Source: Clostridia bacterium (GTDB lineage Bacteria > Bacillota > Clostridia > UBA1212 > DUPL01). Taken from it: a stretch of DNA of 64,000 nt. Of the stretch, positions 1 to 64,000 are shown piece after piece. Positions within the stretch are counted from its first letter, which is position 1, and every line of letters starts with the position of its first letter. The position numbers and the translations under genes were made by a program. The stretch covers positions 1 to 64,000 of the forward strand of contig JBMNIW010000012.1 of assembly GCA_050951325.1 (NCBI GenBank). The letters run 5' to 3'. Under the pieces are notes generated by a model, which was given only the letters and a program-made list of their open reading frames with translations, was not told where the DNA came from and did no database searches.

Positions 1-61
1 TACGAAGACTAACTATTAAAAGTCAAGGTCTAAAATAAAAAATTTGAAAAAAAGTTCGCCG

Positions 62-184
62 CCCTTGACAAACAGCATTCAGATGCTAAAAAACGCAAGC
101 GAGGGCGACGGAGAGAATAGCAAAGCAAGCCCAACAACCCTCGCAAAAAAATCGTAGCATCTGAATGCTTCGGTTTGTCAAGGG
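62..184. repeat. Long imperfect inverted repeat in the IS110 downstream end
   Basis: cccttgacaaac-agcattcagatgcta (62-88) pairs with tagcatctgaatgct-tcg-gtttgtcaaggg (155-184), with an inner gcgaggg/ccctcgc stem. Confidence 0.85.
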
Positions 185-225
185 TACGCTGCGCCGGCTG
201 GCTTGTAATTTAATTTAGCTCAGGC

Positions 226-1410
226 TCAAGAGAGAATAGCAGTTGGACTGTATGTTTCTCCTGTTGTTTCAAGGTGATATAAAACTCTCACAAGCTTTTT
301 TGCTGCATGTGAAAGTGCAACGTAGTAGTGCTTACCCTCAGAACGTTTCTTTTGAAGATACGCCGCAAAGGTTGGCTCCCAATTGCAAACATAAGCAGCA
401 GCATTGAGCAGTGCCCATCTAAGATATCTTGAACCGCGTTTTTCCATCTTTGCATGGGAAGAGTATAGCTGCCCCGATTGATATGTAGACGGAGAACAAC
501 CTGCAAAAGCAAGTATTTTGTCTGCACTGTCAAAGCGAGAAAAATCACCAATCTCGGCAATAATCATTGCCCCGAGATTCTGACCAATACCGGGAACCCC
601 AAGGATTGGCGAATCAATAGCATCCATAATCTTTTTAATCTCAGCTTCGATTTCGGTTATCTCTAAGGTAATCTCACGAATAAGCTTGATGGTATGTTTT
701 AGCTCCAATGATTTGGCCGGAAGATAAGAACTAATAGATTTTCTCGCAGCTTCACGAATTTCGTCTGCTGTAACTCTTTTAAAGCGACCTTTGGATGAAG
801 TGTTCAGCAAATGTGTAAGATGCTTTAGGTTTGCGGATGCAATGTGCTGGGCACTTGGAAATTCCAATAAAAGCTCATAAACAGCCTTTCCGTGCAGCGT
901 GGATACAAGAGTTTCAAGTTCAGGAAAAAGTATGTTTACAAGCCTTGATACCGATTGCTTCAACTTTGCTCTTTGCATAACTTTATCAAATCTGTATCTT
1001 GTTAATGACTTTAAATCTTCGTTGTGGTACAATTTGTCTGAGTAGGGCTTTAAGCTCACGTCAGACATTATCATACTTGCAATTGTACGAGCATCTACCT
1101 TGTCTGTTTTTGTTTTACGCAGACTGATGCTTTTCCGGCTTAGACTGGTGTACAGCGGATTGATTACGATGGTTGGTAGACCTTTGTTTTTCAAAAATCC
1201 GAGAATGTTGCAGCTGTAGTGTCCCGTGGCTTCAAGTCCTACTTTTACGTTGCCCGAATCTTTCTCTGCACTCTTGATTTTGAACAGCAAGTCTTCAAAG
1301 CCATCCATGTTGTTTTGTATGGTAAATACATCATACAAAATTTCGCCGTCGGAGTTTGCAATAAAGCAGTCGTGCTTGTCCTTTGCAACGTCGATTCCGA
1401 CATAAACCAT
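226..1410 (-). CDS. IS110 family transposase/recombinase (DEDD RuvC-like plus Tnp_20 domain)
   Basis: VGIDVAK, GLEATGHY, KTDKVDA, PGIG and YQSG...KRG motifs. Start taken at MVYVGID (1410) after GGGGGT rather than 1461. Confidence 0.95.
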   Translation of the reverse strand: MVYVGIDVAKDKHDCFIANSDGEILYDVFTIQNNMDGFEDLLFKIKSAEKDSGNVKVGLEATGHYSCNILGFLKNKGLPTIVINPLYTSLSRKSISLRKTKTDKVDARTIASMIMSDVSLKPYSDKLYHNEDLKSLTRYRFDKVMQRAKLKQSVSRLVNILFPELETLVSTLHGKAVYELLLEFPSAQHIASANLKHLTHLLNTSSKGRFKRVTADEIREAARKSISSYLPAKSLELKHTIKLIREITLEITEIEAEIKKIMDAIDSPILGVPGIGQNLGAMIIAEIGDFSRFDSADKILAFAGCSPSTYQSGQLYSSHAKMEKRGSRYLRWALLNAAAYVCNWEPTFAAYLQKKRSEGKHYYVALSHAAKKLVRVLYHLETTGETYSPTAILS

Positions 1411-1663
1411 AATTGATACCCCCAAGTAATTTTTGATGCTGTATCGGATTCCACAGAACACTTTACGTCTTGTAACCTCGTTCTAAATAAACCGTCTCGC
1501 ATCTCCATTTGCTGCGGTATCTAACTAATTAACAAACTCGTAAAGGGCTGTGGTCGGAGCCTCCTTGAAACCGTCAAGCGGTAGGAAAAATGACCAATCC
1601 ACAGCATCCTATACAGTATAGCAGATTTCTTCGTTCTTGGAGAGGAACTATAAAAACTACTAC
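1411..1663 (-). ncRNA. Candidate IS110 bridge RNA (upstream non-coding end)
   Basis: Two stem/internal-loop/stem domains (1547-1605 and 1461-1545). Loop sequences match the target flank and the element ends (see findings). Boundaries approximate. Confidence 0.7.
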
Positions 1664-1687
1664 TTTTATATTATACGAGGAATTTTT

Positions 1688-2104
1688 ATGGCATTCACTA
1701 CTTACGGCAGCACACAGGTGCTAAGCGGACTCATTGGCAGGAGCAGCACAGGGCCTCTCTCAAACTGCTATATTGCGCTTAGCACCACGGCTCCCAATGC
1801 GGACGGAACGAACTTCACGGAACCTTCGTCAGCGGCGGGATATGCGAGAGCGATTATCGGGCTTTCCGGAACAAGCGCGACGCAGGTCATGTCAGCACCC
1901 GCCGCAGGCTCCACATCCAACACCAGCATCATCTTCTTTCCGGAAGCGACTGCGTCCTGGGGAACGGTTACCCACTTCGGTCTCTATACAGCGCAGACCG
2001 GAGGCAACCTGGTGCTTTACGGAACGCTTACCAACCCCATCGCAGTAGCGGCAAATTATGTTCCGCTGTTCCGTGTCGGCAACTTCTCGCTCACGCTTTC
2101 ATAA
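1688..2104 (+). CDS. Phage tail-associated protein
   Basis: YIALSTTAP...GYAR...FPEATASWGTVTHFGLY...GGNL pattern recalled from siphophage tail proteins. RBS GAGG before ATG 1688. Upstream of holin-like genes. Confidence 0.7.
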   Translation: MAFTTYGSTQVLSGLIGRSSTGPLSNCYIALSTTAPNADGTNFTEPSSAAGYARAIIGLSGTSATQVMSAPAAGSTSNTSIIFFPEATASWGTVTHFGLYTAQTGGNLVLYGTLTNPIAVAANYVPLFRVGNFSLTLS

Positions 2105-2116
2105 GGAGGAATATCA

Positions 2117-2272
2117 ATGGATGAAAAGAAAAAGGAGCCGAAGTATCTCGACCTGTCGGCTCACGCGGAAGTAAATCTCGAAGAACTGCTCGAGCGGTTG
2201 ATGCCTCCGAAACATCCGAAACCATCGGAAACCCCGGACAAGGAGGCAAAAGAAAATGACGGTAACAACTGA
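2117..2272 (+). CDS. Small hypothetical phage protein, 51 aa (MDEKKKEPKYLDLS...)
   Basis: Strong AAGGAGG RBS; open frame overlapping the next start; below the ORF-track cutoff. Confidence 0.6.
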   Translation: MDEKKKEPKYLDLSAHAEVNLEELLERLMPPKHPKPSETPDKEAKENDGNN

Positions 2273-2525
2273 AACCATTATTACTGTGGCATCGATTATA
2301 ACCTCGCTTGTGGTTATTTTCGGTGCTATTTTTACGATTTACCGCTGGTATCTGAAACAGGAGAAGCAGGACAAGGACATCAAGGATATTAAAGAAGAGC
2401 AGCTTATCCTCACAATGGGTGTTCTTGCCTGCCTCAAGGGTCTCAAGGAGCAGGGCTGCGACGGTCCTGTTACGGATGCCATCGCCAGTATTGAAGCTCA
2501 CATAAACAAACAGGCACATAAATAA
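2256..2525 (+). CDS. Small single-TM phage membrane protein (holin-associated)
   Basis: N-terminal TM helix then a charged coiled segment; AAGGAGG RBS; coupled to the next gene. Confidence 0.6.
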   Translation: MTVTTETIITVASIITSLVVIFGAIFTIYRWYLKQEKQDKDIKDIKEEQLILTMGVLACLKGLKEQGCDGPVTDAIASIEAHINKQAHK

Positions 2526-2827
2526 TGGAGGAAAAAACCATGACAGACATAATGACCATACCCGCAATTGCGGCGATAGTTTACACTATAATTGATATTA
2601 CAAAAACCGCTTGCGGTGGTGACGAAAAGTTCAAACGCTTCATTCCGCTCTTCTCCGCTCTGCTCGGCGCCGTATTAGGCGTCGTTTCTTTTTACGCTGT
2701 TCCGGGGGTGGTTGAAACGCAGAACATCCTCGTGGCGATTGTGATGGGAGCCGCAAGCGGGCTCTCTGCGACAGGGACGAATCAGGCAGTGAAGCAGCTG
2801 ACGAAGGGCGGGAGCAAGCCTGACTAA
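2525..2827 (+). CDS. Putative phage holin
   Basis: Three hydrophobic segments and GAASGLSATG.NQ motif with basic C-terminus. True start may be 2540 after GGAGG. Confidence 0.7.
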   Translation: MEEKTMTDIMTIPAIAAIVYTIIDITKTACGGDEKFKRFIPLFSALLGAVLGVVSFYAVPGVVETQNILVAIVMGAASGLSATGTNQAVKQLTKGGSKPD

Positions 2828-2848
2828 GTAAATAAAAACTCCTCAAAC

Positions 2849-2887
2849 AAAGCCTACCGTGGATTATTTCTGTGGTAGGCTTTTTTG
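2849..2887 (+). terminator. Rho-independent terminator after the holin
   Basis: agcctacc...ggtaggct stem followed by a T-tract. Confidence 0.8.
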
Positions 2888-2950
2888 TCTCAATGCACCA
2901 AACAAAGCGAATAAAAGCGAAGATAATTCTACCTATTATGGTGCAGCTGT

Positions 2951-2991
2951 TATCACTTATACCCTTGATAAATCTCGTGTTATAAGTGATA
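2951..2991. promoter_or_regulatory. Perfect 11-bp inverted repeat over the probable recombinase-operon promoter
   Basis: tatcacttata-N19-tataagtgata, enclosing TTGATA, 40 bp before the first recombinase start. Confidence 0.5.
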
Positions 2992-3030
2992 TATATGTAT
3001 AGAAACTTTAAAAAAAGGAGCTGTAAAGAA

Positions 3031-3927
3031 ATGAAAAACAGACCACGTCGGGTAGCGGTTTACTGCCGTGTCAGCACTCTCGCCGAGTCACAGGAGGAGT
3101 CCTTTGAAACACAGTGCGCCGCATACGAAAAGATGATCTCAAACGACCCGAAACTTGAGCTTGTACGTGTCTACGGAGATAGGGGAATATCGGGAGCAAC
3201 CATGAAGCACAGACCGGAGTTTATGCAGATGATGGAGGACTGCGAGGGCGGGAAAATTGACCTCATTATAACAAAAAGCATCTCACGCTTTGCCAGAAAC
3301 CTTGCCGATTGCATGGATACCGTTCGCCGCCTTCGGGAGCTTGGCATCTCGGTACTCTTCGAGCGGGAGGGAATCGATACCATGAGCGGTAGCGGGGAGA
3401 TGCTGCTCTCAGTACTTGCCTCCATTGCACAGGAGGAAATCAACAACATGAGCCAGAATATCCGCTGGGCAGCCGAGCGGAACAATGCCTCCGGCAACCC
3501 TACCACTCCCGCACGGTACGGTTACCGTAAAGAACGCAAAGGAACAAAACATATATGGATAATCAACGAGCCTGAGGCACGTAGGGTTCGGTATGCTTTC
3601 GAGAAAGCTGAGGCGGGCTGGAAGTACTGTAAAATTCGCCGGGGGCTTGACGCAATGGAGGCAGCCGAGGGGACTGGGGTTAAGTGGACGCAGTCTCGTT
3701 TATACGGCATGCTTCGCAGTGAGAATTATATCGGCGACATACTGACGAGCAAGCGTTTCAAGCCCGACTATCTGCAAAAGCGGAGCCTGCCCAACAAAGG
3801 TCAGCACCCTCAATATTATATCGAGGGGCATCACGAGGCGATTATAGAAAAAGAGCAGTTTCGGCGGGTGGCGGAACGGATTAAAAATGAAAGGAATAGA
3901 AAAAATGAGCAGAAAACCAACGATTGA
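3031..3927 (+). CDS. Large serine recombinase 1 (resolvase plus recombinase domains, no zinc ribbon)
   Basis: YCRVST catalytic motif, ITKSISRFARN, HHEAII. AAGGAG RBS before ATG 3031. Confidence 0.92.
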   Translation: MKNRPRRVAVYCRVSTLAESQEESFETQCAAYEKMISNDPKLELVRVYGDRGISGATMKHRPEFMQMMEDCEGGKIDLIITKSISRFARNLADCMDTVRRLRELGISVLFEREGIDTMSGSGEMLLSVLASIAQEEINNMSQNIRWAAERNNASGNPTTPARYGYRKERKGTKHIWIINEPEARRVRYAFEKAEAGWKYCKIRRGLDAMEAAEGTGVKWTQSRLYGMLRSENYIGDILTSKRFKPDYLQKRSLPNKGQHPQYYIEGHHEAIIEKEQFRRVAERIKNERNRKNEQKTND

Positions 3928-5404
3928 GGTTATACAGCGGCAAAAGGCAGTAGGCACTACCACAGGCACAAAACCACAGAAAAAGCGTGTTGCCGCCTAC
4001 TGCCGTGTCAGCACTGAATATGAAGAGCAGCAGAGCAGTCTTGAGATACAGATGTCGGCTTTCCGTGAGCAGATTGACGCACGACCTGACTGGAAGCTAG
4101 CGGGGATATACGCCGACCGTGGGATAAGCGGAACACAGGTACAAAACCGCACAGAGTTTCTGCGAATGATGGAGGACGCTGAGAATGGTCTTATAGATTA
4201 TATCATTACAAAGAGTATCAGCCGTTTTGCACGGAACACCCTTGAGTGTCTTTCCTATGTGCGTCACCTGAGGGAGATGGGAGTGTTCGTATATTTTGAA
4301 AAAGAGCGGCTGGACACGAGTAGCAGCACCTCCGAGATGCTACTCTCCATCCTTGCCGCCGTTGCACAGGAGGAGAGCCGGAACATATCCGAGAACATAA
4401 AGTGGAGTCAGCGAAAGCGGTACGCCGAGGGTAAGCCTAAGTGGTCGGCTGTCTACGGTTACCAAAAGATTGGCGAGATAGAGTATATCATAGACGAAGA
4501 ACGTGCCACAGTTGTCAGGCGCATTTTCGCAGAGTATATTTTGGGCGCATCCCTGCCTGAGATATCACGGGGGCTTGCAAGAGATGGCATTTCCTCCGCA
4601 ACAGGCAAGTCCTGGTCTCCCACGGTTCTCGCAAAGATACTCAGAAACGAAAAATACTGCGGCGACGTTCTGATACAGAAAACTTACACGGTTGACCACA
4701 TAACACAAAAACGAGTAGTAAACGACCAAGCAGTTGTGCCCAGCTATTATGTGCGGGACCATCACAAAGCCATAATAGACCGAAAGACCTTCGAGACAGC
4801 ACAAGTTATTCTCTCCCTAAAAAACCGTCACAAGGGGGCGACACAGTACCCGTATTACGGGCGGCTTGCCTGCCCTGTCTGCGGCGAACAAATGGTCAGG
4901 AGCTGCATTCGTGAGCATGGTCACCCGCCGGTCTGGCGGTGCTGCGGGGAAAGCCGATGCCGAGCATATTTTATTAAAGAAAAGTATATTGACAGTGCCT
5001 TCTGCACAGCATATTCTGAGTTGGACACAGAGGCTCTTGAGAGGCAGGCACGGCGGCGTGACGAGAAAATATCAGGGGCGGCACGGGTGGCAATTGGACT
5101 CAAAGAAAAGCTGCCACAGATTGACAGGGTTGAGTATTATCTGCTTGACGCACTTGTGGATCGCATTGTATTTCCGAAGTGGGACACGATGGTGGTTGAG
5201 TGGACTTTTGGGCTTAAAAGTCGGGTGAGGATAGAATACCTAAGAGAAAGTGATATTCCGAACCACAAGGAGCAGCTGAGGTCTGTTGGAAGCCGAAGCC
5301 TGTCTCGGATTGAGGATCGACAAGGAAAAACACTCTCCCCCACGGTGTTTGAGCGTCCTTGTATTTATGGATATGACAGTATTGTGGAAGGAGGGCTACA
5401 ATGA
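3905..5404 (+). CDS. Large serine recombinase 2 with zinc ribbon
   Basis: YCRVST, SISRFARN, CPVCG...WRC. Overlaps both neighbours. Confidence 0.92.
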   Translation: MSRKPTIEVIQRQKAVGTTTGTKPQKKRVAAYCRVSTEYEEQQSSLEIQMSAFREQIDARPDWKLAGIYADRGISGTQVQNRTEFLRMMEDAENGLIDYIITKSISRFARNTLECLSYVRHLREMGVFVYFEKERLDTSSSTSEMLLSILAAVAQEESRNISENIKWSQRKRYAEGKPKWSAVYGYQKIGEIEYIIDEERATVVRRIFAEYILGASLPEISRGLARDGISSATGKSWSPTVLAKILRNEKYCGDVLIQKTYTVDHITQKRVVNDQAVVPSYYVRDHHKAIIDRKTFETAQVILSLKNRHKGATQYPYYGRLACPVCGEQMVRSCIREHGHPPVWRCCGESRCRAYFIKEKYIDSAFCTAYSELDTEALERQARRRDEKISGAARVAIGLKEKLPQIDRVEYYLLDALVDRIVFPKWDTMVVEWTFGLKSRVRIEYLRESDIPNHKEQLRSVGSRSLSRIEDRQGKTLSPTVFERPCIYGYDSIVEGGLQ

Positions 5405-6600
5405 GAATAACAAGAGTATATGGAGAACAGACAAAAAAGCGAGTTGCCGCCTACTGTCGAGTTAGTACCGACACTGCCGGTCAGCAGGAGAGTTATGACA
5501 CGCAAGTGCGTTATTACGAGACGCTTATCCCCTCAAATCCTGACTGGGAGTATATCGGGGTGTATGCCGACGAGGGGCGAAGCGGCACAGGGGTGAAAAA
5601 CCGACCGGAATTTTTGCGGCTTATGAGGGACTCTGATAAAGGCGAAATTGACATTATACTTACAAAGTCCATCAGCCGTTTTGCTCGAAACGTGGTGGAC
5701 TGCCAGCGGTATGTAAAAGACTTAAAATCAAAAGGAGTGGAAGTTCGATTTGAGCGTGAGGGCATCAGCAGCATGGACGCAGGGGCGGATTTCATTTTCT
5801 CCATGCTCTCTATGGTGGCGCAGGAGGAGAGCCGCTCAATCAGCGAGAACGTGAAGTGGCGGTATGAAAAAAACTTTGAAAAAGGCGTCTATCATCTGGG
5901 CAGCGGTCGCATCCTCGGGTATGACATGAATGAGGATGGAAAGTTGATACCAAATGAAGACGCCTGGATTATTCAGAGGATATTTGAAAGTTACGCTTCC
6001 GGGGAGAGTCTTAGCGAGATTGCAGATGACCTTAATATTTCGGGTGCAAAACGACTCCGATGTGACAAGCCATTTGACTCATCCCTTATCTGGCGGATGC
6101 TCAGGAACGAATGCTATGTCGGGGACAGGCTGCTGCAGAAGAACCCGCCGAGGGATTTTCTGACAAAGCGACCGGACGTGAGTACCGAGCATAAAAGTTA
6201 TTATATAAGGGACAGCCACGAGGGTATTATTGACCGGAAGACGTGGGCTGCGGTTAAGGCAAGAATTGATGCCGAAGCCGCCGAGCGTTCCGTGGGAATT
6301 TATCGAAACTGCACTAATACTCATTTCCTATATGGGAAGGTGTTCTGCGCCGAGTGCGGCTCCCCGTATACACGACGGACATTTAAAAACCGGCAGGGTG
6401 AGAGTTACAAAGCATGGAACTGCCGTGAGCGCCAGAGGGGCAAGAAAGGGTGCAAGAATAGCAGTATAAAAGAGGATGTGCTGCTGGGGGCGATAAGCCA
6501 AGCGCCGGGGGTAGAGGAATTTGAGCGGGAGGTGTTTGAGGAACTGGTGGAGAAGGTTTTGATTGATGGAAAGGAGATTAGGATTGAGGTGAGGAGGTAA
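5401..6600 (+). CDS. Large serine recombinase 3 with zinc ribbon
   Basis: YCRVST, SISRFARN, CAECG...WNC...GC. ATGA overlap with recombinase 2. Confidence 0.92.
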   Translation: MRITRVYGEQTKKRVAAYCRVSTDTAGQQESYDTQVRYYETLIPSNPDWEYIGVYADEGRSGTGVKNRPEFLRLMRDSDKGEIDIILTKSISRFARNVVDCQRYVKDLKSKGVEVRFEREGISSMDAGADFIFSMLSMVAQEESRSISENVKWRYEKNFEKGVYHLGSGRILGYDMNEDGKLIPNEDAWIIQRIFESYASGESLSEIADDLNISGAKRLRCDKPFDSSLIWRMLRNECYVGDRLLQKNPPRDFLTKRPDVSTEHKSYYIRDSHEGIIDRKTWAAVKARIDAEAAERSVGIYRNCTNTHFLYGKVFCAECGSPYTRRTFKNRQGESYKAWNCRERQRGKKGCKNSSIKEDVLLGAISQAPGVEEFEREVFEELVEKVLIDGKEIRIEVRR

Positions 6601-6618
6601 AAAAACCGCGTCCTGCTA

Positions 6619-7117
6619 TTAATCGCCTTTTTTGATATCCAGCGACCAACCGCAGTCGCCGTGATAGATCATTTGCCTTGCCATTCCGCCGTCAATGCAG
6701 ATGTTTTCACCGGTGATAAATCCCGCCATATCCGAGCAAAGATATAATACTATATTCGCAATATCAATCGGCTTTCCCACGCGACCTGCGAGATGCTGAA
6801 CGGCGTCCGCCCCCTCATACACCTTACCGGCAGTATCTATCCAGCCGGGTGAAATTGAATTGACGCGTACCCGTCCGGCAAGGCTGCGGCACCTCTGAGC
6901 CGGGGGATAGCAAATGCCTCGTATGAGGATTTTGAGTATGCTCTGAAGGTCGGAGTTGCAGCACCCTTTTATCTTGCAAAACTTTTCATGCCCTACTTTG
7001 CCGAGGGAGCGTCGATTGTTAATATTTCCGCGCGACCGCATGAGTCAGTCACAAACCGAAAGCTACACAGCGGCAAAGGGAGGTATTTCCGCGCTCACTC
7101 ACGTGCTGGCTGTGTCG
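6619..7117. pseudogene. SDR-family oxidoreductase pseudogene with an inverted internal segment
   Basis: C-terminus SLAGRVRVNSISPGWID...FITGENICIDGG on minus (6619-~6885). Preceding part GIANASYEDF...IVNIS / RDRMSQSQTESYTAAKGGISALTHVLAVS on plus (~6887-7117) with a frameshift. N-terminus not found. Confidence 0.85.
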
Positions 7118-7186
7118 TTTTTGAAAAGACCTTGATAATCGGTAATTAACTTTCTTATGCCATCTGCTGTTGATTCAAAGTTAATA

Positions 7187-8083
7187 TCATATTATCACCA
7201 GAGGTGTAAGGATTGGAGTATTAAAATCTTTCATTATCTTTCTGGTATCTTCTACCATTAAGTCAAATATCGTTTTTTGATCTCCTTCACCAACAGGCCA
7301 ACGAAATCTCTTCCCCTCAAATCCCTTTAACAGAAGAAAATCGTCAATTGGCAATACGTAGGCAATATCACTAATATCACCTATCTGGATTTTCTTGGGT
7401 TCCAGATTCCAAACCATTCGAAAATGCTTTCCGTCTTTTATCTTACGCGCAAAACGATTTTCTTCTAACTCACCAAAGACCATCCTCAGTTCCTTCTGAT
7501 AAGCATAAGCATTATTCTTTTCAAATAAAGGGCTAGTTGCTTTCGTCTCAGAGAAATCAAAGAACCGTATCCGGTCCAACATAAAAAGAAAAATATCGCC
7601 ATACTCATCTATGAGAGACTGCCCTACCCGCCGCAAGAAGGAATCGAAATCGCAGATTATTACAGCTGTATCTCCGAACTGTTTCATTCTTTCATCGGGT
7701 TGAACAAAGAAATCCGTATTTGGATCATGTTCAAGACAATATAGGCTATAAATCTTCATATACTGCGCTTCGTGCGAATAAATAAACGACACCTGCTTAA
7801 CTACTTCCTTGAAGCCGGGGTCTGCTCCTTTTAGGAGCTCACAGTTTTGGATATCGGTGGTCACCGAAACAGTACCCTCATGGATATCACCTCTGAAGTT
7901 GTTATTTAATACTGAGTTATCTGTATTCGAATTATTCTTATTCCAAATACCAAAGTCGTGCAGAGGGCGCATAAAGATTTCACCTTGCATCAATTTATCA
8001 GCCCATTGCTTATCTGTCACCTTTACTGGGATAAACTTTTGGTGTGTTTTTATATCCTTACCCTTTTCGCAGGCATTTAACAT
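7187..8083 (-). CDS. Hypothetical protein, 298 aa
   Basis: Long ORF with GGGGAG RBS; no family confidently recognised. Confidence 0.75.
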   Translation of the reverse strand: MLNACEKGKDIKTHQKFIPVKVTDKQWADKLMQGEIFMRPLHDFGIWNKNNSNTDNSVLNNNFRGDIHEGTVSVTTDIQNCELLKGADPGFKEVVKQVSFIYSHEAQYMKIYSLYCLEHDPNTDFFVQPDERMKQFGDTAVIICDFDSFLRRVGQSLIDEYGDIFLFMLDRIRFFDFSETKATSPLFEKNNAYAYQKELRMVFGELEENRFARKIKDGKHFRMVWNLEPKKIQIGDISDIAYVLPIDDFLLLKGFEGKRFRWPVGEGDQKTIFDLMVEDTRKIMKDFNTPILTPLVII

Positions 8084-8205
8084 CAGTTTTACTCCCCATT
8101 TTCTTTATCTACATACTGAGCCCCTCTGATATCCGCTCCTCACGAATAGTCAGATGCATCTTATCACATTGTAATTTGATGTTCCTATCATACTTTTAAA
8201 TTGAC

Positions 8206-9390
8206 TCAGTATTTCCGCCATACCATTCTGTCAACCACACCAGTATAAGACTGGATGATTTTTACGACCTTAGTCGATACGTTTTCCTCGATGTAGTCCG
8301 GAACGGGGATTCCGTAGTCACCATTTCTGTTCATCTCAACCGCGGTGTCAACGGCCTGCAGCAGTGATTTCTCGTCAATCCCGGCAAGGATAAAGCAGGC
8401 CTTGTCAAGTGCTTCGGGGCGCTCGGTGGAGGTTCTTATGCACACCGCCGGGAACGGATGACCTATTGATGTGAAGAAGCTTGATTCCTCCGGCAGAGTT
8501 CCGGAATCCGAAACAACCGCAAAAGCGTTCATCTGTAGCTTGTTGTAGTCGTGGAATCCGAGCGGCTCGTGCTGAATCACGCGGCGGTCAAGCACAAAGC
8601 CCGATGCCTCAAGCCGCTTCTTTGAGCGCGGATGGCAGGAATAGAGAATCGGCATATCGTACTTTTCAGCCATTCTGTTGATTGCGTTGAACAGGGAGAG
8701 GAAGTTCTTTTCGGTATCAATGTTTTCCTCTCTGTGCGCGGAAAGCAGAATATATTTTTTCGGTTTGAGGTTTAGTCTGTCAAGAATATCCGAAGCCTCA
8801 ATATCCTTGAGATTCGCGTGCAGCACCTCCGCCATAGGCGAGCCGGTAACATATGTACGTTCCTTCGGCAGACCGCACTCGGCAAGGTATCTTCTCGCAT
8901 GTTCGGAATACGCGAGGTTCACGTCGGAAATAATGTCTACAATCCTCCTGTTGGTTTCCTCCGGCAGGCATTCGTCCTTGCAGCGATTTCCCGCTTCCAT
9001 ATGGAAAATCGGAATATGCAGACGCTTTGCTGAGATTGCCGACAGACAGCTGTTCGTGTCGCCGAGAATCAGAAGCGCGTCGGGCTTAATCTGGCTCATC
9101 AACTTATAAGAGCAGTTGATAATGTTTCCGATGGTTGCACCGAGGTCATCCCCCACAGCATCCATATAAACTTCGGGTTTCTTAAGTTTCAAGTCATGAA
9201 AAAAAACACCGTTGAGATTGTAGTCATAATTCTGTCCGGTGTGAGCGAGAATACAGTCAAAGTATTCTCTGCATTTATTGATCACGGCTGCCAAGCGGAT
9301 AATTTCCGGGCGTGTGCCGACGATGATCAGCAGTTTCAGCTTTCCGTTATTTTGAAAACGGATATCGGAATAATCGAGTTTCATTACCAT
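8206..9390 (-). CDS. fnlC: UDP-sugar 2-epimerase, WecB/Cap5G type (UDP-L-FucNAc pathway)
   Basis: GTRPEIIR, HTGQNYD, LGDTNS, HMEAGNR, PEETNR, DSGT; follows fnlA-fnlB. Confidence 0.92.
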   Translation of the reverse strand: MVMKLDYSDIRFQNNGKLKLLIIVGTRPEIIRLAAVINKCREYFDCILAHTGQNYDYNLNGVFFHDLKLKKPEVYMDAVGDDLGATIGNIINCSYKLMSQIKPDALLILGDTNSCLSAISAKRLHIPIFHMEAGNRCKDECLPEETNRRIVDIISDVNLAYSEHARRYLAECGLPKERTYVTGSPMAEVLHANLKDIEASDILDRLNLKPKKYILLSAHREENIDTEKNFLSLFNAINRMAEKYDMPILYSCHPRSKKRLEASGFVLDRRVIQHEPLGFHDYNKLQMNAFAVVSDSGTLPEESSFFTSIGHPFPAVCIRTSTERPEALDKACFILAGIDEKSLLQAVDTAVEMNRNGDYGIPVPDYIEENVSTKVVKIIQSYTGVVDRMVWRKY

Positions 9391-9393
9391 AGC

Positions 9394-10572
9394 TCACACC
9401 TTTTCAAAGTAAGTATCCGGCTTATCCGGATTGAAGCATTCGTTTGCCCACATGATCGTGACGAGGTCTTCGGTTTCGGAGAGATTGATAATATTATGCG
9501 TATAACCCGGAATCATCTCCACAACCTGAATTTTCTCACCGCTTACCTGAAATTCAATAACAGGATAGTCAGAGCCGTTTTCATCCTTGCCTATCTTGCG
9601 CATCTGAATGAGTGCTGTGCCTTTTACTACGACAAATTTTTCGTTCTTGCTGTGATGCCAGTGATTGCCCTTCGTAATTCCGGGTTTGGACACATTCACA
9701 CTGAACTGCCCGCGGTCAGGAGTGCGGATAATTTCGGTAAAGCTCCCCCGCTCGTCACGGTTCATTTTCAAGTCGTAAATCAGCTTGTCCGCTGGAAGGT
9801 AGGACAGCCATGTGCTGTACAGCTTAGAAACAAGTGGATCGGTGAAATCCGGCACTCCGAAAGAAGCGCGAATCTCCGGAAAGCTTTTAATCGTTTCAGC
9901 AATAAAGCCGAGTGTAGTTTCATAATGAACAGGAACGGTGCAGTACGCGCCGTTTGTCGTTTCATTTCCGCCGAGCGCGCGAAGCATTTCGTCAACCAGG
10001 TCGTCTATGTATACAATATCCATCTGAACCGACGGATCATTTACTTGTATCGGCAAACCATTTGCAGTATTATGGCAGAAAGTTGCAATTGCGCTGTTGT
10101 AATTCGGTCTGCACCACTTCCCGAAAAGGTTGGGAAAACGATAGACAAGCACCTTTGCGCCTGTTTCCTTGGCATAACTGAAGAATAACTCTTCCCCTGC
10201 TCTTTTACTTTGACCGTATTCGCTTCCGGCGTAACGTCCCTCAAGGCTTGCCTGAATGGAACTGGAAAGCATAACCGGGCAGGTGTTTTTATATTTTTTC
10301 AGCGTATTCAGCAGGGTCGATGCAAAGCCGAAGTTCCCTGCCATAAAATCACTCTGCTCTTTCGGTCGGTTTACACCAGCAAGGTTAAATACAAAGTCAG
10401 CTTTCGCGCAGTATTCGTCAAGTTCAGCAAAATCAGAGTCAATGTCATAAAGGTAAAGCTCGCCAATATCAAGCTCAGGGTGCGTTTTATCTTTGCCTTC
10501 TTTGATGTTTTTCAGCGCTTCGGTCAGATTTTTCCCCACAAACCCCTTCGCACCGGTGATGAGTATGTTCAT
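9394..10572 (-). CDS. fnlB: Cap5F-type reductase with C-terminal cupin
   Basis: TGAKGFVG, NLAGVNRP, YGQSK, GKWCRPNYNS, KGNHWHH. TAATG overlap with fnlA. Confidence 0.92.
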   Translation of the reverse strand: MNILITGAKGFVGKNLTEALKNIKEGKDKTHPELDIGELYLYDIDSDFAELDEYCAKADFVFNLAGVNRPKEQSDFMAGNFGFASTLLNTLKKYKNTCPVMLSSSIQASLEGRYAGSEYGQSKRAGEELFFSYAKETGAKVLVYRFPNLFGKWCRPNYNSAIATFCHNTANGLPIQVNDPSVQMDIVYIDDLVDEMLRALGGNETTNGAYCTVPVHYETTLGFIAETIKSFPEIRASFGVPDFTDPLVSKLYSTWLSYLPADKLIYDLKMNRDERGSFTEIIRTPDRGQFSVNVSKPGITKGNHWHHSKNEKFVVVKGTALIQMRKIGKDENGSDYPVIEFQVSGEKIQVVEMIPGYTHNIINLSETEDLVTIMWANECFNPDKPDTYFEKV

Positions 10573-11618
10573 TACTTGTTCTCCCATGCTGCGATTTCAT
10601 CTCTGATATACTGCAAAGAAAGCAGCTTTTCTTTAACTTGCTCAACATTAAGAAGTTCCGTGTTGTTGGAGTTGAACTCGGTTAAAGTATTGCGCTTTGT
10701 ATCTCCTTCTTTGAAATATTTATCGTAGTTGAGATCGCGTTTATCGCAAGGAACACGATAGAAGTTCCCGAGATCAATGGCATTTGCACACTCTTCGTTG
10801 GTCAGAAGGGTTTCGTACATCTTTTCGCCGTGGCGGATACCGATAATGCGAATATCGTCATCAGAGTGGAACAGTTCTTTTACCGCCTGAGCAAGCACGC
10901 CGATTGTGCAAGCCGGCGCTTTCTGAACAAGTATATCACCGCTTGTCCCGTTTTTAAAGGCAAACAAAACAAGATCGACCGCCTCGTCAAGCGACATGAT
11001 GAAACGGGTCATGTTGGGGTCCGTAATTGTGATAGGCTTTCCCGCCTTAATCTGTTCAATCCAAAGCGGAATGACCGACCCACGGGAGCACATGACATTA
11101 CCATATCGGGTACAGCAAATTTTCGTCTTGTCCGGATCAACCGTACGAGACTTCGCCACAATAACCTTTTCCATCATGGCCTTGCTTGTCCCCATTGCGT
11201 TTACGGGGTATGCCGCTTTATCGGTAGAGAGGCAAATGACCGTCTTTACGCCTGCCTCAATTGCGGCGGTCAGCACATTGTCGGTTCCGATCACGTTGGT
11301 TTTAACCGCTTCCATCGGGAAAAACTCGCAGGACGGCACTTGTTTTAAGGCCGCCGCGTGGAATATATAGTCAACGCCGTGCATGGCGTTCTTGACCGAC
11401 GCAATATCGCGCACGTCTCCGATATAAAATTTGATTTTATCCGCGACATCCGGCATCTTTGCCTGATACTCGTGCCGCATATCATCCTGCTTTTTTTCGT
11501 CGCGGGAGAAGATGCGAATCTCGCCGATGTCGGTATATAAAAAGCGATTGAGAACGGCATTGCCGAAGGAGCCGGTCCCGCCGGTGATGAGTAGGGTTTT
11601 TTGTGTGAAATGTCCCAT
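10572..11618 (-). CDS. fnlA: UDP-GlcNAc 4,6-dehydratase/epimerase, Cap5E type
   Basis: TGGTGSFG, FSRDEKKQ, HAAALKQVPSCEF, LSTDKA, RYGNV, RHGEK. Confidence 0.95.
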   Translation of the reverse strand: MGHFTQKTLLITGGTGSFGNAVLNRFLYTDIGEIRIFSRDEKKQDDMRHEYQAKMPDVADKIKFYIGDVRDIASVKNAMHGVDYIFHAAALKQVPSCEFFPMEAVKTNVIGTDNVLTAAIEAGVKTVICLSTDKAAYPVNAMGTSKAMMEKVIVAKSRTVDPDKTKICCTRYGNVMCSRGSVIPLWIEQIKAGKPITITDPNMTRFIMSLDEAVDLVLFAFKNGTSGDILVQKAPACTIGVLAQAVKELFHSDDDIRIIGIRHGEKMYETLLTNEECANAIDLGNFYRVPCDKRDLNYDKYFKEGDTKRNTLTEFNSNNTELLNVEQVKEKLLSLQYIRDEIAAWENK

Positions 11619-11637
11619 GTTAAATTCCTCCGCTCGA

Positions 11638-12717
11638 TTAATCTAAAAGCTTATGCTCATCCAAAAATTGATAATACATCCGTAAAGCCTTCATTCTGCC
11701 GCAATCACAAACTCTTTCCTTTAAGAACAGAATAACAAAAATCAAAAAATAATCCTTACGCCTGGTTTCGTCATATGCCATGCCGAAATGCGCGAAATAA
11801 TCCCGCACAAGCTTATCGCATTCACCGCTAATATAGCAGTCCAGTGCCTCCGGGCTATTGGCATACACGGCAGAATTCAGCATATAGAAAAACAAATCGT
11901 AAAAGAAGACCCGTTCTCCCGCATGCTCCCAATCAATCCACCAATAGTCCGTACAACCATCGGATTCGCCGTAAAGCAGATTGTCCTGGGAAAGGTCGCC
12001 GTGCTGCGAACATAACGGTATCTGCACAGACAAAAGATCACGGCCAATTTTGGACGTAAGCTCTGTCATTAAAATGTTCATTTCCTGGTCTTCATATGCA
12101 AATTTTACAGCCTCACCCAAACACAGCGTATGATGATGCCTTTGCTCCGCGGACTGATATGCCTTGGTAGATTGGACGATACACCGCAGCGCTTCGATTT
12201 CGGGTGGGCGCTGTTTCAACTCCACCATCGCAATTTCAAAGGAATTGGCATAGGAAGATCCTTTTTTTATCGCAGGCATTTTAAATGCTCTGTGCCATTT
12301 TTCATATTGGGAAATCTGCTCCGCACAGACCAGTTCCGAAGTGCAAATGGTCAAAATTCTTTTTTCGCTGAAGGAGAACAGCTTAACCTCTCTTATCTTG
12401 TCATAATTGTTCGCTGTATAGATGGCTTCATAACATCCCGTCTGTTTATCATTTGTAAAACCATACAACCGATTGAGAAACGAAACGATACAACGGGTTC
12501 GCTGGGAATAATCTTTTTTGGCAAAGTAAGTCTCCGCCCGGTTTAAAACCTGGGGCTCATGCAGAGCCATTGCGCGCATACTCGGAAAAAGCCTGTATTT
12601 TCCCGGCCGCATACTCGCGCTATACTGTTTCAGAACAGACTTTAGATAACTGCATTCACGAAAATAATGCGCTAGCATTTTAAGCTGTTTGCCCAACAGC
12701 AGCTCCTCCTCAAGCAT
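11638..12717 (-). CDS. Putative phosphotransferase (APH/choline-kinase-like fold)
   Basis: HGDLSQDN and WIDWE motifs. Confidence 0.65.
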   Translation of the reverse strand: MLEEELLLGKQLKMLAHYFRECSYLKSVLKQYSASMRPGKYRLFPSMRAMALHEPQVLNRAETYFAKKDYSQRTRCIVSFLNRLYGFTNDKQTGCYEAIYTANNYDKIREVKLFSFSEKRILTICTSELVCAEQISQYEKWHRAFKMPAIKKGSSYANSFEIAMVELKQRPPEIEALRCIVQSTKAYQSAEQRHHHTLCLGEAVKFAYEDQEMNILMTELTSKIGRDLLSVQIPLCSQHGDLSQDNLLYGESDGCTDYWWIDWEHAGERVFFYDLFFYMLNSAVYANSPEALDCYISGECDKLVRDYFAHFGMAYDETRRKDYFLIFVILFLKERVCDCGRMKALRMYYQFLDEHKLLD

Positions 12718-14149
12718 GATGATCAGATGATATCTTTTTCTTCTTCTTCAGCTTATCCAAAAACATCGAAAGAATATCTTTCACCAATCCTAAATTCAAA
12801 TAAACCGCAATAGCTGCAGCGATAACCAACCAAACCATGTTGAATGTTGTTGTGCCATGAAAATACAGTACATCACTGACAACCAACATCACTATCGTCA
12901 GCAATATCTTGCCGACTTCAACACCCGACTGGAATTCATGCCGTACAAGTATGCAACGCAGCAGTACCAGCGCCACCTCTGAAGCCATTGAGCCCAAAAC
13001 CGCCGCCCATAGGCCGATTTGGTCCACAAGCAACAAAACAACAAGCAAATTCACTGCCATGCCCACAACATTTGTCATCAGGCTGCGCTGTGTTTTCCCT
13101 TGTGCGGAAAAAATTTGTGAGAAAAACCCCGATATCGTGGAAAGTCCCGATACCAGAAGCAAGAAAGGCGCGTACGGAATCGAGGCATAGTAGCTCTCGG
13201 CAATCATAAACGGGAAAACAACGCTCATAAACGGAACGATGGTCGCTATTGCCGTGAAAACCAGCTTAAAGTACATATTGAAGGTTTTTGTGAAAAAAGC
13301 CTTGAATTTCTCCGTACCGTATTCCGCAATGGCGGATTCCTGCCAGGACATCATAAATACTGTGGTAACCATAGTCAAAACGCTAGAAAATTTATTGGCA
13401 ACCGTATATATGCCATTCACATCAAGACCGCATCGCGTCGAGATAATGAGCGTATTGACGGACGAGGTCAGCCACCAAAAGGTAGCGCTGGGTATAAGCG
13501 GTGCCGAAAATCGAATCATGCTTTTGGCTACACTGAGCTTAAAGCATTTGAAATCCAAAAGCCTAAAGGTATGGATATTGAGCTCGGCAAATATGAGGAA
13601 GAATACCTCGGAGATAATAGTCGCCAAAAACAGCGTTTCCGCGCCCAAATTAAAACAGTATATCAGCGCTATCTGCAATACCAGATACATTGCTGTTTTA
13701 ATTAAGTTCCCCTGGACATAAACCAGATTTTTACCAAGGCTTCTTGCCAGCCGCTGATACAATACATACAGGTTGGAGGTAATCATATACAATGTCACAA
13801 GTACGGGATGCGGTATATCTAGAAAGAACGCGTCCGTTGTGAACACACCAACCACGGTAACGATTGAGCTAAGCACAGCGATCACAAAGGTGACGGTAAA
13901 ATATTCTTTTCTTTCACTTTCGGTGTCGGATCTCAGAAGAAATTTAAAAACCGCATCCGTTATCTGCAGTGTAACAAAGGGCGTTACAAGCTTTGATACG
14001 GTCACGACAAGATTATAAACGCCATACTCCTCCGGCGCAATACGTCCCGTTATAAATCTCAGCAACACCAGACTCATGATTTGAGTCAAGACATTACCTA
14101 TGAAATAAATCATAGTACCGTTAAGCAGTTTTTTCGTTGATTTATCCAT
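12710..14149 (-). CDS. wzx: Polysaccharide flippase
   Basis: Many TM segments, EEYGVYNL motif, position in the locus. Confidence 0.88.
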   Translation of the reverse strand: MDKSTKKLLNGTMIYFIGNVLTQIMSLVLLRFITGRIAPEEYGVYNLVVTVSKLVTPFVTLQITDAVFKFLLRSDTESERKEYFTVTFVIAVLSSIVTVVGVFTTDAFFLDIPHPVLVTLYMITSNLYVLYQRLARSLGKNLVYVQGNLIKTAMYLVLQIALIYCFNLGAETLFLATIISEVFFLIFAELNIHTFRLLDFKCFKLSVAKSMIRFSAPLIPSATFWWLTSSVNTLIISTRCGLDVNGIYTVANKFSSVLTMVTTVFMMSWQESAIAEYGTEKFKAFFTKTFNMYFKLVFTAIATIVPFMSVVFPFMIAESYYASIPYAPFLLLVSGLSTISGFFSQIFSAQGKTQRSLMTNVVGMAVNLLVVLLLVDQIGLWAAVLGSMASEVALVLLRCILVRHEFQSGVEVGKILLTIVMLVVSDVLYFHGTTTFNMVWLVIAAAIAVYLNLGLVKDILSMFLDKLKKKKKISSDHHA

Positions 14150-14179
14150 TCAAATTGCCTTTCGATCGAAGTACTTATT

Positions 14180-15340
14180 TCAGCCTTTCTTTATCCAGTC
14201 ATCCCGCAGAAGCTCTGCTCTGCTGCAAATACCGTCCTGATGCGGAAAGGGCTTTTTTTCACCGTTAAGCAAGGCCTGTGCCAATACCAAAAGCTTACTC
14301 GCAGCGTTTTCGGCATTCCACTCGTTTGCTATTGTAGTATAAGCATTTTTAGATATTTCCCTTCTTTTTCCGGGGTTATCCATCAGCGACTTAACCTTTT
14401 GATACATATCGTCCATATCGCCATTTTTATAAATATATCCGTTCTTGCCGTTGTCAAGCAAAAACGGAACCGAGCCTATTGCATGACTGGCAACAACGGC
14501 ACATCCCGAGTTCATAGACTCATTCAGCACCGCTCCCCAGCCCTCGTTTCTATCCGAACTAAACAGGAAAATCTCACTTTTCTCCATATACGCCCTTACT
14601 TGCTCCGGCTTCATTGCACCCAGCATATGTACGCAGTCCGAAAGTCCCTGCTCCTCAATCAGCGACCGTATTTTGCCTTCAAGCTCACCGTTTCCGATGA
14701 TATTCAGCTCAAAGCGATACCCGTCGGCCTTCAGCCTTCGTGCAACCTCCACCACCGCCTCGGGATGCTTCCATTCTATGAGTCTGGCGACCCAGAGAAG
14801 GGAAGCAGGCTGCTTTCCTCGGATAAGCGCGTCAATATCATATTTTTTCAGCTCTGTAAAGTAGCCCCACTTATATGCTCTGTTGAGAAACGTAAACGTT
14901 TTTGCATAGTCCGCGGAGGTAAATGCGCTTGCACAAAGGATATATATACTTTTATGCTTGATGTATTTATGATAGTTGATCCAAAAATGTCTTGGCAGCT
15001 TATAATAGGGACACCCCTTTTTATAGACCCGCTCCGAATACTTAAATGTAATCTTGTTGTTTTTCAGTCTGTTTTTCAGCAGGCCGTAAGGTGCGCTTCC
15101 ATGTACCACCACATCGGCATTGTCAATCAGCCTCTGACATTCTGCAAATGTAGCCTCACTGGTATAGCTCTGCTTGACATACGGCGACTTGGTATCTCCG
15201 CCCCAGCCCATCCGTAAGCGTTCCTCGCTGATCGGCTCGGTTTCGATGAAGTGATAGCTGTCACCTAAAAGCGAATACAGGGCATCAGACAGGGGTTTTT
15301 GATGATGATTGAAAAAATTCGATGTAAAAACAACCGTCAT
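14180..15340 (-). CDS. Glycosyltransferase family 4
   Basis: VARLIEWK and EGWGAVLNESM (EX7E). Confidence 0.9.
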   Translation of the reverse strand: MTVVFTSNFFNHHQKPLSDALYSLLGDSYHFIETEPISEERLRMGWGGDTKSPYVKQSYTSEATFAECQRLIDNADVVVHGSAPYGLLKNRLKNNKITFKYSERVYKKGCPYYKLPRHFWINYHKYIKHKSIYILCASAFTSADYAKTFTFLNRAYKWGYFTELKKYDIDALIRGKQPASLLWVARLIEWKHPEAVVEVARRLKADGYRFELNIIGNGELEGKIRSLIEEQGLSDCVHMLGAMKPEQVRAYMEKSEIFLFSSDRNEGWGAVLNESMNSGCAVVASHAIGSVPFLLDNGKNGYIYKNGDMDDMYQKVKSLMDNPGKRREISKNAYTTIANEWNAENAASKLLVLAQALLNGEKKPFPHQDGICSRAELLRDDWIKKG

Positions 15341-15342
15341 GT

Positions 15343-16557
15343 CTATCCCAACCTTTGATAAAGCTTGATATACTCTCCAAATCTTGCGTACATGTCAAAG
15401 CGCTTGGCTCTTTCTATGCAAGCCTGACGGGAATAAGGCGTCTCCGTGCAAATCCGGATGAGTTCTTTCTCCATCGCGTCCACATCGTCACAATCAACCA
15501 CACAGCCGCAGGTCTCGTCCAGAACTTCCGGGCTGCCGCCAGTAGAAAACGTTAAAACCGGTGTGCCGCAAGCAAGAGATTCTATATTAACTGTCGGAAA
15601 ATTATCTTCTCTTGTTGGATTAGCAAACACGTCAGCCGCAGTATATATTTGTGCCAGCTCTGTAGCATTTTGCGTCCGGTGGATGGATATGATGTTGGAC
15701 GGAAGCTGCTTGTCCACAATATCATCGGTTCCTACAAGCACAATTTGATATTTTTCGGCGTCGAGACGTCTGGAAAGCTCGATAAAAACATCGAGACCCT
15801 TACGCTTGCCCCAGCCGAAGGCTACACCGAGGACAATGAACCTTCCCTCTAAATGATATGTCTGACGGAAATCGCTGGGGGTCGGTTGAAATATGCTGAG
15901 ATCAACCCCATTGTTTATCACTTCGATGGCGTATGCTTTCAAAAACGATTGTTTCACCAGATCCGCCAGCCATTGGGACGGGGCGACCAGGTTCATATGC
16001 GCTACCCCGCAAAACCACTCTTTTTTCTTTTTGTACATAGCCTTTGTGTTGTCTAGCTTGCTGACCGGGTATGCGCTTAACTGCGGACAGTGGTGGCAAC
16101 CCGTTTTCCACTTTTCGCACTTGACCATGGTAAAGTGCGGGCAATGGCCGGTGAATGGCCAACAGTCGTGAAGTGTCCAAACCACCCGGACACCGCTTGA
16201 TTGGAGATATCGGAAAAGCATCGGCAGATTGATACAGAATTTATGGAGATTATGCAAATGCACAATATCCGGCTTGAATTGCTTTAAATCATCGATAAGC
16301 TGCCTTGTACCTCTGCGGGAATAACATCCGTTCCGCCCAAGCAGGACCCCAAGAAATGTATGCCTTTTGTTTTCGGACATACTGCCGAAAACAAAATGAT
16401 TTTTCAAGTCCGGCTCCACAGCTTTTTTGCTTTTGTTGTACGGAATGGTGGAATAGGTTCTTACTTCCATCCCGTATCCTCTTGCTGTTTCAGCGATTTG
16501 AAGCATAATTTTACCCGTGCTGCCGTACGGAATCATGTTTATTCCTGCAATTCGCAT
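15343..16557 (-). CDS. Glycosyltransferase family 4 (WcaC-like)
   Basis: HLHNLH, WTLHDCW, DNFPTVNIESLACGTPV. Confidence 0.9.
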   Translation of the reverse strand: MRIAGINMIPYGSTGKIMLQIAETARGYGMEVRTYSTIPYNKSKKAVEPDLKNHFVFGSMSENKRHTFLGVLLGRNGCYSRRGTRQLIDDLKQFKPDIVHLHNLHKFCINLPMLFRYLQSSGVRVVWTLHDCWPFTGHCPHFTMVKCEKWKTGCHHCPQLSAYPVSKLDNTKAMYKKKKEWFCGVAHMNLVAPSQWLADLVKQSFLKAYAIEVINNGVDLSIFQPTPSDFRQTYHLEGRFIVLGVAFGWGKRKGLDVFIELSRRLDAEKYQIVLVGTDDIVDKQLPSNIISIHRTQNATELAQIYTAADVFANPTREDNFPTVNIESLACGTPVLTFSTGGSPEVLDETCGCVVDCDDVDAMEKELIRICTETPYSRQACIERAKRFDMYARFGEYIKLYQRLG

Positions 16558-16594
16558 AATGCTTCTCCTCCCGCCGTAGTTATCCCTGCAGTAT

Positions 16595-17866
16595 TCAATA
16601 GTTCACGGTTCCGTCTGCAGCAAGATATTCAATTTTGGGGTGTAACCTTTTCTCCTCGCTAAGCAGATACGTAACCGCACCATCTATAAAACAGTAGGAG
16701 GCCAGCAACCACGGCATACCCGCTAGAATGGGCTCCATCAAAAACTGTATATTAATTACAACATAAATACAAGCGACCAGTTGTCGCGTTTCAAAGCTGA
16801 GTTGTTTGCTGCGCATCGTTCGCACCATCCGTAAAAACGACGAAATTATATATATCGTGATGGTCAAAAGTGCAAAAATACCGGCCTCATCGTAAGTATC
16901 CAGATACAGATCGTGGGCATGGTGTCCGTAGAGCTGTCTGATTTGATTCCCGCCAAACGGATAGTCCCAGAAATATCTGATGTATGCCATTTTATGTTCC
17001 ATTCGGTTATCCCGATTAATCTCTTGGGTGTATTCACCTTTAAAGAATCGATAATAGAAATTTGAACTTTCAACCGAAGTTCTGAGGCCAAAGATGTTCT
17101 CGTTATATAAATACACGATGGCCACAGCTATCAGGGTAATGAACACTAGGGTCTTGAAGAATTTTCTCTTTGTTACAACACTTCTGTGCACAAAGGCAAA
17201 AACCACTAAAATGGCTATAAGCACAAAAAGGGTTCTTCCGGCAAGAATCAAGTTATACCCAAGTATAGAAATAATCGCTGCAGCTGCAATGATCTTTTTC
17301 TTCTTGCTGGCATCTGAAAAGAAAAATGCTGCTATAACGCCAACCATTAAGGCGGCAAGCGTAGCCTGCCCCGTTGCACTCATCTCGGCTCTGGTCCAAA
17401 AATCTATAACATGTCTGGTTTTGGAACTCATGTTGATAAACATATTGAGCAAAAAGTGTCCCATCGTCCCTGCCGTCAAAACATACACAACCATATGGAT
17501 ATCATACTCGGCAGTGACAAGAGCATTGTCCGAAGCGGATCTGCTTTTGAACAGACTTGCCCCCATAAGGTAGCATATGGGGTACACAAACGGCTTCAGA
17601 ATATAGGTAAACTTCGTCTGTGATGTGGGATCGAATAGCAATATGGACATCGAAAATAAAATCAAAACCGCCAATGTCGAATTACTGGAAATCTTTCTGC
17701 ACGGAGTACCAATAAAGCAAAAAAAGGCTATAAACACGCAGTAATAGTATCGATTGATAAAGTCTGCCGAAGCCAAAAACATACATCCCATAATGATGAA
17801 TGTAAACAATGCCGGCTCAGCCAATCGGGAATGCTTGACGTCCTTTATCTGATTCAGCATGACCAC
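16595..17866 (-). CDS. wzy: O-antigen polymerase/ligase-like membrane protein
   Basis: About ten TM segments, GRT and HAHDLYL in loops; locus context. Confidence 0.75.
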   Translation of the reverse strand: MVMLNQIKDVKHSRLAEPALFTFIIMGCMFLASADFINRYYYCVFIAFFCFIGTPCRKISSNSTLAVLILFSMSILLFDPTSQTKFTYILKPFVYPICYLMGASLFKSRSASDNALVTAEYDIHMVVYVLTAGTMGHFLLNMFINMSSKTRHVIDFWTRAEMSATGQATLAALMVGVIAAFFFSDASKKKKIIAAAAIISILGYNLILAGRTLFVLIAILVVFAFVHRSVVTKRKFFKTLVFITLIAVAIVYLYNENIFGLRTSVESSNFYYRFFKGEYTQEINRDNRMEHKMAYIRYFWDYPFGGNQIRQLYGHHAHDLYLDTYDEAGIFALLTITIYIISSFLRMVRTMRSKQLSFETRQLVACIYVVINIQFLMEPILAGMPWLLASYCFIDGAVTYLLSEEKRLHPKIEYLAADGTVNY

Positions 17867-17887
17867 TCCCTCCCGAACAAATAAAAT

Positions 17888-19099
17888 TTAGATTATTCTC
17901 AGCTTTCTGATAAAAAAGCGGATTTTGGCAGGCACAAACGCGCCATAAATGGATGCCAGGATCTTTTTTCTGTGTGTTTTGCCCAAATAAGTTTTTTTCC
18001 ACAGGCCTTTGTAGCCCTTTTGATCTACAGCGTTATAAAAATCCTCTCTCTCATGAGGCCTTTTTACAGGGTGCTCAAAATTATCGTTGGATTTTACCGC
18101 TTCCTTCTGGGTTAAGGGATCATAGAACACAAACCGGCCCCTGACCGACTCTGCAAGCTGTTTTCCCTTTTGTGAGTTAATCCCGACAACCGAAATCCCT
18201 TCAGTAAATCTTCTTTTATACTTAACCCAATAGCCCCAGAAATCACCTATTGTCCAATCGGCAACCCGCTCGGGCTTAGCAAAACGACACCGATAACAGG
18301 ATTCGCGTAAATTCAGACCATAAAAAAATGCGCTGAAATAGGCGGGCAGTATAGGTCTGTATTTCTTCTGTCTGCCGTTTTTTTGATAAACAACGCAAGT
18401 ACGATGCTCGGACCCCCACCCGTGCTTTTCCTTGTTGCGAAACTGAACGCTTAACACCCTGCCGCCAAGTTTTTTCTCAAGATGCTTGACATATGCCCCG
18501 AAAAGCCCAGGGCTGGGAACACCGTGACAAAGGATCTCTACACAAAGCAGCTTTTCATATTCCCCACCTAGATATAAGCGCAACGCGGCAACCTGACAGG
18601 CAGTGCCGGTAAATAGAACGGTATTGCCCTCCTCCAAAAGCCGCTTTATTTCTGCAAAGCACTGATTGGCACGGCTCTGTACATATTTTGAGCCAAACAT
18701 GCGCTCAACATCCTCGCGTCTGTTGGCAATCATGTGCTCGGCCTGCATGTCGGCGTTATAGACGCAACCGCAAACATACCCGCCATGTTGCAGAACGTAA
18801 TCCGCAAGAACACCAAAAACACCACCCGATGAGCTTTTGAGCAAAGTTTCCTTATACGAAATAATCGAAGAGAAATATTCTCTCTCATCCTGATAATACA
18901 GTCTGTCCGCCGCAGCCGTGGTGGGACATATCCGGAGACAACGACCGCAATTGGCACAAAGGCTCTCATCCACAACGGGGGCAAAAAAGCCCTCGCCATC
19001 CATCTGCATAGATATACATTTTGGGGGGCATTTTTCGGTACACAGCCCGCAGCCGGTACAGACGTTTTTATCTATACGGGTAATGTTATTCGGCTCCAT
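17888..19099 (-). CDS. FrhB/FdhB-like Fe-S protein (F420 hydrogenase beta-subunit-like)
   Basis: Two CxxCxxCxxxCP motifs, SSSGGVF, GSKYVQS, ILCHGVPS, RESCYRC, TIGDFWG. Start at MEPNN. Confidence 0.88.
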   Translation of the reverse strand: MEPNNITRIDKNVCTGCGLCTEKCPPKCISMQMDGEGFFAPVVDESLCANCGRCLRICPTTAAADRLYYQDEREYFSSIISYKETLLKSSSGGVFGVLADYVLQHGGYVCGCVYNADMQAEHMIANRREDVERMFGSKYVQSRANQCFAEIKRLLEEGNTVLFTGTACQVAALRLYLGGEYEKLLCVEILCHGVPSPGLFGAYVKHLEKKLGGRVLSVQFRNKEKHGWGSEHRTCVVYQKNGRQKKYRPILPAYFSAFFYGLNLRESCYRCRFAKPERVADWTIGDFWGYWVKYKRRFTEGISVVGINSQKGKQLAESVRGRFVFYDPLTQKEAVKSNDNFEHPVKRPHEREDFYNAVDQKGYKGLWKKTYLGKTHRKKILASIYGAFVPAKIRFFIRKLRII

Positions 19100-19100
19100 G

Positions 19101-20321
19101 TTAATCCTTTCTGACAAGAGCGGAAATGAACTCCATAAGTTTCTGCGCTTGCCTTTTGTTTGTCTTTTCATTCATAACAAACTGCTTTGCACGCTGGCCG
19201 AAGTCGTGGAGCTGCTCGGCTGATTTCACCAGTATATGTTGCAATGCCTTAAGCATACCGTCCTCGCTCTCGTCCTCAAAGAAATAAACATAGTCGTAGT
19301 ATTCCTTGGGCATACCGGGCAGCTTTGTTGTCAGTAATGGCGTGCCCGACGCCATGCACTCCATAGTCTTTGAGGGGAACGAATATTTTACATATTCAGC
19401 GTTGGTAAGTCTCGGATTGAGCAGCAAAGTAGCCTTCAGCTGATTCTCAACAACCAGCGCATTGGATTGTACCCCAAAGTATTTGACATTGGCATGCTCT
19501 TCGGCAATCTCCGTCAACTCTCGCTGATAGTTCCCGTCGCCGTAAATATGTAACTCCCAGCCTTCAAAATTGCCCTTCAAAAAGGCTTTGACCATTCTCT
19601 CAATACCAAATTCCCTGTGTATGCCGCCTGCATACATGGCAACCTTGGGCTCGCTCTTATTTTCAAGCAGATTGGGCACGTCTGCCATTGTGCAATCGGC
19701 ATGACCTTCTATAACGATATATGGCTTGTTGTCCCGATTCACAACGGCGTTCATTTGCTCTGTCAGGAACAAATAAGCATCGTATTTCCGGAGATTTTTC
19801 GCTTTCAGCATAGAGCTGTACTTGGAAATGATGCGGTTTACAAAGGACAAGGTTTTTAACCTTGCGCCTGATGAATAGCCCGGCACATCGGTCACAATGC
19901 CAATCACGGGAATGCCATATTTTTTCCCGCAGGCGCGAGCCGCATCCGCAATGGAGTGGTTTAACACATCGCAAATGATGACACAATCCCGGTTGGATTT
20001 GTAAAGCCGCCTGATTTCCCTTTTTGCCCCTCTTTTACGCGTGTATTGGCGCAGCACATGCATATTGAAAAATGCATCGTATATGTAATGGACGTTGCCA
20101 AAGATTTCTTCCTCTCTGGGGAATCTAAATTTCTTTGTCCATTGTCTGTTTACCGGGAACGCGCATATGGCTGTTAGCTTGCCATCTATGCAGGAGGCCA
20201 GCCCCTGTATTAAAAGCTGATGATATTTCTGAGCCTGCGGAAGCTTTTTGGTATATCCCTTCTCTCTCAGCTCAGTGAATTTGCCATCCGAGCAGCTGCC
20301 GGACAAATAGATAATATCCAT
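19101..20321 (-). CDS. Glycosyltransferase family 4
   Basis: YAGG and FPSKTMECMASGTP. Confidence 0.85.
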   Translation of the reverse strand: MDIIYLSGSCSDGKFTELREKGYTKKLPQAQKYHQLLIQGLASCIDGKLTAICAFPVNRQWTKKFRFPREEEIFGNVHYIYDAFFNMHVLRQYTRKRGAKREIRRLYKSNRDCVIICDVLNHSIADAARACGKKYGIPVIGIVTDVPGYSSGARLKTLSFVNRIISKYSSMLKAKNLRKYDAYLFLTEQMNAVVNRDNKPYIVIEGHADCTMADVPNLLENKSEPKVAMYAGGIHREFGIERMVKAFLKGNFEGWELHIYGDGNYQRELTEIAEEHANVKYFGVQSNALVVENQLKATLLLNPRLTNAEYVKYSFPSKTMECMASGTPLLTTKLPGMPKEYYDYVYFFEDESEDGMLKALQHILVKSAEQLHDFGQRAKQFVMNEKTNKRQAQKLMEFISALVRKD

Positions 20322-20323
20322 AA

Positions 20324-21403
20324 CTAATCCTCGTATTTCTCAGTCATCGCTTGAAGCAAAGCATTTTTAGAGTCTGTTTTGAATTTTTCGAGTATCGCAT
20401 TTGCGTTTTGATAATCCACCGTTTTGTCAAGCACCGACAGCTCGTCCCTGGTGCGGATGATTCTGTTTTCCAGCCCAACAAGCTTTAAAATATCCACGAT
20501 TCTCGCATTGGTCTTCTCACCGGGCAGAAGGGATGCAAATTGCTTATTGAACAGCAGGGAAAACATTGTCGCATGAAAGGAAGCGGACAGTACAAAATCG
20601 GCGTGAAGAATATATCCGAGAATTTCCTCGGGGCCCACATCCTTCTCAAATTTATCGCAATAGCATTTTTTCTTAAAGCCGCAGATGTGTACAATCTTCA
20701 GTCCGTGCTTTTTGGAAAGAACCTCAACGGCACTGTCTAAAATCTCACTTGAATCGGCAAGGTACATCACGGCATAAGGCTCTTTGATTGCAGGCGTTTT
20801 GGCAATTTTTTTGAATTCCTCAACATCCAGCAGGCCGACCGGGTCGATAACGTGGCTGATATCCACGTTTGTATGCTTTTGCAGCATCGACACGGTGGAT
20901 TTTTCACGGAGCATAATTTTCTCAAAATCGCTGACCTTCTGTGCAACGAACCGAAGCTCTTCGTCATTAAAATTATCCCTGCCCATGCTGGTCCCGTAAG
21001 CAATCTTCCGGCCTGTATGGGCAAAGGTAAGCTTGTAGGCGTCGTCACGGCCGCCAGGGTGGTAGTTGTTCCAAAGCTGGTCGCCGCCCGCAATAAAAAT
21101 TTGATTTTTGTCCTTATAGTATGCCTCCAGCTCGGCCAGGGATCGAAACTGCTTGTCAGAGAGCCTGTCATAGTGTCTCAAAAAGTCCTCAAACTTCTTT
21201 TTTCTCACCAGATACGGCTTTATATTCAAGGCTCTGCCTATAAAGGTTTTCAGCCTGCTTTTACCATGCTCGTAATACCCGGGACGATAATCGATAATGT
21301 CCGCATCAAATCCGTTATTTGCAAGGAAACGGAACAAGCTGTAAGCCTGAAAAATCGAACCGAAATTATGTATATGATGAATGGTTATAATCGAACATTT
21401 CAT
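20324..21403 (-). CDS. Polysaccharide pyruvyl transferase family protein
   Basis: NFGSIFQAY, GGDQLWN, LRE, DP and SFHA motifs. Confidence 0.85.
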   Translation of the reverse strand: MKCSIITIHHIHNFGSIFQAYSLFRFLANNGFDADIIDYRPGYYEHGKSRLKTFIGRALNIKPYLVRKKKFEDFLRHYDRLSDKQFRSLAELEAYYKDKNQIFIAGGDQLWNNYHPGGRDDAYKLTFAHTGRKIAYGTSMGRDNFNDEELRFVAQKVSDFEKIMLREKSTVSMLQKHTNVDISHVIDPVGLLDVEEFKKIAKTPAIKEPYAVMYLADSSEILDSAVEVLSKKHGLKIVHICGFKKKCYCDKFEKDVGPEEILGYILHADFVLSASFHATMFSLLFNKQFASLLPGEKTNARIVDILKLVGLENRIIRTRDELSVLDKTVDYQNANAILEKFKTDSKNALLQAMTEKYED

Positions 21404-21424
21404 CTCTGACTCCTATACAATCTT

Positions 21425-22240
21425 TTACAGGTTATATTTTTCTTTATATGCTTTGAATGAGAGCATCTCGCGATATGCCCGCCGTCCGTGCCGCATCCAT
21501 TTCATTTTCTGCGTGAATGTGAGCGCACACTGTTTGATTCTAAAGGCAAAATACAGCATCCACACACCCGTAGTCTTGGGATGGACAGCACAGTAAAATG
21601 CACCCTTTGCAAAAAAATATTTTTCATCTTTTCCGGTAAACCAGGATGACTTTTCAAACGATACATGACCAATGGTCTCTTTGGAAACATAGAACACCAG
21701 TCCGGCCTTGCGCAGAGCCATTAAAAACATACTGTCTTCACCGGAAGGAAATAACGCGCCTCCTCCGAAAAGAGGCGTAAACCAGGCATTAGCTCTTCTT
21801 ACCGAATTTAAGCGAAAAGCGACTCGAATAGCCCCCCACGGGATGCCTTTCCATCGTGGCCATTTTTTTGTTTTTTTATATTTCTGCTGAAGTCTGGCCG
21901 AATCATCCGTTTCCAAATGAAATATGATGACATCCACGTCGGGATGGGCATCAAACTCCGCCATGACCCGTTCGGCCATATCGTCATGATACCTTACGTC
22001 ATCGTCTGCCAATAGGCATATTTCCGCGCTCGCATACAAAAGTGCCAGATTCCGGTTAATCCCCACCCCTCTTGTTTGGGTCGAGATCATTTTGGCAGTA
22101 AAACCTTCGAAAGTGTATTCTTCATATGAAGTGTGGTCAGATTGATTTGCAAAAACCACATCGGAATGAATATTCATTTCTTTTATTTTCGAAAAATCCT
22201 TTTGATGCATTGTTACACATAATACTTCAAATTTTTTCAT
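21425..22240 (-). CDS. Glycosyltransferase family 2
   Basis: RGVGINRN, ADDD, GEDS. Confidence 0.85.
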   Translation of the reverse strand: MKKFEVLCVTMHQKDFSKIKEMNIHSDVVFANQSDHTSYEEYTFEGFTAKMISTQTRGVGINRNLALLYASAEICLLADDDVRYHDDMAERVMAEFDAHPDVDVIIFHLETDDSARLQQKYKKTKKWPRWKGIPWGAIRVAFRLNSVRRANAWFTPLFGGGALFPSGEDSMFLMALRKAGLVFYVSKETIGHVSFEKSSWFTGKDEKYFFAKGAFYCAVHPKTTGVWMLYFAFRIKQCALTFTQKMKWMRHGRRAYREMLSFKAYKEKYNL

Positions 22241-23072
22241 TTATCTTCTCCAGATATTCTTTATAATCTCTTTCAGTATCATAGATCATGGCATGAACGA
22301 AAGCATTTCTTTTTTCTATGCTTGGCAGCTTCATGTAATCGCCGTATCTGTAAACGAGATAATCTCTAATTTTATCCGATCCCATTAAAACTGTGTCCTC
22401 AAATGGTACGTCAACCGGCACAGAAAAAAATGAAGAATCAAACAGTCCGCTTCTGAATTTTGCCGGCGTTATCCAATAGCAGTATTTAAAATTCTTTGTC
22501 ATGCCATCATAGTGATAAATCCGCTTATACGCTACTTTTGCCATCCATTTACATGGCAAGAACCGGAGGGATTTCAATACCAACACCTGCCCTTTGGTTT
22601 TTGGTTTCCAATTTCGCTGGGAAAGGCCATACAATGTTACAAATTTTGATTCAAGGTATACGAGTCTTTGAAGCAGGCGGTTATTGGGCACCTTATGTAA
22701 AATCATAATGTCAACATAAATACCATGATGCATATCCGTCCGATTCTTGAATTGCTCTTCTATAAAAGTGGTACCGTTCATGCGGACTTTGGCGTATTCC
22801 AAATATTCCGGAACAGTTTTCCACTCTTGGAGAACAAACCGGCTGTCGTTGTCCGATAGCATTACCGCCTTGAATTTTTCATATTGATCCGGGGTCATGA
22901 AAATATCCAGGTCGTCATCCCATGGAATGAACCCACCATGGCGAACCGCCCCGAGTGCTGTGCCACCCATGATGAAATACTGAATATTATGTATCCGGCA
23001 AAGACCATCAACATATTTTGCAATTTGTAATATCTTTTTCTGAACAGATTTAATATCTTGATTTTTAGGCAT
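22227..23072 (-). CDS. licD: LicD-family phosphotransferase
   Basis: GGTALGAVRHGGFIPWDDDLDI and YGDYMKLP. Confidence 0.9.
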   Translation of the reverse strand: MPKNQDIKSVQKKILQIAKYVDGLCRIHNIQYFIMGGTALGAVRHGGFIPWDDDLDIFMTPDQYEKFKAVMLSDNDSRFVLQEWKTVPEYLEYAKVRMNGTTFIEEQFKNRTDMHHGIYVDIMILHKVPNNRLLQRLVYLESKFVTLYGLSQRNWKPKTKGQVLVLKSLRFLPCKWMAKVAYKRIYHYDGMTKNFKYCYWITPAKFRSGLFDSSFFSVPVDVPFEDTVLMGSDKIRDYLVYRYGDYMKLPSIEKRNAFVHAMIYDTERDYKEYLEKINEKI

Positions 23073-23085
23073 ATAAGACCTACTT

Positions 23086-23919
23086 TTATATTTTCTTGGC
23101 TAAAAAATAAAATTTGTTTATAATTTTTTTTATTCCGGGAACACGATAAGCAAAATTGACCGTTGACTTAATAAATTTAAAAACATAATTACGAATTTTG
23201 TATGTGACGGCACAGTTAACCCATCTATGCGGGTGTATGCTTAAAATACAATTATTTGACTTAATGTGTTCAATAAGTTCATCAAAACTTTTAATAAAGA
23301 TATCCTTATCATCGCTTTTCACAATATCATTATTTATCGGATCAAAAATAATATTAAATTGTCTTCCAGCGTCGGAAATATAAACATAATCGCATTTTGC
23401 CTTTGTTTTAAAATCAACCATTATGTCGGTCATATTTGGATATAAAGCCTGAATTTTAGGATTTCTGAAGAAATCTCTGTTGGAGGTATATCCCTTTCGT
23501 TCTATAAGAGGATTGCCGTGCTGGCATAGTGTTGCAATCGGGAACCCGCATTCTAAAAAAACCGAAACATTTTTTCTGAATTCTTTCAAAGCAGAATCTA
23601 TATCCCCTTTGCATGAATCCATAACATCATAGTGATATGAAATCTCATGCCCCATAGACTGCATTTCGCGCAGGAGTTTAACATTCTTTGAACTTTTTAA
23701 AAGATATGCCTGTACATAATAACTTCCTCGATGGCCGTACTTATGTTCAATCTGAGCGATTCTATATGCGTTTTTTACTTTCGTCTCGACATCGTGCTTT
23801 AAAATCAGAAATCTTGTATTGATGCCGCTCAATACATTTGATGAGGTAACACTGAAAATATTCAGTTCCGCTAGTTTCCTGCAGAACATGTCCCAATTTT
23901 TATAAACGAATTCCATCAT
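23086..23919 (-). CDS. Polysaccharide deacetylase-like protein
   Basis: LKHDVE, GHEISYHY, HG and IHPHRW; visibly AT-rich. Confidence 0.55.
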   Translation of the reverse strand: MMEFVYKNWDMFCRKLAELNIFSVTSSNVLSGINTRFLILKHDVETKVKNAYRIAQIEHKYGHRGSYYVQAYLLKSSKNVKLLREMQSMGHEISYHYDVMDSCKGDIDSALKEFRKNVSVFLECGFPIATLCQHGNPLIERKGYTSNRDFFRNPKIQALYPNMTDIMVDFKTKAKCDYVYISDAGRQFNIIFDPINNDIVKSDDKDIFIKSFDELIEHIKSNNCILSIHPHRWVNCAVTYKIRNYVFKFIKSTVNFAYRVPGIKKIINKFYFLAKKI

Positions 23920-24331
23920 TTATCTTGTCCCGTAAAATAGTTGAAGAAATACCGGAAGTATAATCCAAATATACAACGCGACAACCGACAGTGGAAAATT
24001 CTTTTTCATACCTATTCCACTCGGTCGTCCCTTTCCAATCTGAGCCCACAAACACTGCATCGCAATGATATTTCTTTATAATCTCAAGCTTATCCATGTT
24101 TTCTTGAGGAATAACCAAATCTACGTAGCGAATTGCAGAAACTATCGCCATTCTATCCTTTTCATTGATGACCGGAAATTTGTTTTTGGCTTCAAAACAC
24201 AAACTATCCGTTGTGACGCCAACAATCAGGAACTCACATTGTTCTTTTGCTCTGCGCAGAATATTTAAGTGTCCAATATGAAACATATCGAAGACGCCGG
24301 TTGTATACCCTATCCTATATTTCTTCTCCAT
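23900..24331 (-). CDS. TagD-like cytidylyltransferase
   Basis: GVFDMFHIGH (HIGH), GSDWKG, ISSTILR. Start at MEKKYR. Confidence 0.9.
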   Translation of the reverse strand: MEKKYRIGYTTGVFDMFHIGHLNILRRAKEQCEFLIVGVTTDSLCFEAKNKFPVINEKDRMAIVSAIRYVDLVIPQENMDKLEIIKKYHCDAVFVGSDWKGTTEWNRYEKEFSTVGCRVVYLDYTSGISSTILRDKINDGIRL

Positions 24332-25158
24332 CACGCTTTCTCCCTTGCTATCTTTTGGAAAAACCATCCCCGAAGTTTATTCGGGAGCAGCACCTGAACC
24401 ACCAACCGAATGCTGACATTTAAGCAAAATTTGAAAAAAGAAATCATTTTGTGTTGCAGCATATATTTTTGTAATTTCGCTTCGCTTTTAAAGTATTTCC
24501 ATCCGCCTCGGCGCTGGTACATCTCTTGGCCAACACGAACATTCACTAAATCTTGATGGATGTTTGCAAACAGAAAACCTTTCTGGGCCATTCTTATCCA
24601 TAAATAATAATCTTCATTACAATACCAGTCCGCGTACCCTCCCGCTTCATCGACACAGGATTTTTTCAACATAACAGTCATCTGATTCATCGGGCAACGC
24701 TTTCTCATATACCGTTTGATATCGGTATCCTCTTGGGGGACGACTCTTTTGCCGACGATATGGTCGACACGGTCAACAAACTCCGATATATTGCCTCCAA
24801 CGATTGCAAGCTGCGGATTGCTTTGAAAAAAGGCAATCTGTTTCTCGAACCTGTCCGGCACACTGATGTCATCGGCATCCATCAGTGCAACCAATTCGTG
24901 TTTACAGTTGGCCAAACCTTCACGACGTGCATTTCCATGCCCTTGATTCACCGGCAGACGTATCACATGAAAAACCGGATTGGAGGCATATGTATGGATA
25001 ACACGCTCAAGTGCATCAGGAACCGGCCCGTCCACAACCAGAACGACCTCGTTGGGCGGAAGCGTTTGATTCAATATGCTTTCTACCGCTTCCCGGAAAT
25101 GCTCCGGGTTGTCTTTCCTGTATACACACATCGATACCGAAAATAATAAGTTGTCCAT
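24331..25158 (-). CDS. Glycosyltransferase family 2
   Basis: SILNQT, VDGP, MDADD, EDY.LW. Confidence 0.9.
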   Translation of the reverse strand: MDNLLFSVSMCVYRKDNPEHFREAVESILNQTLPPNEVVLVVDGPVPDALERVIHTYASNPVFHVIRLPVNQGHGNARREGLANCKHELVALMDADDISVPDRFEKQIAFFQSNPQLAIVGGNISEFVDRVDHIVGKRVVPQEDTDIKRYMRKRCPMNQMTVMLKKSCVDEAGGYADWYCNEDYYLWIRMAQKGFLFANIHQDLVNVRVGQEMYQRRGGWKYFKSEAKLQKYMLQHKMISFFKFCLNVSIRLVVQVLLPNKLRGWFFQKIAREKA

Positions 25159-25161
25159 AAA

Positions 25162-25839
25162 TCACCTGAAAATCAATTCTTGAGCCGTCTTTTGCTTCGC
25201 CTCATAATCGGATTCGTCAACAATTCCCTTTTTAAGCAGGTAATCGCCTAAATCGTCACTGGTTGCAACTCCGTCCGTGTTGATGCCCTCGCGCTGAAAG
25301 ACTTTGACAACAGTTTTGAGGATAATTTTTACGTCACCTAGGAAAGTGATACGTTCGATGTACTGTAAGTCATTCTTAAATTTATTTTCCCAGCTTGTAT
25401 TGTTACGGCCGTTTACCTGGGCAAGACCGGTAAGGCCGGGACGGACAATGTGTCTCTTCCTTTGTTCTTCTGTCATAAAAACCATATCCCGTACGAGCTG
25501 AGGTCTTGGGCCGACAATCGACATATCGCCTTTTAAGATATTGATCAATTCCGGCAGCTCGTCAAGGGACGTGCTTCTCAAAAACTTCCCGTAGGGCAAA
25601 AGCCGTTTTTCATCCGGCAACAACCGGCCGCTGGAGTCCTTCTCGCAGGTCATCGTGCGGAACTTGATCAATTGAAATATTTTTTCATCTTTGCCGGGCC
25701 GCGGTTGAACGAAAAACGGATTGCCCTTCATTGCAATCGCACCCAAAACCGTCAGAATAACCAATACCGGCGATAAAACCACCAATGCCATTAAGGCTAA
25801 TACAAAGTCCATCGGCCGTTTGAAATATTTTGCGTACAT
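25162..25839 (-). CDS. Priming sugar-phosphate transferase (Bac_transf)
   Basis: KFRTM, SLDELPE, GDMSIVGPRP, RPGLTGLAQV. Start at MYAKYF. Confidence 0.92.
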   Translation of the reverse strand: MYAKYFKRPMDFVLALMALVVLSPVLVILTVLGAIAMKGNPFFVQPRPGKDEKIFQLIKFRTMTCEKDSSGRLLPDEKRLLPYGKFLRSTSLDELPELINILKGDMSIVGPRPQLVRDMVFMTEEQRKRHIVRPGLTGLAQVNGRNNTSWENKFKNDLQYIERITFLGDVKIILKTVVKVFQREGINTDGVATSDDLGDYLLKKGIVDESDYEAKQKTAQELIFR

Positions 25840-25859
25840 ATGTATCCCCTCTGTATCCC

Positions 25860-26975
25860 CTAAAAGCAGCTTTTGATGATTTCGATAACCTCGTCCTGTT
25901 GCTCTTCTGTCATCTTGATATCCGACGGCAAGCATAAACCCCGCTCAAATATTTCACCGGCGATATCCCTGCCCTCCAAAGTAATATAGTCATTAGCCGC
26001 GAACACCGGCTGCAAATGCATCGGCTTCCAGATAGGACGCGACTCTATATTGTTTTCTTCAAGCCTCAATCGAATTTGTTCGGGTGTTACACCGACTCCT
26101 TCATCCATTAGAATACAGCTCATCCAGAAATTAGGCCGGCTGGATGCAAGATAAGGATTCATTTTTACCGGCAGGTCTCTCAGTCCTTGCTGATACCTAC
26201 GATAAATCTTTTCTTTGCGGTCTCTATGTTCATCCAGGGCTAAGAGTTGACCGCGCCCGATGCCGGCGACAATATTGCTCATCCTGTAATTGTAACCGAT
26301 TTCACTGTGCTGGTACCAGGGAGCGGGATCCCGTGACTGCGTTGCCCAGAAACGGGCTTTTTTTATCCCGTCTTCATCGTCGCTGACCAACATACCGCCA
26401 CCCGAAGTGGTGATAATTTTATTCCCATTAAATGAAAAGATACCATACTTGCCAAACGTGCCTGTTTGTTTGCCTTTATATGTAGCGGAAAGGCTCTCAG
26501 CTGCGTCTTCAATTAAAGTCGCACCGTGAGCGTCGCAAATGGAGCGTATTTCGTCAAGTTTTGCAGGTACTCCGTACAAGTTAACAACGATTACACATTT
26601 GCAATCAGGATACTTCTCGAATGCCTTTTCGAGAGCTTTTGGATCCATGTTCCAAGTATCCCTCTCGGAATCAATGAAAACCTGTACACCGCCCTCGTAT
26701 GACACGGGGTTGACAGTAGCGGAGAAAGTCAGGTCTGAGCAAAAGACAACATTCCCGCGCTTGACACCGGCAAGTTTTACTGCAAGATGCAAAGCTGACG
26801 TGCCCGACACTAAAGCTGCGGCATGTTTAATTCCGACATACTCAGCTATCTCACGCTCGAAACCATCAACATTTGGGCCTAAAGGAGCTATCCAGTTAGT
26901 TTCAAATGCTTCTGTTATGAATTTTTGTTCGTCTCCGTGCATTGTAGGTGACGACAAAAAAATTCTATTGCTCAT
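25860..26975 (-). CDS. DegT/DnrJ/EryC1/StrS aminotransferase, EpsN/PglE type (intact)
   Basis: NWIAPLGPNV, EDAAES, FSFNGNKIITTSGGG, GYNYRM. Confidence 0.93.
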   Translation of the reverse strand: MSNRIFLSSPTMHGDEQKFITEAFETNWIAPLGPNVDGFEREIAEYVGIKHAAALVSGTSALHLAVKLAGVKRGNVVFCSDLTFSATVNPVSYEGGVQVFIDSERDTWNMDPKALEKAFEKYPDCKCVIVVNLYGVPAKLDEIRSICDAHGATLIEDAAESLSATYKGKQTGTFGKYGIFSFNGNKIITTSGGGMLVSDDEDGIKKARFWATQSRDPAPWYQHSEIGYNYRMSNIVAGIGRGQLLALDEHRDRKEKIYRRYQQGLRDLPVKMNPYLASSRPNFWMSCILMDEGVGVTPEQIRLRLEENNIESRPIWKPMHLQPVFAANDYITLEGRDIAGEIFERGLCLPSDIKMTEEQQDEVIEIIKSCF

Positions 26976-27009
26976 TTCTTACTCCTTTGTTTTTAGTCAC
27001 GCACACACT

Positions 27010-27447
27010 GATGAGGTAAAGATAATTACATAACATTCATTGTTTTTGTAAGGAACTTATCCTCGTGGCGGGTGTAGCTTTGTTACTGCAAAACTTCAGT
27101 TGAAAATCTAAAAATAACTTAAAAATATATAAACCAAAAAGCCGTAGAAGTGTTGATATATAAGGCTTTTTGAGGTGACCGTAATATCAGATGTTTGTAA
27201 GAAACTTTACCCCGTGAAAAAATTAAAGAGAAAGAGAAAGGAAATATTTTTTGTATAATATAACCAATTTAGCTCCGTTATATGACGCAATTTGTTTATT
27301 ATGCACAAGATTTAGCTGTTATTATCTTATCCTCATGCGGAGTTGCTCATGTTTTGAAGCCCATTATCACTCCATATTGTGGTTATTATCTCATCCGCAT
27401 ACTATATGTTGTGTCGTCATTTTGACGGTTTGGAACTTGTCTTCATG
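27010..27447. repeat. Cluster of six degenerate 21-bp repeats (five direct, one inverted)
   Basis: Copies at 27047, 27196, 27317, 27381 and 27427 on plus, and inverted at 27010. Approximate consensus TGTWAKKAWCTTWWCCTCRTG. Confidence 0.75.
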
Positions 27448-28044
27448 TAAACTGTAATTGGTGAAGTCCGCAAGAGTGCCGACCATCTTTCCATGATAAG
27501 AAGCACCTAAAGCGTGTGCTGCATCGGAAACAACAACCACATGACCGATAGCTTCCTGAATCTTATTGGCCGGATGGAACAGTGCTTTCTTCCGTTCAAC
27601 GATTTCATAAATGCGATCATAATCACAAGGAATACCACCAAGGTCAACAGGAACAATAACTTTCGTTTTTTCGGTGATAGCCGCTTCCAGTGCATCGTAG
27701 TCCATTTCGAGACTATCCGGGTTCATAGAACAATCAACAAGAACCACCTTTGCCCCGACATGGATAGCAACAGAGGCAGAAGCAGTATATGTATAGGCAC
27801 AGGTAATGACTTCATCGCCTTCGCCAATTCCAAGTACACGCAAACTGGTTTCAGCAGCAGCGGTCTGGCTGTTCAGACAAACCATCTTGCTTGTACCAAC
27901 CCATGTAGCAAGTTTTTCCTCAAGTAGTTTTGTTCTTGGCCCGGTAGTTATCCATCCTGAACGCATCGCATCAGATACATACTGAATTTCAAGTTCTGAA
28001 ACATCAGGCGGAGAGAACGGAATATTCATTTTTTTCATACTCAA
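27391..28044 (-). pseudogene. 3'-truncated DegT aminotransferase, WcfR/AatB-like
   Basis: IPFSPPD...SGWITTGP start and DAAH. Similarity stops at NYSLH where SFHAVK is expected; C-terminal half absent. Confidence 0.88.
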
Positions 28045-28290
28045 TTACCTCATTAAAATTCGAATTGTGCCCGCTTAAATGTGAACCACAATATAAAAAC
28101 ACTTCAAAATATTGTCCATTTTTGCTATTGACATTTCAACTTTTATGTGATATAATTAAGTGACTGTGATAAAAAAGCAGTCACAATAAAAAATAACACC
28201 ACAGAAAACACTGTGCAGTAATAATCGCATCAAATCGCAAAAAGCCGCACCACATAAGGCTTTTTAGCGGTTGTCCCTATTATCCTTCGT

Positions 28291-28404
28291 TCACCAGTTG
28301 GTTTCATATGCTTCCGTTATATACTTTAATTCCTCGCCATGCATTGTAGGACTTGCAAGCCATACTTTACTTTCAAAAGGCTTGATTCCGGTATTATTGA
28401 ACAT
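28291..28404 (-). pseudogene. 5' fragment of a DegT aminotransferase, 37 aa
   Basis: MFNNTGIKPFESKVWLASPTMHGEELKYITEAYETNW* aligns with the N-terminus of 25860-26975; GGGAG RBS. Confidence 0.85.
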
Positions 28405-28474
28405 TTAGCGTCTCCCGTCTTATAAACTATTCTATTTGTAAATCCTTCCAGACTGTGTTTCCCAATTCGTTTCT

Positions 28475-28894
28475 TTACTGTTGGTTTAACTTATCTCTCA
28501 AAATCGTGCTTGAAATACCCTCTGTATGTGGAAGGTACTGCACTTTACACCCAACTTTCGCTAGTTCTTCTTCAATCTTCTTCCACTTCTCAGTTCCTTC
28601 CCAATCGGAACCAACAAACATAACATCAATATGGTTATTGACAACAGTTTCAACTTTGCCTTGTATGTCATACCGTTCTTGAGGTATAACCTTATCCACG
28701 TACTTTATTGCTTCGACGATTGTTGCTCTTTCTGAATATGGAATAATTGGCGTCTTGTGCTTATTCTGTTCAACTACTTCATCCGTAGTAACGCCAACAA
28801 TCAGATAGTCACAGTTGTCTTTGGCATTTTTAATTACATTTAGATGACCAATGTGGAACATATCATACACACCGGCCGTATAACCAATTATCAT
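28475..28894 (-). CDS. Second TagD-like cytidylyltransferase
   Basis: GVYDMFHIGH, GSDWEG, ISSTILR; paralogue of 23900-24331. Confidence 0.9.
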   Translation of the reverse strand: MIIGYTAGVYDMFHIGHLNVIKNAKDNCDYLIVGVTTDEVVEQNKHKTPIIPYSERATIVEAIKYVDKVIPQERYDIQGKVETVVNNHIDVMFVGSDWEGTEKWKKIEEELAKVGCKVQYLPHTEGISSTILRDKLNQQ

Positions 28895-28923
28895 CGCTGA
28901 CTCCTTATATTCAAACACGGCTT

Positions 28924-29196
28924 TTACAAACCTGAGTTTTTCTCAATCTCCCGAAACAAACTCCACAAATAACTCGAACCGAAAACTCCCATAGCCTTCG
29001 GCCCGCTGTCCTTATCTTCCAACCACTTCTTATATGCTATGTTTACGCTTGCCCGTGTGATGAACTTCTGTCGTCTATCCACGAACAACTCGTTACCCTT
29101 GATCTCTATCTTAAATCCCAGACCTTTTTTCGTCCGGAACTCTCTACCTTCTACCTCTTTAATTCTCTCCCAGAGTTCTATTTCAGCCTGTGTATA
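28924..29196 (-). pseudogene. Start-less gene remnant
   Basis: Open frame YTQAEIELWERIKEVEGREFRTKKGL...KGNELFVDRR...GPKAMGVFGSSYLW...* preceded by a stop, with no start codon. Confidence 0.55.
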
Positions 29197-29451
29197 TCAA
29201 CAACAATGATTTCAAAACAAGAATAATCTTGACGCAAGAGTGAATAAAAGTCAACTCCGGCTTCAGAACTAACAATTATTGCAATGTGGTGCAATTGTAT
29301 AAACACTCTGTCCTCCAAAACTCATTCACAAATCAATAATCGCTGTTATTTGTTCAATCTACCAAGACGACAAAATACTACGACAAAAAAATCATCTAAA
29401 GTTTTGCTAATTTCTATCTTGCTTTTTAATTCGTCTTGTGATATAATATAA

Positions 29452-30901
29452 GGCTCTTCGCTGTTTTGTATGGGTAAGCATGAGCAAAGTCTTATGATGA
29501 AAGCTAAATAATTTCCAGTTAGCTTCACTACTTAGCATCGCTTAAGTTAAGTTTACCAGCTATTAAATAAATCATTGTGATATAATTTCTTATAGAACGG
29601 TATCCTCTTGCTCTACTTTTCGCAGCTTGCACAAGACTATTTATGCCTTCTAATGTTGCATTAGTAAGGTTTGAGTCAAAATAGTTGCAAATTCCACTCC
29701 AATGCTTCTTTATACATTTGGCTAATTCCTTGATAGGATCAATTCTTGAACGGATTGCCCAATTGTACCATTTTTGCAGAAGGTTTATTGCTTCCGCCTT
29801 ATCATTAGATGCATATACATCCTGTAAAGCTATTTTTATTCTGTATGCTTTCCCTGTTTTCAAATTGCTATTTGCTAATGAATCTAGTTTTTTCTTCTGT
29901 TTTTCTGTTAAGTTATTATAATTTTTTAGCCAAATATATCTAGTGTTTTTAAGTTCTTCCTTACGTTCTTTTTGTTCAGTTCGCCTTACCTCATCAAGTG
30001 CCTCATTCATCATTTTGATTACATGAAATTTATCGAAAGTTATTCCTGACCACCCAAAATTCTCTTTTATACCTTTTATAAAAGCAGGAGACATATCACA
30101 TGAAAAATGATCTATATTACTTGGTTTTCCTTGATGTTTTTTAAAATCATCTTTAAATCTGTCAACAGTTGTTGAATCTTTACCTTCAGTAACAAATATA
30201 ACTTTTGACTTTTCCATGTCTGCAAAAACAGTAACATAATTATGACCCTTTTTACTTGAGGTTTCATCTAATCCTATTGACTTTACTTCCTCATAATTTT
30301 CATTTTCTCTTGCAGTGTCTACATAGTGATGAATTATTCTCCATAAACGAGTATCTTGTTCATCAACAAGTTCCGCTATTGCTTTTACAGTCATTTGACT
30401 AACAAGTTCCATGATAAAAGCTTCGAATAATAGTGTAAATCCACTTCCGCTCCTCGCCCATGGAACGTCAATAAGCAAAGGTCCATCTATGGGACAGTCC
30501 GATCTTGGAGTTCTGCAATGTATATAAGCTTTATATTGAAAAAAATTAAGATGCCTCCATGTTTTATCCTCTGTATCATATGCTTTTAAATTAGTAGTTC
30601 CACACTTTTTACAATTAAATAAACCACCTCTTTTAAAATCTACATATATATGAAGTTCTCCTATTTCCTTTTGAAAATTAATATTCTTTATGTACCATGG
30701 CTCGTTTATACTTAAAGCTTGAGCAAATAAAACTGCATTATTATACATTGAAAATCCTCCTACGCTAAATAAATCTTTTTCTCTCTAATTGTATAAAAAA
30801 ATACTGTTATTTGCAAAAATATTTTTTATAATATAATTTTTACATTTACATTTATGCCTATTTATCCCATGTAACTTACCCATACAAAACAGCGAAGAGC
30901 C
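29452..30901 (-). mobile_element. ISL3-family element, 1450 bp
   Basis: Perfect 27-bp IRs GGCTCTTCGCTGTTTTGTATGGGTAAG; 8-bp target duplication TAATATAA (29444-29451 and 30902-30909). Confidence 0.95.
29528..30748 (-). CDS. ISL3 transposase
   Basis: CxxC, GLDE, SCDM, FDKFHV, TNATLEGINS, ARGYR. Confidence 0.95.
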   Translation of the reverse strand: MYNNAVLFAQALSINEPWYIKNINFQKEIGELHIYVDFKRGGLFNCKKCGTTNLKAYDTEDKTWRHLNFFQYKAYIHCRTPRSDCPIDGPLLIDVPWARSGSGFTLLFEAFIMELVSQMTVKAIAELVDEQDTRLWRIIHHYVDTARENENYEEVKSIGLDETSSKKGHNYVTVFADMEKSKVIFVTEGKDSTTVDRFKDDFKKHQGKPSNIDHFSCDMSPAFIKGIKENFGWSGITFDKFHVIKMMNEALDEVRRTEQKERKEELKNTRYIWLKNYNNLTEKQKKKLDSLANSNLKTGKAYRIKIALQDVYASNDKAEAINLLQKWYNWAIRSRIDPIKELAKCIKKHWSGICNYFDSNLTNATLEGINSLVQAAKSRARGYRSIRNYITMIYLIAGKLNLSDAK

Positions 30902-30977
30902 TAATATAAACAATCAAAGGATGTACTCTATTGCAAAAAAGCAAACAAGGTCCTTCCCTTTGGGAAATAGCCCGATT

Positions 30978-31427
30978 TTAGGCGGCTTTTGTGGTTGTCC
31001 CTATTATACATCGAGCAAGATGTACGACGATAACAGCTTTCACTCTATCGCCATACTTTTCAAGAGCCTCTTCTAAGGCATTAGGATCCATGTTCCATGT
31101 TTCATAGTTACTATCTATGAAAACTGGAATTGCATTTTGATATATTACTGGGTTTACAGTGGCAATAAAGGTCAACGTTGGACATAGAACAATATCCCCT
31201 TGTCCTACTCCAACAGATTTTAATGCCATATGTATTGCAGCCGTTCCGGATGCTAATGCAGCAGCATGCTTTGCTCCTACCTTTGCAGCAAGCTCCTGCT
31301 CGAACTTGTTTACATTCTCACCAAGTGGTGCGATCCAATTAGTATTCAAAAGCCTCATGTATACATAGTACTGCTCATAACCTTCATCACTCATATGTGG
31401 TGATGACAACCAAATTCTTTTTGACAT
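30978..31427 (-). pseudogene. 3'-truncated DegT aminotransferase, EpsN type
   Basis: WLSSPHMS...NWIAPLGENV; similarity ends at VIVVHL (~31018). Also a short compensating frameshift near codons 22-27. Confidence 0.88.
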
Positions 31428-31695
31428 TTTCTCTCCCTACTCAATACTCTTCGACAGAATCAAAGCTCTTCTCGATAACATAGTAAATAAATGGAAATTT
31501 AAATAAGTGCACGCTAGGGACTTTGAGCTTGTGGCTCAATTTTTGAGTGCAAATATAACGACAAACCATAAGCTAACACGCCTAGCGATGATTAGATTAC
31601 AGTATGCCTTTTTCCATTTATTTAAAAAAGCACTAGCTGTAGTTCTATCCCTCAACTAATGCTACATCTACTTGCTATATATCTTTCTTTTTTTT

Positions 31696-32392
31696 CTATT
31701 CGTAATCGTAGTACTTGTTGTTCCGCTTTACATTAACATCATTTACTATGATTCCGAGCACCTTTACCTTTGCAAATTCTATGGCATCCAAGTGCCTTTT
31801 TAATTTCGTCATACGTAGTAACCTTCTGCCTTGAGACGAGGGCAACTCCTGCAGTCTTGGGTGCAAGGACTATTGCATCTGTTACCACATTTATTGGTGG
31901 CGTGTCAATCACTATGTAGTCGTAAAACTCATTAAGTTTGTCCAACAATACATCCATCCTGTTGCTTCCAAGCAATTCTGATGGATTTGGAGGAATTGGA
32001 CCTGATGTGATAAGATCAAGGTTTTTATCCACGTCTTTGTGTATTGCCTCGCCTAGCTTGTCAAATCCAACCAATATTGTAGACAGTCCATGTGAATTGT
32101 CAACCCTGAATATCTTATGCTGAGTTGGCTTGCGTAAATCTGCATCAATTATCAATACTCTGTTTGCATTCTGCGCCAGAGTAATTGCAATATTGGCACA
32201 TGTAATACTTTTTCCTTCAGCAGGGAATGATGAAGATATAATAAAGGATTTGTTTTTACTGCCTGCCAAAGCAAACTGCAAGTTTGTCCTTATTGTCTTG
32301 TAAGACTCCTGCATCACAAAGGAAGATTTATCATCCAGCTTGTACTTATGTGGTGCGTCACTATGCTCGTTTGTTCTTCTACCTAGAGCCAT
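31696..32392 (-). CDS. CpsD/CapB-family tyrosine kinase, frameshifted near the C-terminus
   Basis: ESYKTIRTN, EGKS, DADLRKP, DTPP. The alternative frame after ~31792 gives KVLGIIVN and a Tyr-rich tail ending at 31696. Confidence 0.85.
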
Positions 32393-33112
32393 AACTGTAA
32401 TATCCTCCTTTATCTTTATTTTGAAAACTTGGCACTTCTCCTAATACAGGAAGTCCATACCTTTGTGATAGATCCTCTCCACCCTTTGACGGTATTGTCA
32501 AGGTGAGTCAACCAAGAGGATGATACCACAGGAAAGTATCAATCCCAATAATCCACCCAATGCCGTGTACATCGCAACATTAGGCGAAGATGGCTTTGTT
32601 GGCACAACTGCTGTGTCAATTACCGACACCCGGCTGTTTCCAACAATATCTTCAATTATCGATGGTGCGTTCTTGGCAAATGAATTACAGATTTCTGCCG
32701 ACAATGCAGGGTCCGGGGTTACTGCTTCTATCTCCAAGACTTCTGTATTGTTTACTGCACGCATGTTTATGTACTTAGATATATCTTGTGCGCTTAAAGC
32801 AGCTGTATTCAAATCAGATGCAATCACCTTTAATGAATCCCTGCTTTCAAGCAGCACTATGTATGTTGATACAAGACTTCTACTTAAATCCAATTGCGTT
32901 TTTGTCAGTGACGACCCCTCTTCCACGTCAACAAATAATCTAATACTTGATGTGTACTTGGGAGTTATCACAAAACTTGCCAAATAAAACATGATAAGAA
33001 TTCCAGTCAGCATTGCAGCTATAATCCAAACCAGTTTGCTTATCAACAAGTCGAAAATATAGCGAATGTCTATCGTATCCTGCATGAAGTTTCCACCATT
33101 TTCATAATCCAT
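32380..33112 (-). CDS. Wzz/CpsC chain-length determinant, two apparent frameshifts near the C-terminus
   Basis: TM-PKY...PSSPN-TM. The continuation LDNTVK / GEDL...GLPVLGEVP lies in shifted frames. Confidence 0.8.
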
Positions 33113-33202
33113 TGTTTTCTCTTTTGTCTCCTAACATACTCAGAGCCCTGTATCAATGCTCACTCTGCTATTATATTTCCAACATTTTCTGTTGTCAATG
33201 CC

Positions 33203-34732
33203 TTATTGAGACAACCCCCTGTTATTTTCCAGAAAATCCTTATACTTGTGTCCGCCAAAGGCATGTACCGGACACTCATCTAAGATATTCGTAATCAAAT
33301 CCCTAATATTCGGGGTAAGGTCATCCCACTTACAAGAAACTTTTCTTTCCACATACTCAATTATACTTTCATCGTTATAACCGCCGCATCTTAACCTTAC
33401 AATATTCTCAGCAAGAACTTTAACACCATCCATGCTAAGTATCGTATGTGCGTAAAGTTGCTTCAAGAGCTCATGATAGCCAGGCAAAATACCCTTTAGT
33501 CCCTCTTTGGCAACAAACCAGGCTTCCTCCTTTGAGAACTTTCTGAAATCCTTCGTAGCAAGTCCTTTCCTTAATGCCAGCACCGTGAACAGGTCATCAC
33601 TTTTATACTTTGATATAAAGTCGGTACCAAGCTCATTGCCCATGTACAAACTCTCTTCAAGCACTCTTGGGTAAATGGTGTGCATGGCAACCTCAACCAT
33701 GCTCTCATCAATACCAAACAATTCTCTTAACCGTGTTCTGAGAAGTTCAAGATCCACAACTCCATAGAGTTCAATAACCGCCTGAACTGCCCTGTCAAGT
33801 GATTTAATCCTTTTAATGGTTTCTCTGTATTCATTAGTATAAAAATACGCAGCAAGCCTGTCAGAGTCTTTTGGCACATAGAGTATAAGCCTGTCCCTTA
33901 CATCTCCAGGTTCCACACCTACATCCACAAAACCAAAAGATGCTATTGCATAAAGTGACTTAATGTTATGACTTCCAATACTGCCACTAAGCGTATTAGC
34001 CTGCCCGGCATAAATCCATCTAAGGAGCTCCAAAGCATCCGGTGTCAGGATTTGGAACACCCTGTGCGTGTTGGCGATGAGACCCTCAGCTACAAGCTCA
34101 TAGTCCCTGGCCATTTTGTACATGGGATCCATGTCAGCCTTTAAAACACCTATAATGATGTCAAAATGAAATTGGGAAATGTGGAAAAGATTGTGATGAT
34201 AAAAATATATATCCTTCTCGACTCTAAAAGAGTCAGGGTGCATCTTGTTGTTAAACAAAAATCCCAAACCTTCATCAGGATTGTAATCTTTGCCGAACTC
34301 GTCAAGTTCTCCTTCCGATGCTATAATTTCAGGAGTTTGAGGCGTCGTGATTGGATCTCTTGACTTTACGGTAATATCAAACAACTTGTTTCTTCCAAAA
34401 TCATAGAGGTACAAAAACCTCATGTTTACTTCAAGTCGAAGATCCTCAATAATCGCACTATCTGCACCTTTGTTTATTCCGTCTCCTGATTTGGGACTGT
34501 AATAGCCGTTATCATCAAACGCTATATTGTCCATGCTAAACATGTACTGTCTTTCAGGTACATTAATCTGATATGTTTTAATTATTATGTTATGTAACTC
34601 TGCCAATGTCCTTGAACCATCTATCCTGATATCCCTGTAGATATCAGTTTCCCACTTTGGTTCAACTCTCAATACATACGAATACAACTTCCGTCTGTTT
34701 ACATCTTTTAAATTGTTGAAACCACTCTTCAA
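33203..34732 (-). CDS. pRiA4b ORF-3-like (IS1096 passenger TnpR-like) domain protein with long C-terminal region
   Basis: IYRDIRI...TLAELH...FLYLYDFG in the N-terminal third. Confidence 0.7.
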   Translation of the reverse strand: MKSGFNNLKDVNRRKLYSYVLRVEPKWETDIYRDIRIDGSRTLAELHNIIIKTYQINVPERQYMFSMDNIAFDDNGYYSPKSGDGINKGADSAIIEDLRLEVNMRFLYLYDFGRNKLFDITVKSRDPITTPQTPEIIASEGELDEFGKDYNPDEGLGFLFNNKMHPDSFRVEKDIYFYHHNLFHISQFHFDIIIGVLKADMDPMYKMARDYELVAEGLIANTHRVFQILTPDALELLRWIYAGQANTLSGSIGSHNIKSLYAIASFGFVDVGVEPGDVRDRLILYVPKDSDRLAAYFYTNEYRETIKRIKSLDRAVQAVIELYGVVDLELLRTRLRELFGIDESMVEVAMHTIYPRVLEESLYMGNELGTDFISKYKSDDLFTVLALRKGLATKDFRKFSKEEAWFVAKEGLKGILPGYHELLKQLYAHTILSMDGVKVLAENIVRLRCGGYNDESIIEYVERKVSCKWDDLTPNIRDLITNILDECPVHAFGGHKYKDFLENNRGLSQ

Positions 34733-34866
34733 AGCTAAAATTCAGCTCCCTCTAATACTGTTCTACGGCTTTTACAGTTAAGCATAGGTCAAAAACAAGT
34801 ACCATGGTATTACATAACTCAAAAATAATCAAATATAAAAATCTGTAAAAACCAAATAACTGAATC

Positions 34867-34917
34867 TTATTTTACCATAAATTCTGGACTTGTAAAGCCC
34901 TTTTTAGTCTTTATTAT
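34867..34917. repeat. 51-bp target-site duplication, left copy (right copy 36953-37003)
   Basis: ttattttaccataaattctggacttgtaaagccctttttagtctttattat at both positions. Confidence 0.95.
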
Positions 34918-36952
34918 CCCTAGTTTAACAGTTGATATTTCAATTTAAATTGCATAAATGCCCTAAATAACGCCAACTTAGCGCCTTTTTTTATGTCAAA
35001 TAATTTTCATTTTTCTGTTGTATAATGTAGTAGAATATGGTATAATATAACTGATTACTATCAGGAGGTGCTGTTGGATGTTTTTGAAAGTTACCAAACT
35101 GAAAAACGGCAAAATCAATTTAAGTTTTGTTGAAGGTTATCGTGACCCTGCAACCAAAAAAGTCAAACATAAGCTGGTTGAGAATTTGGGCTATCTGGAT
35201 GAATATCTTGACCGTTACGAGGATCCAATAGCACATTTTAAAGAGATTGCACGCATTCGCACCCAGGAACTTAACGAGGAAAAAAGGAAAAAGGAAATAT
35301 TTCTGGGTACTATTTCTGAAGACGAGACCATGGAAGTGAACGAAGATTCCTTGCAGCACATGGGATTCCTTCCTCTAAGCTCAATTTACCATCAGTTAAA
35401 AATCGACAAATTCATTATCAATCGTCAACGAAGCCTGTCCATGGATTATTCGCTAAACGATGTTATGCAATTGTTGGTGTATACAAGGATTCTATCTCCA
35501 GGGTCCAAGATAGACAGTTACAGACAAAAAGAACGTATGGCTAAAGATTTCAAATGTGATTGGTATGATGTTTATCGTGCATTGGACTATTTTGCATCTT
35601 TTCGAGATGACCTTCTCCTCCATCTTCACGAGCAGGTCAGAATCAACTATCAACGTAAAACTGATGTTGTCTTTTATGATGTCACAAACTTTTACTTTGA
35701 GATTGATAAAGAGGATGAATTTCGTCGCAAGGGTTATTGCAAGCACAATACACGAAATCCGCTAGTGCAAATGGGACTGCTTCTTGATTCTGATGCTATT
35801 CCAATAGCGTATCAGTTATTTAAAGGGAACACCCATGACAGTCAGACAATGATGCCGCTGTTGCATAAAATACGTGCCAGTTATGGACTGGGTAGAATAA
35901 TTACCGTAGCAGACAAAGGATTGAATAGCGGAGACAACATCGCATTTCTCATGGCCAAAGGAGATGGATTCATATTCTCTCAGAAAATACGGGGAGCTTC
36001 CAAAGATCTGCAAGACTATGTTTTTGATCAGTCAGGATATGTAGATGTGCACGGGATAGTAAAACATGCTGATTCATGGAACGAAAGAAATGGCAACCAA
36101 GACAGCGGATTGTTCCGCATGAAATCACGACTATATCCACAGGAATTCTGGGTAACTCATGCAGATGATGTCAAACGCAAAATACCGTTGGATGTAAAAC
36201 AGATTGTATGTTACAACGAGCTTTATGCAAGACGCCAGAAGCACAAGAGGGCTGAACTTATTGCCAAGGCCAAAAGAATCATAGAAAATCCCAAACGCTA
36301 TGATAAGAGTGAGGCAGGTGGGGCATTACGATATGTAAAAAACATTGAATATGACCCGGAAACTGGTGAGTACATTAAAACCAGGCGTTTACCCAGCCTG
36401 GATGAAGACAGGATTGCGGAAGACGAAAAATATGATGGCTACTATGCAATCATTACAAGCGAACTGGATATGCCAGACCATGATGTCGTCAAAGCATATC
36501 ACGGTCTTTGGGAGATAGAACATAGTTTCAGGATTACTAAAAGCGATATTGAAGCCAGACCTGTTAATGTTACACTCGAGCAAAGGATAGATGCCCACTT
36601 TCTTACATGTTTCATAGCCTTGCTAGTCTTAAGACTTTTGTGTAAACGACTGGACGGAAAGTATGCCCCTGAACAGGTAATCAAATCTTTGAGAAATTAT
36701 CAGGTTTGTTGGATTAAGGACAATGTATACAAGGCAACCTACTATGACCAAATACTAAAAGATTTGGGTGAGGATTTGAATTTGAGACTGGATAGACGCT
36801 TCCTAAAAGCAGGCGACATCAGGCAACTAATTGCAAATACCAAAAAGTGACCATAAATACACAACATTTTTCTGAAATAAACAAAACCTCACAAACCCAC
36901 TAATTACAAGGGTTTATGGAGGTTTTTTTTAATTCTAACTGTTAAACTCAAG
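34918..36952 (+). mobile_element. IS1634-family element, 2035 bp
   Basis: IR core AGTTTAACAGTT at both ends; flanked by identical 51-bp direct repeats. Confidence 0.92.
35078..36850 (+). CDS. IS1634 transposase (DDE)
   Basis: FYDVTNFYFE, GNTHD, VADKG, YDGY, WEIEHSFRITK. Confidence 0.95.
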   Translation: MFLKVTKLKNGKINLSFVEGYRDPATKKVKHKLVENLGYLDEYLDRYEDPIAHFKEIARIRTQELNEEKRKKEIFLGTISEDETMEVNEDSLQHMGFLPLSSIYHQLKIDKFIINRQRSLSMDYSLNDVMQLLVYTRILSPGSKIDSYRQKERMAKDFKCDWYDVYRALDYFASFRDDLLLHLHEQVRINYQRKTDVVFYDVTNFYFEIDKEDEFRRKGYCKHNTRNPLVQMGLLLDSDAIPIAYQLFKGNTHDSQTMMPLLHKIRASYGLGRIITVADKGLNSGDNIAFLMAKGDGFIFSQKIRGASKDLQDYVFDQSGYVDVHGIVKHADSWNERNGNQDSGLFRMKSRLYPQEFWVTHADDVKRKIPLDVKQIVCYNELYARRQKHKRAELIAKAKRIIENPKRYDKSEAGGALRYVKNIEYDPETGEYIKTRRLPSLDEDRIAEDEKYDGYYAIITSELDMPDHDVVKAYHGLWEIEHSFRITKSDIEARPVNVTLEQRIDAHFLTCFIALLVLRLLCKRLDGKYAPEQVIKSLRNYQVCWIKDNVYKATYYDQILKDLGEDLNLRLDRRFLKAGDIRQLIANTKK

Positions 36953-37095
36953 TTATTTTACCATAAATTCTGGACTTGTAAAGCCCTTTTTAGTCTTTAT
37001 TATGAAGAATATTAAATTTTGTGTTGCAAACATCAAAAAAACCTGATAACATATAGAAAAAATTACGATGCAAAATTAGTAAGAGGAAGACGAAA

Positions 37096-37584
37096 ATGGA
37101 TAAAATACGTAGTTTTTTCAAGAAACACAAAAAGCTAACAATATTTTTTTCATTTGCTCTCATGCTATTGCTAGGTTACATGTTAGGCAGTATGAACAGG
37201 AAAATACATAATAATGACAAAAACCCAATTGACGAAAATGCAGTAAGCATAAGTCCGTCACCTGTTAATCTAAAAGATCAGAAAATAAAAATCCCCGCAG
37301 TTGAAAAAATTTACTTTGACTCAGAAAAGGACGTCCAGGTCGTATCCTTTGTAAATCCCCCGGAAAATTTCTGCAACTTCATAGTTACACTGAAACTACC
37401 GAATAAAGAAGTTATCTATCAGTCTGCTCAAATCCCTCCCAACAAGGCAATTTATAATATAACACTAGACAAATGCCTTGAAAAGGGAGAATACAAAAAC
37501 TCAATCATCACTTATCACTGTTATGCACCCGATGGAACAAAACTGAATAGCGCTGAATTTCTTGTAGATATTGTTGTCAGCTAA
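37096..37584 (+). CDS. Hypothetical membrane-anchored protein
   Basis: N-terminal TM helix, beta-rich domain with NPPEN; RBS present. Confidence 0.75.
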   Translation: MDKIRSFFKKHKKLTIFFSFALMLLLGYMLGSMNRKIHNNDKNPIDENAVSISPSPVNLKDQKIKIPAVEKIYFDSEKDVQVVSFVNPPENFCNFIVTLKLPNKEVIYQSAQIPPNKAIYNITLDKCLEKGEYKNSIITYHCYAPDGTKLNSAEFLVDIVVS

Positions 37585-37622
37585 AGAAGGCACAATAAAT
37601 ACCAAGAAAGGAGTAATAAAAA

Positions 37623-38138
37623 TTGAAGTACAACTATTTAAGATTAATTTACACAATTTTCGTATTCATATTTGTACTAACATCAATACCAGCCTTAAAT
37701 GCAAAACTTATTGATAGCGATGACGGAAATGTAACAACAAACATACCAGTAGAAATCCACACTCATCTTAACAACGCAACCTACACAGTGGAAATACCTG
37801 CTGCACTGCAATTCAATTTCACTTGGGATGAAGTAGAACCTGTAGTGTCAGACATATTTGAAATAACAGTTGCTGATATTAAAAACCTTAGAGACAAGTG
37901 GATATCTGTCAGTATTATGGGAAGTAGCAATAAATTCGTTCTTGTTGAAGATAATGGTGTCAGAGAACTCCCATACACAATTAAGTACGAAGAGAACGAA
38001 TTGAACTCAGGAGATTCTTTTACTTATATCCATGAACCTAAAACCATGGAGTTTCAAATAAGTGTTGACCCAAACAACATAAAAAACGAATCAGTATTTA
38101 AAGGAGAGCTACAATTCCTTTTCCATGTATTGGATTAA
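37623..38138 (+). CDS. Hypothetical secreted beta-rich protein
   Basis: Signal peptide, YTVEIPA, terminal F.G.L.F strand; AAGGAG RBS with TTG start. Confidence 0.7.
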   Translation: MKYNYLRLIYTIFVFIFVLTSIPALNAKLIDSDDGNVTTNIPVEIHTHLNNATYTVEIPAALQFNFTWDEVEPVVSDIFEITVADIKNLRDKWISVSIMGSSNKFVLVEDNGVRELPYTIKYEENELNSGDSFTYIHEPKTMEFQISVDPNNIKNESVFKGELQFLFHVLD

Positions 38139-38184
38139 TCTTCTTTACGCCTTCTTTAGTGACAATCATATATCTGCATACATC

Positions 38185-38208
38185 AAGACCAGGCCGCTGC
38201 CTGGTCTT
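38185..38208. terminator. Hairpin between convergent genes
   Basis: aagaccaggc-cgct-gcctggtctt. Confidence 0.65.
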
Positions 38209-38213
38209 CGTTG

Positions 38214-39233
38214 TTAATCAGTATATTTTTGCTGATATACATGTTCTACTTTAAAAGAATTGTCAGGGCATACTTCAATAAAAGTTCCTCCAAGCATTTC
38301 GACATCATATCTGTCATAGGTGCCTGTTTTAAGCCCAAATGTCCACCGTATACCATCATACAAAACACTTATACTGTTCAGATGACTGTGCCCAACGAAC
38401 ACTCCGTCAACATAGTGTTTCTTGAACAAATAAAGCAGCCCTGGAACTGGGTGCAGCCCTTTAAATATTTCTCCCCTTCTTCCAAAGTCACAATTGTTTG
38501 CAGGCACATCCACCCCTATCGTATAAGTAACATTCCCGCAAGGAGTTTGTTGATATCCCGCACATGTCGCTGCAAGGGCAAATTCCTGTGTTGGGATGTG
38601 GTAGCAGACAAAGCTCCTAACCTTGTTTCCTGCATAGCTTTCGATTCTACTTGCAGTCTCATCAAACCAAATTAACTGGTCCTCTGCAAACCCCACTGTT
38701 CTTTTTATCTTCGGGTCCTGGGTGTTGCCGCATCCGTTGGAGTCCATCATATATATGACTCTTTTAAGTTCATTGCTTTGTACAATCCCAATTGTGTAGT
38801 TGCTGTTGCCTGTAACGCTACCTCTTTTGAAAAGAGAGTGACTGGCCTTTTCAATTATCTCACACTGCCAGTCAACTCCCTTTATACTCTCATTATCATG
38901 ATTTCCAAATATGGGAGCCCAGGGAATTTCAAAGCCATCCATGAACTTCACATACTTTTTTAAGGAAGTACCCAAGTCATCAAATTCACCATAAACCAAA
39001 TCCCCTGTAATTAGGATAAGGTCCGGGTTTGTCTTTTTAACAAGATCCTTTATGTAATTGAAACAATTTGCTTCCATCGTATTGGTCGCCCAGTTTATCT
39101 TTTCAAGACTGTTTAATCTGTCTTCATACCTTGACTGAGACGCATCAATAACCTGGGTATCAGTAATTTGAAGAATCCTTAGACTTCGTTGTTCCTCAAC
39201 TTCCAATACAAAATCAACCAAACCATCTATCAT
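38214..39233 (-). CDS. Calcineurin-like metallophosphoesterase (no signal peptide)
   Basis: TDTQ, TGD, GNHD, YHIP, GHSH. Confidence 0.88.
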   Translation of the reverse strand: MIDGLVDFVLEVEEQRSLRILQITDTQVIDASQSRYEDRLNSLEKINWATNTMEANCFNYIKDLVKKTNPDLILITGDLVYGEFDDLGTSLKKYVKFMDGFEIPWAPIFGNHDNESIKGVDWQCEIIEKASHSLFKRGSVTGNSNYTIGIVQSNELKRVIYMMDSNGCGNTQDPKIKRTVGFAEDQLIWFDETASRIESYAGNKVRSFVCYHIPTQEFALAATCAGYQQTPCGNVTYTIGVDVPANNCDFGRRGEIFKGLHPVPGLLYLFKKHYVDGVFVGHSHLNSISVLYDGIRWTFGLKTGTYDRYDVEMLGGTFIEVCPDNSFKVEHVYQQKYTD

Positions 39234-39250
39234 TTGAAAGCATCACTTCT

Positions 39251-39829
39251 TTATTCCAGTACAAGATTCTCCGCTATAAATTCTGCATCAGATATATAAA
39301 CTTCATACTTGTCGATAGTTGAAGCAAAGGTGATTATATATACATTGTCATTCTCCATAAAGAACACCTGTGCCCATGCAAGCTCGTATTCTGAATATGT
39401 ACCTGTGTAGATTATATAATACCCTTTCCAGTTGTCTGTCTCAAATTCATCAAAATCTATCTGCTCAAAATTCTCGATAAAACTGGACAGTTCTTCTATA
39501 GCCAGATCTGCATACTCATCAAGAGTAAAATGCTCGCCAATGCCTCCATCCACCAATATGTTTACATTGGACCTGAATCCTTCATCATCAGGTGAGAAGA
39601 AGGTAACCAATGCGCCTGGTACGTCATATGTGACTGACCAATCGCTGGGATACCTGGTTTTGAATGAATACTCCTCATTAACATACTCCTTGGAGTTCTC
39701 GTCATCCGGTTCTTCTGTAACCTCAGGGGTTGGTGTGGGTGTAGTACCATTATCCTTTATGGTTGTAAAACATCCGGATAATACAACCAGACTTAATAAC
39801 TATGCCAAAAATACAATATACCTCTTCAT
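39251..39829 (-). pseudogene. PsbP/DcrB-like lipoprotein interrupted by one in-frame TAG at codon 10
   Basis: MKRYIVFLA*LLSLVVLSGC...TRYPSDW... in a single frame; paralogue of 40082-40693. Confidence 0.75.
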
Positions 39830-40081
39830 TGTTTATACCTACTTTCTTATATAGTTTAGCTATTATACAACCTTTGGGAATAATAAACAATACACAAAAA
39901 CGAGATGAAGATGCAAGACAAGGAAGCTGGAAGTGGCGCGTCTTGGATAAGAGACCCTAATTCACTTGATTTGAGAATGTAAGATAGTTAATGTAGTCTT
40001 GGATTCAATTGGAATTGCCGCTTCCAACTTCCTTGAAAGCAAGGAGAGAAAATATAATTTAAAGATATTTGGCTATCATGT

Positions 40082-40693
40082 CTAGAAAAATTCCCATTTA
40101 TCCACCATCATTATGGATTCTTCAAGGTATGTATCAAAGTTTTCCTCATCTGCGGCAAAAGTGAACAGGTAAGCATTATTGTCCTTTACGAAAACCACCT
40201 GATAAAAAATTAAATTAAATCCTGCCATTTTACCTGAATACTTCATGTACTTTCCTTTCCAGTTTGCCTCATTTTCCCTGTCGCCGGTCTCAATCAGCTC
40301 AAACTCTGAAATAAATTCCGCCAAGACTTCAATTGCATTTTCCACGTACTCCTCTGCCGTTTTGTCTCTTGCAGTACCTTTCTCAATCTTCAGGTTTGCA
40401 TTTGGTTTAAATATTGCTGAAGCATCACTTGTAAAGGTAACAATGTCCTCATCATCTGAGGTAATTTCCCAGTTCTTTGGATATCTGGTTTTGTAGAAGT
40501 ACTTGTTGTTTACATATGATTTGGATACATCATCATCAGGCTCCGGCGTAACATTTCCAGGAGTTCTTTCACCATTATCAGTGTCTGACACATCGTCAGT
40601 TTTCTCTCCCCCGTCTTTTGGAGGTGCATCACATCCAACAAATACGGATAGCGTTAGTATTAACGCAAGAATCGTAATTAAAATCTTTTTCAT
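40082..40693 (-). CDS. PsbP/DcrB-like lipoprotein
   Basis: Lipobox FVGC, TRYPKNW, AYLFTF. Start at MKKILI. Confidence 0.75.
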   Translation of the reverse strand: MKKILITILALILTLSVFVGCDAPPKDGGEKTDDVSDTDNGERTPGNVTPEPDDDVSKSYVNNKYFYKTRYPKNWEITSDDEDIVTFTSDASAIFKPNANLKIEKGTARDKTAEEYVENAIEVLAEFISEFELIETGDRENEANWKGKYMKYSGKMAGFNLIFYQVVFVKDNNAYLFTFAADEENFDTYLEESIMMVDKWEFF

Positions 40694-41056
40694 CCTGATA
40701 CCTTCTTTCCTTTTATCTCGCCTTCCCTTCATCAATGAATCCTGAATACTTGACGGGCATATACATACTTCATAAATACGTCTTGCGTTCATCAATGCCA
40801 AGAAATTCATAAAAAGATTCACATCAACTCTATTAAACTAAAAACCTCTTACAAAAATGAGAGTTCCTGTCTCTTTTTTGTAAATCTTGTCATCTTATAT
40901 TGTATTATAATTTACAAACAATATGTATACAATATGAAATACAAAATTTACAATAATTTAACAATATATACAGGCCCTAAATACAGCGTTTTCAAACTGT
41001 CAAAACAGTATAGTATATGGTAAAATAGTAACATACCAATATTGGAGGGACACTTG

Positions 41057-42415
41057 ATGCTTTTCAACATTTTATTCTGGTCAAGTATAATCTGGGTTGC
41101 ACCCCTTGTGTATTACATGCTTGCAAACGAAACCAAATTCAAAAAGAATATCGCCGTTGGAGTCACCATACCTTTGGAAGGAAGAAGTGATGAGGAAGTT
41201 ATAAAAAGGCTGGAAAAGTTCAAGAAAGAACTTCGTTTTGCATGTATTATTCTTGTTGTTGTCGCAATAGCATGTCTTTTTGTATCCGACATTTATACAA
41301 CCATATCTCTTTATGGCATATGGATAGTTTTTTGTATTATTCTTTCGTATATTCCCTATGTGAGATGCAACAAAGACTTGAAGGAAATAAAGAGAAAAAG
41401 AAACTGGCAGGCGGACACACCAAAGGCCATTACCGTTACGAAATTGCCTGAGATAAAAAGGTTCCCTTTATATACCTTCATACCTGCCTTTTTAATCAGC
41501 ATAGTCCCTGTCTTTTTTGACACAACCCTTTTCGTGGTTTATTTACTCAACACCATTTCTATTCTTCTTTTCTGGCTTTTGTACCGCCACGCCTATGAAA
41601 ACAAACCGGAAATGGTTAATGACAATCTGGAACTGACAAAAGCCTTGACCCAGGTAAGGAAGCAAAACTGGAGCATCATGTGGCTTGTTTCTTCCTACCT
41701 TATGTCTTTTCTGAGTCTTGTCATATTCTTGACTCAAAATCACCCCTTTCCAATGCTGTTTTCAATACTCTTAATAACAGCAATATTTATCATTGCGATT
41801 ATGAGAATAGAATTCAAAACAAGGAAAATACAAGAAGACCTCACAAAAGATACCGGTCAGGACCTTTATATAGATGAGGACGACGCCTGGATAGGAGGCA
41901 TAATCTACTACAACCCCAATAACAAGAAATTGTTTGTAAACTACAGGGTGGGTACAAATGTAACAGTGAATGTGGCAAGACCTGCAGGAAAAGTTTTTCT
42001 TGCCATAACAATCCTTTTACTTATCGCCATACCCTTCACAGGTCCAATTTTAAGCCAGATAGGAAAAGCACCTATTGAACTGTATGTAAAGGACAATTAC
42101 ATTACAGCAAAAAATGGCGGTACGGAATATTCTATCAAACTGGATAATATAGAGAGCGTTGAATTATTTGAAGAGAAACCTGATATATCTAGAATTAATG
42201 GGACGGGATTGGAGAATCTTGCAAAAGGAACCTTCACTTTAAAAGGCGTTGGAGTGATTAAAGTGATTCTTGACCCAAACCACACACCTTTTATCCTTGT
42301 GACAACAAAAGATAATAAAAGATATCTGTTTGGGTCAAGAGATGAAGAGCATACAAGAAATGTATACGAAGAGATTAGTAAGAGTCTGCAAGCCTCTCCA
42401 AATCTTCAACCTTGA
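41057..42415 (+). CDS. Multi-TM membrane protein (DUF5808-like motif plus bacterial PH-like C-terminus)
   Basis: WIGGIIYYNPN...GTNVTVN and RING.G...KG.F; GGAGG RBS. Confidence 0.7.
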   Translation: MLFNILFWSSIIWVAPLVYYMLANETKFKKNIAVGVTIPLEGRSDEEVIKRLEKFKKELRFACIILVVVAIACLFVSDIYTTISLYGIWIVFCIILSYIPYVRCNKDLKEIKRKRNWQADTPKAITVTKLPEIKRFPLYTFIPAFLISIVPVFFDTTLFVVYLLNTISILLFWLLYRHAYENKPEMVNDNLELTKALTQVRKQNWSIMWLVSSYLMSFLSLVIFLTQNHPFPMLFSILLITAIFIIAIMRIEFKTRKIQEDLTKDTGQDLYIDEDDAWIGGIIYYNPNNKKLFVNYRVGTNVTVNVARPAGKVFLAITILLLIAIPFTGPILSQIGKAPIELYVKDNYITAKNGGTEYSIKLDNIESVELFEEKPDISRINGTGLENLAKGTFTLKGVGVIKVILDPNHTPFILVTTKDNKRYLFGSRDEEHTRNVYEEISKSLQASPNLQP

Positions 42416-43580
42416 TATGCATGAAATTAGCCTTTGAATATCTTGGAAGGTCTTCTTCCACCACCATGGAGTAGAAGATGTACAAAATCTTCTCTCCATT
42501 TACTTCTTCTACAAAGGTTTGTGGAAGATGGGTTCCATACATCTTGTCTTCAGGGAGTATCCTCCCTATAACCTTCCACTCATAACCATTGGTTGAATAC
42601 GCCATAACAATCTGTCTGTCGTTCTGAGGTCCCAAAGCAGTACCAAAACCGGTACAGTCTGAAAAAGAATAGTACCTGTTATTAATCTTTACAATTTCGG
42701 GATTTGGCCAGTCTCTAAGCTGTGGATTCTCATCCGCATGCAGCACCTGCCAATGCGTCGGGTCCATAAACTCTCCATTATTGACAGCATACCCCATGGA
42801 AACAAAGGTCCCTGGCAGAAAGTAGTCAAACCAGATCTTCCACTTGTCCTCTTCCTCGTCCCATATAAGCGAGGGTCTGTGGTATCCTCCCATGCTGGGC
42901 GGATGAGGCTCTCTTGCATCCCAGCCTTCTTCATATTCCTTGTCCCATATAAGTATTGGGCCTTCAGTTTTTGTCCAGTTGATACCATCTTTTGATATGG
43001 CTCCCATTACACAGTTTACAATATAAGTAATACCATCCCTGTTATCAAATCCTACTGAGGAAAAAACCATGTAGTAGTTGCCATCCTTGTATACAACGGA
43101 AGGGTCTCCGTTGTGTATCGAATCGTAGGGTTTGCTATCCCTTGTCATAACAGGCTCCCACTTTGGAACATCCATCGTATCGTCCCAATTACCATTACCA
43201 CAATACACTTCCCATTCAGCAAGGCTCCTGCCACGGGCAAGATAGATGGAGTCGTAACCAAGATACTTGCTTTCCTTGTGGCTTTCTCCAAAGAAGAACA
43301 TCCTGTATGGGTACTCCTTGTCATTTACCTTTACAACCTCAAAGTTGTAAAGGTTATAAAAGCCGTAGAGGATGGGACTGTCATTGACAGTAAAATGTTC
43401 TGTCAGCTTTCTGTTTCTAAATCTGGGACTGTCTTCAGTGTAATTAATCTCAGGAATCTCCTCTTTTTTACTCTCTCTTTTCGGTGTTTTGTCAATATCA
43501 TTAATTTTCCCGTTATCGCACCCGGTTATAAATGCCACAAGAACAATTAATTTTACAAGAAAAAGTAAAGTCTTACGCAT
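42375..43580 (-). CDS. Lipoprotein with five-bladed beta-propeller glycoside-hydrolase-like domain
   Basis: Lipobox ITGC, DPSVVY, SKDGINW, STNGYEW. Confidence 0.7.
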   Translation of the reverse strand: MRKTLLFLVKLIVLVAFITGCDNGKINDIDKTPKRESKKEEIPEINYTEDSPRFRNRKLTEHFTVNDSPILYGFYNLYNFEVVKVNDKEYPYRMFFFGESHKESKYLGYDSIYLARGRSLAEWEVYCGNGNWDDTMDVPKWEPVMTRDSKPYDSIHNGDPSVVYKDGNYYMVFSSVGFDNRDGITYIVNCVMGAISKDGINWTKTEGPILIWDKEYEEGWDAREPHPPSMGGYHRPSLIWDEEEDKWKIWFDYFLPGTFVSMGYAVNNGEFMDPTHWQVLHADENPQLRDWPNPEIVKINNRYYSFSDCTGFGTALGPQNDRQIVMAYSTNGYEWKVIGRILPEDKMYGTHLPQTFVEEVNGEKILYIFYSMVVEEDLPRYSKANFMHIKVEDLERLADSY

Positions 43581-43583
43581 GAA

Positions 43584-44178
43584 TTACCCCTTTCTCCTCT
43601 TTATAACTACAAAAACAACAGCCAAAGTCACCAGTACCACACCTACTCCAATCACTATATAAATTATGCTATTATTTCCTTTCCTTTCATCCTTTTCTTC
43701 CTCTTTTTGGCTTGGTTCAGGACTTTGTGTTTCTGCTGGTTTTTCAGTCTCAACAGGTTCCGTTTCCTCCGGTTCATCAATCTCCTCATACTTTGCACTC
43801 AGCACCCTTACATTTCCCTCATGTACAAACACGCCCAAATATCCAATAACAGACTCCGGATCATCAATAACAAAAAAATCAATGTCGTTCAGATACAAAA
43901 TTGCCATTTCTTTACACCTAGTAGTATTCCAGCACCGTATCCACTTTCCTTTTCAAACTCTACACTATAGAAAAAACTTTTGCTTCCATCAACGGCAGTA
44001 TCACTGACACAAAAGTCATATACAGTCTGCTCACTTCCATCCTTCAGACCTTTGTCGGTTATCTCCCATGTAGATTCAACACCCTTCAAATTCTCCATAT
44101 TTGTTTCAAAGCCTTGTCCCATTACAGAAACTAACGGCAAGCATTCAATAAGTATGACAAACAAATTCTTTTCAGCAT
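43584..44178 (-). pseudogene. Fragmented secreted protein with C-terminal membrane anchor
   Basis: GGAGG RBS and ATG at 44178, then frameshifts; last fragment has an E/P/T linker, TM helix and KRRKG. Resembles 49756-50598. Confidence 0.65.
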
Positions 44179-44465
44179 TATAGCACCTCCAAACATGTTG
44201 GATATATTATACAGCACTTGAAAGAGTTACACCATAGGGACAAATCATCTGTACAACAATCAATCACGGTTTAAAGTGTCGTTTGATAAAGTCATTGCAA
44301 AAAAGAAGAAATAGAGTAAGATATAGAAAACTCGCAACTTTCGTTGCCAGAAAGCAATAAGAGGTATTTTTTCTTCTGTGAAGGGGTGTTATATGACTCT
44401 TTTACGGGTACAGTATAGAGTATGCTGTATGTAAAAAATATGTGCACTACAATTGGGAGGTTTTT

Positions 44466-45620
44466 ATGAAAAAAATAATATACACAACATTTATATTGCT
44501 ACTTGCCTTACTCATACCTACAGCATGTGTAAGCGACAAAAAGATAGAACATAAGGAGCCGGAGATGAAACTTGAAGATATTGTTGATTTTATTCTTGAA
44601 ATAGAAGAGGATAGAGAAATTAGGATACTGCAGCTTACCGACACACAAATAATCGATGCAGGGCAATGCAGGACTGAAGACAGATTGAACTCCACTGCAA
44701 AACAAAGGTGGGCAACCAATACAATCGAATCTAACTGCTTCAACTATATAAGGGACACCATTGAAATGACAAACCCTGATTTGATTCTAATTACCGGCGA
44801 TATCATATACGGTGAATTTGACGATACTGGGGAATCGCTTTTGAAGTTATCAAGATTCATGGACTCTTTTAAAATACCCTGGGCTCCCATCTTTGGCAAC
44901 CATGAGAATGAAAGTACCAAGGGTGTTGACTGGCAGTGCGAAGTACTCGAAAATGCTGAATACTCCTTTTTCAAAAGAGGAAATGTAACAGGCAACAGCA
45001 ACTACACAATAGGCATTGTACAGAACGATGACCTTAAGAGAATCATATATATGATGGATTCAAACGGATGCAGCAATACAAACGACCCCAGCGTTAAAAA
45101 GACGGTTGGTTTTGCAGAAGATCAGCTTGCATGGTTTGAGGAAACAGCAGAAAAGGCAGAACAGTTTGCAGGCGACAAGGTGAAAAGCTTTGTAGGTTAC
45201 CACATACCAACCATAGAGTTTGGGCAGGCTGCGGTTGCTGCAGGTTATCAGGAGAGTCCCACCCAGACCAAGTCCTATGTCATAGGAAAGCATGTGGAAG
45301 CAAAGAATGGCGACTTTGGCAAGAAGAGCGAGCCCTTTGCAGGAATGCATGAAGTACCCGGCCTTCTTGACATGTTCAAGGAACACGGTGTGGATGGCGT
45401 GTTTGTGGGCCACTGCCACCAAATCAGCACAAGCGTGCTTTATGAAGGTATCAGGTGGACATTTGGGCTTAAAACAGGCACCTATGACAGCCATGACACC
45501 AAATACGTTGGCGGCACATACATTGAGGTCAAAACGGACAACTCCTTTACAGTTGAGCACAAGCATGTGGATATCTACACGATAGAACCCGACACATACC
45601 AGCACATATATATGGACTAA
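44466..45620 (+). CDS. Metallophosphoesterase with lipoprotein-type signal
   Basis: PTAC possible lipobox; TDTQ, TGD, GNHE, GHCH; close paralogue of 38214-39233. Confidence 0.88.
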   Translation: MKKIIYTTFILLLALLIPTACVSDKKIEHKEPEMKLEDIVDFILEIEEDREIRILQLTDTQIIDAGQCRTEDRLNSTAKQRWATNTIESNCFNYIRDTIEMTNPDLILITGDIIYGEFDDTGESLLKLSRFMDSFKIPWAPIFGNHENESTKGVDWQCEVLENAEYSFFKRGNVTGNSNYTIGIVQNDDLKRIIYMMDSNGCSNTNDPSVKKTVGFAEDQLAWFEETAEKAEQFAGDKVKSFVGYHIPTIEFGQAAVAAGYQESPTQTKSYVIGKHVEAKNGDFGKKSEPFAGMHEVPGLLDMFKEHGVDGVFVGHCHQISTSVLYEGIRWTFGLKTGTYDSHDTKYVGGTYIEVKTDNSFTVEHKHVDIYTIEPDTYQHIYMD

Positions 45621-45699
45621 AAATTAATAAATCGACATATTTTGTACCTCGAATATGGTATAATATACAAAAAGCAAATAGAAATGGAGGTACATAGTC

Positions 45700-46383
45700 A
45701 TGAAAAGAGTAATAGCCATACTGCTGGTCATGGTTTTGGCTCTCGGTGTTTTTGCAGCATGTAAAAAGGAAGGAGAAGACTCTCCTACTCCAACACCAGA
45801 GCCTACAGATACACCTGTTCCGACTGCGACACCAACACCTACACCAGAACCCACGCCGGAACCTACTGCAGAGCCGGGTTCAAATGTAGCACTCAATAAA
45901 CCCTTTGAGGTATCTTCAGAGACGGATTCCACATATGTACAATGGGGATGGGCTGCTGAATTTATTAACGACGGACTTGTTGAAGCAGATCACAGCATCC
46001 CTCATGTAGGTTGGACATCACAGGTCAAGCAGTACATTGCCCTTGAGGATTTTGAGGAAGAGTGGATATGGTTCGACCTTAAGGCAGTATACAAGATTGA
46101 CAAAGTGGTACTCTGGCCAAGACAGGACCAAGTGGAAAACTTCCCGATGGACTACCACATTGAAGTATCCACCGATGACAAGAACTTTACCAAAGTTGCT
46201 GAAGTGACGGGAGATACAAGGTCCAAAGACGGGAGCATGGATCCTGCCACTATTACCTTTGACCCTGTGGATGCAAGGTACGTGAGGATTGTAATTACAA
46301 AACCCAGCGACCTGCCATCAGGAAATGACGGATATCTTGTACAGTTTGCAGAAATTGAAATCTATTCCTACAAGGAGGAATAA
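45700..46383 (+). CDS. Discoidin (F5/8 type C, CBM32-like) lipoprotein
   Basis: FAAC lipobox, PT linker, NVALNKP, WIWFDL, ARYVRI, AEIEIY. Confidence 0.88.
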   Translation: MKRVIAILLVMVLALGVFAACKKEGEDSPTPTPEPTDTPVPTATPTPTPEPTPEPTAEPGSNVALNKPFEVSSETDSTYVQWGWAAEFINDGLVEADHSIPHVGWTSQVKQYIALEDFEEEWIWFDLKAVYKIDKVVLWPRQDQVENFPMDYHIEVSTDDKNFTKVAEVTGDTRSKDGSMDPATITFDPVDARYVRIVITKPSDLPSGNDGYLVQFAEIEIYSYKEE

Positions 46384-46391
46384 TGCAAGTT

Positions 46392-46425
46392 AAACAAGCC
46401 ATTTCATAACCGAAGTGGCTTGTTT
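46392..46425 (+). terminator. Rho-independent terminator
   Basis: aaacaagcca...tggcttgttt. Confidence 0.7.
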
Positions 46426-46464
46426 TATAATTTTAATTTTAATTACAACAGGGAGGTAATGGAC

Positions 46465-47139
46465 ATGAAAAGAGCAATATCCATTTTACTGGTTATGGTT
46501 ATGGTTCTTGGTGTTTTTACAGCGTGTAAAAAGGAAGGAGAAGACTCTCCTACACCAAAGCCTACAAACACCCCAGCTTCGACAGCTGAACCTACTCCCA
46601 CAGAGGAACCTACACCCTCGCCATCACCTGCCCCAGGCACAAATGTGGCACTTAACAAGCCCTTTGAGGTTTCTTCAGAAACCGATGCTACATTTGTTCA
46701 ATGGGGATGGTATTCAGAATACATAAACGATGGTGTAATCGAACACGATCCAAGCGCTCATGCCGGCTGGACATCACAGATCAAGCAGTACATGTCACTG
46801 GAGGATTTCGGAGAAGAATGGGTATGGATTGACCTGCAGGGAGTAATATCCATCGACAAGGTTATGCTATATCCAAGGCAGGATAACGGCGGCTGCTTCC
46901 CAATGGACTACTACATTGAAGTGTCCACGGATAATGAAAATTTTGAAAAGGTTGCAGAAGTCACAGGAGACGACAGATCAAGAGAAGGAATCAAAGAACC
47001 GGCTATATTGACTTTCGAACCGGTAGATGCAAGGTATGTAAGACTTGTGGTCACAAAGCCCTTTGAAGTACCTGCAGGCAATGACGGATACCTTGTACAA
47101 CTGGCAGAGTTTGAAATCTACGCAGCTCCCAGCAGTTAA
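46465..47139 (+). CDS. Discoidin lipoprotein, tandem duplicate
   Basis: Same motifs as 45700-46383; GGGAGG RBS. Confidence 0.88.
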   Translation: MKRAISILLVMVMVLGVFTACKKEGEDSPTPKPTNTPASTAEPTPTEEPTPSPSPAPGTNVALNKPFEVSSETDATFVQWGWYSEYINDGVIEHDPSAHAGWTSQIKQYMSLEDFGEEWVWIDLQGVISIDKVMLYPRQDNGGCFPMDYYIEVSTDNENFEKVAEVTGDDRSREGIKEPAILTFEPVDARYVRLVVTKPFEVPAGNDGYLVQLAEFEIYAAPSS

Positions 47140-47148
47140 AAAAGTAAC

Positions 47149-47178
47149 GCCACTTCGGAAACGAAGTGGTCTTTTTTT
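47149..47178 (+). terminator. Rho-independent terminator
   Basis: gccacttcg-gaaa-cgaagtggt followed by T7. Confidence 0.8.
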
Positions 47179-47248
47179 ATGTTTTACTTCTTTAAACCTA
47201 AATTGGATGATATAATAAGGGGGATAAAAAACACAAAGGAGAAAACAG

Positions 47249-48460
47249 ATGAATAAAATTGTCATATTCTCTCTATTAATAATGCTGTTTGTGACAGGCT
47301 GCCAGGCAGGCAACAAAAATGCAAAAGGCTACATTAGAGAAGATATTGATTCCTACGGCAAAGTGGCCTGGAAGGATGAGATTGAGTACAAGGTTGAAAA
47401 GCAAGGCAAAATATACTCTGTTGTTGATTTCAACACTGTCCACGAAGCAATTGACAAGACAATTGAGGAAGGTGGCGGCACCGTATACTTCCCTCCCGGC
47501 AGTTACTCAATCGACAAGCCAATCGAGCTTGATTTGCCCGAAGGCGTCAAAATAACCTTGTTGGGAGAAACCAATGGCCACTGCATATTAAAAGGAGAAA
47601 AGGATATCGAAGGCCCTGTCGTCTCAATTCTATCAGAAGGAGTAAGCCTTGGTAATCTTGTATTTCAGTCCTACGCTCAAGAGCAACCTGCAGTGCTTGT
47701 AAAAGGTGACGGGACCAGGATATACAAGTGTTTCTTCCAAGGGATGAACGTAAGGAATTTGGAAAGCACTGCAATCGTTGCAGCAAGCAATGTAAGTGTA
47801 ACTTCCTGTACTTTCTCAAATGTCAACAAGGAAGCCTACACTCTTGAAATTACCAAATTTCCTGACAAGGAAGCAAAAAATATATACATAATTGATTTCT
47901 TTTTGAACGGAGAATTCAATGGCTTTGTAATAAACTCCGATGACGAAAATGGTTGTCCTGAAAACGTACTAATTCAAAGAGGCGTTTTCCTTAACTACAA
48001 CACAGAGCAACTGACGATAAAGTCTGTCAAGAATCTTGTTGTGGACAACAACATGCTTGACCAAAGCGCCCTGTACTGTATTACCATGAACCCTGTATAC
48101 AAAGGTATTGACAATGTTACAATAAAGGAAAACTACATTGCCGCATCCTACAGGTTTGGCGAGCTTGCAGACACAACAGCAATTCTTGTGGACGGCACAA
48201 AGGATTCCAAGATAACCAATGTAGTTATAACCAACAACATGATTGCATACTCTGTAAACGGTATGATAGTAAACGGCAATAACTTTGCAGACAGCAAAGT
48301 TATAGACAATGTATTTCAGTCCACACTAAGCTATGGTTTGAAGATAGAGGAAGCAATCAATTTATCCATTCAAAGAAACTCTTTCAAACCCGATGCTTCA
48401 AGCATTGGTCTCCAGATCGACAAACAGAATGACAAAACAATTGTTAAGGACAACTTTTAG
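47249..48460 (+). CDS. Right-handed beta-helix lipoprotein (pectin-lyase-like fold)
   Basis: VTGC lipobox, GGGTVYFPPGSY, repeated I.NN.I strands. Confidence 0.8.
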   Translation: MNKIVIFSLLIMLFVTGCQAGNKNAKGYIREDIDSYGKVAWKDEIEYKVEKQGKIYSVVDFNTVHEAIDKTIEEGGGTVYFPPGSYSIDKPIELDLPEGVKITLLGETNGHCILKGEKDIEGPVVSILSEGVSLGNLVFQSYAQEQPAVLVKGDGTRIYKCFFQGMNVRNLESTAIVAASNVSVTSCTFSNVNKEAYTLEITKFPDKEAKNIYIIDFFLNGEFNGFVINSDDENGCPENVLIQRGVFLNYNTEQLTIKSVKNLVVDNNMLDQSALYCITMNPVYKGIDNVTIKENYIAASYRFGELADTTAILVDGTKDSKITNVVITNNMIAYSVNGMIVNGNNFADSKVIDNVFQSTLSYGLKIEEAINLSIQRNSFKPDASSIGLQIDKQNDKTIVKDNF

Positions 48461-48473
48461 GAGGTGTGGACAT

Positions 48474-49739
48474 ATGAAAAGAACAGCTTTAATAATTACT
48501 ATGTTTCTTCTTTTGAACACGTCATTTGCCTTTGCCCATCCAATAGATGAGAGCAATCACATATACATAAATGTAAAAGACTTTGGAGCAGTAGGAGACG
48601 GCAGTACGGACGATACGGAAGCTGTAAAGAATGCTGCGAAGAAAGCATATGCTGAGAGCAAGGTATTGTATTTCCCTACCGGTACATATGTGATATCGGA
48701 TGCTATTAAGTTTGGTTTTGACAATTCAAAAACACTAACACTGCAAGGCGGAAATGATGCAGTCATTACCACACCCGAAGATTATGAAGGCGACATTTTT
48801 GTTTCAAACATGGAGTTTAATTTCTATGTAAAGGATCTTAAATTCATCCACAAAGGAACAAAGGGACAGATATTAAATACCCACTACCTGAATGCATACA
48901 ACTGCATTTTTGAAGGAAACAGTACAAACAGAAGCACTCTTGTAAGCTTTGCCGGTTCCAACTGCAAGGTACAAGACAGCACCTTCATAACTAAAAATGA
49001 AAACTCATATGCTCTTGAGTATGTAAGAAGGCCTGACAAAATTTCCATAAACGACTATATCATCGACAACACCTTTACAGGTGTTGGAAACGGTCTAAGG
49101 ATAGCTGCTTCCTCAATGGACGGAAGACCTGAAGGACTGAAAGTAAATGGCTGTACCTTTGAGAATTCAGGAAAGCTGCAGATTCTTGTGGAATGCATCC
49201 TTCACCTGGACATATCCGACAATACATTTAAAAACTCCACAGGCACAGCCATAAAGGTCATGCCAAGAGATTTGGGAGTGCACGGCCTCTTCATTACAGG
49301 AAACAGCATTCAGTCTCGAGAGTACTGTATTGAAGCCCAAGACAATGGCCTTGCCACAATCCACATAGCTGACAATTACATATATGACTCCAAAATGGGT
49401 GTATACATGAATAAAAGCTATTCCGATGTTCATGTACACAACAACTACTTTAAAAACATTACCGATACCCCAATAAAACTCCTAAGCGCATATGAAATAT
49501 ATGTTGCAAAAAACGTTATTGAAGACTCCAACAAATCCTTGCATATAACGGGCGCGAAAGGAAGCTTCGTTATTGAAAACAATGCATATGCCAAAAAAGC
49601 TACTATAGACATAGAAAATTTTACATACAAGGAACCTGCAAAACAAGTCAACATATATGTGGTCTTGTCAATCGTCTTCTCTATAGCGATTATTGCTCTG
49701 ATTGTGGTATTGGTATTTCTTTTGAAAAAGAAAGCATGA
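48474..49739 (+). CDS. Pectate_lyase_3-type beta-helix protein with C-terminal TM anchor
   Basis: NVKDFGAVGDGSTDDT.A...LYFPTGTY; AGGAGG RBS. Confidence 0.85.
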   Translation: MKRTALIITMFLLLNTSFAFAHPIDESNHIYINVKDFGAVGDGSTDDTEAVKNAAKKAYAESKVLYFPTGTYVISDAIKFGFDNSKTLTLQGGNDAVITTPEDYEGDIFVSNMEFNFYVKDLKFIHKGTKGQILNTHYLNAYNCIFEGNSTNRSTLVSFAGSNCKVQDSTFITKNENSYALEYVRRPDKISINDYIIDNTFTGVGNGLRIAASSMDGRPEGLKVNGCTFENSGKLQILVECILHLDISDNTFKNSTGTAIKVMPRDLGVHGLFITGNSIQSREYCIEAQDNGLATIHIADNYIYDSKMGVYMNKSYSDVHVHNNYFKNITDTPIKLLSAYEIYVAKNVIEDSNKSLHITGAKGSFVIENNAYAKKATIDIENFTYKEPAKQVNIYVVLSIVFSIAIIALIVVLVFLLKKKA

Positions 49740-49755
49740 GAAAGGAGTATATTCC

Positions 49756-50598
49756 ATGTTAAGAAAACTTGTATCGTTTTTAGTTGTATTTTTAATACTT
49801 TTTGCATTTACCGCCTCTTCTGAAGAGGACCCTAATGCAAATGTATTTGAGACAAACATTGAGGAATGGACCTTTGCAGGAGAAGGTATCTTCGGAAAAA
49901 AGACAAACTATTACGATAAAAGCGGCTTATTCATGTCAGACAGGACAGTGCAGTATGTATATGCCCTGTCTAAAATGCAATTAAGCAGTGATAAATCCTT
50001 CACCTTTGAAGTGGAGTTTGATGTACCCAGCTACGATGCGACAGGAGCGGAAATGGGCTGGTGCTGGCAGAACATTTTTATCGGTGTCAAGGATCCTGAC
50101 GAACCCGGATCGGATGAGTTTGTGTCTTTAAGGTTTCAACACTATCCAGAAGGAAATGAAAACATTCAGTTTACCTCCACCGTTTCCAGCTTCAGCGACA
50201 CAGTTCCTCTGCCTGAAGAGAAGGTTGGAGACATGACCCACACGGTGCTTTTCTACTACAGCATTGTAGATGAAAGTCTTACGGTAACAGTAGACGGGGA
50301 AGAACTTTTCAGGATAGAAGATGCAAGCGAAGACATTGAAGGACACCTGGGTTTTGGTGCCACCTGGTGTGCAATGAGGATTTTAAAAGCAGTGTACACG
50401 GAGTTGGATGAAACCCCTGCTCCTGATACACCAACACCTGAGCAAAAGGACACGCCAACACCTGCAAAAACACCTAGTCCAACTCCCAAAGCAGAGAAAG
50501 AGGTTGATTTAGGAAAAACCCTTGCCTTTTCTTTAGGCGCTGTCATGGTGGTGCTGCTTGTTATTGTGGTGATTGTTGCGATAAAGAAAAAGAGATGA
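49756..50598 (+). CDS. Secreted ConA/LamG-like protein with C-terminal TM anchor
   Basis: Signal peptide, beta-rich domain (VTVDG...GHLGF), PT linker, TM helix and KKKR. Confidence 0.65.
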   Translation: MLRKLVSFLVVFLILFAFTASSEEDPNANVFETNIEEWTFAGEGIFGKKTNYYDKSGLFMSDRTVQYVYALSKMQLSSDKSFTFEVEFDVPSYDATGAEMGWCWQNIFIGVKDPDEPGSDEFVSLRFQHYPEGNENIQFTSTVSSFSDTVPLPEEKVGDMTHTVLFYYSIVDESLTVTVDGEELFRIEDASEDIEGHLGFGATWCAMRILKAVYTELDETPAPDTPTPEQKDTPTPAKTPSPTPKAEKEVDLGKTLAFSLGAVMVVLLVIVVIVAIKKKR

Positions 50599-50629
50599 AT
50601 AAAGAGGCTTCAAGCCTCTTTTATTCATC
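50594..50629. terminator. Bidirectional terminator
   Basis: gatgaataaagaggctt-c-aagcctcttttattcatc between convergent genes. Confidence 0.75.
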
Positions 50630-50659
50630 CTCAAGCTTTCCAAACAAATTATATATCCT

Positions 50660-51070
50660 TTATCCACACGTCTCTGCTTCCTCACCGAAATAGAAGTAGC
50701 CGTAGTGTTCTGTATGTATAGGCACAATGGTCGATACATCCGTGTCAAATACTTTTGTATCTGCTCCGTTATATACATACAAATCATTCTGGTCTAGATA
50801 AAATACAGTCTTGGGATTGTAATTTTCCGTCTGCTGCAACACCGAATCCATAGATATCTTTTCCCTGTTCTGCAGCTTTGGCACCTTCCGAAACATCGCA
50901 AAGATACAAATTCCCGTTGGACTTCAATAGATAGACCTTGCTTCCGAAAAAAGCAGCTCCTATGTAAGGGAATGTTGAACGGCCCAGATTAAATATCTCA
51001 TCACCAGATATCATGCTTGAGTACCACCATCGGGTTTACCACATCACAAGCAATTACTTCTTCCACTTGA
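50660..51070 (-). pseudogene. Remnant of a beta-propeller paralogue
   Basis: LYVYNGADTKVFDTDVSTIVPI...YGYFYFG matches the C-terminus of 51077-52672; fragments lie in different frames. Confidence 0.7.
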
Positions 51071-51076
51071 CACTCC

Positions 51077-52672
51077 CTATTCCTCTTCAAATAAATTATA
51101 GATATTGAGCCCATAATTGGCACTATATCCGAAATCATAGTATCCGTAAGTTTCTCCTCTTAAGGGAATTATGGAAGTCACGTCCTCCTCGAAAACCCTT
51201 ATATCCTTTCCATCAAAGAAAAACAAAGCCATGGTTGTGGTGTTCGGAATACTTCTTGTATGGAAAACTATTGTTGGACTGTAGTAAAAGAAAGACCTGT
51301 AATATGGTGCTATCTGCTTTGTAGAGCCCGACTCATCCCTTAAGTACATCGCACCTTCATTTTCTATAGTCTGGTATATGATGTTTCCTTGAAAGTCGGC
51401 ATAAACTTTGTCCTTGTAGGCAGATCTGGAAATTATCTCTCCATTAACGTAAAGTTCACCGTGTTTTTGGTATGCAGTCCTTATGTATACAAGCTCTCCT
51501 TTTACTGTAATTCCAAAGTTGCTTACACCATCCTCAACCTTCTCCCACTTGTGCGTCTCAGTGTCATACAGAAACAAATTACCTCCTGTAATCAAAACAA
51601 CAACCGACCTGCCATAGGAGAGAGCCTTGACAGGAGTGCCGTATATTTCTTCATTGGTATTCACAATCCCATCAACAACTACATAAGTCTTACCACTTGA
51701 AGTCAACACAACTATTGGCTCTATTACATCCGCATAGAGAACCTGACCTTCATTCATGCTCACTTCTTTTACTTTCTCCAGGTTATAGTAGCAGAGTTTG
51801 TTCTCCTTGCTCCAAAAGTATGCTCTTCCATCCTCAAGGCAGCTTACAAGATCCTTTGCGCCATCATATATTTCTTTTACTTCGCCATGTTTATACAAGT
51901 ATACCTTTTCATCTTTCATGTATAACACATGATTTAAATTAAAGTCAGCAAGAATTGGCGTTGCAGCTTTTCTAGATAGTTTAGAAGAAAACTCCAATTT
52001 GTCATTCTTGTATAGGTATACCTGAGTGTCGGTCAGGCATATCAGCTTTTTGCCATCAGGAGATATTCTAAAATCCTGAACACCTTCTGCCACAAGTTTT
52101 GAAGATTTCAAATCACTTTTGTATAAATACCCTTTGCTGGTGTTGCCCTTTATGTAATAGACTATATTTCCTGATTGGTTTATCATGAAGTTCCTGACAC
52201 TTTTGTCCACTACCCCAGTTTTCCATCCAAAAGACAATTCTACGTAATTTAAGGAATTATCAGTATCATCCAGATAAAAGAATCTCTTGCCATCCTGACT
52301 GATTCTTGTACCATGATTAGATATTTGTGCATCCAGTTTCGTAGTTTTTCCTTTGCCAAAGTTCGTCATGTATATGCCATCTTCTTTTCTGTACAAAAGA
52401 AGATTTGGATATTCTCCAGACATGTCTTTGAAAATGAAAGCTATTGCAAAGATAGCGAATACAAAAATCACAACTGAAAGCACTGCAACAAGTTTTAATT
52501 TGGACTCACTTTTCATGTTTTTTGATATAGAAATACTTTCACAACCTTTACACACCTGCATGTCCTTTTCAATATATGAACCGCAATACACGCACTCTGA
52601 ATACTCCTTGCCACAATTAGGGCAGATATTCACACTTCCATCCATATCAAACCCGCATGCCGTACATTTCAT
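51077..52672 (-). CDS. Zinc-ribbon, TM and beta-propeller (TolB-like) protein
   Basis: Four CxxC motifs, TM helix, ISQDG/ISPDG repeats. Start at MKCTAC after GAGG. Confidence 0.82.
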   Translation of the reverse strand: MKCTACGFDMDGSVNICPNCGKEYSECVYCGSYIEKDMQVCKGCESISISKNMKSESKLKLVAVLSVVIFVFAIFAIAFIFKDMSGEYPNLLLYRKEDGIYMTNFGKGKTTKLDAQISNHGTRISQDGKRFFYLDDTDNSLNYVELSFGWKTGVVDKSVRNFMINQSGNIVYYIKGNTSKGYLYKSDLKSSKLVAEGVQDFRISPDGKKLICLTDTQVYLYKNDKLEFSSKLSRKAATPILADFNLNHVLYMKDEKVYLYKHGEVKEIYDGAKDLVSCLEDGRAYFWSKENKLCYYNLEKVKEVSMNEGQVLYADVIEPIVVLTSSGKTYVVVDGIVNTNEEIYGTPVKALSYGRSVVVLITGGNLFLYDTETHKWEKVEDGVSNFGITVKGELVYIRTAYQKHGELYVNGEIISRSAYKDKVYADFQGNIIYQTIENEGAMYLRDESGSTKQIAPYYRSFFYYSPTIVFHTRSIPNTTTMALFFFDGKDIRVFEEDVTSIIPLRGETYGYYDFGYSANYGLNIYNLFEEE

Positions 52673-52757
52673 TCTGCTACCAACCTCTCCTTTATTCTTT
52701 ATTAATCCCAAATCTCCGTTTGTTTTTGTAAATAATACCATTATTCTATAATTTTTA

Positions 52758-53330
52758 CTACATAAAAAATTCAAAAAGCGAATACAAGGTATCATGATCA
52801 AAGATATCGTCCGATTGGTAATGCTCATAGCTGGCTGTAAGCTTGCTTTTGTTCTTTCCGTCAAAGAAGCACAAATCCTTGCTGCTGTTTCTGTAAACAA
52901 TGGCCTTGTCGTGGAAGTATGCATAATCCATGACCGTTTCTCCCACCAAAAGCGGTTTGTCTTCTTTGAAGATGTATAAATCATGATATACCCCGTCAGA
53001 ATCAGCAAGCATTGATTTCTTGGTGTAGATTAAGTTGCCTTTTGCATCGACTTTAATGCTGTCTATCCTTACATTGTCATACATCACAAGGTCTCCTAAT
53101 CCTCCTATATCGTTTGCACGATAGATAATTTATGTACCTGCACTGTTTATGACATAATCTGATGAATCAAGACCTGTTAGCTTTTGTACCTTGTCCTTTA
53201 CTGCCATATGCAAGCCATGGCTGTTATCTTCGAAGACAAGAATTGTTTGTCTCTTTCAGTCCGATACATATAAAAGAAGTCTACAACCTTAATCCAGTTC
53301 ATGACCACAATTAGTGCAAATCAATTATCT
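52758..53330 (-). pseudogene. Remnant of a beta-propeller paralogue
   Basis: IKVDAKGNLIY...AIVYR...LCFFDG matches the C-terminus of 53341-54915; upstream part broken. Confidence 0.7.
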
Positions 53331-53340
53331 CACTCACTTA

Positions 53341-54915
53341 CTAGCGGAATATGTATAAGGGTTTACTGTCAAAATAATCGTCGGTCCAGTATTCTTCCAG
53401 CCTTGCTTCAATTATCCCCAAAACTTCTTCATCTATCTTTACACTCTCATTTCCATTATAGAAAAACAGTTCATTACCACTCTCCTTATATACTATGGCA
53501 TCTTCTTGATAATAGATGTACTCCTTTACAATTTTCCCTATTCGTTTTGGTTTCCATCCACTGTATATGTACAAAGTCATATCTATGAGGCTGATACTTT
53601 CACCCTCATCCCTTGCATACTTTTGATATATTATGTTTCCTTCTTTATCTGCCCGTATGCTTTGTATATACACTTTAGAGTCAAAATATTTACCGTTTAG
53701 AAAAGTGTCATTTTTGTGGGTTTTTGCGTTCTTTATGATAAGTACCTCATCCTTGTTGGGAAGGGGATAGAAATAGGATACGTTTTTCTCATAGGGTTTG
53801 CTTTCCCCATTCCCCACATCATACACCATCAATGTTCCGCCGTTTTCACTGTAATCCATCATGTAATATATTTTTGTACCTGTGTGGTTTAATCTATACC
53901 AGTCAACACCGTCAAACACGTCCGCCCTTTTTACATCCTTGCCTCTTGCCACATATGCGTCTCCTGCCTTATCTGTAAAGATTACAGTAGGACCACTCTG
54001 AGCAATTGCAAGAAGATGGCTGATTGTTACCTTATCAAGCACATGCACTTTATTGTCATACCAACAAAGTTTCGAATCATTATTCAAGTAATACATGCCT
54101 GAATTAAAAGAAGCACACACCTCTTGTATGCCATCTGTTATAAATTTGGATTTGCCGGCTTTGTATACGTACATCTTGCTGCCTTGTTTGTAGTAGATTT
54201 CTTTTAAATCCTCCCCAATTGACACAACCTCGTTTGATTCAAATTCCTTTTTAGTTCCATTATACAAATATGTAATTCCGTCTTTTTCAAAACATACATT
54301 TTTCCCGTCTCTTGAGATTGCAAAGTAAATCACATTAGTTGCAACTTCCTCCTTGCCCTCCATCGTCCACATATAAAGTTTGTTCGATGCCATGGTTCCT
54401 TTTATATAGTAAACTATGGTGCCCTTCTCGTTTATGCGGTAATTGTATACATCCTGGTCAATGGTCCTCGGGCCTTCTTTTAAGGTAAAATCCAAAATCT
54501 TAAGTGCATTTTCATCTGTGATATAAAAAAGCTTTTTGTTATCTCTTGTTCTTTTTACCTGTACCATCTTTCCATCTATGGTCCATCTTTGCTTGAAGTT
54601 ATAGATGTGTATAACGTCCTCTTTCTTATAGATTATTATATCAGGATACTTGCTATTCAGGATGAATTTATACACAAATATTCCTGCAGCAACAAACAGA
54701 ATTACAATAACAGCTGCGGCAATTCTTTTGATTGCATCCTTGCTGTCCCTATCCTCTTTCTCCTTCTTTTCCCCCAAGGTTTTGCATTTGTCGCATATCC
54801 TTTTGTCCGATTCTATCAAACTACCGCATTTTTCACACTCGGAATACTCCCTGCCACATCCAGGACAAATGCTTACACTAGGGTCCAATTCCTTTCCACA
54901 ATTACTGCAAAACAT
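53341..54915 (-). CDS. Zinc-ribbon, TM and beta-propeller protein
   Basis: MFCSNCG, four CxxC motifs, TM helix, ISRDG. Confidence 0.82.
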   Translation of the reverse strand: MFCSNCGKELDPSVSICPGCGREYSECEKCGSLIESDKRICDKCKTLGEKKEKEDRDSKDAIKRIAAAVIVILFVAAGIFVYKFILNSKYPDIIIYKKEDVIHIYNFKQRWTIDGKMVQVKRTRDNKKLFYITDENALKILDFTLKEGPRTIDQDVYNYRINEKGTIVYYIKGTMASNKLYMWTMEGKEEVATNVIYFAISRDGKNVCFEKDGITYLYNGTKKEFESNEVVSIGEDLKEIYYKQGSKMYVYKAGKSKFITDGIQEVCASFNSGMYYLNNDSKLCWYDNKVHVLDKVTISHLLAIAQSGPTVIFTDKAGDAYVARGKDVKRADVFDGVDWYRLNHTGTKIYYMMDYSENGGTLMVYDVGNGESKPYEKNVSYFYPLPNKDEVLIIKNAKTHKNDTFLNGKYFDSKVYIQSIRADKEGNIIYQKYARDEGESISLIDMTLYIYSGWKPKRIGKIVKEYIYYQEDAIVYKESGNELFFYNGNESVKIDEEVLGIIEARLEEYWTDDYFDSKPLYIFR

Positions 54916-54947
54916 GGCACTACTCCCAACTTTCATTATTCTACGGT

Positions 54948-56471
54948 TCAAAATACACTGTAAAGATTAAGTCCATGATTCTCACTTTGCTCTTCTTCAT
55001 AGTGTCCGTATTTTTCCTCTCTTACAGCAATTAAAGAGTACACTTTGTCATCAACAATACTTTCATACTCTCCATCATACAAATACAAATCGGTATATGA
55101 AGAACCCTGGGTACGCTTTATGAAATAGATTTTGTTTTTATTGTAATAGAAGAAGGACTCAAAATTGTCGGTTATCTTTTTTGTTTCTTCTTCTGTTTTT
55201 ATATACAGCGCCTTTTCGTCACCCAATGTCTGGTATATGACGTTTCCATCTATGTCAGAAAAAATCGTATTTTTATCCACTCTCTCTATTATCTTTTTCT
55301 TGTTTATATATAGCACAACAGAACCTCTTTGGTCATACTTCAGAGCCACAACGTCACCTTTTGCAGTGAGGCCAAAGTCTACCACAGAGGTGTCATAGGA
55401 CTCCCAACTCTTCAATTCCAAATCTCTCACATAAAGGTTTCTATCCCAACATAAAACATATATCTTCCTATCGCATACTTTTGCTTTCTCAGGGATATCA
55501 GCATACGGGTTTGTACTTGTCGTTCCTTCATACACAACAGTCACCTTATCATTGTTTTTAACCACCACTATAGGTTCTTTTGTGTCCGCATGTAGTATCG
55601 AACTGTAAAAGAGGTTTAATACTTTTACTTCCTGCAGGTCATAATAGCAGAGAGAATTAAACGTGTTGCAAAAATACAATCTCCCATCCTGAAGACAGGT
55701 TACCATTTCCTTTACCCCGTCATATATCTCCACTACTTTCCCGTCTTTGTATGTACATAATTTTCTATCGGTTATGAAGTAAACATTGTCAAGATTTATG
55801 TCGTAAAGAAGGGAGTGATTGCTGTCATAGGAAGAAGAAAATGCAAGAGTGTCATTTTTGTAATAGAAAACCTCATTTTCTGTTGTGCAAAGCAGGTTGC
55901 TCCCATCAGGGGAGATAACGAAATCCACGGCGCCTTCGGCTATCAGCTTTGCTGATTTCAAATCGCTTTTGTACAGTTTTCTCTCTTGAGTACTTCCTTT
56001 TAAATAATAGACTATGTCACCTGTTTTGCTTATCTTGAACTCCCTAACATCTTCGTCCACCACTCCGCCCTTTCTTTGAGATGGCAATTCTACATACATT
56101 AAAGTATTGTCACTCTCATCCATGTAAAAAAACCTGCTTCCATCCTGGCTTATTCTTGTATTTTGGGATTTTATCAGGGCATTAACTTTGGTTGCTCTTG
56201 TGAGATCGAAGTTTGTCATGTACACATTGCCATCTTTGTTGTACAAAACAAGATTTGGATACTCACCAGGGTTCACATAACTCCAAAATACAGCAACACC
56301 TATAATTGCAAGCATGTACACCAACACTGTTGCAATTGACGCAAATGTCAAGTTCTTTTTACTCTTTTGGATACTAACACTGCAAGACCCATTCATCGAA
56401 AACTCCTGCCCACAGTTCTGACAAAACCTTACACCGCTTTCCAGTTCAAAACCACACAAGTCACATCTCAT
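54948..56471 (-). CDS. Zinc-ribbon, TM and beta-propeller protein
   Basis: Two CxxC motifs, TM helix; extensive identity blocks with 51077-52672. Confidence 0.82.
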   Translation of the reverse strand: MRCDLCGFELESGVRFCQNCGQEFSMNGSCSVSIQKSKKNLTFASIATVLVYMLAIIGVAVFWSYVNPGEYPNLVLYNKDGNVYMTNFDLTRATKVNALIKSQNTRISQDGSRFFYMDESDNTLMYVELPSQRKGGVVDEDVREFKISKTGDIVYYLKGSTQERKLYKSDLKSAKLIAEGAVDFVISPDGSNLLCTTENEVFYYKNDTLAFSSSYDSNHSLLYDINLDNVYFITDRKLCTYKDGKVVEIYDGVKEMVTCLQDGRLYFCNTFNSLCYYDLQEVKVLNLFYSSILHADTKEPIVVVKNNDKVTVVYEGTTSTNPYADIPEKAKVCDRKIYVLCWDRNLYVRDLELKSWESYDTSVVDFGLTAKGDVVALKYDQRGSVVLYINKKKIIERVDKNTIFSDIDGNVIYQTLGDEKALYIKTEEETKKITDNFESFFYYNKNKIYFIKRTQGSSYTDLYLYDGEYESIVDDKVYSLIAVREEKYGHYEEEQSENHGLNLYSVF

Positions 56472-56532
56472 ATTCCCATCGGCCTTTCTTGATTTCTTTT
56501 TATGAAAATTATAGTATACAATAATGTACAGT

Positions 56533-56700
56533 CAACTCAGGCTGTACTTTGCTCTTTCAGGTATTTCCATGGTTGATACTCCCTTATCAAGGAGCTTTGC
56601 ACCTTCTCCATCATATATATACAGCTTGTCATAAACATCCTTGTAAGCTATGGTATTAAGCTAAAGAAAAGCATGTTATCCACGTTGTCTGCTATCTTTC
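56533..56700 (-). pseudogene. Remnant of a beta-propeller paralogue C-terminus
   Basis: NTIAYKDVYDKLYIYDGEGAKLLDKG can be read on minus; boundaries approximate. Confidence 0.55.
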
Positions 56701-57096
56701 TTTACCACAGTTTTTACAACATATAATCATTAGTTTTCTCCATCTTAAGTCGAACTCAGAATCACGATACAATAAACAGATTTTTCTCTGTCAAAACTTT
56801 CTCACATATGACCTCGGTCAAATATTAATTTATACATAATTATACCATCCAGTGATGTATTTTTCAATATTTTTACATAAGGAGAGCCCATGACTTTTCA
56901 TGAACTCCCAAGTTCCCATATTAGAAATGACTTCGCAGAGATTCTCTTTTATAAATATCAGTGGTCCAGATAAATTCTCTTTCCGGAGTCCACACGTAAG
57001 GCTCTCTTCCCTTGAACTATGTAGACTTTTTATCAAGATCCCGGAATTATCAAAGGGCCCACATTGCTGTGAGCCCTTTGTCAGTTACCTGTTTTA

Positions 57097-58191
57097 TTAA
57101 CCCTTTTTCTTTTTAAGTACAACCACTATCGCTGTTGCAATCACAGCAGCAATTGTAACCGAAACTGCAATAGTTATGATTAATGAACTTGAATCCTTGT
57201 CGTTATTTTCGTCTTGTTTTTTATCAGGTGCTTTTGTTTGTACAGGTGAGCTTGTAGAGGGATTGTCATTTGGCTTTTCAGTTTCCTCAGGCTTCTCGGT
57301 AGGTTCCGGGGTCTTCTTTATTTCCGCCTCGTAGACAAGCTCCAAGTATTCAAGATACGCCTTTTTAATATTTCTTGCCCCAACTCCCATGCGGCTGTAC
57401 TCTGCGCATACCAAGGTATCTTCAGCTTTCAGTATCTCTTCTCCTGATGCATTCTTGATTGTAACGGCACTATAGTACTCAGCTTCGCTTGGCGACTGGT
57501 TGTTCATGAGGAAATCGGGATAGAAGTTGGTTTCTTCCGAGAATTCCGCTGTCATTACAAACTTGTCGTTTACATACAGCTTGACATCGGAGCCATTGTC
57601 TTCGAATCTAAACACTGCATAATCTGTAAGTATTGTCTTGTCTCCGTAAGCTTCAGACACATCAATATCAACCGTGTAGTTTTTAATATAGTTTTTGGCT
57701 TCCTCATCATACGCTTTTACAAACAACCTTATGGATGTCTCGCCTGCAAAAGGATATATGCAGATTCCTGTAGAGCCAATTCCAGCAGTGTCTGCGTTGT
57801 CGGCTTCAAAGTATTCCCCTTGACCTGAATTGTTTCTAATAAGGAAGTACTCTTCGGATGCCCTTACAAACAATCCTAGCCTGTCTGATGTGGATGTGCC
57901 TTTTAGTTTTGCTGAAAAGGTGTAAGGGTCCATAATTGACTCCACGCATGCAAACTGTGAATATTCAGCCAGCTCAAATATCCTTTTCCCACCTTCTTCA
58001 ATAACTTTCGATTGTGGATTGTTTGTCGGCCAGAAAATTTGCCAGTAGTCACCGTAAAAGTCGGCGTCAACAAATCCCGGTTCAAACTCGTCAAACTCTA
58101 ATTTGTCCGTTATTGTTTCCGTTTCGGTAGAAGAAACAACAAACCCAAAAACACAAACAAGCGCAATAAGAGATAGCAGTATTTTTCGCAT
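57097..58191 (-). CDS. Secreted beta-rich protein with C-terminal TM anchor
   Basis: Signal peptide, KLYVND, P/E/T linker, TM helix and KKKKG. Confidence 0.7.
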   Translation of the reverse strand: MRKILLSLIALVCVFGFVVSSTETETITDKLEFDEFEPGFVDADFYGDYWQIFWPTNNPQSKVIEEGGKRIFELAEYSQFACVESIMDPYTFSAKLKGTSTSDRLGLFVRASEEYFLIRNNSGQGEYFEADNADTAGIGSTGICIYPFAGETSIRLFVKAYDEEAKNYIKNYTVDIDVSEAYGDKTILTDYAVFRFEDNGSDVKLYVNDKFVMTAEFSEETNFYPDFLMNNQSPSEAEYYSAVTIKNASGEEILKAEDTLVCAEYSRMGVGARNIKKAYLEYLELVYEAEIKKTPEPTEKPEETEKPNDNPSTSSPVQTKAPDKKQDENNDKDSSSLIITIAVSVTIAAVIATAIVVVLKKKKG

Positions 58192-58207
58192 TTGGATTTC
58201 CCCCTGT

Positions 58208-60151
58208 TTATTTTTTCTTGAACGTTTTAACCAGCATTAATCCACATCCCAAAATCACAAGTCCGCAAAGTGCAAGCACTATTGGCAAAGTGTAATTGAC
58301 TTTCGCTGTACTTTTCGTCGTTGAATATGAGGATGTGTATGAGTAGGCCAGTCTTCCCAAAGGAACACTGCATCCTGATACGTAATAATCCATTATGTCG
58401 GATTCCTTTTCTATAGAGTCCGCCACTTTAAAGTAGATTGTGAAGGAGCCCTTTTCAATACCCAAGTCTTTAAGAGGCACCTTTATCTGCATAGTGTTTT
58501 TTGATACCGAGTAATCTACATCAGCTTTCTTACCAAAGTCATAGCCACCGTTTGAAACCTCAAGGGAGGTCTTCGTTTCAGAAACAGGATTCCTGTTTAC
58601 CACAAACTGAAACCTCTCCCATGACTTTTCACTGCTGCCTTCCACACCTATAAACAGATTCATCCAGTTTGTTTTGCCTGTTTTATACTGAGTTATGTCT
58701 TCATCGGTTTCTATCAAGAAATACAAATTCTCACTATCGTGTGCAACATGAATTTCCTTTACAAAGTTGTCTGGAGCCGCCTGTGTGTATGTTACCTGAT
58801 TGGAAAAGCCTTTGTAATCCCTTTCCGTCTTTTGTGTAGCAACATTCCTGTATACAGGAGCACCTTCCCATTGCTCTTTCCCCAATGTTATATCAATGGT
58901 TCTTTCATCAATCTTCCTGTTCTTGTCAATTCCAATCCCTTTATACTCCCTTATCCTCCTTACAAGGGACATATAGAAGTTGTCGCCATAACCTTCCTGT
59001 ATGTATTTGCCTTCATCGTCGACTATGTAGTTTGGATACTTGGTCATTTCAATATCCCTGGAAAACTCGGTATTGAAAGAGTCAACAAACCTTGCAAACA
59101 GATCCCCTTCCAGGACAATCTTTGGCGCTATCCATTCATTCCATCCGGTTACAAAGATAATTTCGGGATTCCCCTTTATCGCAAAATCCCACTGTTCATT
59201 GAAGTTGTCTCCTCTTTCTATGGCTTCGACATTTCCATTGTCGGGATTATTTGTGGTGTAGCCCCTTCCCCAGCTGGGCCTTAACGTTTTACCGTCATTA
59301 GGCTGAACAGACAGACTGAAGTTGCTTCCCGTATGCTGTGCCACGGATACATTCATCAGATTACCAAACAGTCTGAGAGGTCTTTCAAAGTCAACATACG
59401 GCCAGCCGTCACTCCTGAAATCATCTCTTGGCCAGAAGGGGTGTCTTAGCTCAAAGTAGTTCCAGTACTCCTTGGGCATGTCTTCTTTGACAGCTATTAG
59501 ATAGGGTTTCTCTCCGCCTGCTCTAAACCACAATTCATCATACTTAGCATCCTGGTACAGTTCTTCATATAGTAGAGGAATCTGGTTTGCACAGTCCTTT
59601 TTGGTAAAGAACATGACTTTAGGCACATCCCAACCTGCTTCCTTGTACTCAAGAAGCAGTTCCAGCATCGTCCTTAGAGGGCTCCAGTAGATATGGTAGT
59701 TTGTAAAGTCGTAGGCAATAAAGTCTATGCCTGAGTACACAAACAACTCTATATGCTTCCTTATGACCCAAGGATCGGAAGAGTTATAGTATCCGTACAA
59801 AGGCTCGTTGAAATAGAACATCTTCCTTACATTCGTTTTTGTGTCAAAAAGAAACTCCCTATCTTCTCTTAGCAGTTTTGTTATGTCAAATATGTCTCTT
59901 TGAACTCCGCCGGAGTTATGGTATTGGCCATCATGCCATGCGAAGTAGAAGATTCCTACATACTTGTTTGATATAAAGTCCGATACTGGACCAATACTAC
60001 GGCCAAATGCATCAGTACCGCTGATTAACGCCAGGCCCGCATCCAGATTTTCCAAGTTTGTCCCCTCTCCCGCCAGTATTGAAACTGTGTTTGCCATTAT
60101 GCTAATGGTAACAATAACAGTTATCAGTAGTTTAATGTACATTTTTATCAT
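58208..60151 (-). CDS. Secreted glycoside-hydrolase-like protein (GH71/GH99-like barrel) with C-terminal TM anchor
   Basis: VGIFYFAWH, PLYGYY.S.D, GIDF, TGWNEW. Confidence 0.65.
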   Translation of the reverse strand: MIKMYIKLLITVIVTISIMANTVSILAGEGTNLENLDAGLALISGTDAFGRSIGPVSDFISNKYVGIFYFAWHDGQYHNSGGVQRDIFDITKLLREDREFLFDTKTNVRKMFYFNEPLYGYYNSSDPWVIRKHIELFVYSGIDFIAYDFTNYHIYWSPLRTMLELLLEYKEAGWDVPKVMFFTKKDCANQIPLLYEELYQDAKYDELWFRAGGEKPYLIAVKEDMPKEYWNYFELRHPFWPRDDFRSDGWPYVDFERPLRLFGNLMNVSVAQHTGSNFSLSVQPNDGKTLRPSWGRGYTTNNPDNGNVEAIERGDNFNEQWDFAIKGNPEIIFVTGWNEWIAPKIVLEGDLFARFVDSFNTEFSRDIEMTKYPNYIVDDEGKYIQEGYGDNFYMSLVRRIREYKGIGIDKNRKIDERTIDITLGKEQWEGAPVYRNVATQKTERDYKGFSNQVTYTQAAPDNFVKEIHVAHDSENLYFLIETDEDITQYKTGKTNWMNLFIGVEGSSEKSWERFQFVVNRNPVSETKTSLEVSNGGYDFGKKADVDYSVSKNTMQIKVPLKDLGIEKGSFTIYFKVADSIEKESDIMDYYVSGCSVPLGRLAYSYTSSYSTTKSTAKVNYTLPIVLALCGLVILGCGLMLVKTFKKK

Positions 60152-60246
60152 TTAATTATCATCCTTGCTGCATTATTACTTGTACATTATAGACCAACGG
60201 TGAAAGTTAAATAAACTCACAAAATTAATTATTTTATATACTTTTC

Positions 60247-61350
60247 TTATCCTTCGAAGGGAAAAACAAAATCAAGGTTCAGCATATCTCTAACTCCAAC
60301 AAGTTCTTTGCGAACCGATTCGTTTACAAACAAACCTTTGTCTATTCTCTCCATCCTGGCAAGATACTCCTTTTCCCCAGCCGTATAGATTCGGTCATGA
60401 CCTTCCGCCTTTTTGGAATTCCTAAGTTCTCTTAGGATGTCTCCTGCAGTCTTCTTAAACACCTGAACCCCCATGAAAGCCTCAGGGTCAATGGCTATAA
60501 AGAAATGGCCCAGCGGATAAGGTATCTTTTCTCCCTTTTCGTTAACACCAGCAAGCATCTTTAAATAACTGCCCGCCTGAAGCGCTGCACTCAGTATTTC
60601 CACAACTGTGGCATAACCGTAACCCTTGTAGCCTCCTAGCTCCTCTCCAATTCCCCCCAACGGTGCCAAAGCGGCTCTTCCTTCATTAAGTGCCTTCAAT
60701 ATTTCGTTACTGTCCGTCATCGCCTTGCCATCCTCACCTATTACCATACCAAAAGGCGTATCCATGTTGCTTCTGGCAAAGTATTCAATCTTCCCTCTTT
60801 GGGTTATGCTTGTGGCACAGTCAAGGACAAAGGGGAACTCTTCATCCGTAGGCATTCCAAAGGTGAGGGGATTTGTACCCAGCATGTTTTCCACTCCAAA
60901 GGTAGGAGCAATAGATGGTCTTGCATTGGTGCCTGTTATGCCTATCATATCTGCGTCCGTTGCCATGGTAACATAATATCCTGCAAACCCATAGTGGGTT
61001 GAGTTTCTTACGGCAACCATGCCCATTCCATACTTTTTTGCCTTTTCCATACACATCTTCATTGCCTTGTATGCAATAACCATTCCCATGCCGTTATGTC
61101 CGTCAATAACCGCTGTGGTTTTGGTTTCCCTTACAACTTCAAATTCGGTAACGGGATTCAATATTCCGTCAATTATTCTGTCTACATATATGGGTTTGAA
61201 ACGATTGACGCCATGACTCTCGATTCCTCTTTTATCACTTTCAATCAATATATCGGCACAAATTGCCGCATCTTCTTCAGGTACGCCAAGTTTTACAAAT
61301 GCGCATATTATGAAGTCTTCAATCTTATCCCAGGATATGTACATATTCAT
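60247..61350 (-). CDS. Ldh_2-family oxidoreductase (type 2 malate/L-lactate dehydrogenase-like)
   Basis: GIESHG, RNSTHYG, GTNP, GYKGYG. Confidence 0.9.
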   Translation of the reverse strand: MNMYISWDKIEDFIICAFVKLGVPEEDAAICADILIESDKRGIESHGVNRFKPIYVDRIIDGILNPVTEFEVVRETKTTAVIDGHNGMGMVIAYKAMKMCMEKAKKYGMGMVAVRNSTHYGFAGYYVTMATDADMIGITGTNARPSIAPTFGVENMLGTNPLTFGMPTDEEFPFVLDCATSITQRGKIEYFARSNMDTPFGMVIGEDGKAMTDSNEILKALNEGRAALAPLGGIGEELGGYKGYGYATVVEILSAALQAGSYLKMLAGVNEKGEKIPYPLGHFFIAIDPEAFMGVQVFKKTAGDILRELRNSKKAEGHDRIYTAGEKEYLARMERIDKGLFVNESVRKELVGVRDMLNLDFVFPFEG

Positions 61351-61427
61351 CCGCTCCTTTTTAGGTTATAAACCATTACCTATTGTATATAAATGTATCA
61401 TAATTATGACTGCAATGCAATTGAACA

Positions 61428-61470
61428 ATAAAAATAACCGGTTGAGTGTTTCCCAACCAGTTATTTTTAT
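61428..61470 (-). terminator. Rho-independent terminator
   Basis: ataaaaataac.ggttg...caacc.gttatttttat. Confidence 0.7.
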
Positions 61471-61488
61471 CTAATTTCTTTATTTGGA

Positions 61489-61965
61489 TTACATCAGGTT
61501 TATCTCACCAGTTTTTAGGTTGAATGAATATACACCTTCAAAATCATCGTCGTTTACTGTTGTCCACCTGAAATCGACAGCTATAGTCTCTTGATCTTCC
61601 CACCCTCTGATTTTGAATACAGGATCAGGCCGCGAATTTCTCGGCTTATTATCGTCTCCTACAAGAGCAGCAATCCCCGCCATGCTTGGAGTAGGTCTTT
61701 CTTCTTTTTTCTCTATATCCACTATGGTACTGTCTGCATAGGTTCTTGCCGCATAGTTTATTGCCAGGTAACTACTATCGGAAGACCAAAGGAATTCCAC
61801 CATCAAATATCCAGGAGTCATGGACCATACAATTTCCTCATCTTCCAGACGAATTATGCGGATGCCATCATAGGATTCAAAGATACCATCCACCAAAGTT
61901 GCGTATGCTTCAGCACGATATTTACCATCAGGAGAGCTGGATGAAAATATTTTGCTGGTTGGCAC
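61489..61965 (-). CDS. Hypothetical protein (SPDGKY...WSSDS); 5' end possibly degraded
   Basis: Open frame with propeller-like motifs; the upstream hydrophobic leader is interrupted by stops. Confidence 0.55.
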   Translation of the reverse strand: MPTSKIFSSSSPDGKYRAEAYATLVDGIFESYDGIRIIRLEDEEIVWSMTPGYLMVEFLWSSDSSYLAINYAARTYADSTIVDIEKKEERPTPSMAGIAALVGDDNKPRNSRPDPVFKIRGWEDQETIAVDFRWTTVNDDDFEGVYSFNLKTGEINLM

Positions 61966-62078
61966 TTCATATACCCTTGTTTCGTAGTTCGCACCATGAA
62001 TAATTAGGACAAAAATAGATAATAATCATCAACAAACGCCCAAATATAGCAATGTCATTAACTTAAGAAACTCGTTTT

Positions 62079-62112
62079 AAAGAACCCTAACTTATTCGGT
62101 TAGGGTCTTTTT
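62079..62112. terminator. Terminator-like hairpin
   Basis: accctaac...gttagggt flanked by A- and T-tracts. Confidence 0.6.
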
Positions 62113-62159
62113 ATTACATTTTCAGTTTACATTTTAAAACAGATATGATAAAATAATAC

Positions 62160-62290
62160 AGAATACTATTACCATTACCATCTGTAATGCTGATAAGATT
62201 GCCCCAACTGTCATATGTATACTTGGCAACAACATTGTAGTTTTGGTCAATTACTCCAATAATATCACCCTACTCATCATAGAGTAAAAT
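62160..62290 (-). pseudogene. RHS-repeat core fragment
   Basis: LYDE*GDIIGVIDQNYNVVAKYTYDSWGNLISITDGNGN; YxYDxWG motif. Confidence 0.75.
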
Positions 62291-62387
62291 TACTGTTTTT
62301 CACTCCTTTATTTAATTCCGTACCGTTACATTCTATGAATTGTTTTATTGCTAACCTTGCTCCTTTTAAACCTAAAGAACCTCTCTT

Positions 62388-63239
62388 TTACCTGTGTTTT
62401 ATAAACGTTCCGTTACTCAGTTCCTCGAAAGCAAGGTCCAGTTCCTCTTTGGTGTTCATGACAATAGGACCTCCCCATGCTATAGGTTGTTTCAAAGGCC
62501 TTGCTGATAAAAGAATGAACCGTACATCCGTATCATGCGCCTTTATCCAGAACTTCTCACCCTTGTTAAAGAGTATGGCCTGCTTTGCATCGTATAATTC
62601 ATTTTGATCGGAGGGGTTGAAAGTGGCTTGTCCATAAAACATGTATATGAACAAGGTATTTTCAGGGTTTGTAACGAAACTCCATTCCTTGTTTGCTTCC
62701 AAAGCCACATCAAAGTATGTAGCTTTTACGTATTTTCCTTCAAAAGCACCTTTTGTTCCATTGTATTCACCTGAAATTATGCGTATTTTAACACCGTCTT
62801 TCTCGATTTCAGGCACATCCTCGCACTTGATGTCCCCGTAAGCGGGTTTTGTCATCTTGTCTTTGGCGGGCAGATTCAGCCATATTTGCGCTCCAAGCAT
62901 TCTTTTGCTCTCTTTTGGCATTTCCTGATGGATTATGCCCGAGCCTGCCGTCATCCACTGGCATTCGCCATCCAGAATAACTCCCTCATTTCCAAGGCTG
63001 TCACCATGTTCTACCTTCCCGCTTATTAAATAGGTGATAGTTTCAATTCCCCTGTGCGGATGCCATGGAAATCCTTTAATATAGTCTTGCGGGTCTGTTG
63101 AGTCAAAAGCGTCCAGCATGAGGAAGGGGTCGTAATCCTTTGTATCTCTGTAACCAATCACTCTTACCAGATTGACACCTGCCCCATCTACTGCTCTCTT
63201 CCCTGATGTAACCTTTGCTACCTTTCTGATTTTGTCCAT
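62388..63239 (-). CDS. Pirin family protein
   Basis: DPFLMLD, HPHRGIETITY, MTAGSGIIHQE, GPIVMN. Confidence 0.93.
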   Translation of the reverse strand: MDKIRKVAKVTSGKRAVDGAGVNLVRVIGYRDTKDYDPFLMLDAFDSTDPQDYIKGFPWHPHRGIETITYLISGKVEHGDSLGNEGVILDGECQWMTAGSGIIHQEMPKESKRMLGAQIWLNLPAKDKMTKPAYGDIKCEDVPEIEKDGVKIRIISGEYNGTKGAFEGKYVKATYFDVALEANKEWSFVTNPENTLFIYMFYGQATFNPSDQNELYDAKQAILFNKGEKFWIKAHDTDVRFILLSARPLKQPIAWGGPIVMNTKEELDLAFEELSNGTFIKHR

Positions 63240-63477
63240 AGCTTTAGGTCCTTTCATTGTATTTTATGGTAATTATACAATGAAAGATTAAGACGTTCAA
63301 GACAATTGTTAATTTTTATGAAAGTTTTCACATTTTTCTTATTCATCTGTTTATTTTCTTTACACTTTAATGTATACTTAGGTGTATAGTTACCTCAATT
63401 GTAAATACGTGTAACAAATGGTCCAAGGCTTGTAAAATACCTATACATTTTATACGCAGACAAGGGGGTAGGTATAC

Positions 63478-64000
63478 ATGAAGGACAAAATACTAGTACT
63501 GAATGACAACCCACAAGAGCAAAACATTATCAAAAACGTACTTGGCGAGTATGAAATACTTGTTGCACAAAGCTACGATAAAGCCTTGGAGTTTCTTAAG
63601 AAATACAGCAATATCAAGCTCGTATTTGTAGATATAAGCAGTCGGCACTTAAACGGTTTCAAATTGCTTTCGGATATGTACCAGTATCCAGGTCCTCAAT
63701 CTATAATTCTGGCAGAAACCACCGACATAGAAAATGTAAAAGAGGGAATGAAACTTGGTGCCTTAAGCTACATGTTCAGACCCCTTGATGGCGATGCCCT
63801 CAAATCTGTCATGGAAGTACATATAGAAAAGATTGACGAATATGGCTTTAAGATTTTCAATCCCAGAAGGGCTTTTGATGCTGTATTTGATACTGCACCT
63901 ATCGGGATTGCAATGACTCTTGGAAAATGCCCCTTTGTTGATATCAACTATAAATTCCTGAGGACAAACTCTAAATTTGAGCAAATTACCGGTAGAAAGA
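63478..64000 (+). CDS. REC-PAS signalling protein, truncated by the window end
   Basis: MKDKILVLND...LVFVD...NGF...GA, then VFDTAPIGIA...NSKFEQITG; open to the end. Confidence 0.8.
   Translation, partial: MKDKILVLNDNPQEQNIIKNVLGEYEILVAQSYDKALEFLKKYSNIKLVFVDISSRHLNGFKLLSDMYQYPGPQSIILAETTDIENVKEGMKLGALSYMFRPLDGDALKSVMEVHIEKIDEYGFKIFNPRRAFDAVFDTAPIGIAMTLGKCPFVDINYKFLRTNSKFEQITGRK

What the first reader, a model, noticed from the sequence alone, without database searches (positions are those of the whole stretch)
6..1690. IS110 bridge RNA whose target loop appears to read ribosome-binding sites
Seen: the upstream non-coding end folds into two domains. Domain 1 (RNA): GGUC [AUUUUUCCU] ACCG..CGGU [UUCAAGGAGGCUCC] GACC. 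Domain 2: CUUUACG..[UAGUUAGAU] ACCG..CGGU [UUAUUUAGAACGAG]..CGUAAAG. Domain 2 loops match the element's own ends: ctaacta at 1521-1527 equals 9-15, and ACGAG equals 1675-1679. The domain 1 top loop (plus strand aggaaaaat, 1583-1591) matches the flank aggaatttt (1678-1686) at 6 of 9 positions and ends in CU. The reconstructed empty site is tacgaAGgaatttttATG, the RBS of the next gene. Known: IS621 bridge RNAs have target- and donor-binding loops around a CT core. Inference: this element targets Shine-Dalgarno-like sites (about GGAGGAAAAAT), landing between genes while keeping the RBS.
Basis: partly seen in the sequence, partly recalled or inferred. Interest (0 to 1): 0.8.

Follow-up and report, generated by a model that had tools for sequence, protein, structure and literature searches.

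The report
IS110 element that lands in ribosome-binding sites
This is an intact jumping gene of the IS110 family whose guide RNA, like that of about a hundred relatives in gut and digester Clostridia and their phages, spells out a ribosome-binding site, so these elements insert just ahead of genes and leave a usable ribosome-binding site behind.

Summary
Window 8-1677 is an intact IS110-family insertion sequence. The transposase lies on the minus strand (226-1410) and has the DEDD and Ser catalytic residues. A two-loop bridge RNA lies at 1418-1607 on the minus strand. The element sits in the Shine-Dalgarno (SD) sequence of a prophage gene whose ATG is at 1688.

Its idea that the target loop reads ribosome-binding sites holds for the whole family:
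- In 78 non-redundant relatives with both flanks, each element's own guides match its flanks at 10.4 of 15 positions, against 6.8 for other members' guides (0 of 10000 permutations).
- The reconstructed empty sites have the consensus GAAAGGAG.
- 70 of 90 sites have a start codon 5-20 nt downstream with a long open frame, always antisense to the transposase. On the other side of the element the figure is 6 of 83.
- IS-free versions of two sites exist: phage FP_Taranis, and a metagenome contig.
- SD strength is kept after insertion.

The window's own copy is the weak case. Its guides match its flank no better than family background, and the contig starts 7 nt beyond the element.

IS900 and IS901 were already known to insert between SD and start codon. 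I found no paper that links this behaviour to bridge RNA loops. Verdict: a new member of a known kind, moderately interesting.

The parts
6..7 (.). Core dinucleotide AG (CT on the element's strand) at the right-end junction. Only positions 1-5 of the outside flank are visible.
   Evidence: The same CT follows the right end in 99-100% of 83 relatives.
8..225 (-). Right end (RE). It holds the left-donor sequence at its tip (8-17), the hexamer TTGACT (26 to 21 on the minus strand) and an interrupted 27-bp inverted repeat (62-88 / 155-184). Terminator-like hairpins with T runs lie after the transposase stop.
   Evidence: The terminal 20 nt are nearly invariant in about 130 loci. Inverted repeat. 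Terminator-like sites at 77-54 on the minus strand.
226..1410 (-). IS110-family transposase/recombinase, 394 aa, intact.
   Evidence: PF01548 (1.7e-38) and PF02371 (1e-21). NF033542 'IS110 family RNA-guided transposase', 203.6 bits against a cut-off of 140. It aligns to the IS621 structure 8wt6 (E 1.1e-21); D7, E60, D103, D106 and S312 lie opposite IS621 D11, E60, D102, D105 and S241.
1418..1607 (-). Bridge RNA: target-binding loop domain (about 1547-1605), donor-binding loop domain (about 1461-1545) and a small 3' hairpin (1439-1456).
   Evidence: Covariance model R1, built from 98 relatives: 154.6 bits, E 3e-33, the only hit in the genome. 30 pairs are 94.9% paired, and 14 pairs have changes on both sides. 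0 of 500 shuffles reach this; slid controls give 33-45%.
1583..1592 (-). Left target guide (RNA CAUUUUUCCU). It has the same sense as the left target and ends in the core CU.
   Evidence: Own-flank agreement in the family at non-core positions 1-8 is 0.97 to 0.45, against 0.93 to 0.31 for other members' guides.
1561..1570 (-). Right target guide (RNA UUUCAAGGAG), the reverse complement of the right target. It ends in AG and is followed by GC, a putative handshake guide (1559-1560).
   Evidence: Own-flank agreement at non-core positions 1-5 is 0.96 to 0.65, against 0.59 to 0.33; beyond that there is no signal.
1519..1527 (-). Left donor guide (RNA UAGUUAGAU). UAGUUAG equals the tip of the RE (window 9-15 on the other strand).
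   Evidence: The loop is nearly invariant in the family, as is the RE tip.
1477..1481 (-). Right donor guide (RNA ACGAG), complementary to the core plus the first 3 nt of the left end.
   Evidence: Covaries with the left-end start in relatives: ACGAG/CTCGT 83, ACAAG/CTTGT 7, AGTAG/CTACT 2, ACTAG/CTAGT 2. Three loci have one mismatch.
1411..1677 (-). Left end (LE). The hexamer TATAAT lies at 1675 to 1670 on the minus strand. Together with the RE's TTGACT it would form a 17-nt-spaced promoter only when RE and LE are joined in a circle. TGcTATACT lies just upstream of the bridge RNA.
   Evidence: Read directly. The spacing was counted by hand. The consensus scan finds no two-hexamer promoter in the integrated state.
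1678..1679 (.). Core dinucleotide AG at the left-end junction.
1680..2104 (+). Left target: the rest of the SD and the spacer (1680-1687), then the target gene (ATG 1688, 138 aa), a phage structural protein.
   Evidence: PF23140 Gp80, 7.4e-28. PHROG 240 head protein, 1.4e-17. The anti-SD duplex of the rebuilt junction is -5.9 kcal/mol.

Best explanation
Window 8-1677 is an intact, probably still mobile IS110-family insertion sequence. Its transposase runs antisense to a prophage structural gene, and the element has split that gene's Shine-Dalgarno sequence.

The left end encodes an IS621-type bridge RNA with two internal loops. The donor loop pairs with the joined RE-LE ends of the excised circle. 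That junction also assembles a TTGACT-17-TATAAT promoter. The target loop pairs with both strands of a target centred on CT, which reads AG on the gene's strand.

In this element and in over 100 relatives from Clostridia and their phages, the target loop spells an SD sequence. The family consensus is GAAAG-GAG. In the window, the loop codes the reverse complement of 1561-1570 followed by 1583-1592. These elements therefore integrate 10-16 nt ahead of a start codon, in one orientation only. The last bases of the left end plus the duplicated core rebuild an SD for the gene.

**Shown here**
- The domains and catalytic residues.
- The RNA structure, by covariation.
- Covariation of the guides with target and donor.
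- SD-plus-start-codon context, orientation bias, empty sites and preserved SD strength.

**Inferred by homology to IS621**
- That the RNA is made.
- The serine/DEDD strand-exchange chemistry and the circular intermediate.
- Handshake pairing, as the reason why AGG is invariant.
For: **Family membership.**

**RNA.** CM hit of 154.6 bits; 14 of 30 pairs have compensatory changes; 0 of 500 shuffles reach the observed values.

**Target covariation.**
- 78 sites gave an own-guide mean of 10.4 of 15, against 6.8 for other guides; 0 of 10000 permutations reach this.
- The element's own guide is unbeaten at 47 of 78 sites.

**Donor covariation.** 94 of 102 parsed loci have a right donor guide complementary to core+3 in one of the four main pairs, across four different donor variants.

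**SD context.**
- The empty-site consensus is GAAAGGAG, with A100, G99 and G96 at core+1, from 78 sites.
- 70 of 90 sites have a start codon (65 ATG) at +5 to +20 and an open frame, against 2715 of 19604 random positions and 6 of 83 on the RE side.
- 88 of 92 target loops code an SD-strength 15-mer.

**Distant clade.** Transposases at 38-44% identity carry the same RNA (30-83 bits). 13 of 13 distinct left flanks have the start-codon complement 7-12 nt from the core, and 16 of 18 right flanks start CTCC.

**Empty sites.**
- FP_Taranis has ...GGGAGGTGA, 5 nt, then the TTG start, uninterrupted, where phage Roos carries the element.
- A contig of run X1 runs IS-free into window 1677.

**SD kept.** Mean anti-SD duplex is -9.7 before and -9.2 after insertion, against -3.1 at random positions.

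**Recent activity.** Pieces 99% or more identical occur in 20 runs of 13 studies, with at least 4 different outside flanks at the RE.
Against: **The window's own copy does not show the rule.**
- Left guide versus flank is 4 of 8 non-core positions.
- Right guide versus the 5 visible bases is 2 of 5.
- Both are at family background.
- The right side rises to 4 of 5 only if the X1 empty site is taken as the ancestral flank.

**Assembly and copy number.**
- The contig begins 7 nt outside the element, although the assembly resolves four rRNA operons.
- Only one copy is in the assembly.
- None of the 25 sites with 2 or fewer mismatches to the coded target is occupied.

**No evidence that the RNA is made.**
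- RNA-run contigs do not cover 1535-1593.
- They cannot show strand.
- The single-sequence fold has z -0.99, and the MFE pairs the two guides with each other.

**Limits of the family statistics.**
- 20 of 90 sites lack an ORF of 60 or more codons, though several of these show SD plus ATG with a short frame.
- The loci are relatives, so the permutation figures overstate independence.
- 35 of 144 elements could not be parsed by the anchors and were left out of the counts.
Confidence: 0.85

Rival explanations
1. SD-likeness is a by-product, not an aim. Mechanistic constraints fix the core CT plus a neighbouring C, needed for handshake pairing with the invariant donor loop, which gives AGG. Purine-rich guides then happen to find SDs, because in these genomes AGGAG mostly occurs there. 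Purifying selection removes insertions elsewhere.
For: - AGG is invariant whatever the guide: left position 1 agrees 0.97 with the own guide and 0.93 with other guides.
- The only loci whose target has T instead of C next to the core (L054, L055, L120) also changed the base after the donor guide's core from G to A.
- 20 of 90 sites lack a long ORF.
- In G000, only 57 of 158 near-matches to the coded target precede an ORF.
Against: - Guide positions outside AGG are also SD-like: G72, A71, A78 before the core and A78, G82 after AGG, in 92 loops.
- Two clades put the core at different offsets within the SD, yet both hit an SD.
- There is a strict orientation bias: 70 of 90 against 6 of 83.
- The left-end tip rebuilds the SD. 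This suggests adaptation to the site, not mere tolerance of it.
Confidence: 0.2
2. The window's copy did not reach its present surroundings by its own guides. It could be an off-target or 'half-match' insertion. Alternatively the sequence left of it was replaced by recombination between two copies. A third possibility is that the first 5-7 bases are an assembly edge effect. This is compatible with the main explanation for the family.
For: - The guide-flank match is at background.
- The visible left flank differs from the IS-free contig of run X1 at 4 of 5 bases.
- That upstream flank is not found in G000: the best match is 16 of 18, at an unrelated place.
- The contig starts here although rRNA repeats are resolved.
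- Half-match insertion is reported for IS621 (abstract of 10.64898/2026.08.31.748434).
Against: - Related phages differ in this RBS region; run X6 has another variant. So the window's phage may simply have had a different left half.
- Only 5 bases are visible.
- 10 of 78 relatives also score 8 or less of 15 with their own guides.
Confidence: 0.35
3. The folded region is only a 5' leader of the transposase mRNA (an attenuator or translational control element), not a guide RNA.
For: - It lies directly upstream of the transposase.
- A small conserved hairpin sits between it and the transposase RBS (helix 5).
- There is no direct RNA evidence.
Against: - The loop segments covary with DNA outside the element (target) and with its ends (donor). 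A leader has no reason to do this.
- The architecture and strand rules equal those described for IS621 (passages of PMC11208160).
Confidence: 0.03

Closest known systems
IS621 (E. coli) and its bridge RNA (Durrant et al. 2024, PMC11208160; Hiraizumi et al. 2024, PMC11208158). I read passages of both.
   Same: - DEDD RuvC-like domain plus a Tnp domain with the catalytic Ser.
- The ncRNA lies in the left end and has two internal loops.
[quoted passage not shown]
- The CT core is included in all four pairings.
- The left guide is about 9 nt and the right guide 4-7 nt.
- The promoter is split across the RE-LE junction.
   Different: - The transposase is only distantly related: E 1e-21 over two stretches, and 394 aa against 326 aa.
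- The target is an SD sequence ahead of genes, not a REP element.
- The donor loop's left guide ends AU where the core would pair.
- Function is untested here.
IS900 / IS901 of Mycobacterium avium (IS110 family).
   Same: They are reported to insert upstream of genes, between the SD and the start codon. PMC2942039 says so, citing Doran 1997 and Inglis 2003 (passage read). PMC8141618 describes the hed ORF on the strand opposite the transposase (passages read). The distant clade here (L147-L168) has the same layout: SD complement on the right flank and start-codon complement on the left flank.
   Different: - The original IS900 and IS901 papers were not available to me. Their consensus target is only recalled and is not quoted here.
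- There is no hed-like ORF here: the longest plus-strand ORF inside the element is 65 aa.
- In the window's clade the cut lies inside the SD rather than after it.
- No paper in the library holds both 'bridge RNA' and 'IS900'.
ISPpu9 / ISPpu10 and other REP-targeting IS110 elements; IS1111-group elements with seekRNA (PMC11187229; PMC12288879). Abstracts and search listings only, plus passages of PMC11187229.
   Same: RNA-guided choice of a short repeated genomic motif as landing site.
   Different: - Those motifs are extragenic palindromes, attC sites or transposon ends.
- In the IS1111 group the guide RNA lies downstream of the transposase.
- Here the motif is a functional translation signal present at thousands of genes.

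Membership tests
IS110 family (IS110 group) insertion sequence | Transposase with an N-terminal DEDD RuvC-like domain and a C-terminal Tnp domain carrying the conserved Ser. | tested here: met
   PF01548 and PF02371. NF033542 above its cut-off. D7, E60, D103, D106 and S312 align with the IS621 catalytic residues.
IS110 family (IS110 group) insertion sequence | No terminal inverted repeats and no target-site duplication beyond a short core present at both junctions. | tested here: met
   CT flanks both ends in the window (6-7 and 1678-1679 on the other strand) and in 99-100% of relatives. The ends ACTAACTA... and ...TATACG are unrelated to each other.
IS110 family (IS110 group) insertion sequence | Long non-coding left end upstream of the transposase and a short right end, with promoter halves split between RE and LE. 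| tested here: met
   LE is 267 nt and RE is 218 nt. TTGACT in the RE tip and TATAAT in the LE tip would lie 17 nt apart in a joined form (read). Promoter activity was not tested.
Bridge RNA (IS621 type) | Two stem-loops, each with an internal loop, supported by covariation. | tested here: met
   94.9% of cells paired, and 14 of 30 pairs changed on both sides. CM R1. There is no Rfam family match at E of 1 or less.
Bridge RNA (IS621 type) | Target-loop segments covary with the left target (same sense) and the right target (complement), core included. | tested here: met
   (78-93 sites; 0 of 10000 permutations). The window's own copy is at background only.
Bridge RNA (IS621 type) | Donor-loop segments match the element's own ends. 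| tested here: met
   Window: UAGUUAG equals the RE tip, and ACGAG is the complement of core plus LE start. The right donor guide covaries across 4 donor variants. The left donor guide and RE tip are almost invariant, so that side is uninformative.
Bridge RNA (IS621 type) | The RNA is expressed and needed for recombination; the loops are reprogrammable. | not testable with these tools
   Only contigs of RNA runs were available. They have no cover of 1535-1593 and give no strand.
SD-targeting IS110 elements (IS900-like behaviour) | Insertion in or just after the SD of a gene, in one orientation relative to the gene. | tested here: met
   In the window the ATG lies 9 nt after the core and the transposase is antisense to the gene.
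SD-targeting IS110 elements (IS900-like behaviour) | An ORF on the strand opposite the transposase that borrows the host's translation signals (hed). | tested here: not met
   No plus-strand ORF longer than 65 aa lies within 8-1677, and stop codons follow the RE junction directly.

The most novel reading that the evidence does not exclude
A large branch of the IS110 family uses the Shine-Dalgarno sequence as a genome-wide, degenerate landing pad read by RNA. This branch covers at least two clades down to 38% transposase identity, in Clostridia and their phages.
- The core and a handshake base fix AGG.
- The programmable positions drift within SD space, plus a few unique neighbouring bases.
- The left guide is in effect a copy of the 16S anti-SD tail: 66 of 85 distinct left guides share a run of 5 nt or more with it.
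- The element's left tip is shaped to rebuild the SD.

Insertion would therefore be nearly harmless to translation, while the transposase stays antisense to host transcription. On this reading, the old IS900 observation and these elements are one phenomenon explained by bridge RNA guides.
Probability: 0.55. Interest if true: 0.7.

Novelty: new member of a known kind. Interest (0 to 1): 0.55.

Why it matters
- **A mechanism for an old observation.** It gives a concrete RNA-based mechanism for why some IS110 elements sit between ribosome-binding site and start codon. It also shows the habit is widespread in gut and digester Clostridia and in their phages.
- **A different kind of target.** A guide RNA is tuned here to a class of functional sites present at thousands of genes, rather than to one repeat. 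This bears on how such elements balance spread against harm, and on off-target behaviour of bridge recombinases.
- **Annotation.** An IS of this clade ahead of a gene need not mean the gene is silenced.
- **Engineering.** These orthologues are natural candidates for promoter-less insertion at gene starts.

Tried and rejected
- **Rfam.** No family matched 1-3000 at E of 1 or less, apart from one chance-level sRNA hit outside the element.
- **Single-sequence folding.** Not significant.
- **Consensus promoter scan.** No two-hexamer promoter for the RNA in the integrated state.
- **hed-like ORF.** None.
- **Same-site hypothesis.** The gene after the element in phage Roos is not homologous to the window's gene (E 2.3), so these are independent sites.
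- **Other copies in the genome.**
  - blastn found one copy plus an 83% RE-like fragment on C8.
  - The CM found one hit.
- **Near-matches to the coded target in G000.**
  - 158 sites have 3 or fewer mismatches, and 57 of them precede an ORF.
  - Ten shuffled patterns gave 1147 hits, 236 before an ORF.
  - This is a modest enrichment, no site is occupied, and the result is not decisive.
- **Contig ends.**
  - C6 ends in the five bases coded by the right target guide.
  - The chance of this is about 2% over 24 ends.
  - I could not follow it further.
- **Upstream flank of the X1 empty site.** Not found in G000.
- **RNA runs.**
  - Contigs of one metatranscriptome (X14) cover much of the transposase and the RE junction.
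  - They do not cover 1535-1593.
  - Contigs show neither strand nor ends, so nothing follows for expression of the bridge RNA.
- **Flanks of near-identical copies in the runs.** They could not be tied to particular target-loop variants, because the contigs break between them.
- **IS900 consensus target.** I could not verify it in the library, so it is not quoted.
- **Supplements.** Supplementary tables of the bridge RNA papers may list target motifs for this clade.
- **Literature searches for prior linkage.** Searches found none.
Full report
**What is at the coordinates**

The window is the first 64 kb of contig C12 of a 3.08-Mb, 12-contig genome. Position 1 of the window is the end of the contig.

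- On the minus strand, 226-1410 encodes a 394-aa protein with the two IS110 domains: PF01548 at 1.7e-38 and PF02371 at 1e-21.
- NCBIfam calls it 'IS110 family RNA-guided transposase' (203.6 bits, cut-off 140).
- It aligns to the solved IS621 recombinase (8wt6, E 1.1e-21). D7, E60, D103, D106 and S312 lie opposite the IS621 residues D11, E60, D102, D105 and S241, which Hiraizumi et al. showed to be essential.
- The next gene on the plus strand (ATG 1688) is a phage structural protein (Gp80 family, 7.4e-28; PHROG head protein).
- A holin and two serine integrases follow it. The element therefore sits near one end of a prophage.

**Ends of the element**

Phage Roos (PP479939) carries a 68.6%-identical element. 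Phage FP_oengus carries a 231-bp derivative that lacks the transposase.

Comparison with these and with 141 further loci fixes the ends. On the element's strand the left end starts CGTAT(A/T)AT and the right end stops ...CTTGACTTTTAATAGTTAGT. Each abuts a CT.

In the window the element is 8-1677, with AG (the complement of CT) at 6-7 and at 1678-1679.

The RE tip holds TTGACT and the LE tip holds TATAAT. If the ends were joined through one core, the two hexamers would be 17 nt apart. This is the split promoter described for IS621 (passage). The spacing is read, and promoter activity was not tested.

**The RNA**

I aligned 98 distinct sequences of the region (A1) and counted a six-helix structure on them.
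- 94.9% of cells are paired.
- 14 of 30 pairs have changes on both sides.
- 0 of 500 shuffles reach the observed values.
- Slid controls give 33-45% paired.

The basal helix of the first domain is CUGUGG/CCACAG plus UUGG/CCAA.

A covariance model built from A1 scores the window at 154.6 bits (1418-1607, minus strand). That is the only hit in the genome.

Rfam 15 has no matching family. The single-sequence fold is not better than shuffles (z -0.99), and it pairs the two guides with each other.

**Guides, target and donor**

Simple anchors parsed the target loop in 109 of 144 elements. The 35 left out are truncated loci, the FP_oengus derivative, L060, L158 and the distant clade. Of the 109, 107 are non-redundant.

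| Side | Positions | Agreement with own guide | Agreement with other members' guides |
|---|---|---|---|
| 5' loop segment vs left flank (same sense) | 8 non-core | 0.97, 0.92, 0.83, 0.71, 0.69, 0.56, 0.55, 0.45 | 0.93, 0.61, 0.59, 0.35, 0.37, 0.33, 0.29, 0.31 |
| 3' loop segment (reverse complement) vs right flank | 5 non-core | 0.96, 0.90, 0.80, 0.72, 0.65 | 0.59, 0.56, 0.49, 0.35, 0.33 |

Beyond those five right-side positions there is no signal.

Over the 78 sites with both flanks, the own-guide mean is 10.4 of 15 against 6.8 for other guides. No permutation out of 10000 reaches this, and the own guide is unbeaten at 47 of 78 sites. The loci are relatives, so these figures overstate independence.

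On the donor side, the 3' segment of the second loop is complementary to the core plus the first three bases of the left end. It changes with them: four different pairs occur, with 83, 7, 2 and 2 loci, and three loci have one mismatch.

These strand rules and guide lengths are those described for IS621.

**What the target is**

Read on the strand opposite the transposase, the 78 reconstructed empty sites have the consensus GAAAGGAG. The core A and G and the following G are present in 100%, 99% and 96% of sites.

- **Gene start downstream.**
  - 70 of 90 sites with enough flank have a start codon 5-20 nt after the core A, followed by at least 60 open codons.
  - 65 of these start codons are ATG, and most lie at +10 to +16.
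  - The same holds for only 2715 of 19604 random flank positions and for 6 of 83 sites on the other side of the element.
  - Several of the 20 failures show SD plus ATG with a short frame.
- **Upstream context.** A co-directional ORF ends within 150 nt upstream at 46 of 80 sites. Many insertions are therefore inside gene arrays.
- **Guides alone spell an SD.**
  - 88 of 92 distinct loops code a 15-mer that pairs with the 3' tail of this genome's own 16S rRNA at -6 kcal/mol or better (mean -10.9).
  - The same holds for 759 of 1840 shuffles (mean -5.7).
  - 66 of 85 distinct left guides share a run of 5 nt or more with that tail.
- **Second clade.**
  - A clade with only 38-44% transposase identity carries the same RNA (30-83 bits).
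  - All 13 distinct left flanks have the start-codon complement 7-12 nt from the core.
  - 16 of 18 right flanks begin CTCC.
  - This clade therefore inserts right after GGAG, between the SD and the start codon.

**Empty sites**

Phage FP_Taranis has the homologue of the Roos target locus without the element. It reads ...GGGAGGTGA, then five bases, then the annotated TTG start of gp67. The two Roos junctions share exactly these halves.

For the window's own gene, a 2252-nt contig of run X1 matches window 1677-1760 (2 differences in 84) and is preceded by ...ACATAAAAG instead of the element. Run X6 holds a further IS-free variant with ...ACAGGAGGATTTTAAC before the start codon.

**The SD survives**

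The left-end tip is AATACG in 71 loci and TATACG in 18, out of 103 loci counted. Together with the duplicated core it restores a purine run. The mean anti-SD duplex energy is -9.72 kcal/mol for empty sites, -9.20 after insertion and -3.09 for random flank 22-mers. 68 of 78 sites are at -6 or better both before and after insertion, against 9 of 75 random 22-mers. The window's rebuilt junction is weaker, at -5.9.

**The window's own copy**

Its two guides code an SD-like target: the reverse complement of 1561-1570, then 1583-1592 sharing AG.

Its present flanks fit poorly:
- 4 of 8 non-core positions on the left.
- 2 of 5 on the right, where only five bases are visible.
- Both are at the family's other-guide background.

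With the X1 empty site as the ancestral flank, the right side fits 4 of 5.

The assembly resolves four complete 16S genes, so a contig that starts 7 nt outside a 1.7-kb element is odd. The X1 upstream flank is not in the assembly. I cannot tell a divergent phage from an off-target insertion, an IS-mediated rearrangement or an assembly edge effect. Half-match insertion is reported for IS621 (abstract).

The element is probably recently active.
- Pieces at 99% identity or more occur in 20 runs of 13 studies, from anaerobic digesters, sludge and bioreactors.
- Contigs identical to the RE over 165-172 nt lead into at least four different outside flanks.
- Those contigs could not be linked to particular loop variants, which do exist: differences at 1567, 1586, 1587 and 1590.

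**Mechanism**

By homology to IS621, the most likely course has four steps:
1. The element excises as a circle.
2. The joined ends create a strong promoter for the bridge RNA and the transposase.
3. A recombinase tetramer holds the RNA, whose donor loop pairs with the junction and whose target loop pairs with an SD site.
4. Ser312 and the DEDD site exchange strands at the CT core.

One inference of mine concerns the C next to the core, which gives AGG on the gene's strand. It is nearly invariant. I think this is because it must also pair, after strand exchange, with the G that follows the donor guide's core (the handshake position in IS621). The only loci with T at that target position (L054, L055, L120) have A at that RNA position. 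This is one evolutionary event, so it is a hint only.

**Comparison with what is known**

The element meets all testable defining features of an IS110 element with an IS621-type bridge RNA. Expression and reprogrammability were not testable here.

Insertion ahead of genes between the SD and the start codon is on record for IS900 and IS901:
- PMC2942039 says so, citing Doran 1997 and Inglis 2003 (passage read).
- The title of Doran 1997 appears in three reference lists.
- PMC8141618 describes the hed ORF (passages).

I did not see the original papers. Unlike IS900, there is no hed-like ORF here.

In the held library, no paper holds both 'bridge RNA' and 'IS900'. Searches combining IS110 or bridge RNA with ribosome binding site or Shine-Dalgarno found nothing on this point. 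The main text of Durrant et al. names REP elements as targets and does not mention ribosome-binding sites.

**Verdict**

The element is a new member of a known kind.

Noticed in passing
L027 2503-2733 (phage FP_oengus NC_047916, about 22146-22376): A 231-bp derivative of the Roos-type element. It keeps the RE tip, the target-loop region and the LE tip, but has no donor loop and no transposase. It is flanked by AG on both sides and sits in the SD (GGGAGGTGA) of gp40. It looks like a non-autonomous, MITE-like form.
   Followed up: partly
G000 C8:268685-268731; also L007, L008, L010, L017, L020, L022, L023: An RE-tip-like fragment (83% over 47 nt) with no element attached lies on contig C8. In addition, 30-nt matches at 90-97% to window 5-36 occur in genomes of other genera. 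These could be solo ends, diverged relatives or remnants.
   Followed up: no
window 62-88 / 155-184: An interrupted 27-bp inverted repeat lies in the RE, downstream of the transposase stop. Phage Roos keeps it with a G-to-A and C-to-T double change. It may be a terminator or a small RNA; an sRNA gene downstream of the transposase is described for ISPpu9 (abstract of PMC12288879).
   Followed up: no
window 1-7: The contig begins 7 nt outside the element although the assembly resolves four complete 16S genes. The five outside bases resemble the start of the element's own left end shifted by one base.
   Followed up: partly
G000 C6, last 9 bases: Contig C6 ends in the five bases that the window's right target guide codes. 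It may be the flank of a second, unassembled copy, or it may be chance (about 2%).
   Followed up: no
window 34916-36956: Another insertion sequence of about 2.04 kb, with a 590-aa DDE_Tnp_1 transposase. Three further copies at 97-99% identity lie on C1, C4 and C6, and a partial copy lies on C5.
   Followed up: partly
window 2986-3927 and 3887-5404: Two serine recombinase (phage integrase-like) genes lie in tandem and overlap by 41 nt, next to the holin.
   Followed up: no
window 1637-2104: A TTG at 1637 inside the left end is in frame with the phage gene and would add 17 residues. It is probably without meaning.
   Followed up: no
L037, L039-L041, L046, L051, L053, L063, L065 and others, between the LE tip and the bridge RNA: Many relatives at about 70% identity carry an extra 60-70 nt in the left end with its own palindrome (CATAGTC...GACTATG). 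The window lacks it.
   Followed up: no

Follow-up and report, generated by a model that had tools for sequence, protein, structure and literature searches.

A single nucleotide, between N and TTA-CAYG, joins one conserved module head to 16 different truncated upstream sequences at the entry of surface-polysaccharide cassettes. The module was found in a stretch of 64,000 nucleotides from a Clostridia bacterium (contig JBMNIW010000012.1, positions 1 to 64,000), referred to here as the window, in which an array of six 21-mers precedes the first gene of such a cassette. The joint recurs with nucleotide precision, the modules are discrete, and block boundaries fall at site edges. These observations support the original prediction that the 21-mers mark a recombination joint where an exchangeable polysaccharide cassette enters. 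We give about even weight to the more specific reading that the 21-mers are copies of an approximately 24-bp recombination site bounding exchangeable cassette heads. Together, the module and the recurrent joint point to an undescribed site-directed swapping of surface-polysaccharide cassettes.

All six 21-mers that had been predicted are present, and they constitute two stacked modules, one comprising c5-c4-c3 and the other c2-c1-c0. The copies and modules are located as follows.

27427 to 27447, minus strand: c5, head copy of the upstream module, HEDKFQT; its joint with the truncated aminotransferase is at 27448-27450 (TTA)
27381 to 27401, minus strand: c4, a degenerate inner copy, YADEIIT, which carries the stop codon of the truncated gene
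27317 to 27337, minus strand: c3, an inner copy, HEDKIIT
27196 to 27216, minus strand: c2, HGVKFLT, which heads the second module; a block shared with Butyricicoccus (790/793) starts at its 5' edge
27047 to 27067, minus strand: c1, an inner copy, 16 nt from c0, a spacing kept in related modules
27010 to 27030, plus strand: c0, the sole inverted copy and the best-conserved piece of the module tail
27220 to 27450, minus strand: type-C module, 231 bp, c5-c4-c3
27004 to 27219, minus strand: type-W head module, with c2, then c1, 16 nt and c0, ending in CAGTGTG

The irregular start-to-start spacings of the prediction (149, 121, 64 and 46 bp) hold, as does the 58-bp imperfect palindrome formed by c0 and c1, which face each other across 16 bp with 14 of 21 arm positions complementary. 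On the gene strand, all six copies read in one frame as (H/Y/D)-x-x-(K/E)-x-x-T. The H-x-x-K-x-x-T form is that of the pyridoxal-phosphate (PLP)-lysine motif of DegT aminotransferases, at which the stump gene breaks; that all six copies share this form had been overlooked. The departure of the 21-mers from chance was assessed with leave-one-out matrices on both strands of the whole 3.08-Mb genome (6,165,532 positions). The outside positions that equal or exceed the left-out copy in score number 0 for c1 and c3, 1 for c0, 9 for c2, 51 for c5 and 57 for c4, corresponding to an expectation of at most 0.008 such positions per 440-bp stretch. With 0-57 of 6.17 million outside positions scoring as high, the significance of the 21-mers is upheld. 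A matrix built from all six copies, which is circular by construction, gives the copies 22.9-28.6 bits and the next genome position 21.65 bits, and in the matrix scan the cluster is unique within this genome (G000). A degenerate pattern matches three times in the window compared with 0.42 expected, and three matches were also obtained in 2 of 100 shuffles. The array does not consist of pieces of a decayed aminotransferase pseudogene, an origin that was rejected on the grounds that likeness stops at the 21-mer edges and that the flanks have neither SF before nor GEGG after. A possible resemblance of the c1-c0 pair to a dif-like Xer site was set aside; it lies away from the joint. A variant c5 head with one extra base is seen in contigs of runs X2 and X4, from two studies, which match the array up to 27438 and go on with 12 letters that differ.

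All genes of the array region lie on the minus strand. The neighboring features, and those at the start of the contig, are the following.

32498 to 33112, minus strand: Wzz
31739 to 32392, minus strand: tyrosine-kinase-like ATPase
30978 to 31427, minus strand: DegT stump, truncated by an ISL3 element after its first 149 codons; it shares 59% identity with the intact gene
29528 to 30748: ISL3-family transposase gene, between this DegT stump and the cytidylyltransferase gene
28475 to 28918, minus strand: cytidylyltransferase
28294 to 28371, minus strand: 26-codon DegT fragment from the beginning of a 371-aa-type gene, matching residues 3-28 of the intact gene at 65% identity
27391 to 28044, minus strand: DegT stump, the front 200 codons of a 404-411-aa aminotransferase fused to c5, with a stop 19 codons later
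27135 to 27172: hairpin whose 12-nt arms are 92% complementary and separated by 14 nt; on the minus strand a T run comes after it
26409 to 26429, minus strand: the lysine-motif 21-mer of the intact DegT gene itself, NGNKIIT; the shared block stops at its 5' edge, with the first mismatch at 26427
25860 to 26975, minus strand: intact DegT aminotransferase, 371 aa, the first cassette gene
6619 to 7041: 3' fragment of a short-chain dehydrogenase gene, abutted by serine recombinase genes
2986 to 6600: three tandem large serine recombinase genes, 20 kb from the array
contig start, within the 226-7041 region: IS110-family transposase

The intact DegT gene is followed by a Bac_transf priming transferase gene and then by approximately 18 kb of polysaccharide genes, to approximately 7187. 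Beyond these, the 226-7041 region probably represents the end of a distinct integrative element, which continues past the contig edge. The rest of the ISL3-cut DegT gene is absent. A dead gene start like the 26-codon fragment is also found between module and gene in L096 and its relatives. On the plus strand, a perfect sigma-70 consensus (28128-28156; TTGACA, 17 nt, TG-TATAAT, 12/12) lies just upstream of the stump gene and faces away from it.

The best relative of the 27391-28044 stump is 95% identical, and in tblastn this identity stops at base 27445, confirming the predicted loss of similarity at c5. At the lysine motif, eleven full-length homologues of the stump read ..(Y/F)S(F/Y)HAVKNFTTAEGG.., whereas the window stump reads ..YS-LHEDKFQTVKMTTQHIVCG-stop at the same point (S-LHEDKFQTVKM..stop). 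The copy c5 is thus in register on the PLP-lysine motif and is not the gene's own sequence, because intact members read otherwise. The window joint is spanned without difference by contigs of three of four independent runs; summed depth is higher over 25900-27500, where it is confounded by the conserved genes of other organisms.

By Pfam assignment, the 16 upstream partners of the head copy comprise nine DegT, three or four Bac_transf and one PglD_N sequence and two that are unassigned. The question of whether homologues in other genomes break at the same codon has a uniform answer for DegT: in 9/9 stumps the Pfam match stops at positions 175-179 of the 360-position profile, and these nine include two subfamilies only ~24% identical to each other. 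In three Bac_transf stumps the match ends at 58-62 of 179, the likely fourth being too short to score, and the native F-x-x-x-KFRT motif of this family is in register with the head copy. The PglD_N stump is joined out of frame. The variety of partners is already evident in the head copies of L084, L085, L087 and L096, which are fused to two different 371-aa-type DegT genes and two different Bac_transf genes. In the DegT and Bac_transf stumps without exception, TTA stands where the native motif has its F codon. A TT stands at the switch point in 16/16 joints, the native motifs having TTY (the F codon) or, in the PglD-like gene, ATT. A thymine pair at every joint is compatible with the two-base crossover of serine recombinases. 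Visual inspection shows no dyad symmetry about the joint, and the inner copies c4, c3, c1 and c0 are not preceded by TTA. Nothing on such a joint was found in the literature excerpts available.

An ordinary scar, in which the module is a conserved terminator, promoter or operator leader and the joint was formed by one or a few illegitimate events at the conserved motif and spread homologously within the module and the stump genes, is an improbable source of this pattern. There are zero extra bases between stump and TTA. The motif at each joint is wholly that of the module, so that no crossover is seen within the patch of likeness. At least six unrelated kinds of upstream sequence end at one nucleotide, and a purely homologous history would need at least six independent illegitimate events there, with neither extra bases nor hybrid motifs. 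Nor is a common donor tract visible within gene families, because carriers of the same family differ in the final 9-40 nt ahead of the joint, and the breakpoint is not event-specific but is the same nucleotide with 16 partners. Gene remnants as such are frequent where cassettes meet in polysaccharide loci, and the window holds two further stumps (the ISL3-cut frag1 and the 26-codon fragment). Homologous exchange could proceed through the conserved 198 bp of the commonest form of the module described below. Both the c1-16 nt-c0 spacing and the sequence of c0 are kept as those of a promoter or operator would be, but the promoter scan is empty for 26976-27130 on the minus strand and does not list a -35/-10 pair that can be assembled by eye from the c1 and c0 tails. 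The hairpin at 27135-27172 looks terminator-like by eye, and no terminator was called there by the scan. Given these elements, the module interior may function as an insulator (terminator plus promoter), and the c1/c0 palindrome may have an operator role.

Comparison of modules from different loci reveals a common plan with variable interiors. Type M is exactly 198 bp long in 8/8 cases, which align without gaps at 84% mean identity. Its order is TTA and the head 21-mer, ~110 variable bases, c1, 16 nt, an inverted and highly conserved c0, and CAGGGTG. The type-W module of the window is homologous to a 216-bp module in L235 and is also found in the Butyricicoccus isolate; with type M it shares likeness at both ends only, the inside being different. 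The relative of the type-C module consists of three tandem 218-bp units (L096/L160), each of which opens with a head copy (L096). Between two contigs that are identical upstream over 1400/1400 positions, a 231-bp type-C module is present between head copies in one and missing from the other. Module ends are sharp, because beyond both of them the adjoining DNA differs between loci. In 19/19 loci with both module ends, the module has one orientation to the downstream gene and stands at the head of a polysaccharide operon, a form that the search favored. Rfam yielded only sub-threshold matches in the array region of the window (the best, rliE, at 29.3 bits versus a gathering score of 90, E 0.034) and none in the modules of five other loci. 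Consensus folding was weak on both strands (-7.9 and -7.4 kcal/mol), with no covariation support.

Discrete, fixed-length elements with conserved ends and a variable inside are also what would be expected of MITE-like non-autonomous elements, with imperfect terminal inverted 21-mers (head versus c0) and the inner c1 bound by a transposase acting in trans. The stumps would then have arisen by targeted insertion and later loss, or by adjacent deletions from the fixed element end. Adjacent deletions by transposons yield a constant end joined to many flanks, and here too a constant end meets many flanks and the target remainder is gone. The head copy and c0 are mutually inverted, and the window carries ISL3, IS110 and DDE transposase genes. 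We nonetheless judge this origin rather unlikely. As judged by eye, target duplication is found at 0/8 modules, and the termini, which start TTACA and end GGGTG, are not the usual TG...CA; these same observations speak against the TG-ended transposon with binding subsites that was offered in the original prediction. The two flanks are never halves of one gene, and the head matches the target motif codon for codon, which is unexpected for a transposon end. In addition, modules were found only at the heads of polysaccharide operons and in the same orientation (19/19, in a search built for this form), and they are not dispersed repeats, because G000 has a single module locus. An IS200/IS605-type single-strand or rolling-circle element was rejected: such elements follow target rules that require a specific flank, the native genes are without the required flank, and the target remainder is absent after the module.

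The inversion of c0 relative to the other five copies raises a further possibility, that of an invertible promoter switch (inverton) or shufflon, in which c0 recombines with one of c1-c5 and flips a promoter. Inverted repeats around a promoter hexamer are indeed present. A perfect TATAAT (27254-27259, plus strand, found by eye), pointing away from the cassette, lies within the span from c0 to c3, which are 85% complementary over 20 nt with 286 nt between them, and c0 also pairs with c2 and c4. Inversion is highly unlikely to be the explanation, however, as one order and orientation is found in 19 loci elsewhere, albeit in a search that favored this form, and the stump joints and block boundaries would be left unexplained. 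No strand-changing joints were listed in the contigs of four runs, in which rare forms are invisible.

The occurrence of the module was traced with sequence patterns. A first degenerate scan of 185,579 species genomes returned six stretches, three of which have arrays: L084, which is the Butyricicoccus isolate, and L085 and L087, which are metagenome-bin contigs. A second scan added L096, an Oscillospiraceae bin. A broader pattern returned 46 genome and 88 metagenome stretches; the 126 examined include 19 complete modules and three cut by contig ends, the others being chance matches. Pattern scans catch only heads that match the pattern, and the frequency and orientation statistics are therefore biased. 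The narrow first pattern had 0 matches in metagenome contigs, viral contigs gave two chance matches, both without a module, and blastn of plasmid and phage collections gave no match. Among relatives of the window's genome, 0/39 matched. In a 45-genome set of the order, three genomes including G000 pass E <= 0.01, the other two through 26-50-nt matches (E 0.002-0.009). In 401 genomes of the Butyricicoccus order, the sole matches are to the ~180-bp insertion of the Butyricicoccus array, an unrelated repeat (49/401, including G040). A matrix scan of 80 loci (875,915 bp) with the six-copy matrix, of which c5 is a part, also picks the lysine motif of intact homologues, at 10/16 matches of at least 15 bits.

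That exchange was recent and took place at the joint itself is indicated by pairs of loci. L097 and L167 are identical upstream over 1400/1400 positions and differ from the sixth module base onward. The converse arrangement, the same downstream sequence behind different upstream sequences, is seen in the pairs below, whose count would be inflated by partner switching in assembly, since the carriers are mostly metagenome bins or contigs and assemblers can switch partners within the 198-bp repeat.

L198 and L164: upstream unrelated, downstream identical for at least 750 bp
L167 and L250: upstream unrelated, downstream identical for at least 1500 bp
L155 and L182: upstream unrelated, downstream identical for ~490 bp
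L139 and L167: upstream unrelated, downstream identical for 353 bp

Single contigs run through the stump-module joints themselves, and the same structure is found in the window (12 contigs) and in an isolate genome. Just past the divergence of the sugar-transferase gene in L155 from its L182 twin, positions 1069-1189 match Rfam STnc490 at 94 bits (gathering score 56). This RNA is located on IS200 ends, and the strong match suggests an IS200-type insertion in L155. In L268 (G447:C36), a reversed polysaccharide segment of 3.78 kb (7804-11587, junction orientation) replaces 26 bp of the G446 locus; the replacement lies 353 bp past the joint, and the rest of the locus is identical to G446.

The window shares its second module with Butyricicoccus sp. 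Marseille-Q5471, and the identity changes abruptly along the locus.

27221 to 27450 of the window, versus the Butyricicoccus isolate: c5-c3, 153/227 identical (67%)
26428 to 27220 of the window, versus Butyricicoccus sp. Marseille-Q5471: c2-c1-c0, leader and front half of the intact DegT gene, 790/793 identical
25860 to 26427 of the window, versus the Butyricicoccus isolate: back half of the intact DegT gene, 416/568 identical (73%)

The 790/793 block begins 4 nt ahead of c2 and ends at the F codon in front of the intact gene's own motif, which thus behaves as a site. It thus lies between site edges and therefore represents one recently exchanged unit, in organisms that are placed in different orders. 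The predicted stacking of copies is likewise supported, and this shared block, too, ends at 21-mer edges. In the isolate, the block carries one insertion of 176 bp (~180 bp; L084 1570-1760) at the point corresponding to window position 27123. With 22-bp perfect terminal inverted repeats and related copies that often occur several times per genome, this insertion looks like a MITE unrelated to the 21-mers.

The enzyme and a second boundary were sought in the window and in carrier genomes. Neither the partner site nor the missing 3' half of the gene, both of which had been expected beyond the prophage, was found in the 96%-complete assembly G000, in which the contig begins at window base 1, so that they may lie in a gap. 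All loci were fetched by the module's own pattern, and an "empty" leader without module is not among them. With neither a reciprocal product nor an empty site, insertion, deletion between a pseudo-site and a head copy, and two-site replacement are indistinguishable. The 20-38 kb surrounding the G040 and G446 arrays contain no recombinase or transposase gene. Past the joint, all genes are polysaccharide genes over 12 kb in G040 and 18.5 kb in G446, and these stretches contain no transposition genes within an element. The best relatives of the window's serine recombinases in four carrier genomes are 38-43% identical and none is beside an array; the carriers hold many large serine recombinases, just distantly related to those of the window, and no recombinase close in sequence and common to carriers was found. 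A role for the three serine recombinases of the window as the enzymes of the array is not supported, no evidence linking them to it. Other carriers have nothing closely related to the tyrosine integrase gene that lies ~7 kb upstream of the joint in G446. Next to the polysaccharide locus of that genome, 4-9 kb upstream of the joint, is a small mobilizable element with ParM-like, Mob_Pre and tyrosine integrase genes (L271, G446:C23, 3092-6979).

Site-directed recombination is favored because the fixed breakpoint recurs, the motif aligns with the head, and units move at site edges. In the mechanism that we propose, the site, whose head form would be TTA-CAYGRNGACAAGTT..ACA, would be the upstream boundary of small non-coding modules that head polysaccharide cassettes in anaerobic Clostridia-type bacteria. 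It matches F-x-x-x-K-x-x-T codon for codon in DegT genes (at the PLP lysine) and in PglC-type transferase genes (F-x-x-x-KFRT), and these gene stretches would be its natural or pseudo sites. Cutting and joining, by an enzyme supplied in trans, would always take place at the thymine pair in the F codon. The front of the resident first gene would stay behind as a stump fused to TTA and the site, and the incoming module and cassette would follow. The window would then contain two such modules stacked, c5-c4-c3 followed by c2-c1-c0, and the intact downstream aminotransferase would be a hybrid whose front half arrived with the c2-c0 module. The reaction would be conservative site-specific recombination, with the crossover at the thymine pair. 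The truly independent formations of the joint may number ~6, one per kind of upstream gene, instead of 16, because homologous recombination within the conserved module could shuffle partners. We put forward more tentatively, as a possibility that we hold to be less probable than not, a dedicated exchange system in which the site is the DNA of the catalytic-lysine motif in the enzymes that open the pathway and loci that begin with DegT or PglC genes are landing pads. Front halves, leaders and cassettes would be moved between distant anaerobes by a recombinase class, or an RNA- or DNA-guided enzyme, new to such sites.

Several known systems share features with the arrangement described here. Gene remnants are common at the cassette junctions of O-antigen, capsule and exopolysaccharide (EPS) loci. 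As in those loci, a dead gene front marks the boundary of a swapped cassette in a mosaic locus; those remnants are idiosyncratic, whereas here one module nucleotide meets 16 stumps, at one codon in DegT and Bac_transf genes. In the SCC-type composite islands of staphylococci, stacked direct repeats are left at one gene by the Ccr large serine recombinases. Similar to these islands, short sites are stacked at the end of a target gene where cargo is exchanged, large serine recombinase genes are found in the region, and a fixed two-base crossover is compatible. The main differences from SCC are that the spacers are 25-128 bp rather than whole elements, that the target is mid-gene and is not restored, that no recombinase is tied to modules in other genomes, and that no second boundary was found. 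Integron cassette arrays contain modular units bounded by attI/attC sites. The modules resemble them in being bounded by a site, with conserved ends and a variable inside, and in being stacked one way at the head of an expressed array. Unlike in integrons, there are 0 Phage_integrase matches among 54 window ORFs and no folded-hairpin signature, and the site is at the 5' end of the unit, where it mimics coding sequence. The JUMPstart/ops element, found upstream of polysaccharide operons in Gram-negative bacteria, has been proposed as both a recombination point and a regulatory site. It is likewise a short conserved non-coding element just upstream of polysaccharide clusters, but there is no sequence relation, and the module here has 198-231 bp, repeated 21-mers, and a nucleotide-precise joint to a stump. 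SPbeta in spsM is an integrative element that splits a protein-coding gene and carries a replacement part (PMC4191935). As there, the site here is inside a polysaccharide-pathway gene, and the copy borne by the element resembles the target. In contrast to the system described there, neither a phage nor an integrase is present here, the part that travels is the front half with its leader rather than the tail, and the old front stays as a stump.

What is new here is the joint at a fixed nucleotide in a site-bounded, modular cassette exchange. With a site of ~24 bp, known natural targets and a carrier in culture, the Butyricicoccus isolate, the system lends itself to direct testing. If the enzyme were identified, glycan cassettes could be swapped with it as a tool. 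Differences in surface polysaccharides determine how sensitive bacteria are to phages, how the immune system recognizes them and how fit they are in their niche. Except in Bacteroides and a small number of pathogens, cassette exchange is mostly ascribed to chance recombination. If the proposal is true, a portable module that targets active-site codons in the genes opening the pathway would constitute a directed mechanism, and such a mechanism would explain how a 99.6% identical block came to be in two organisms of different orders.
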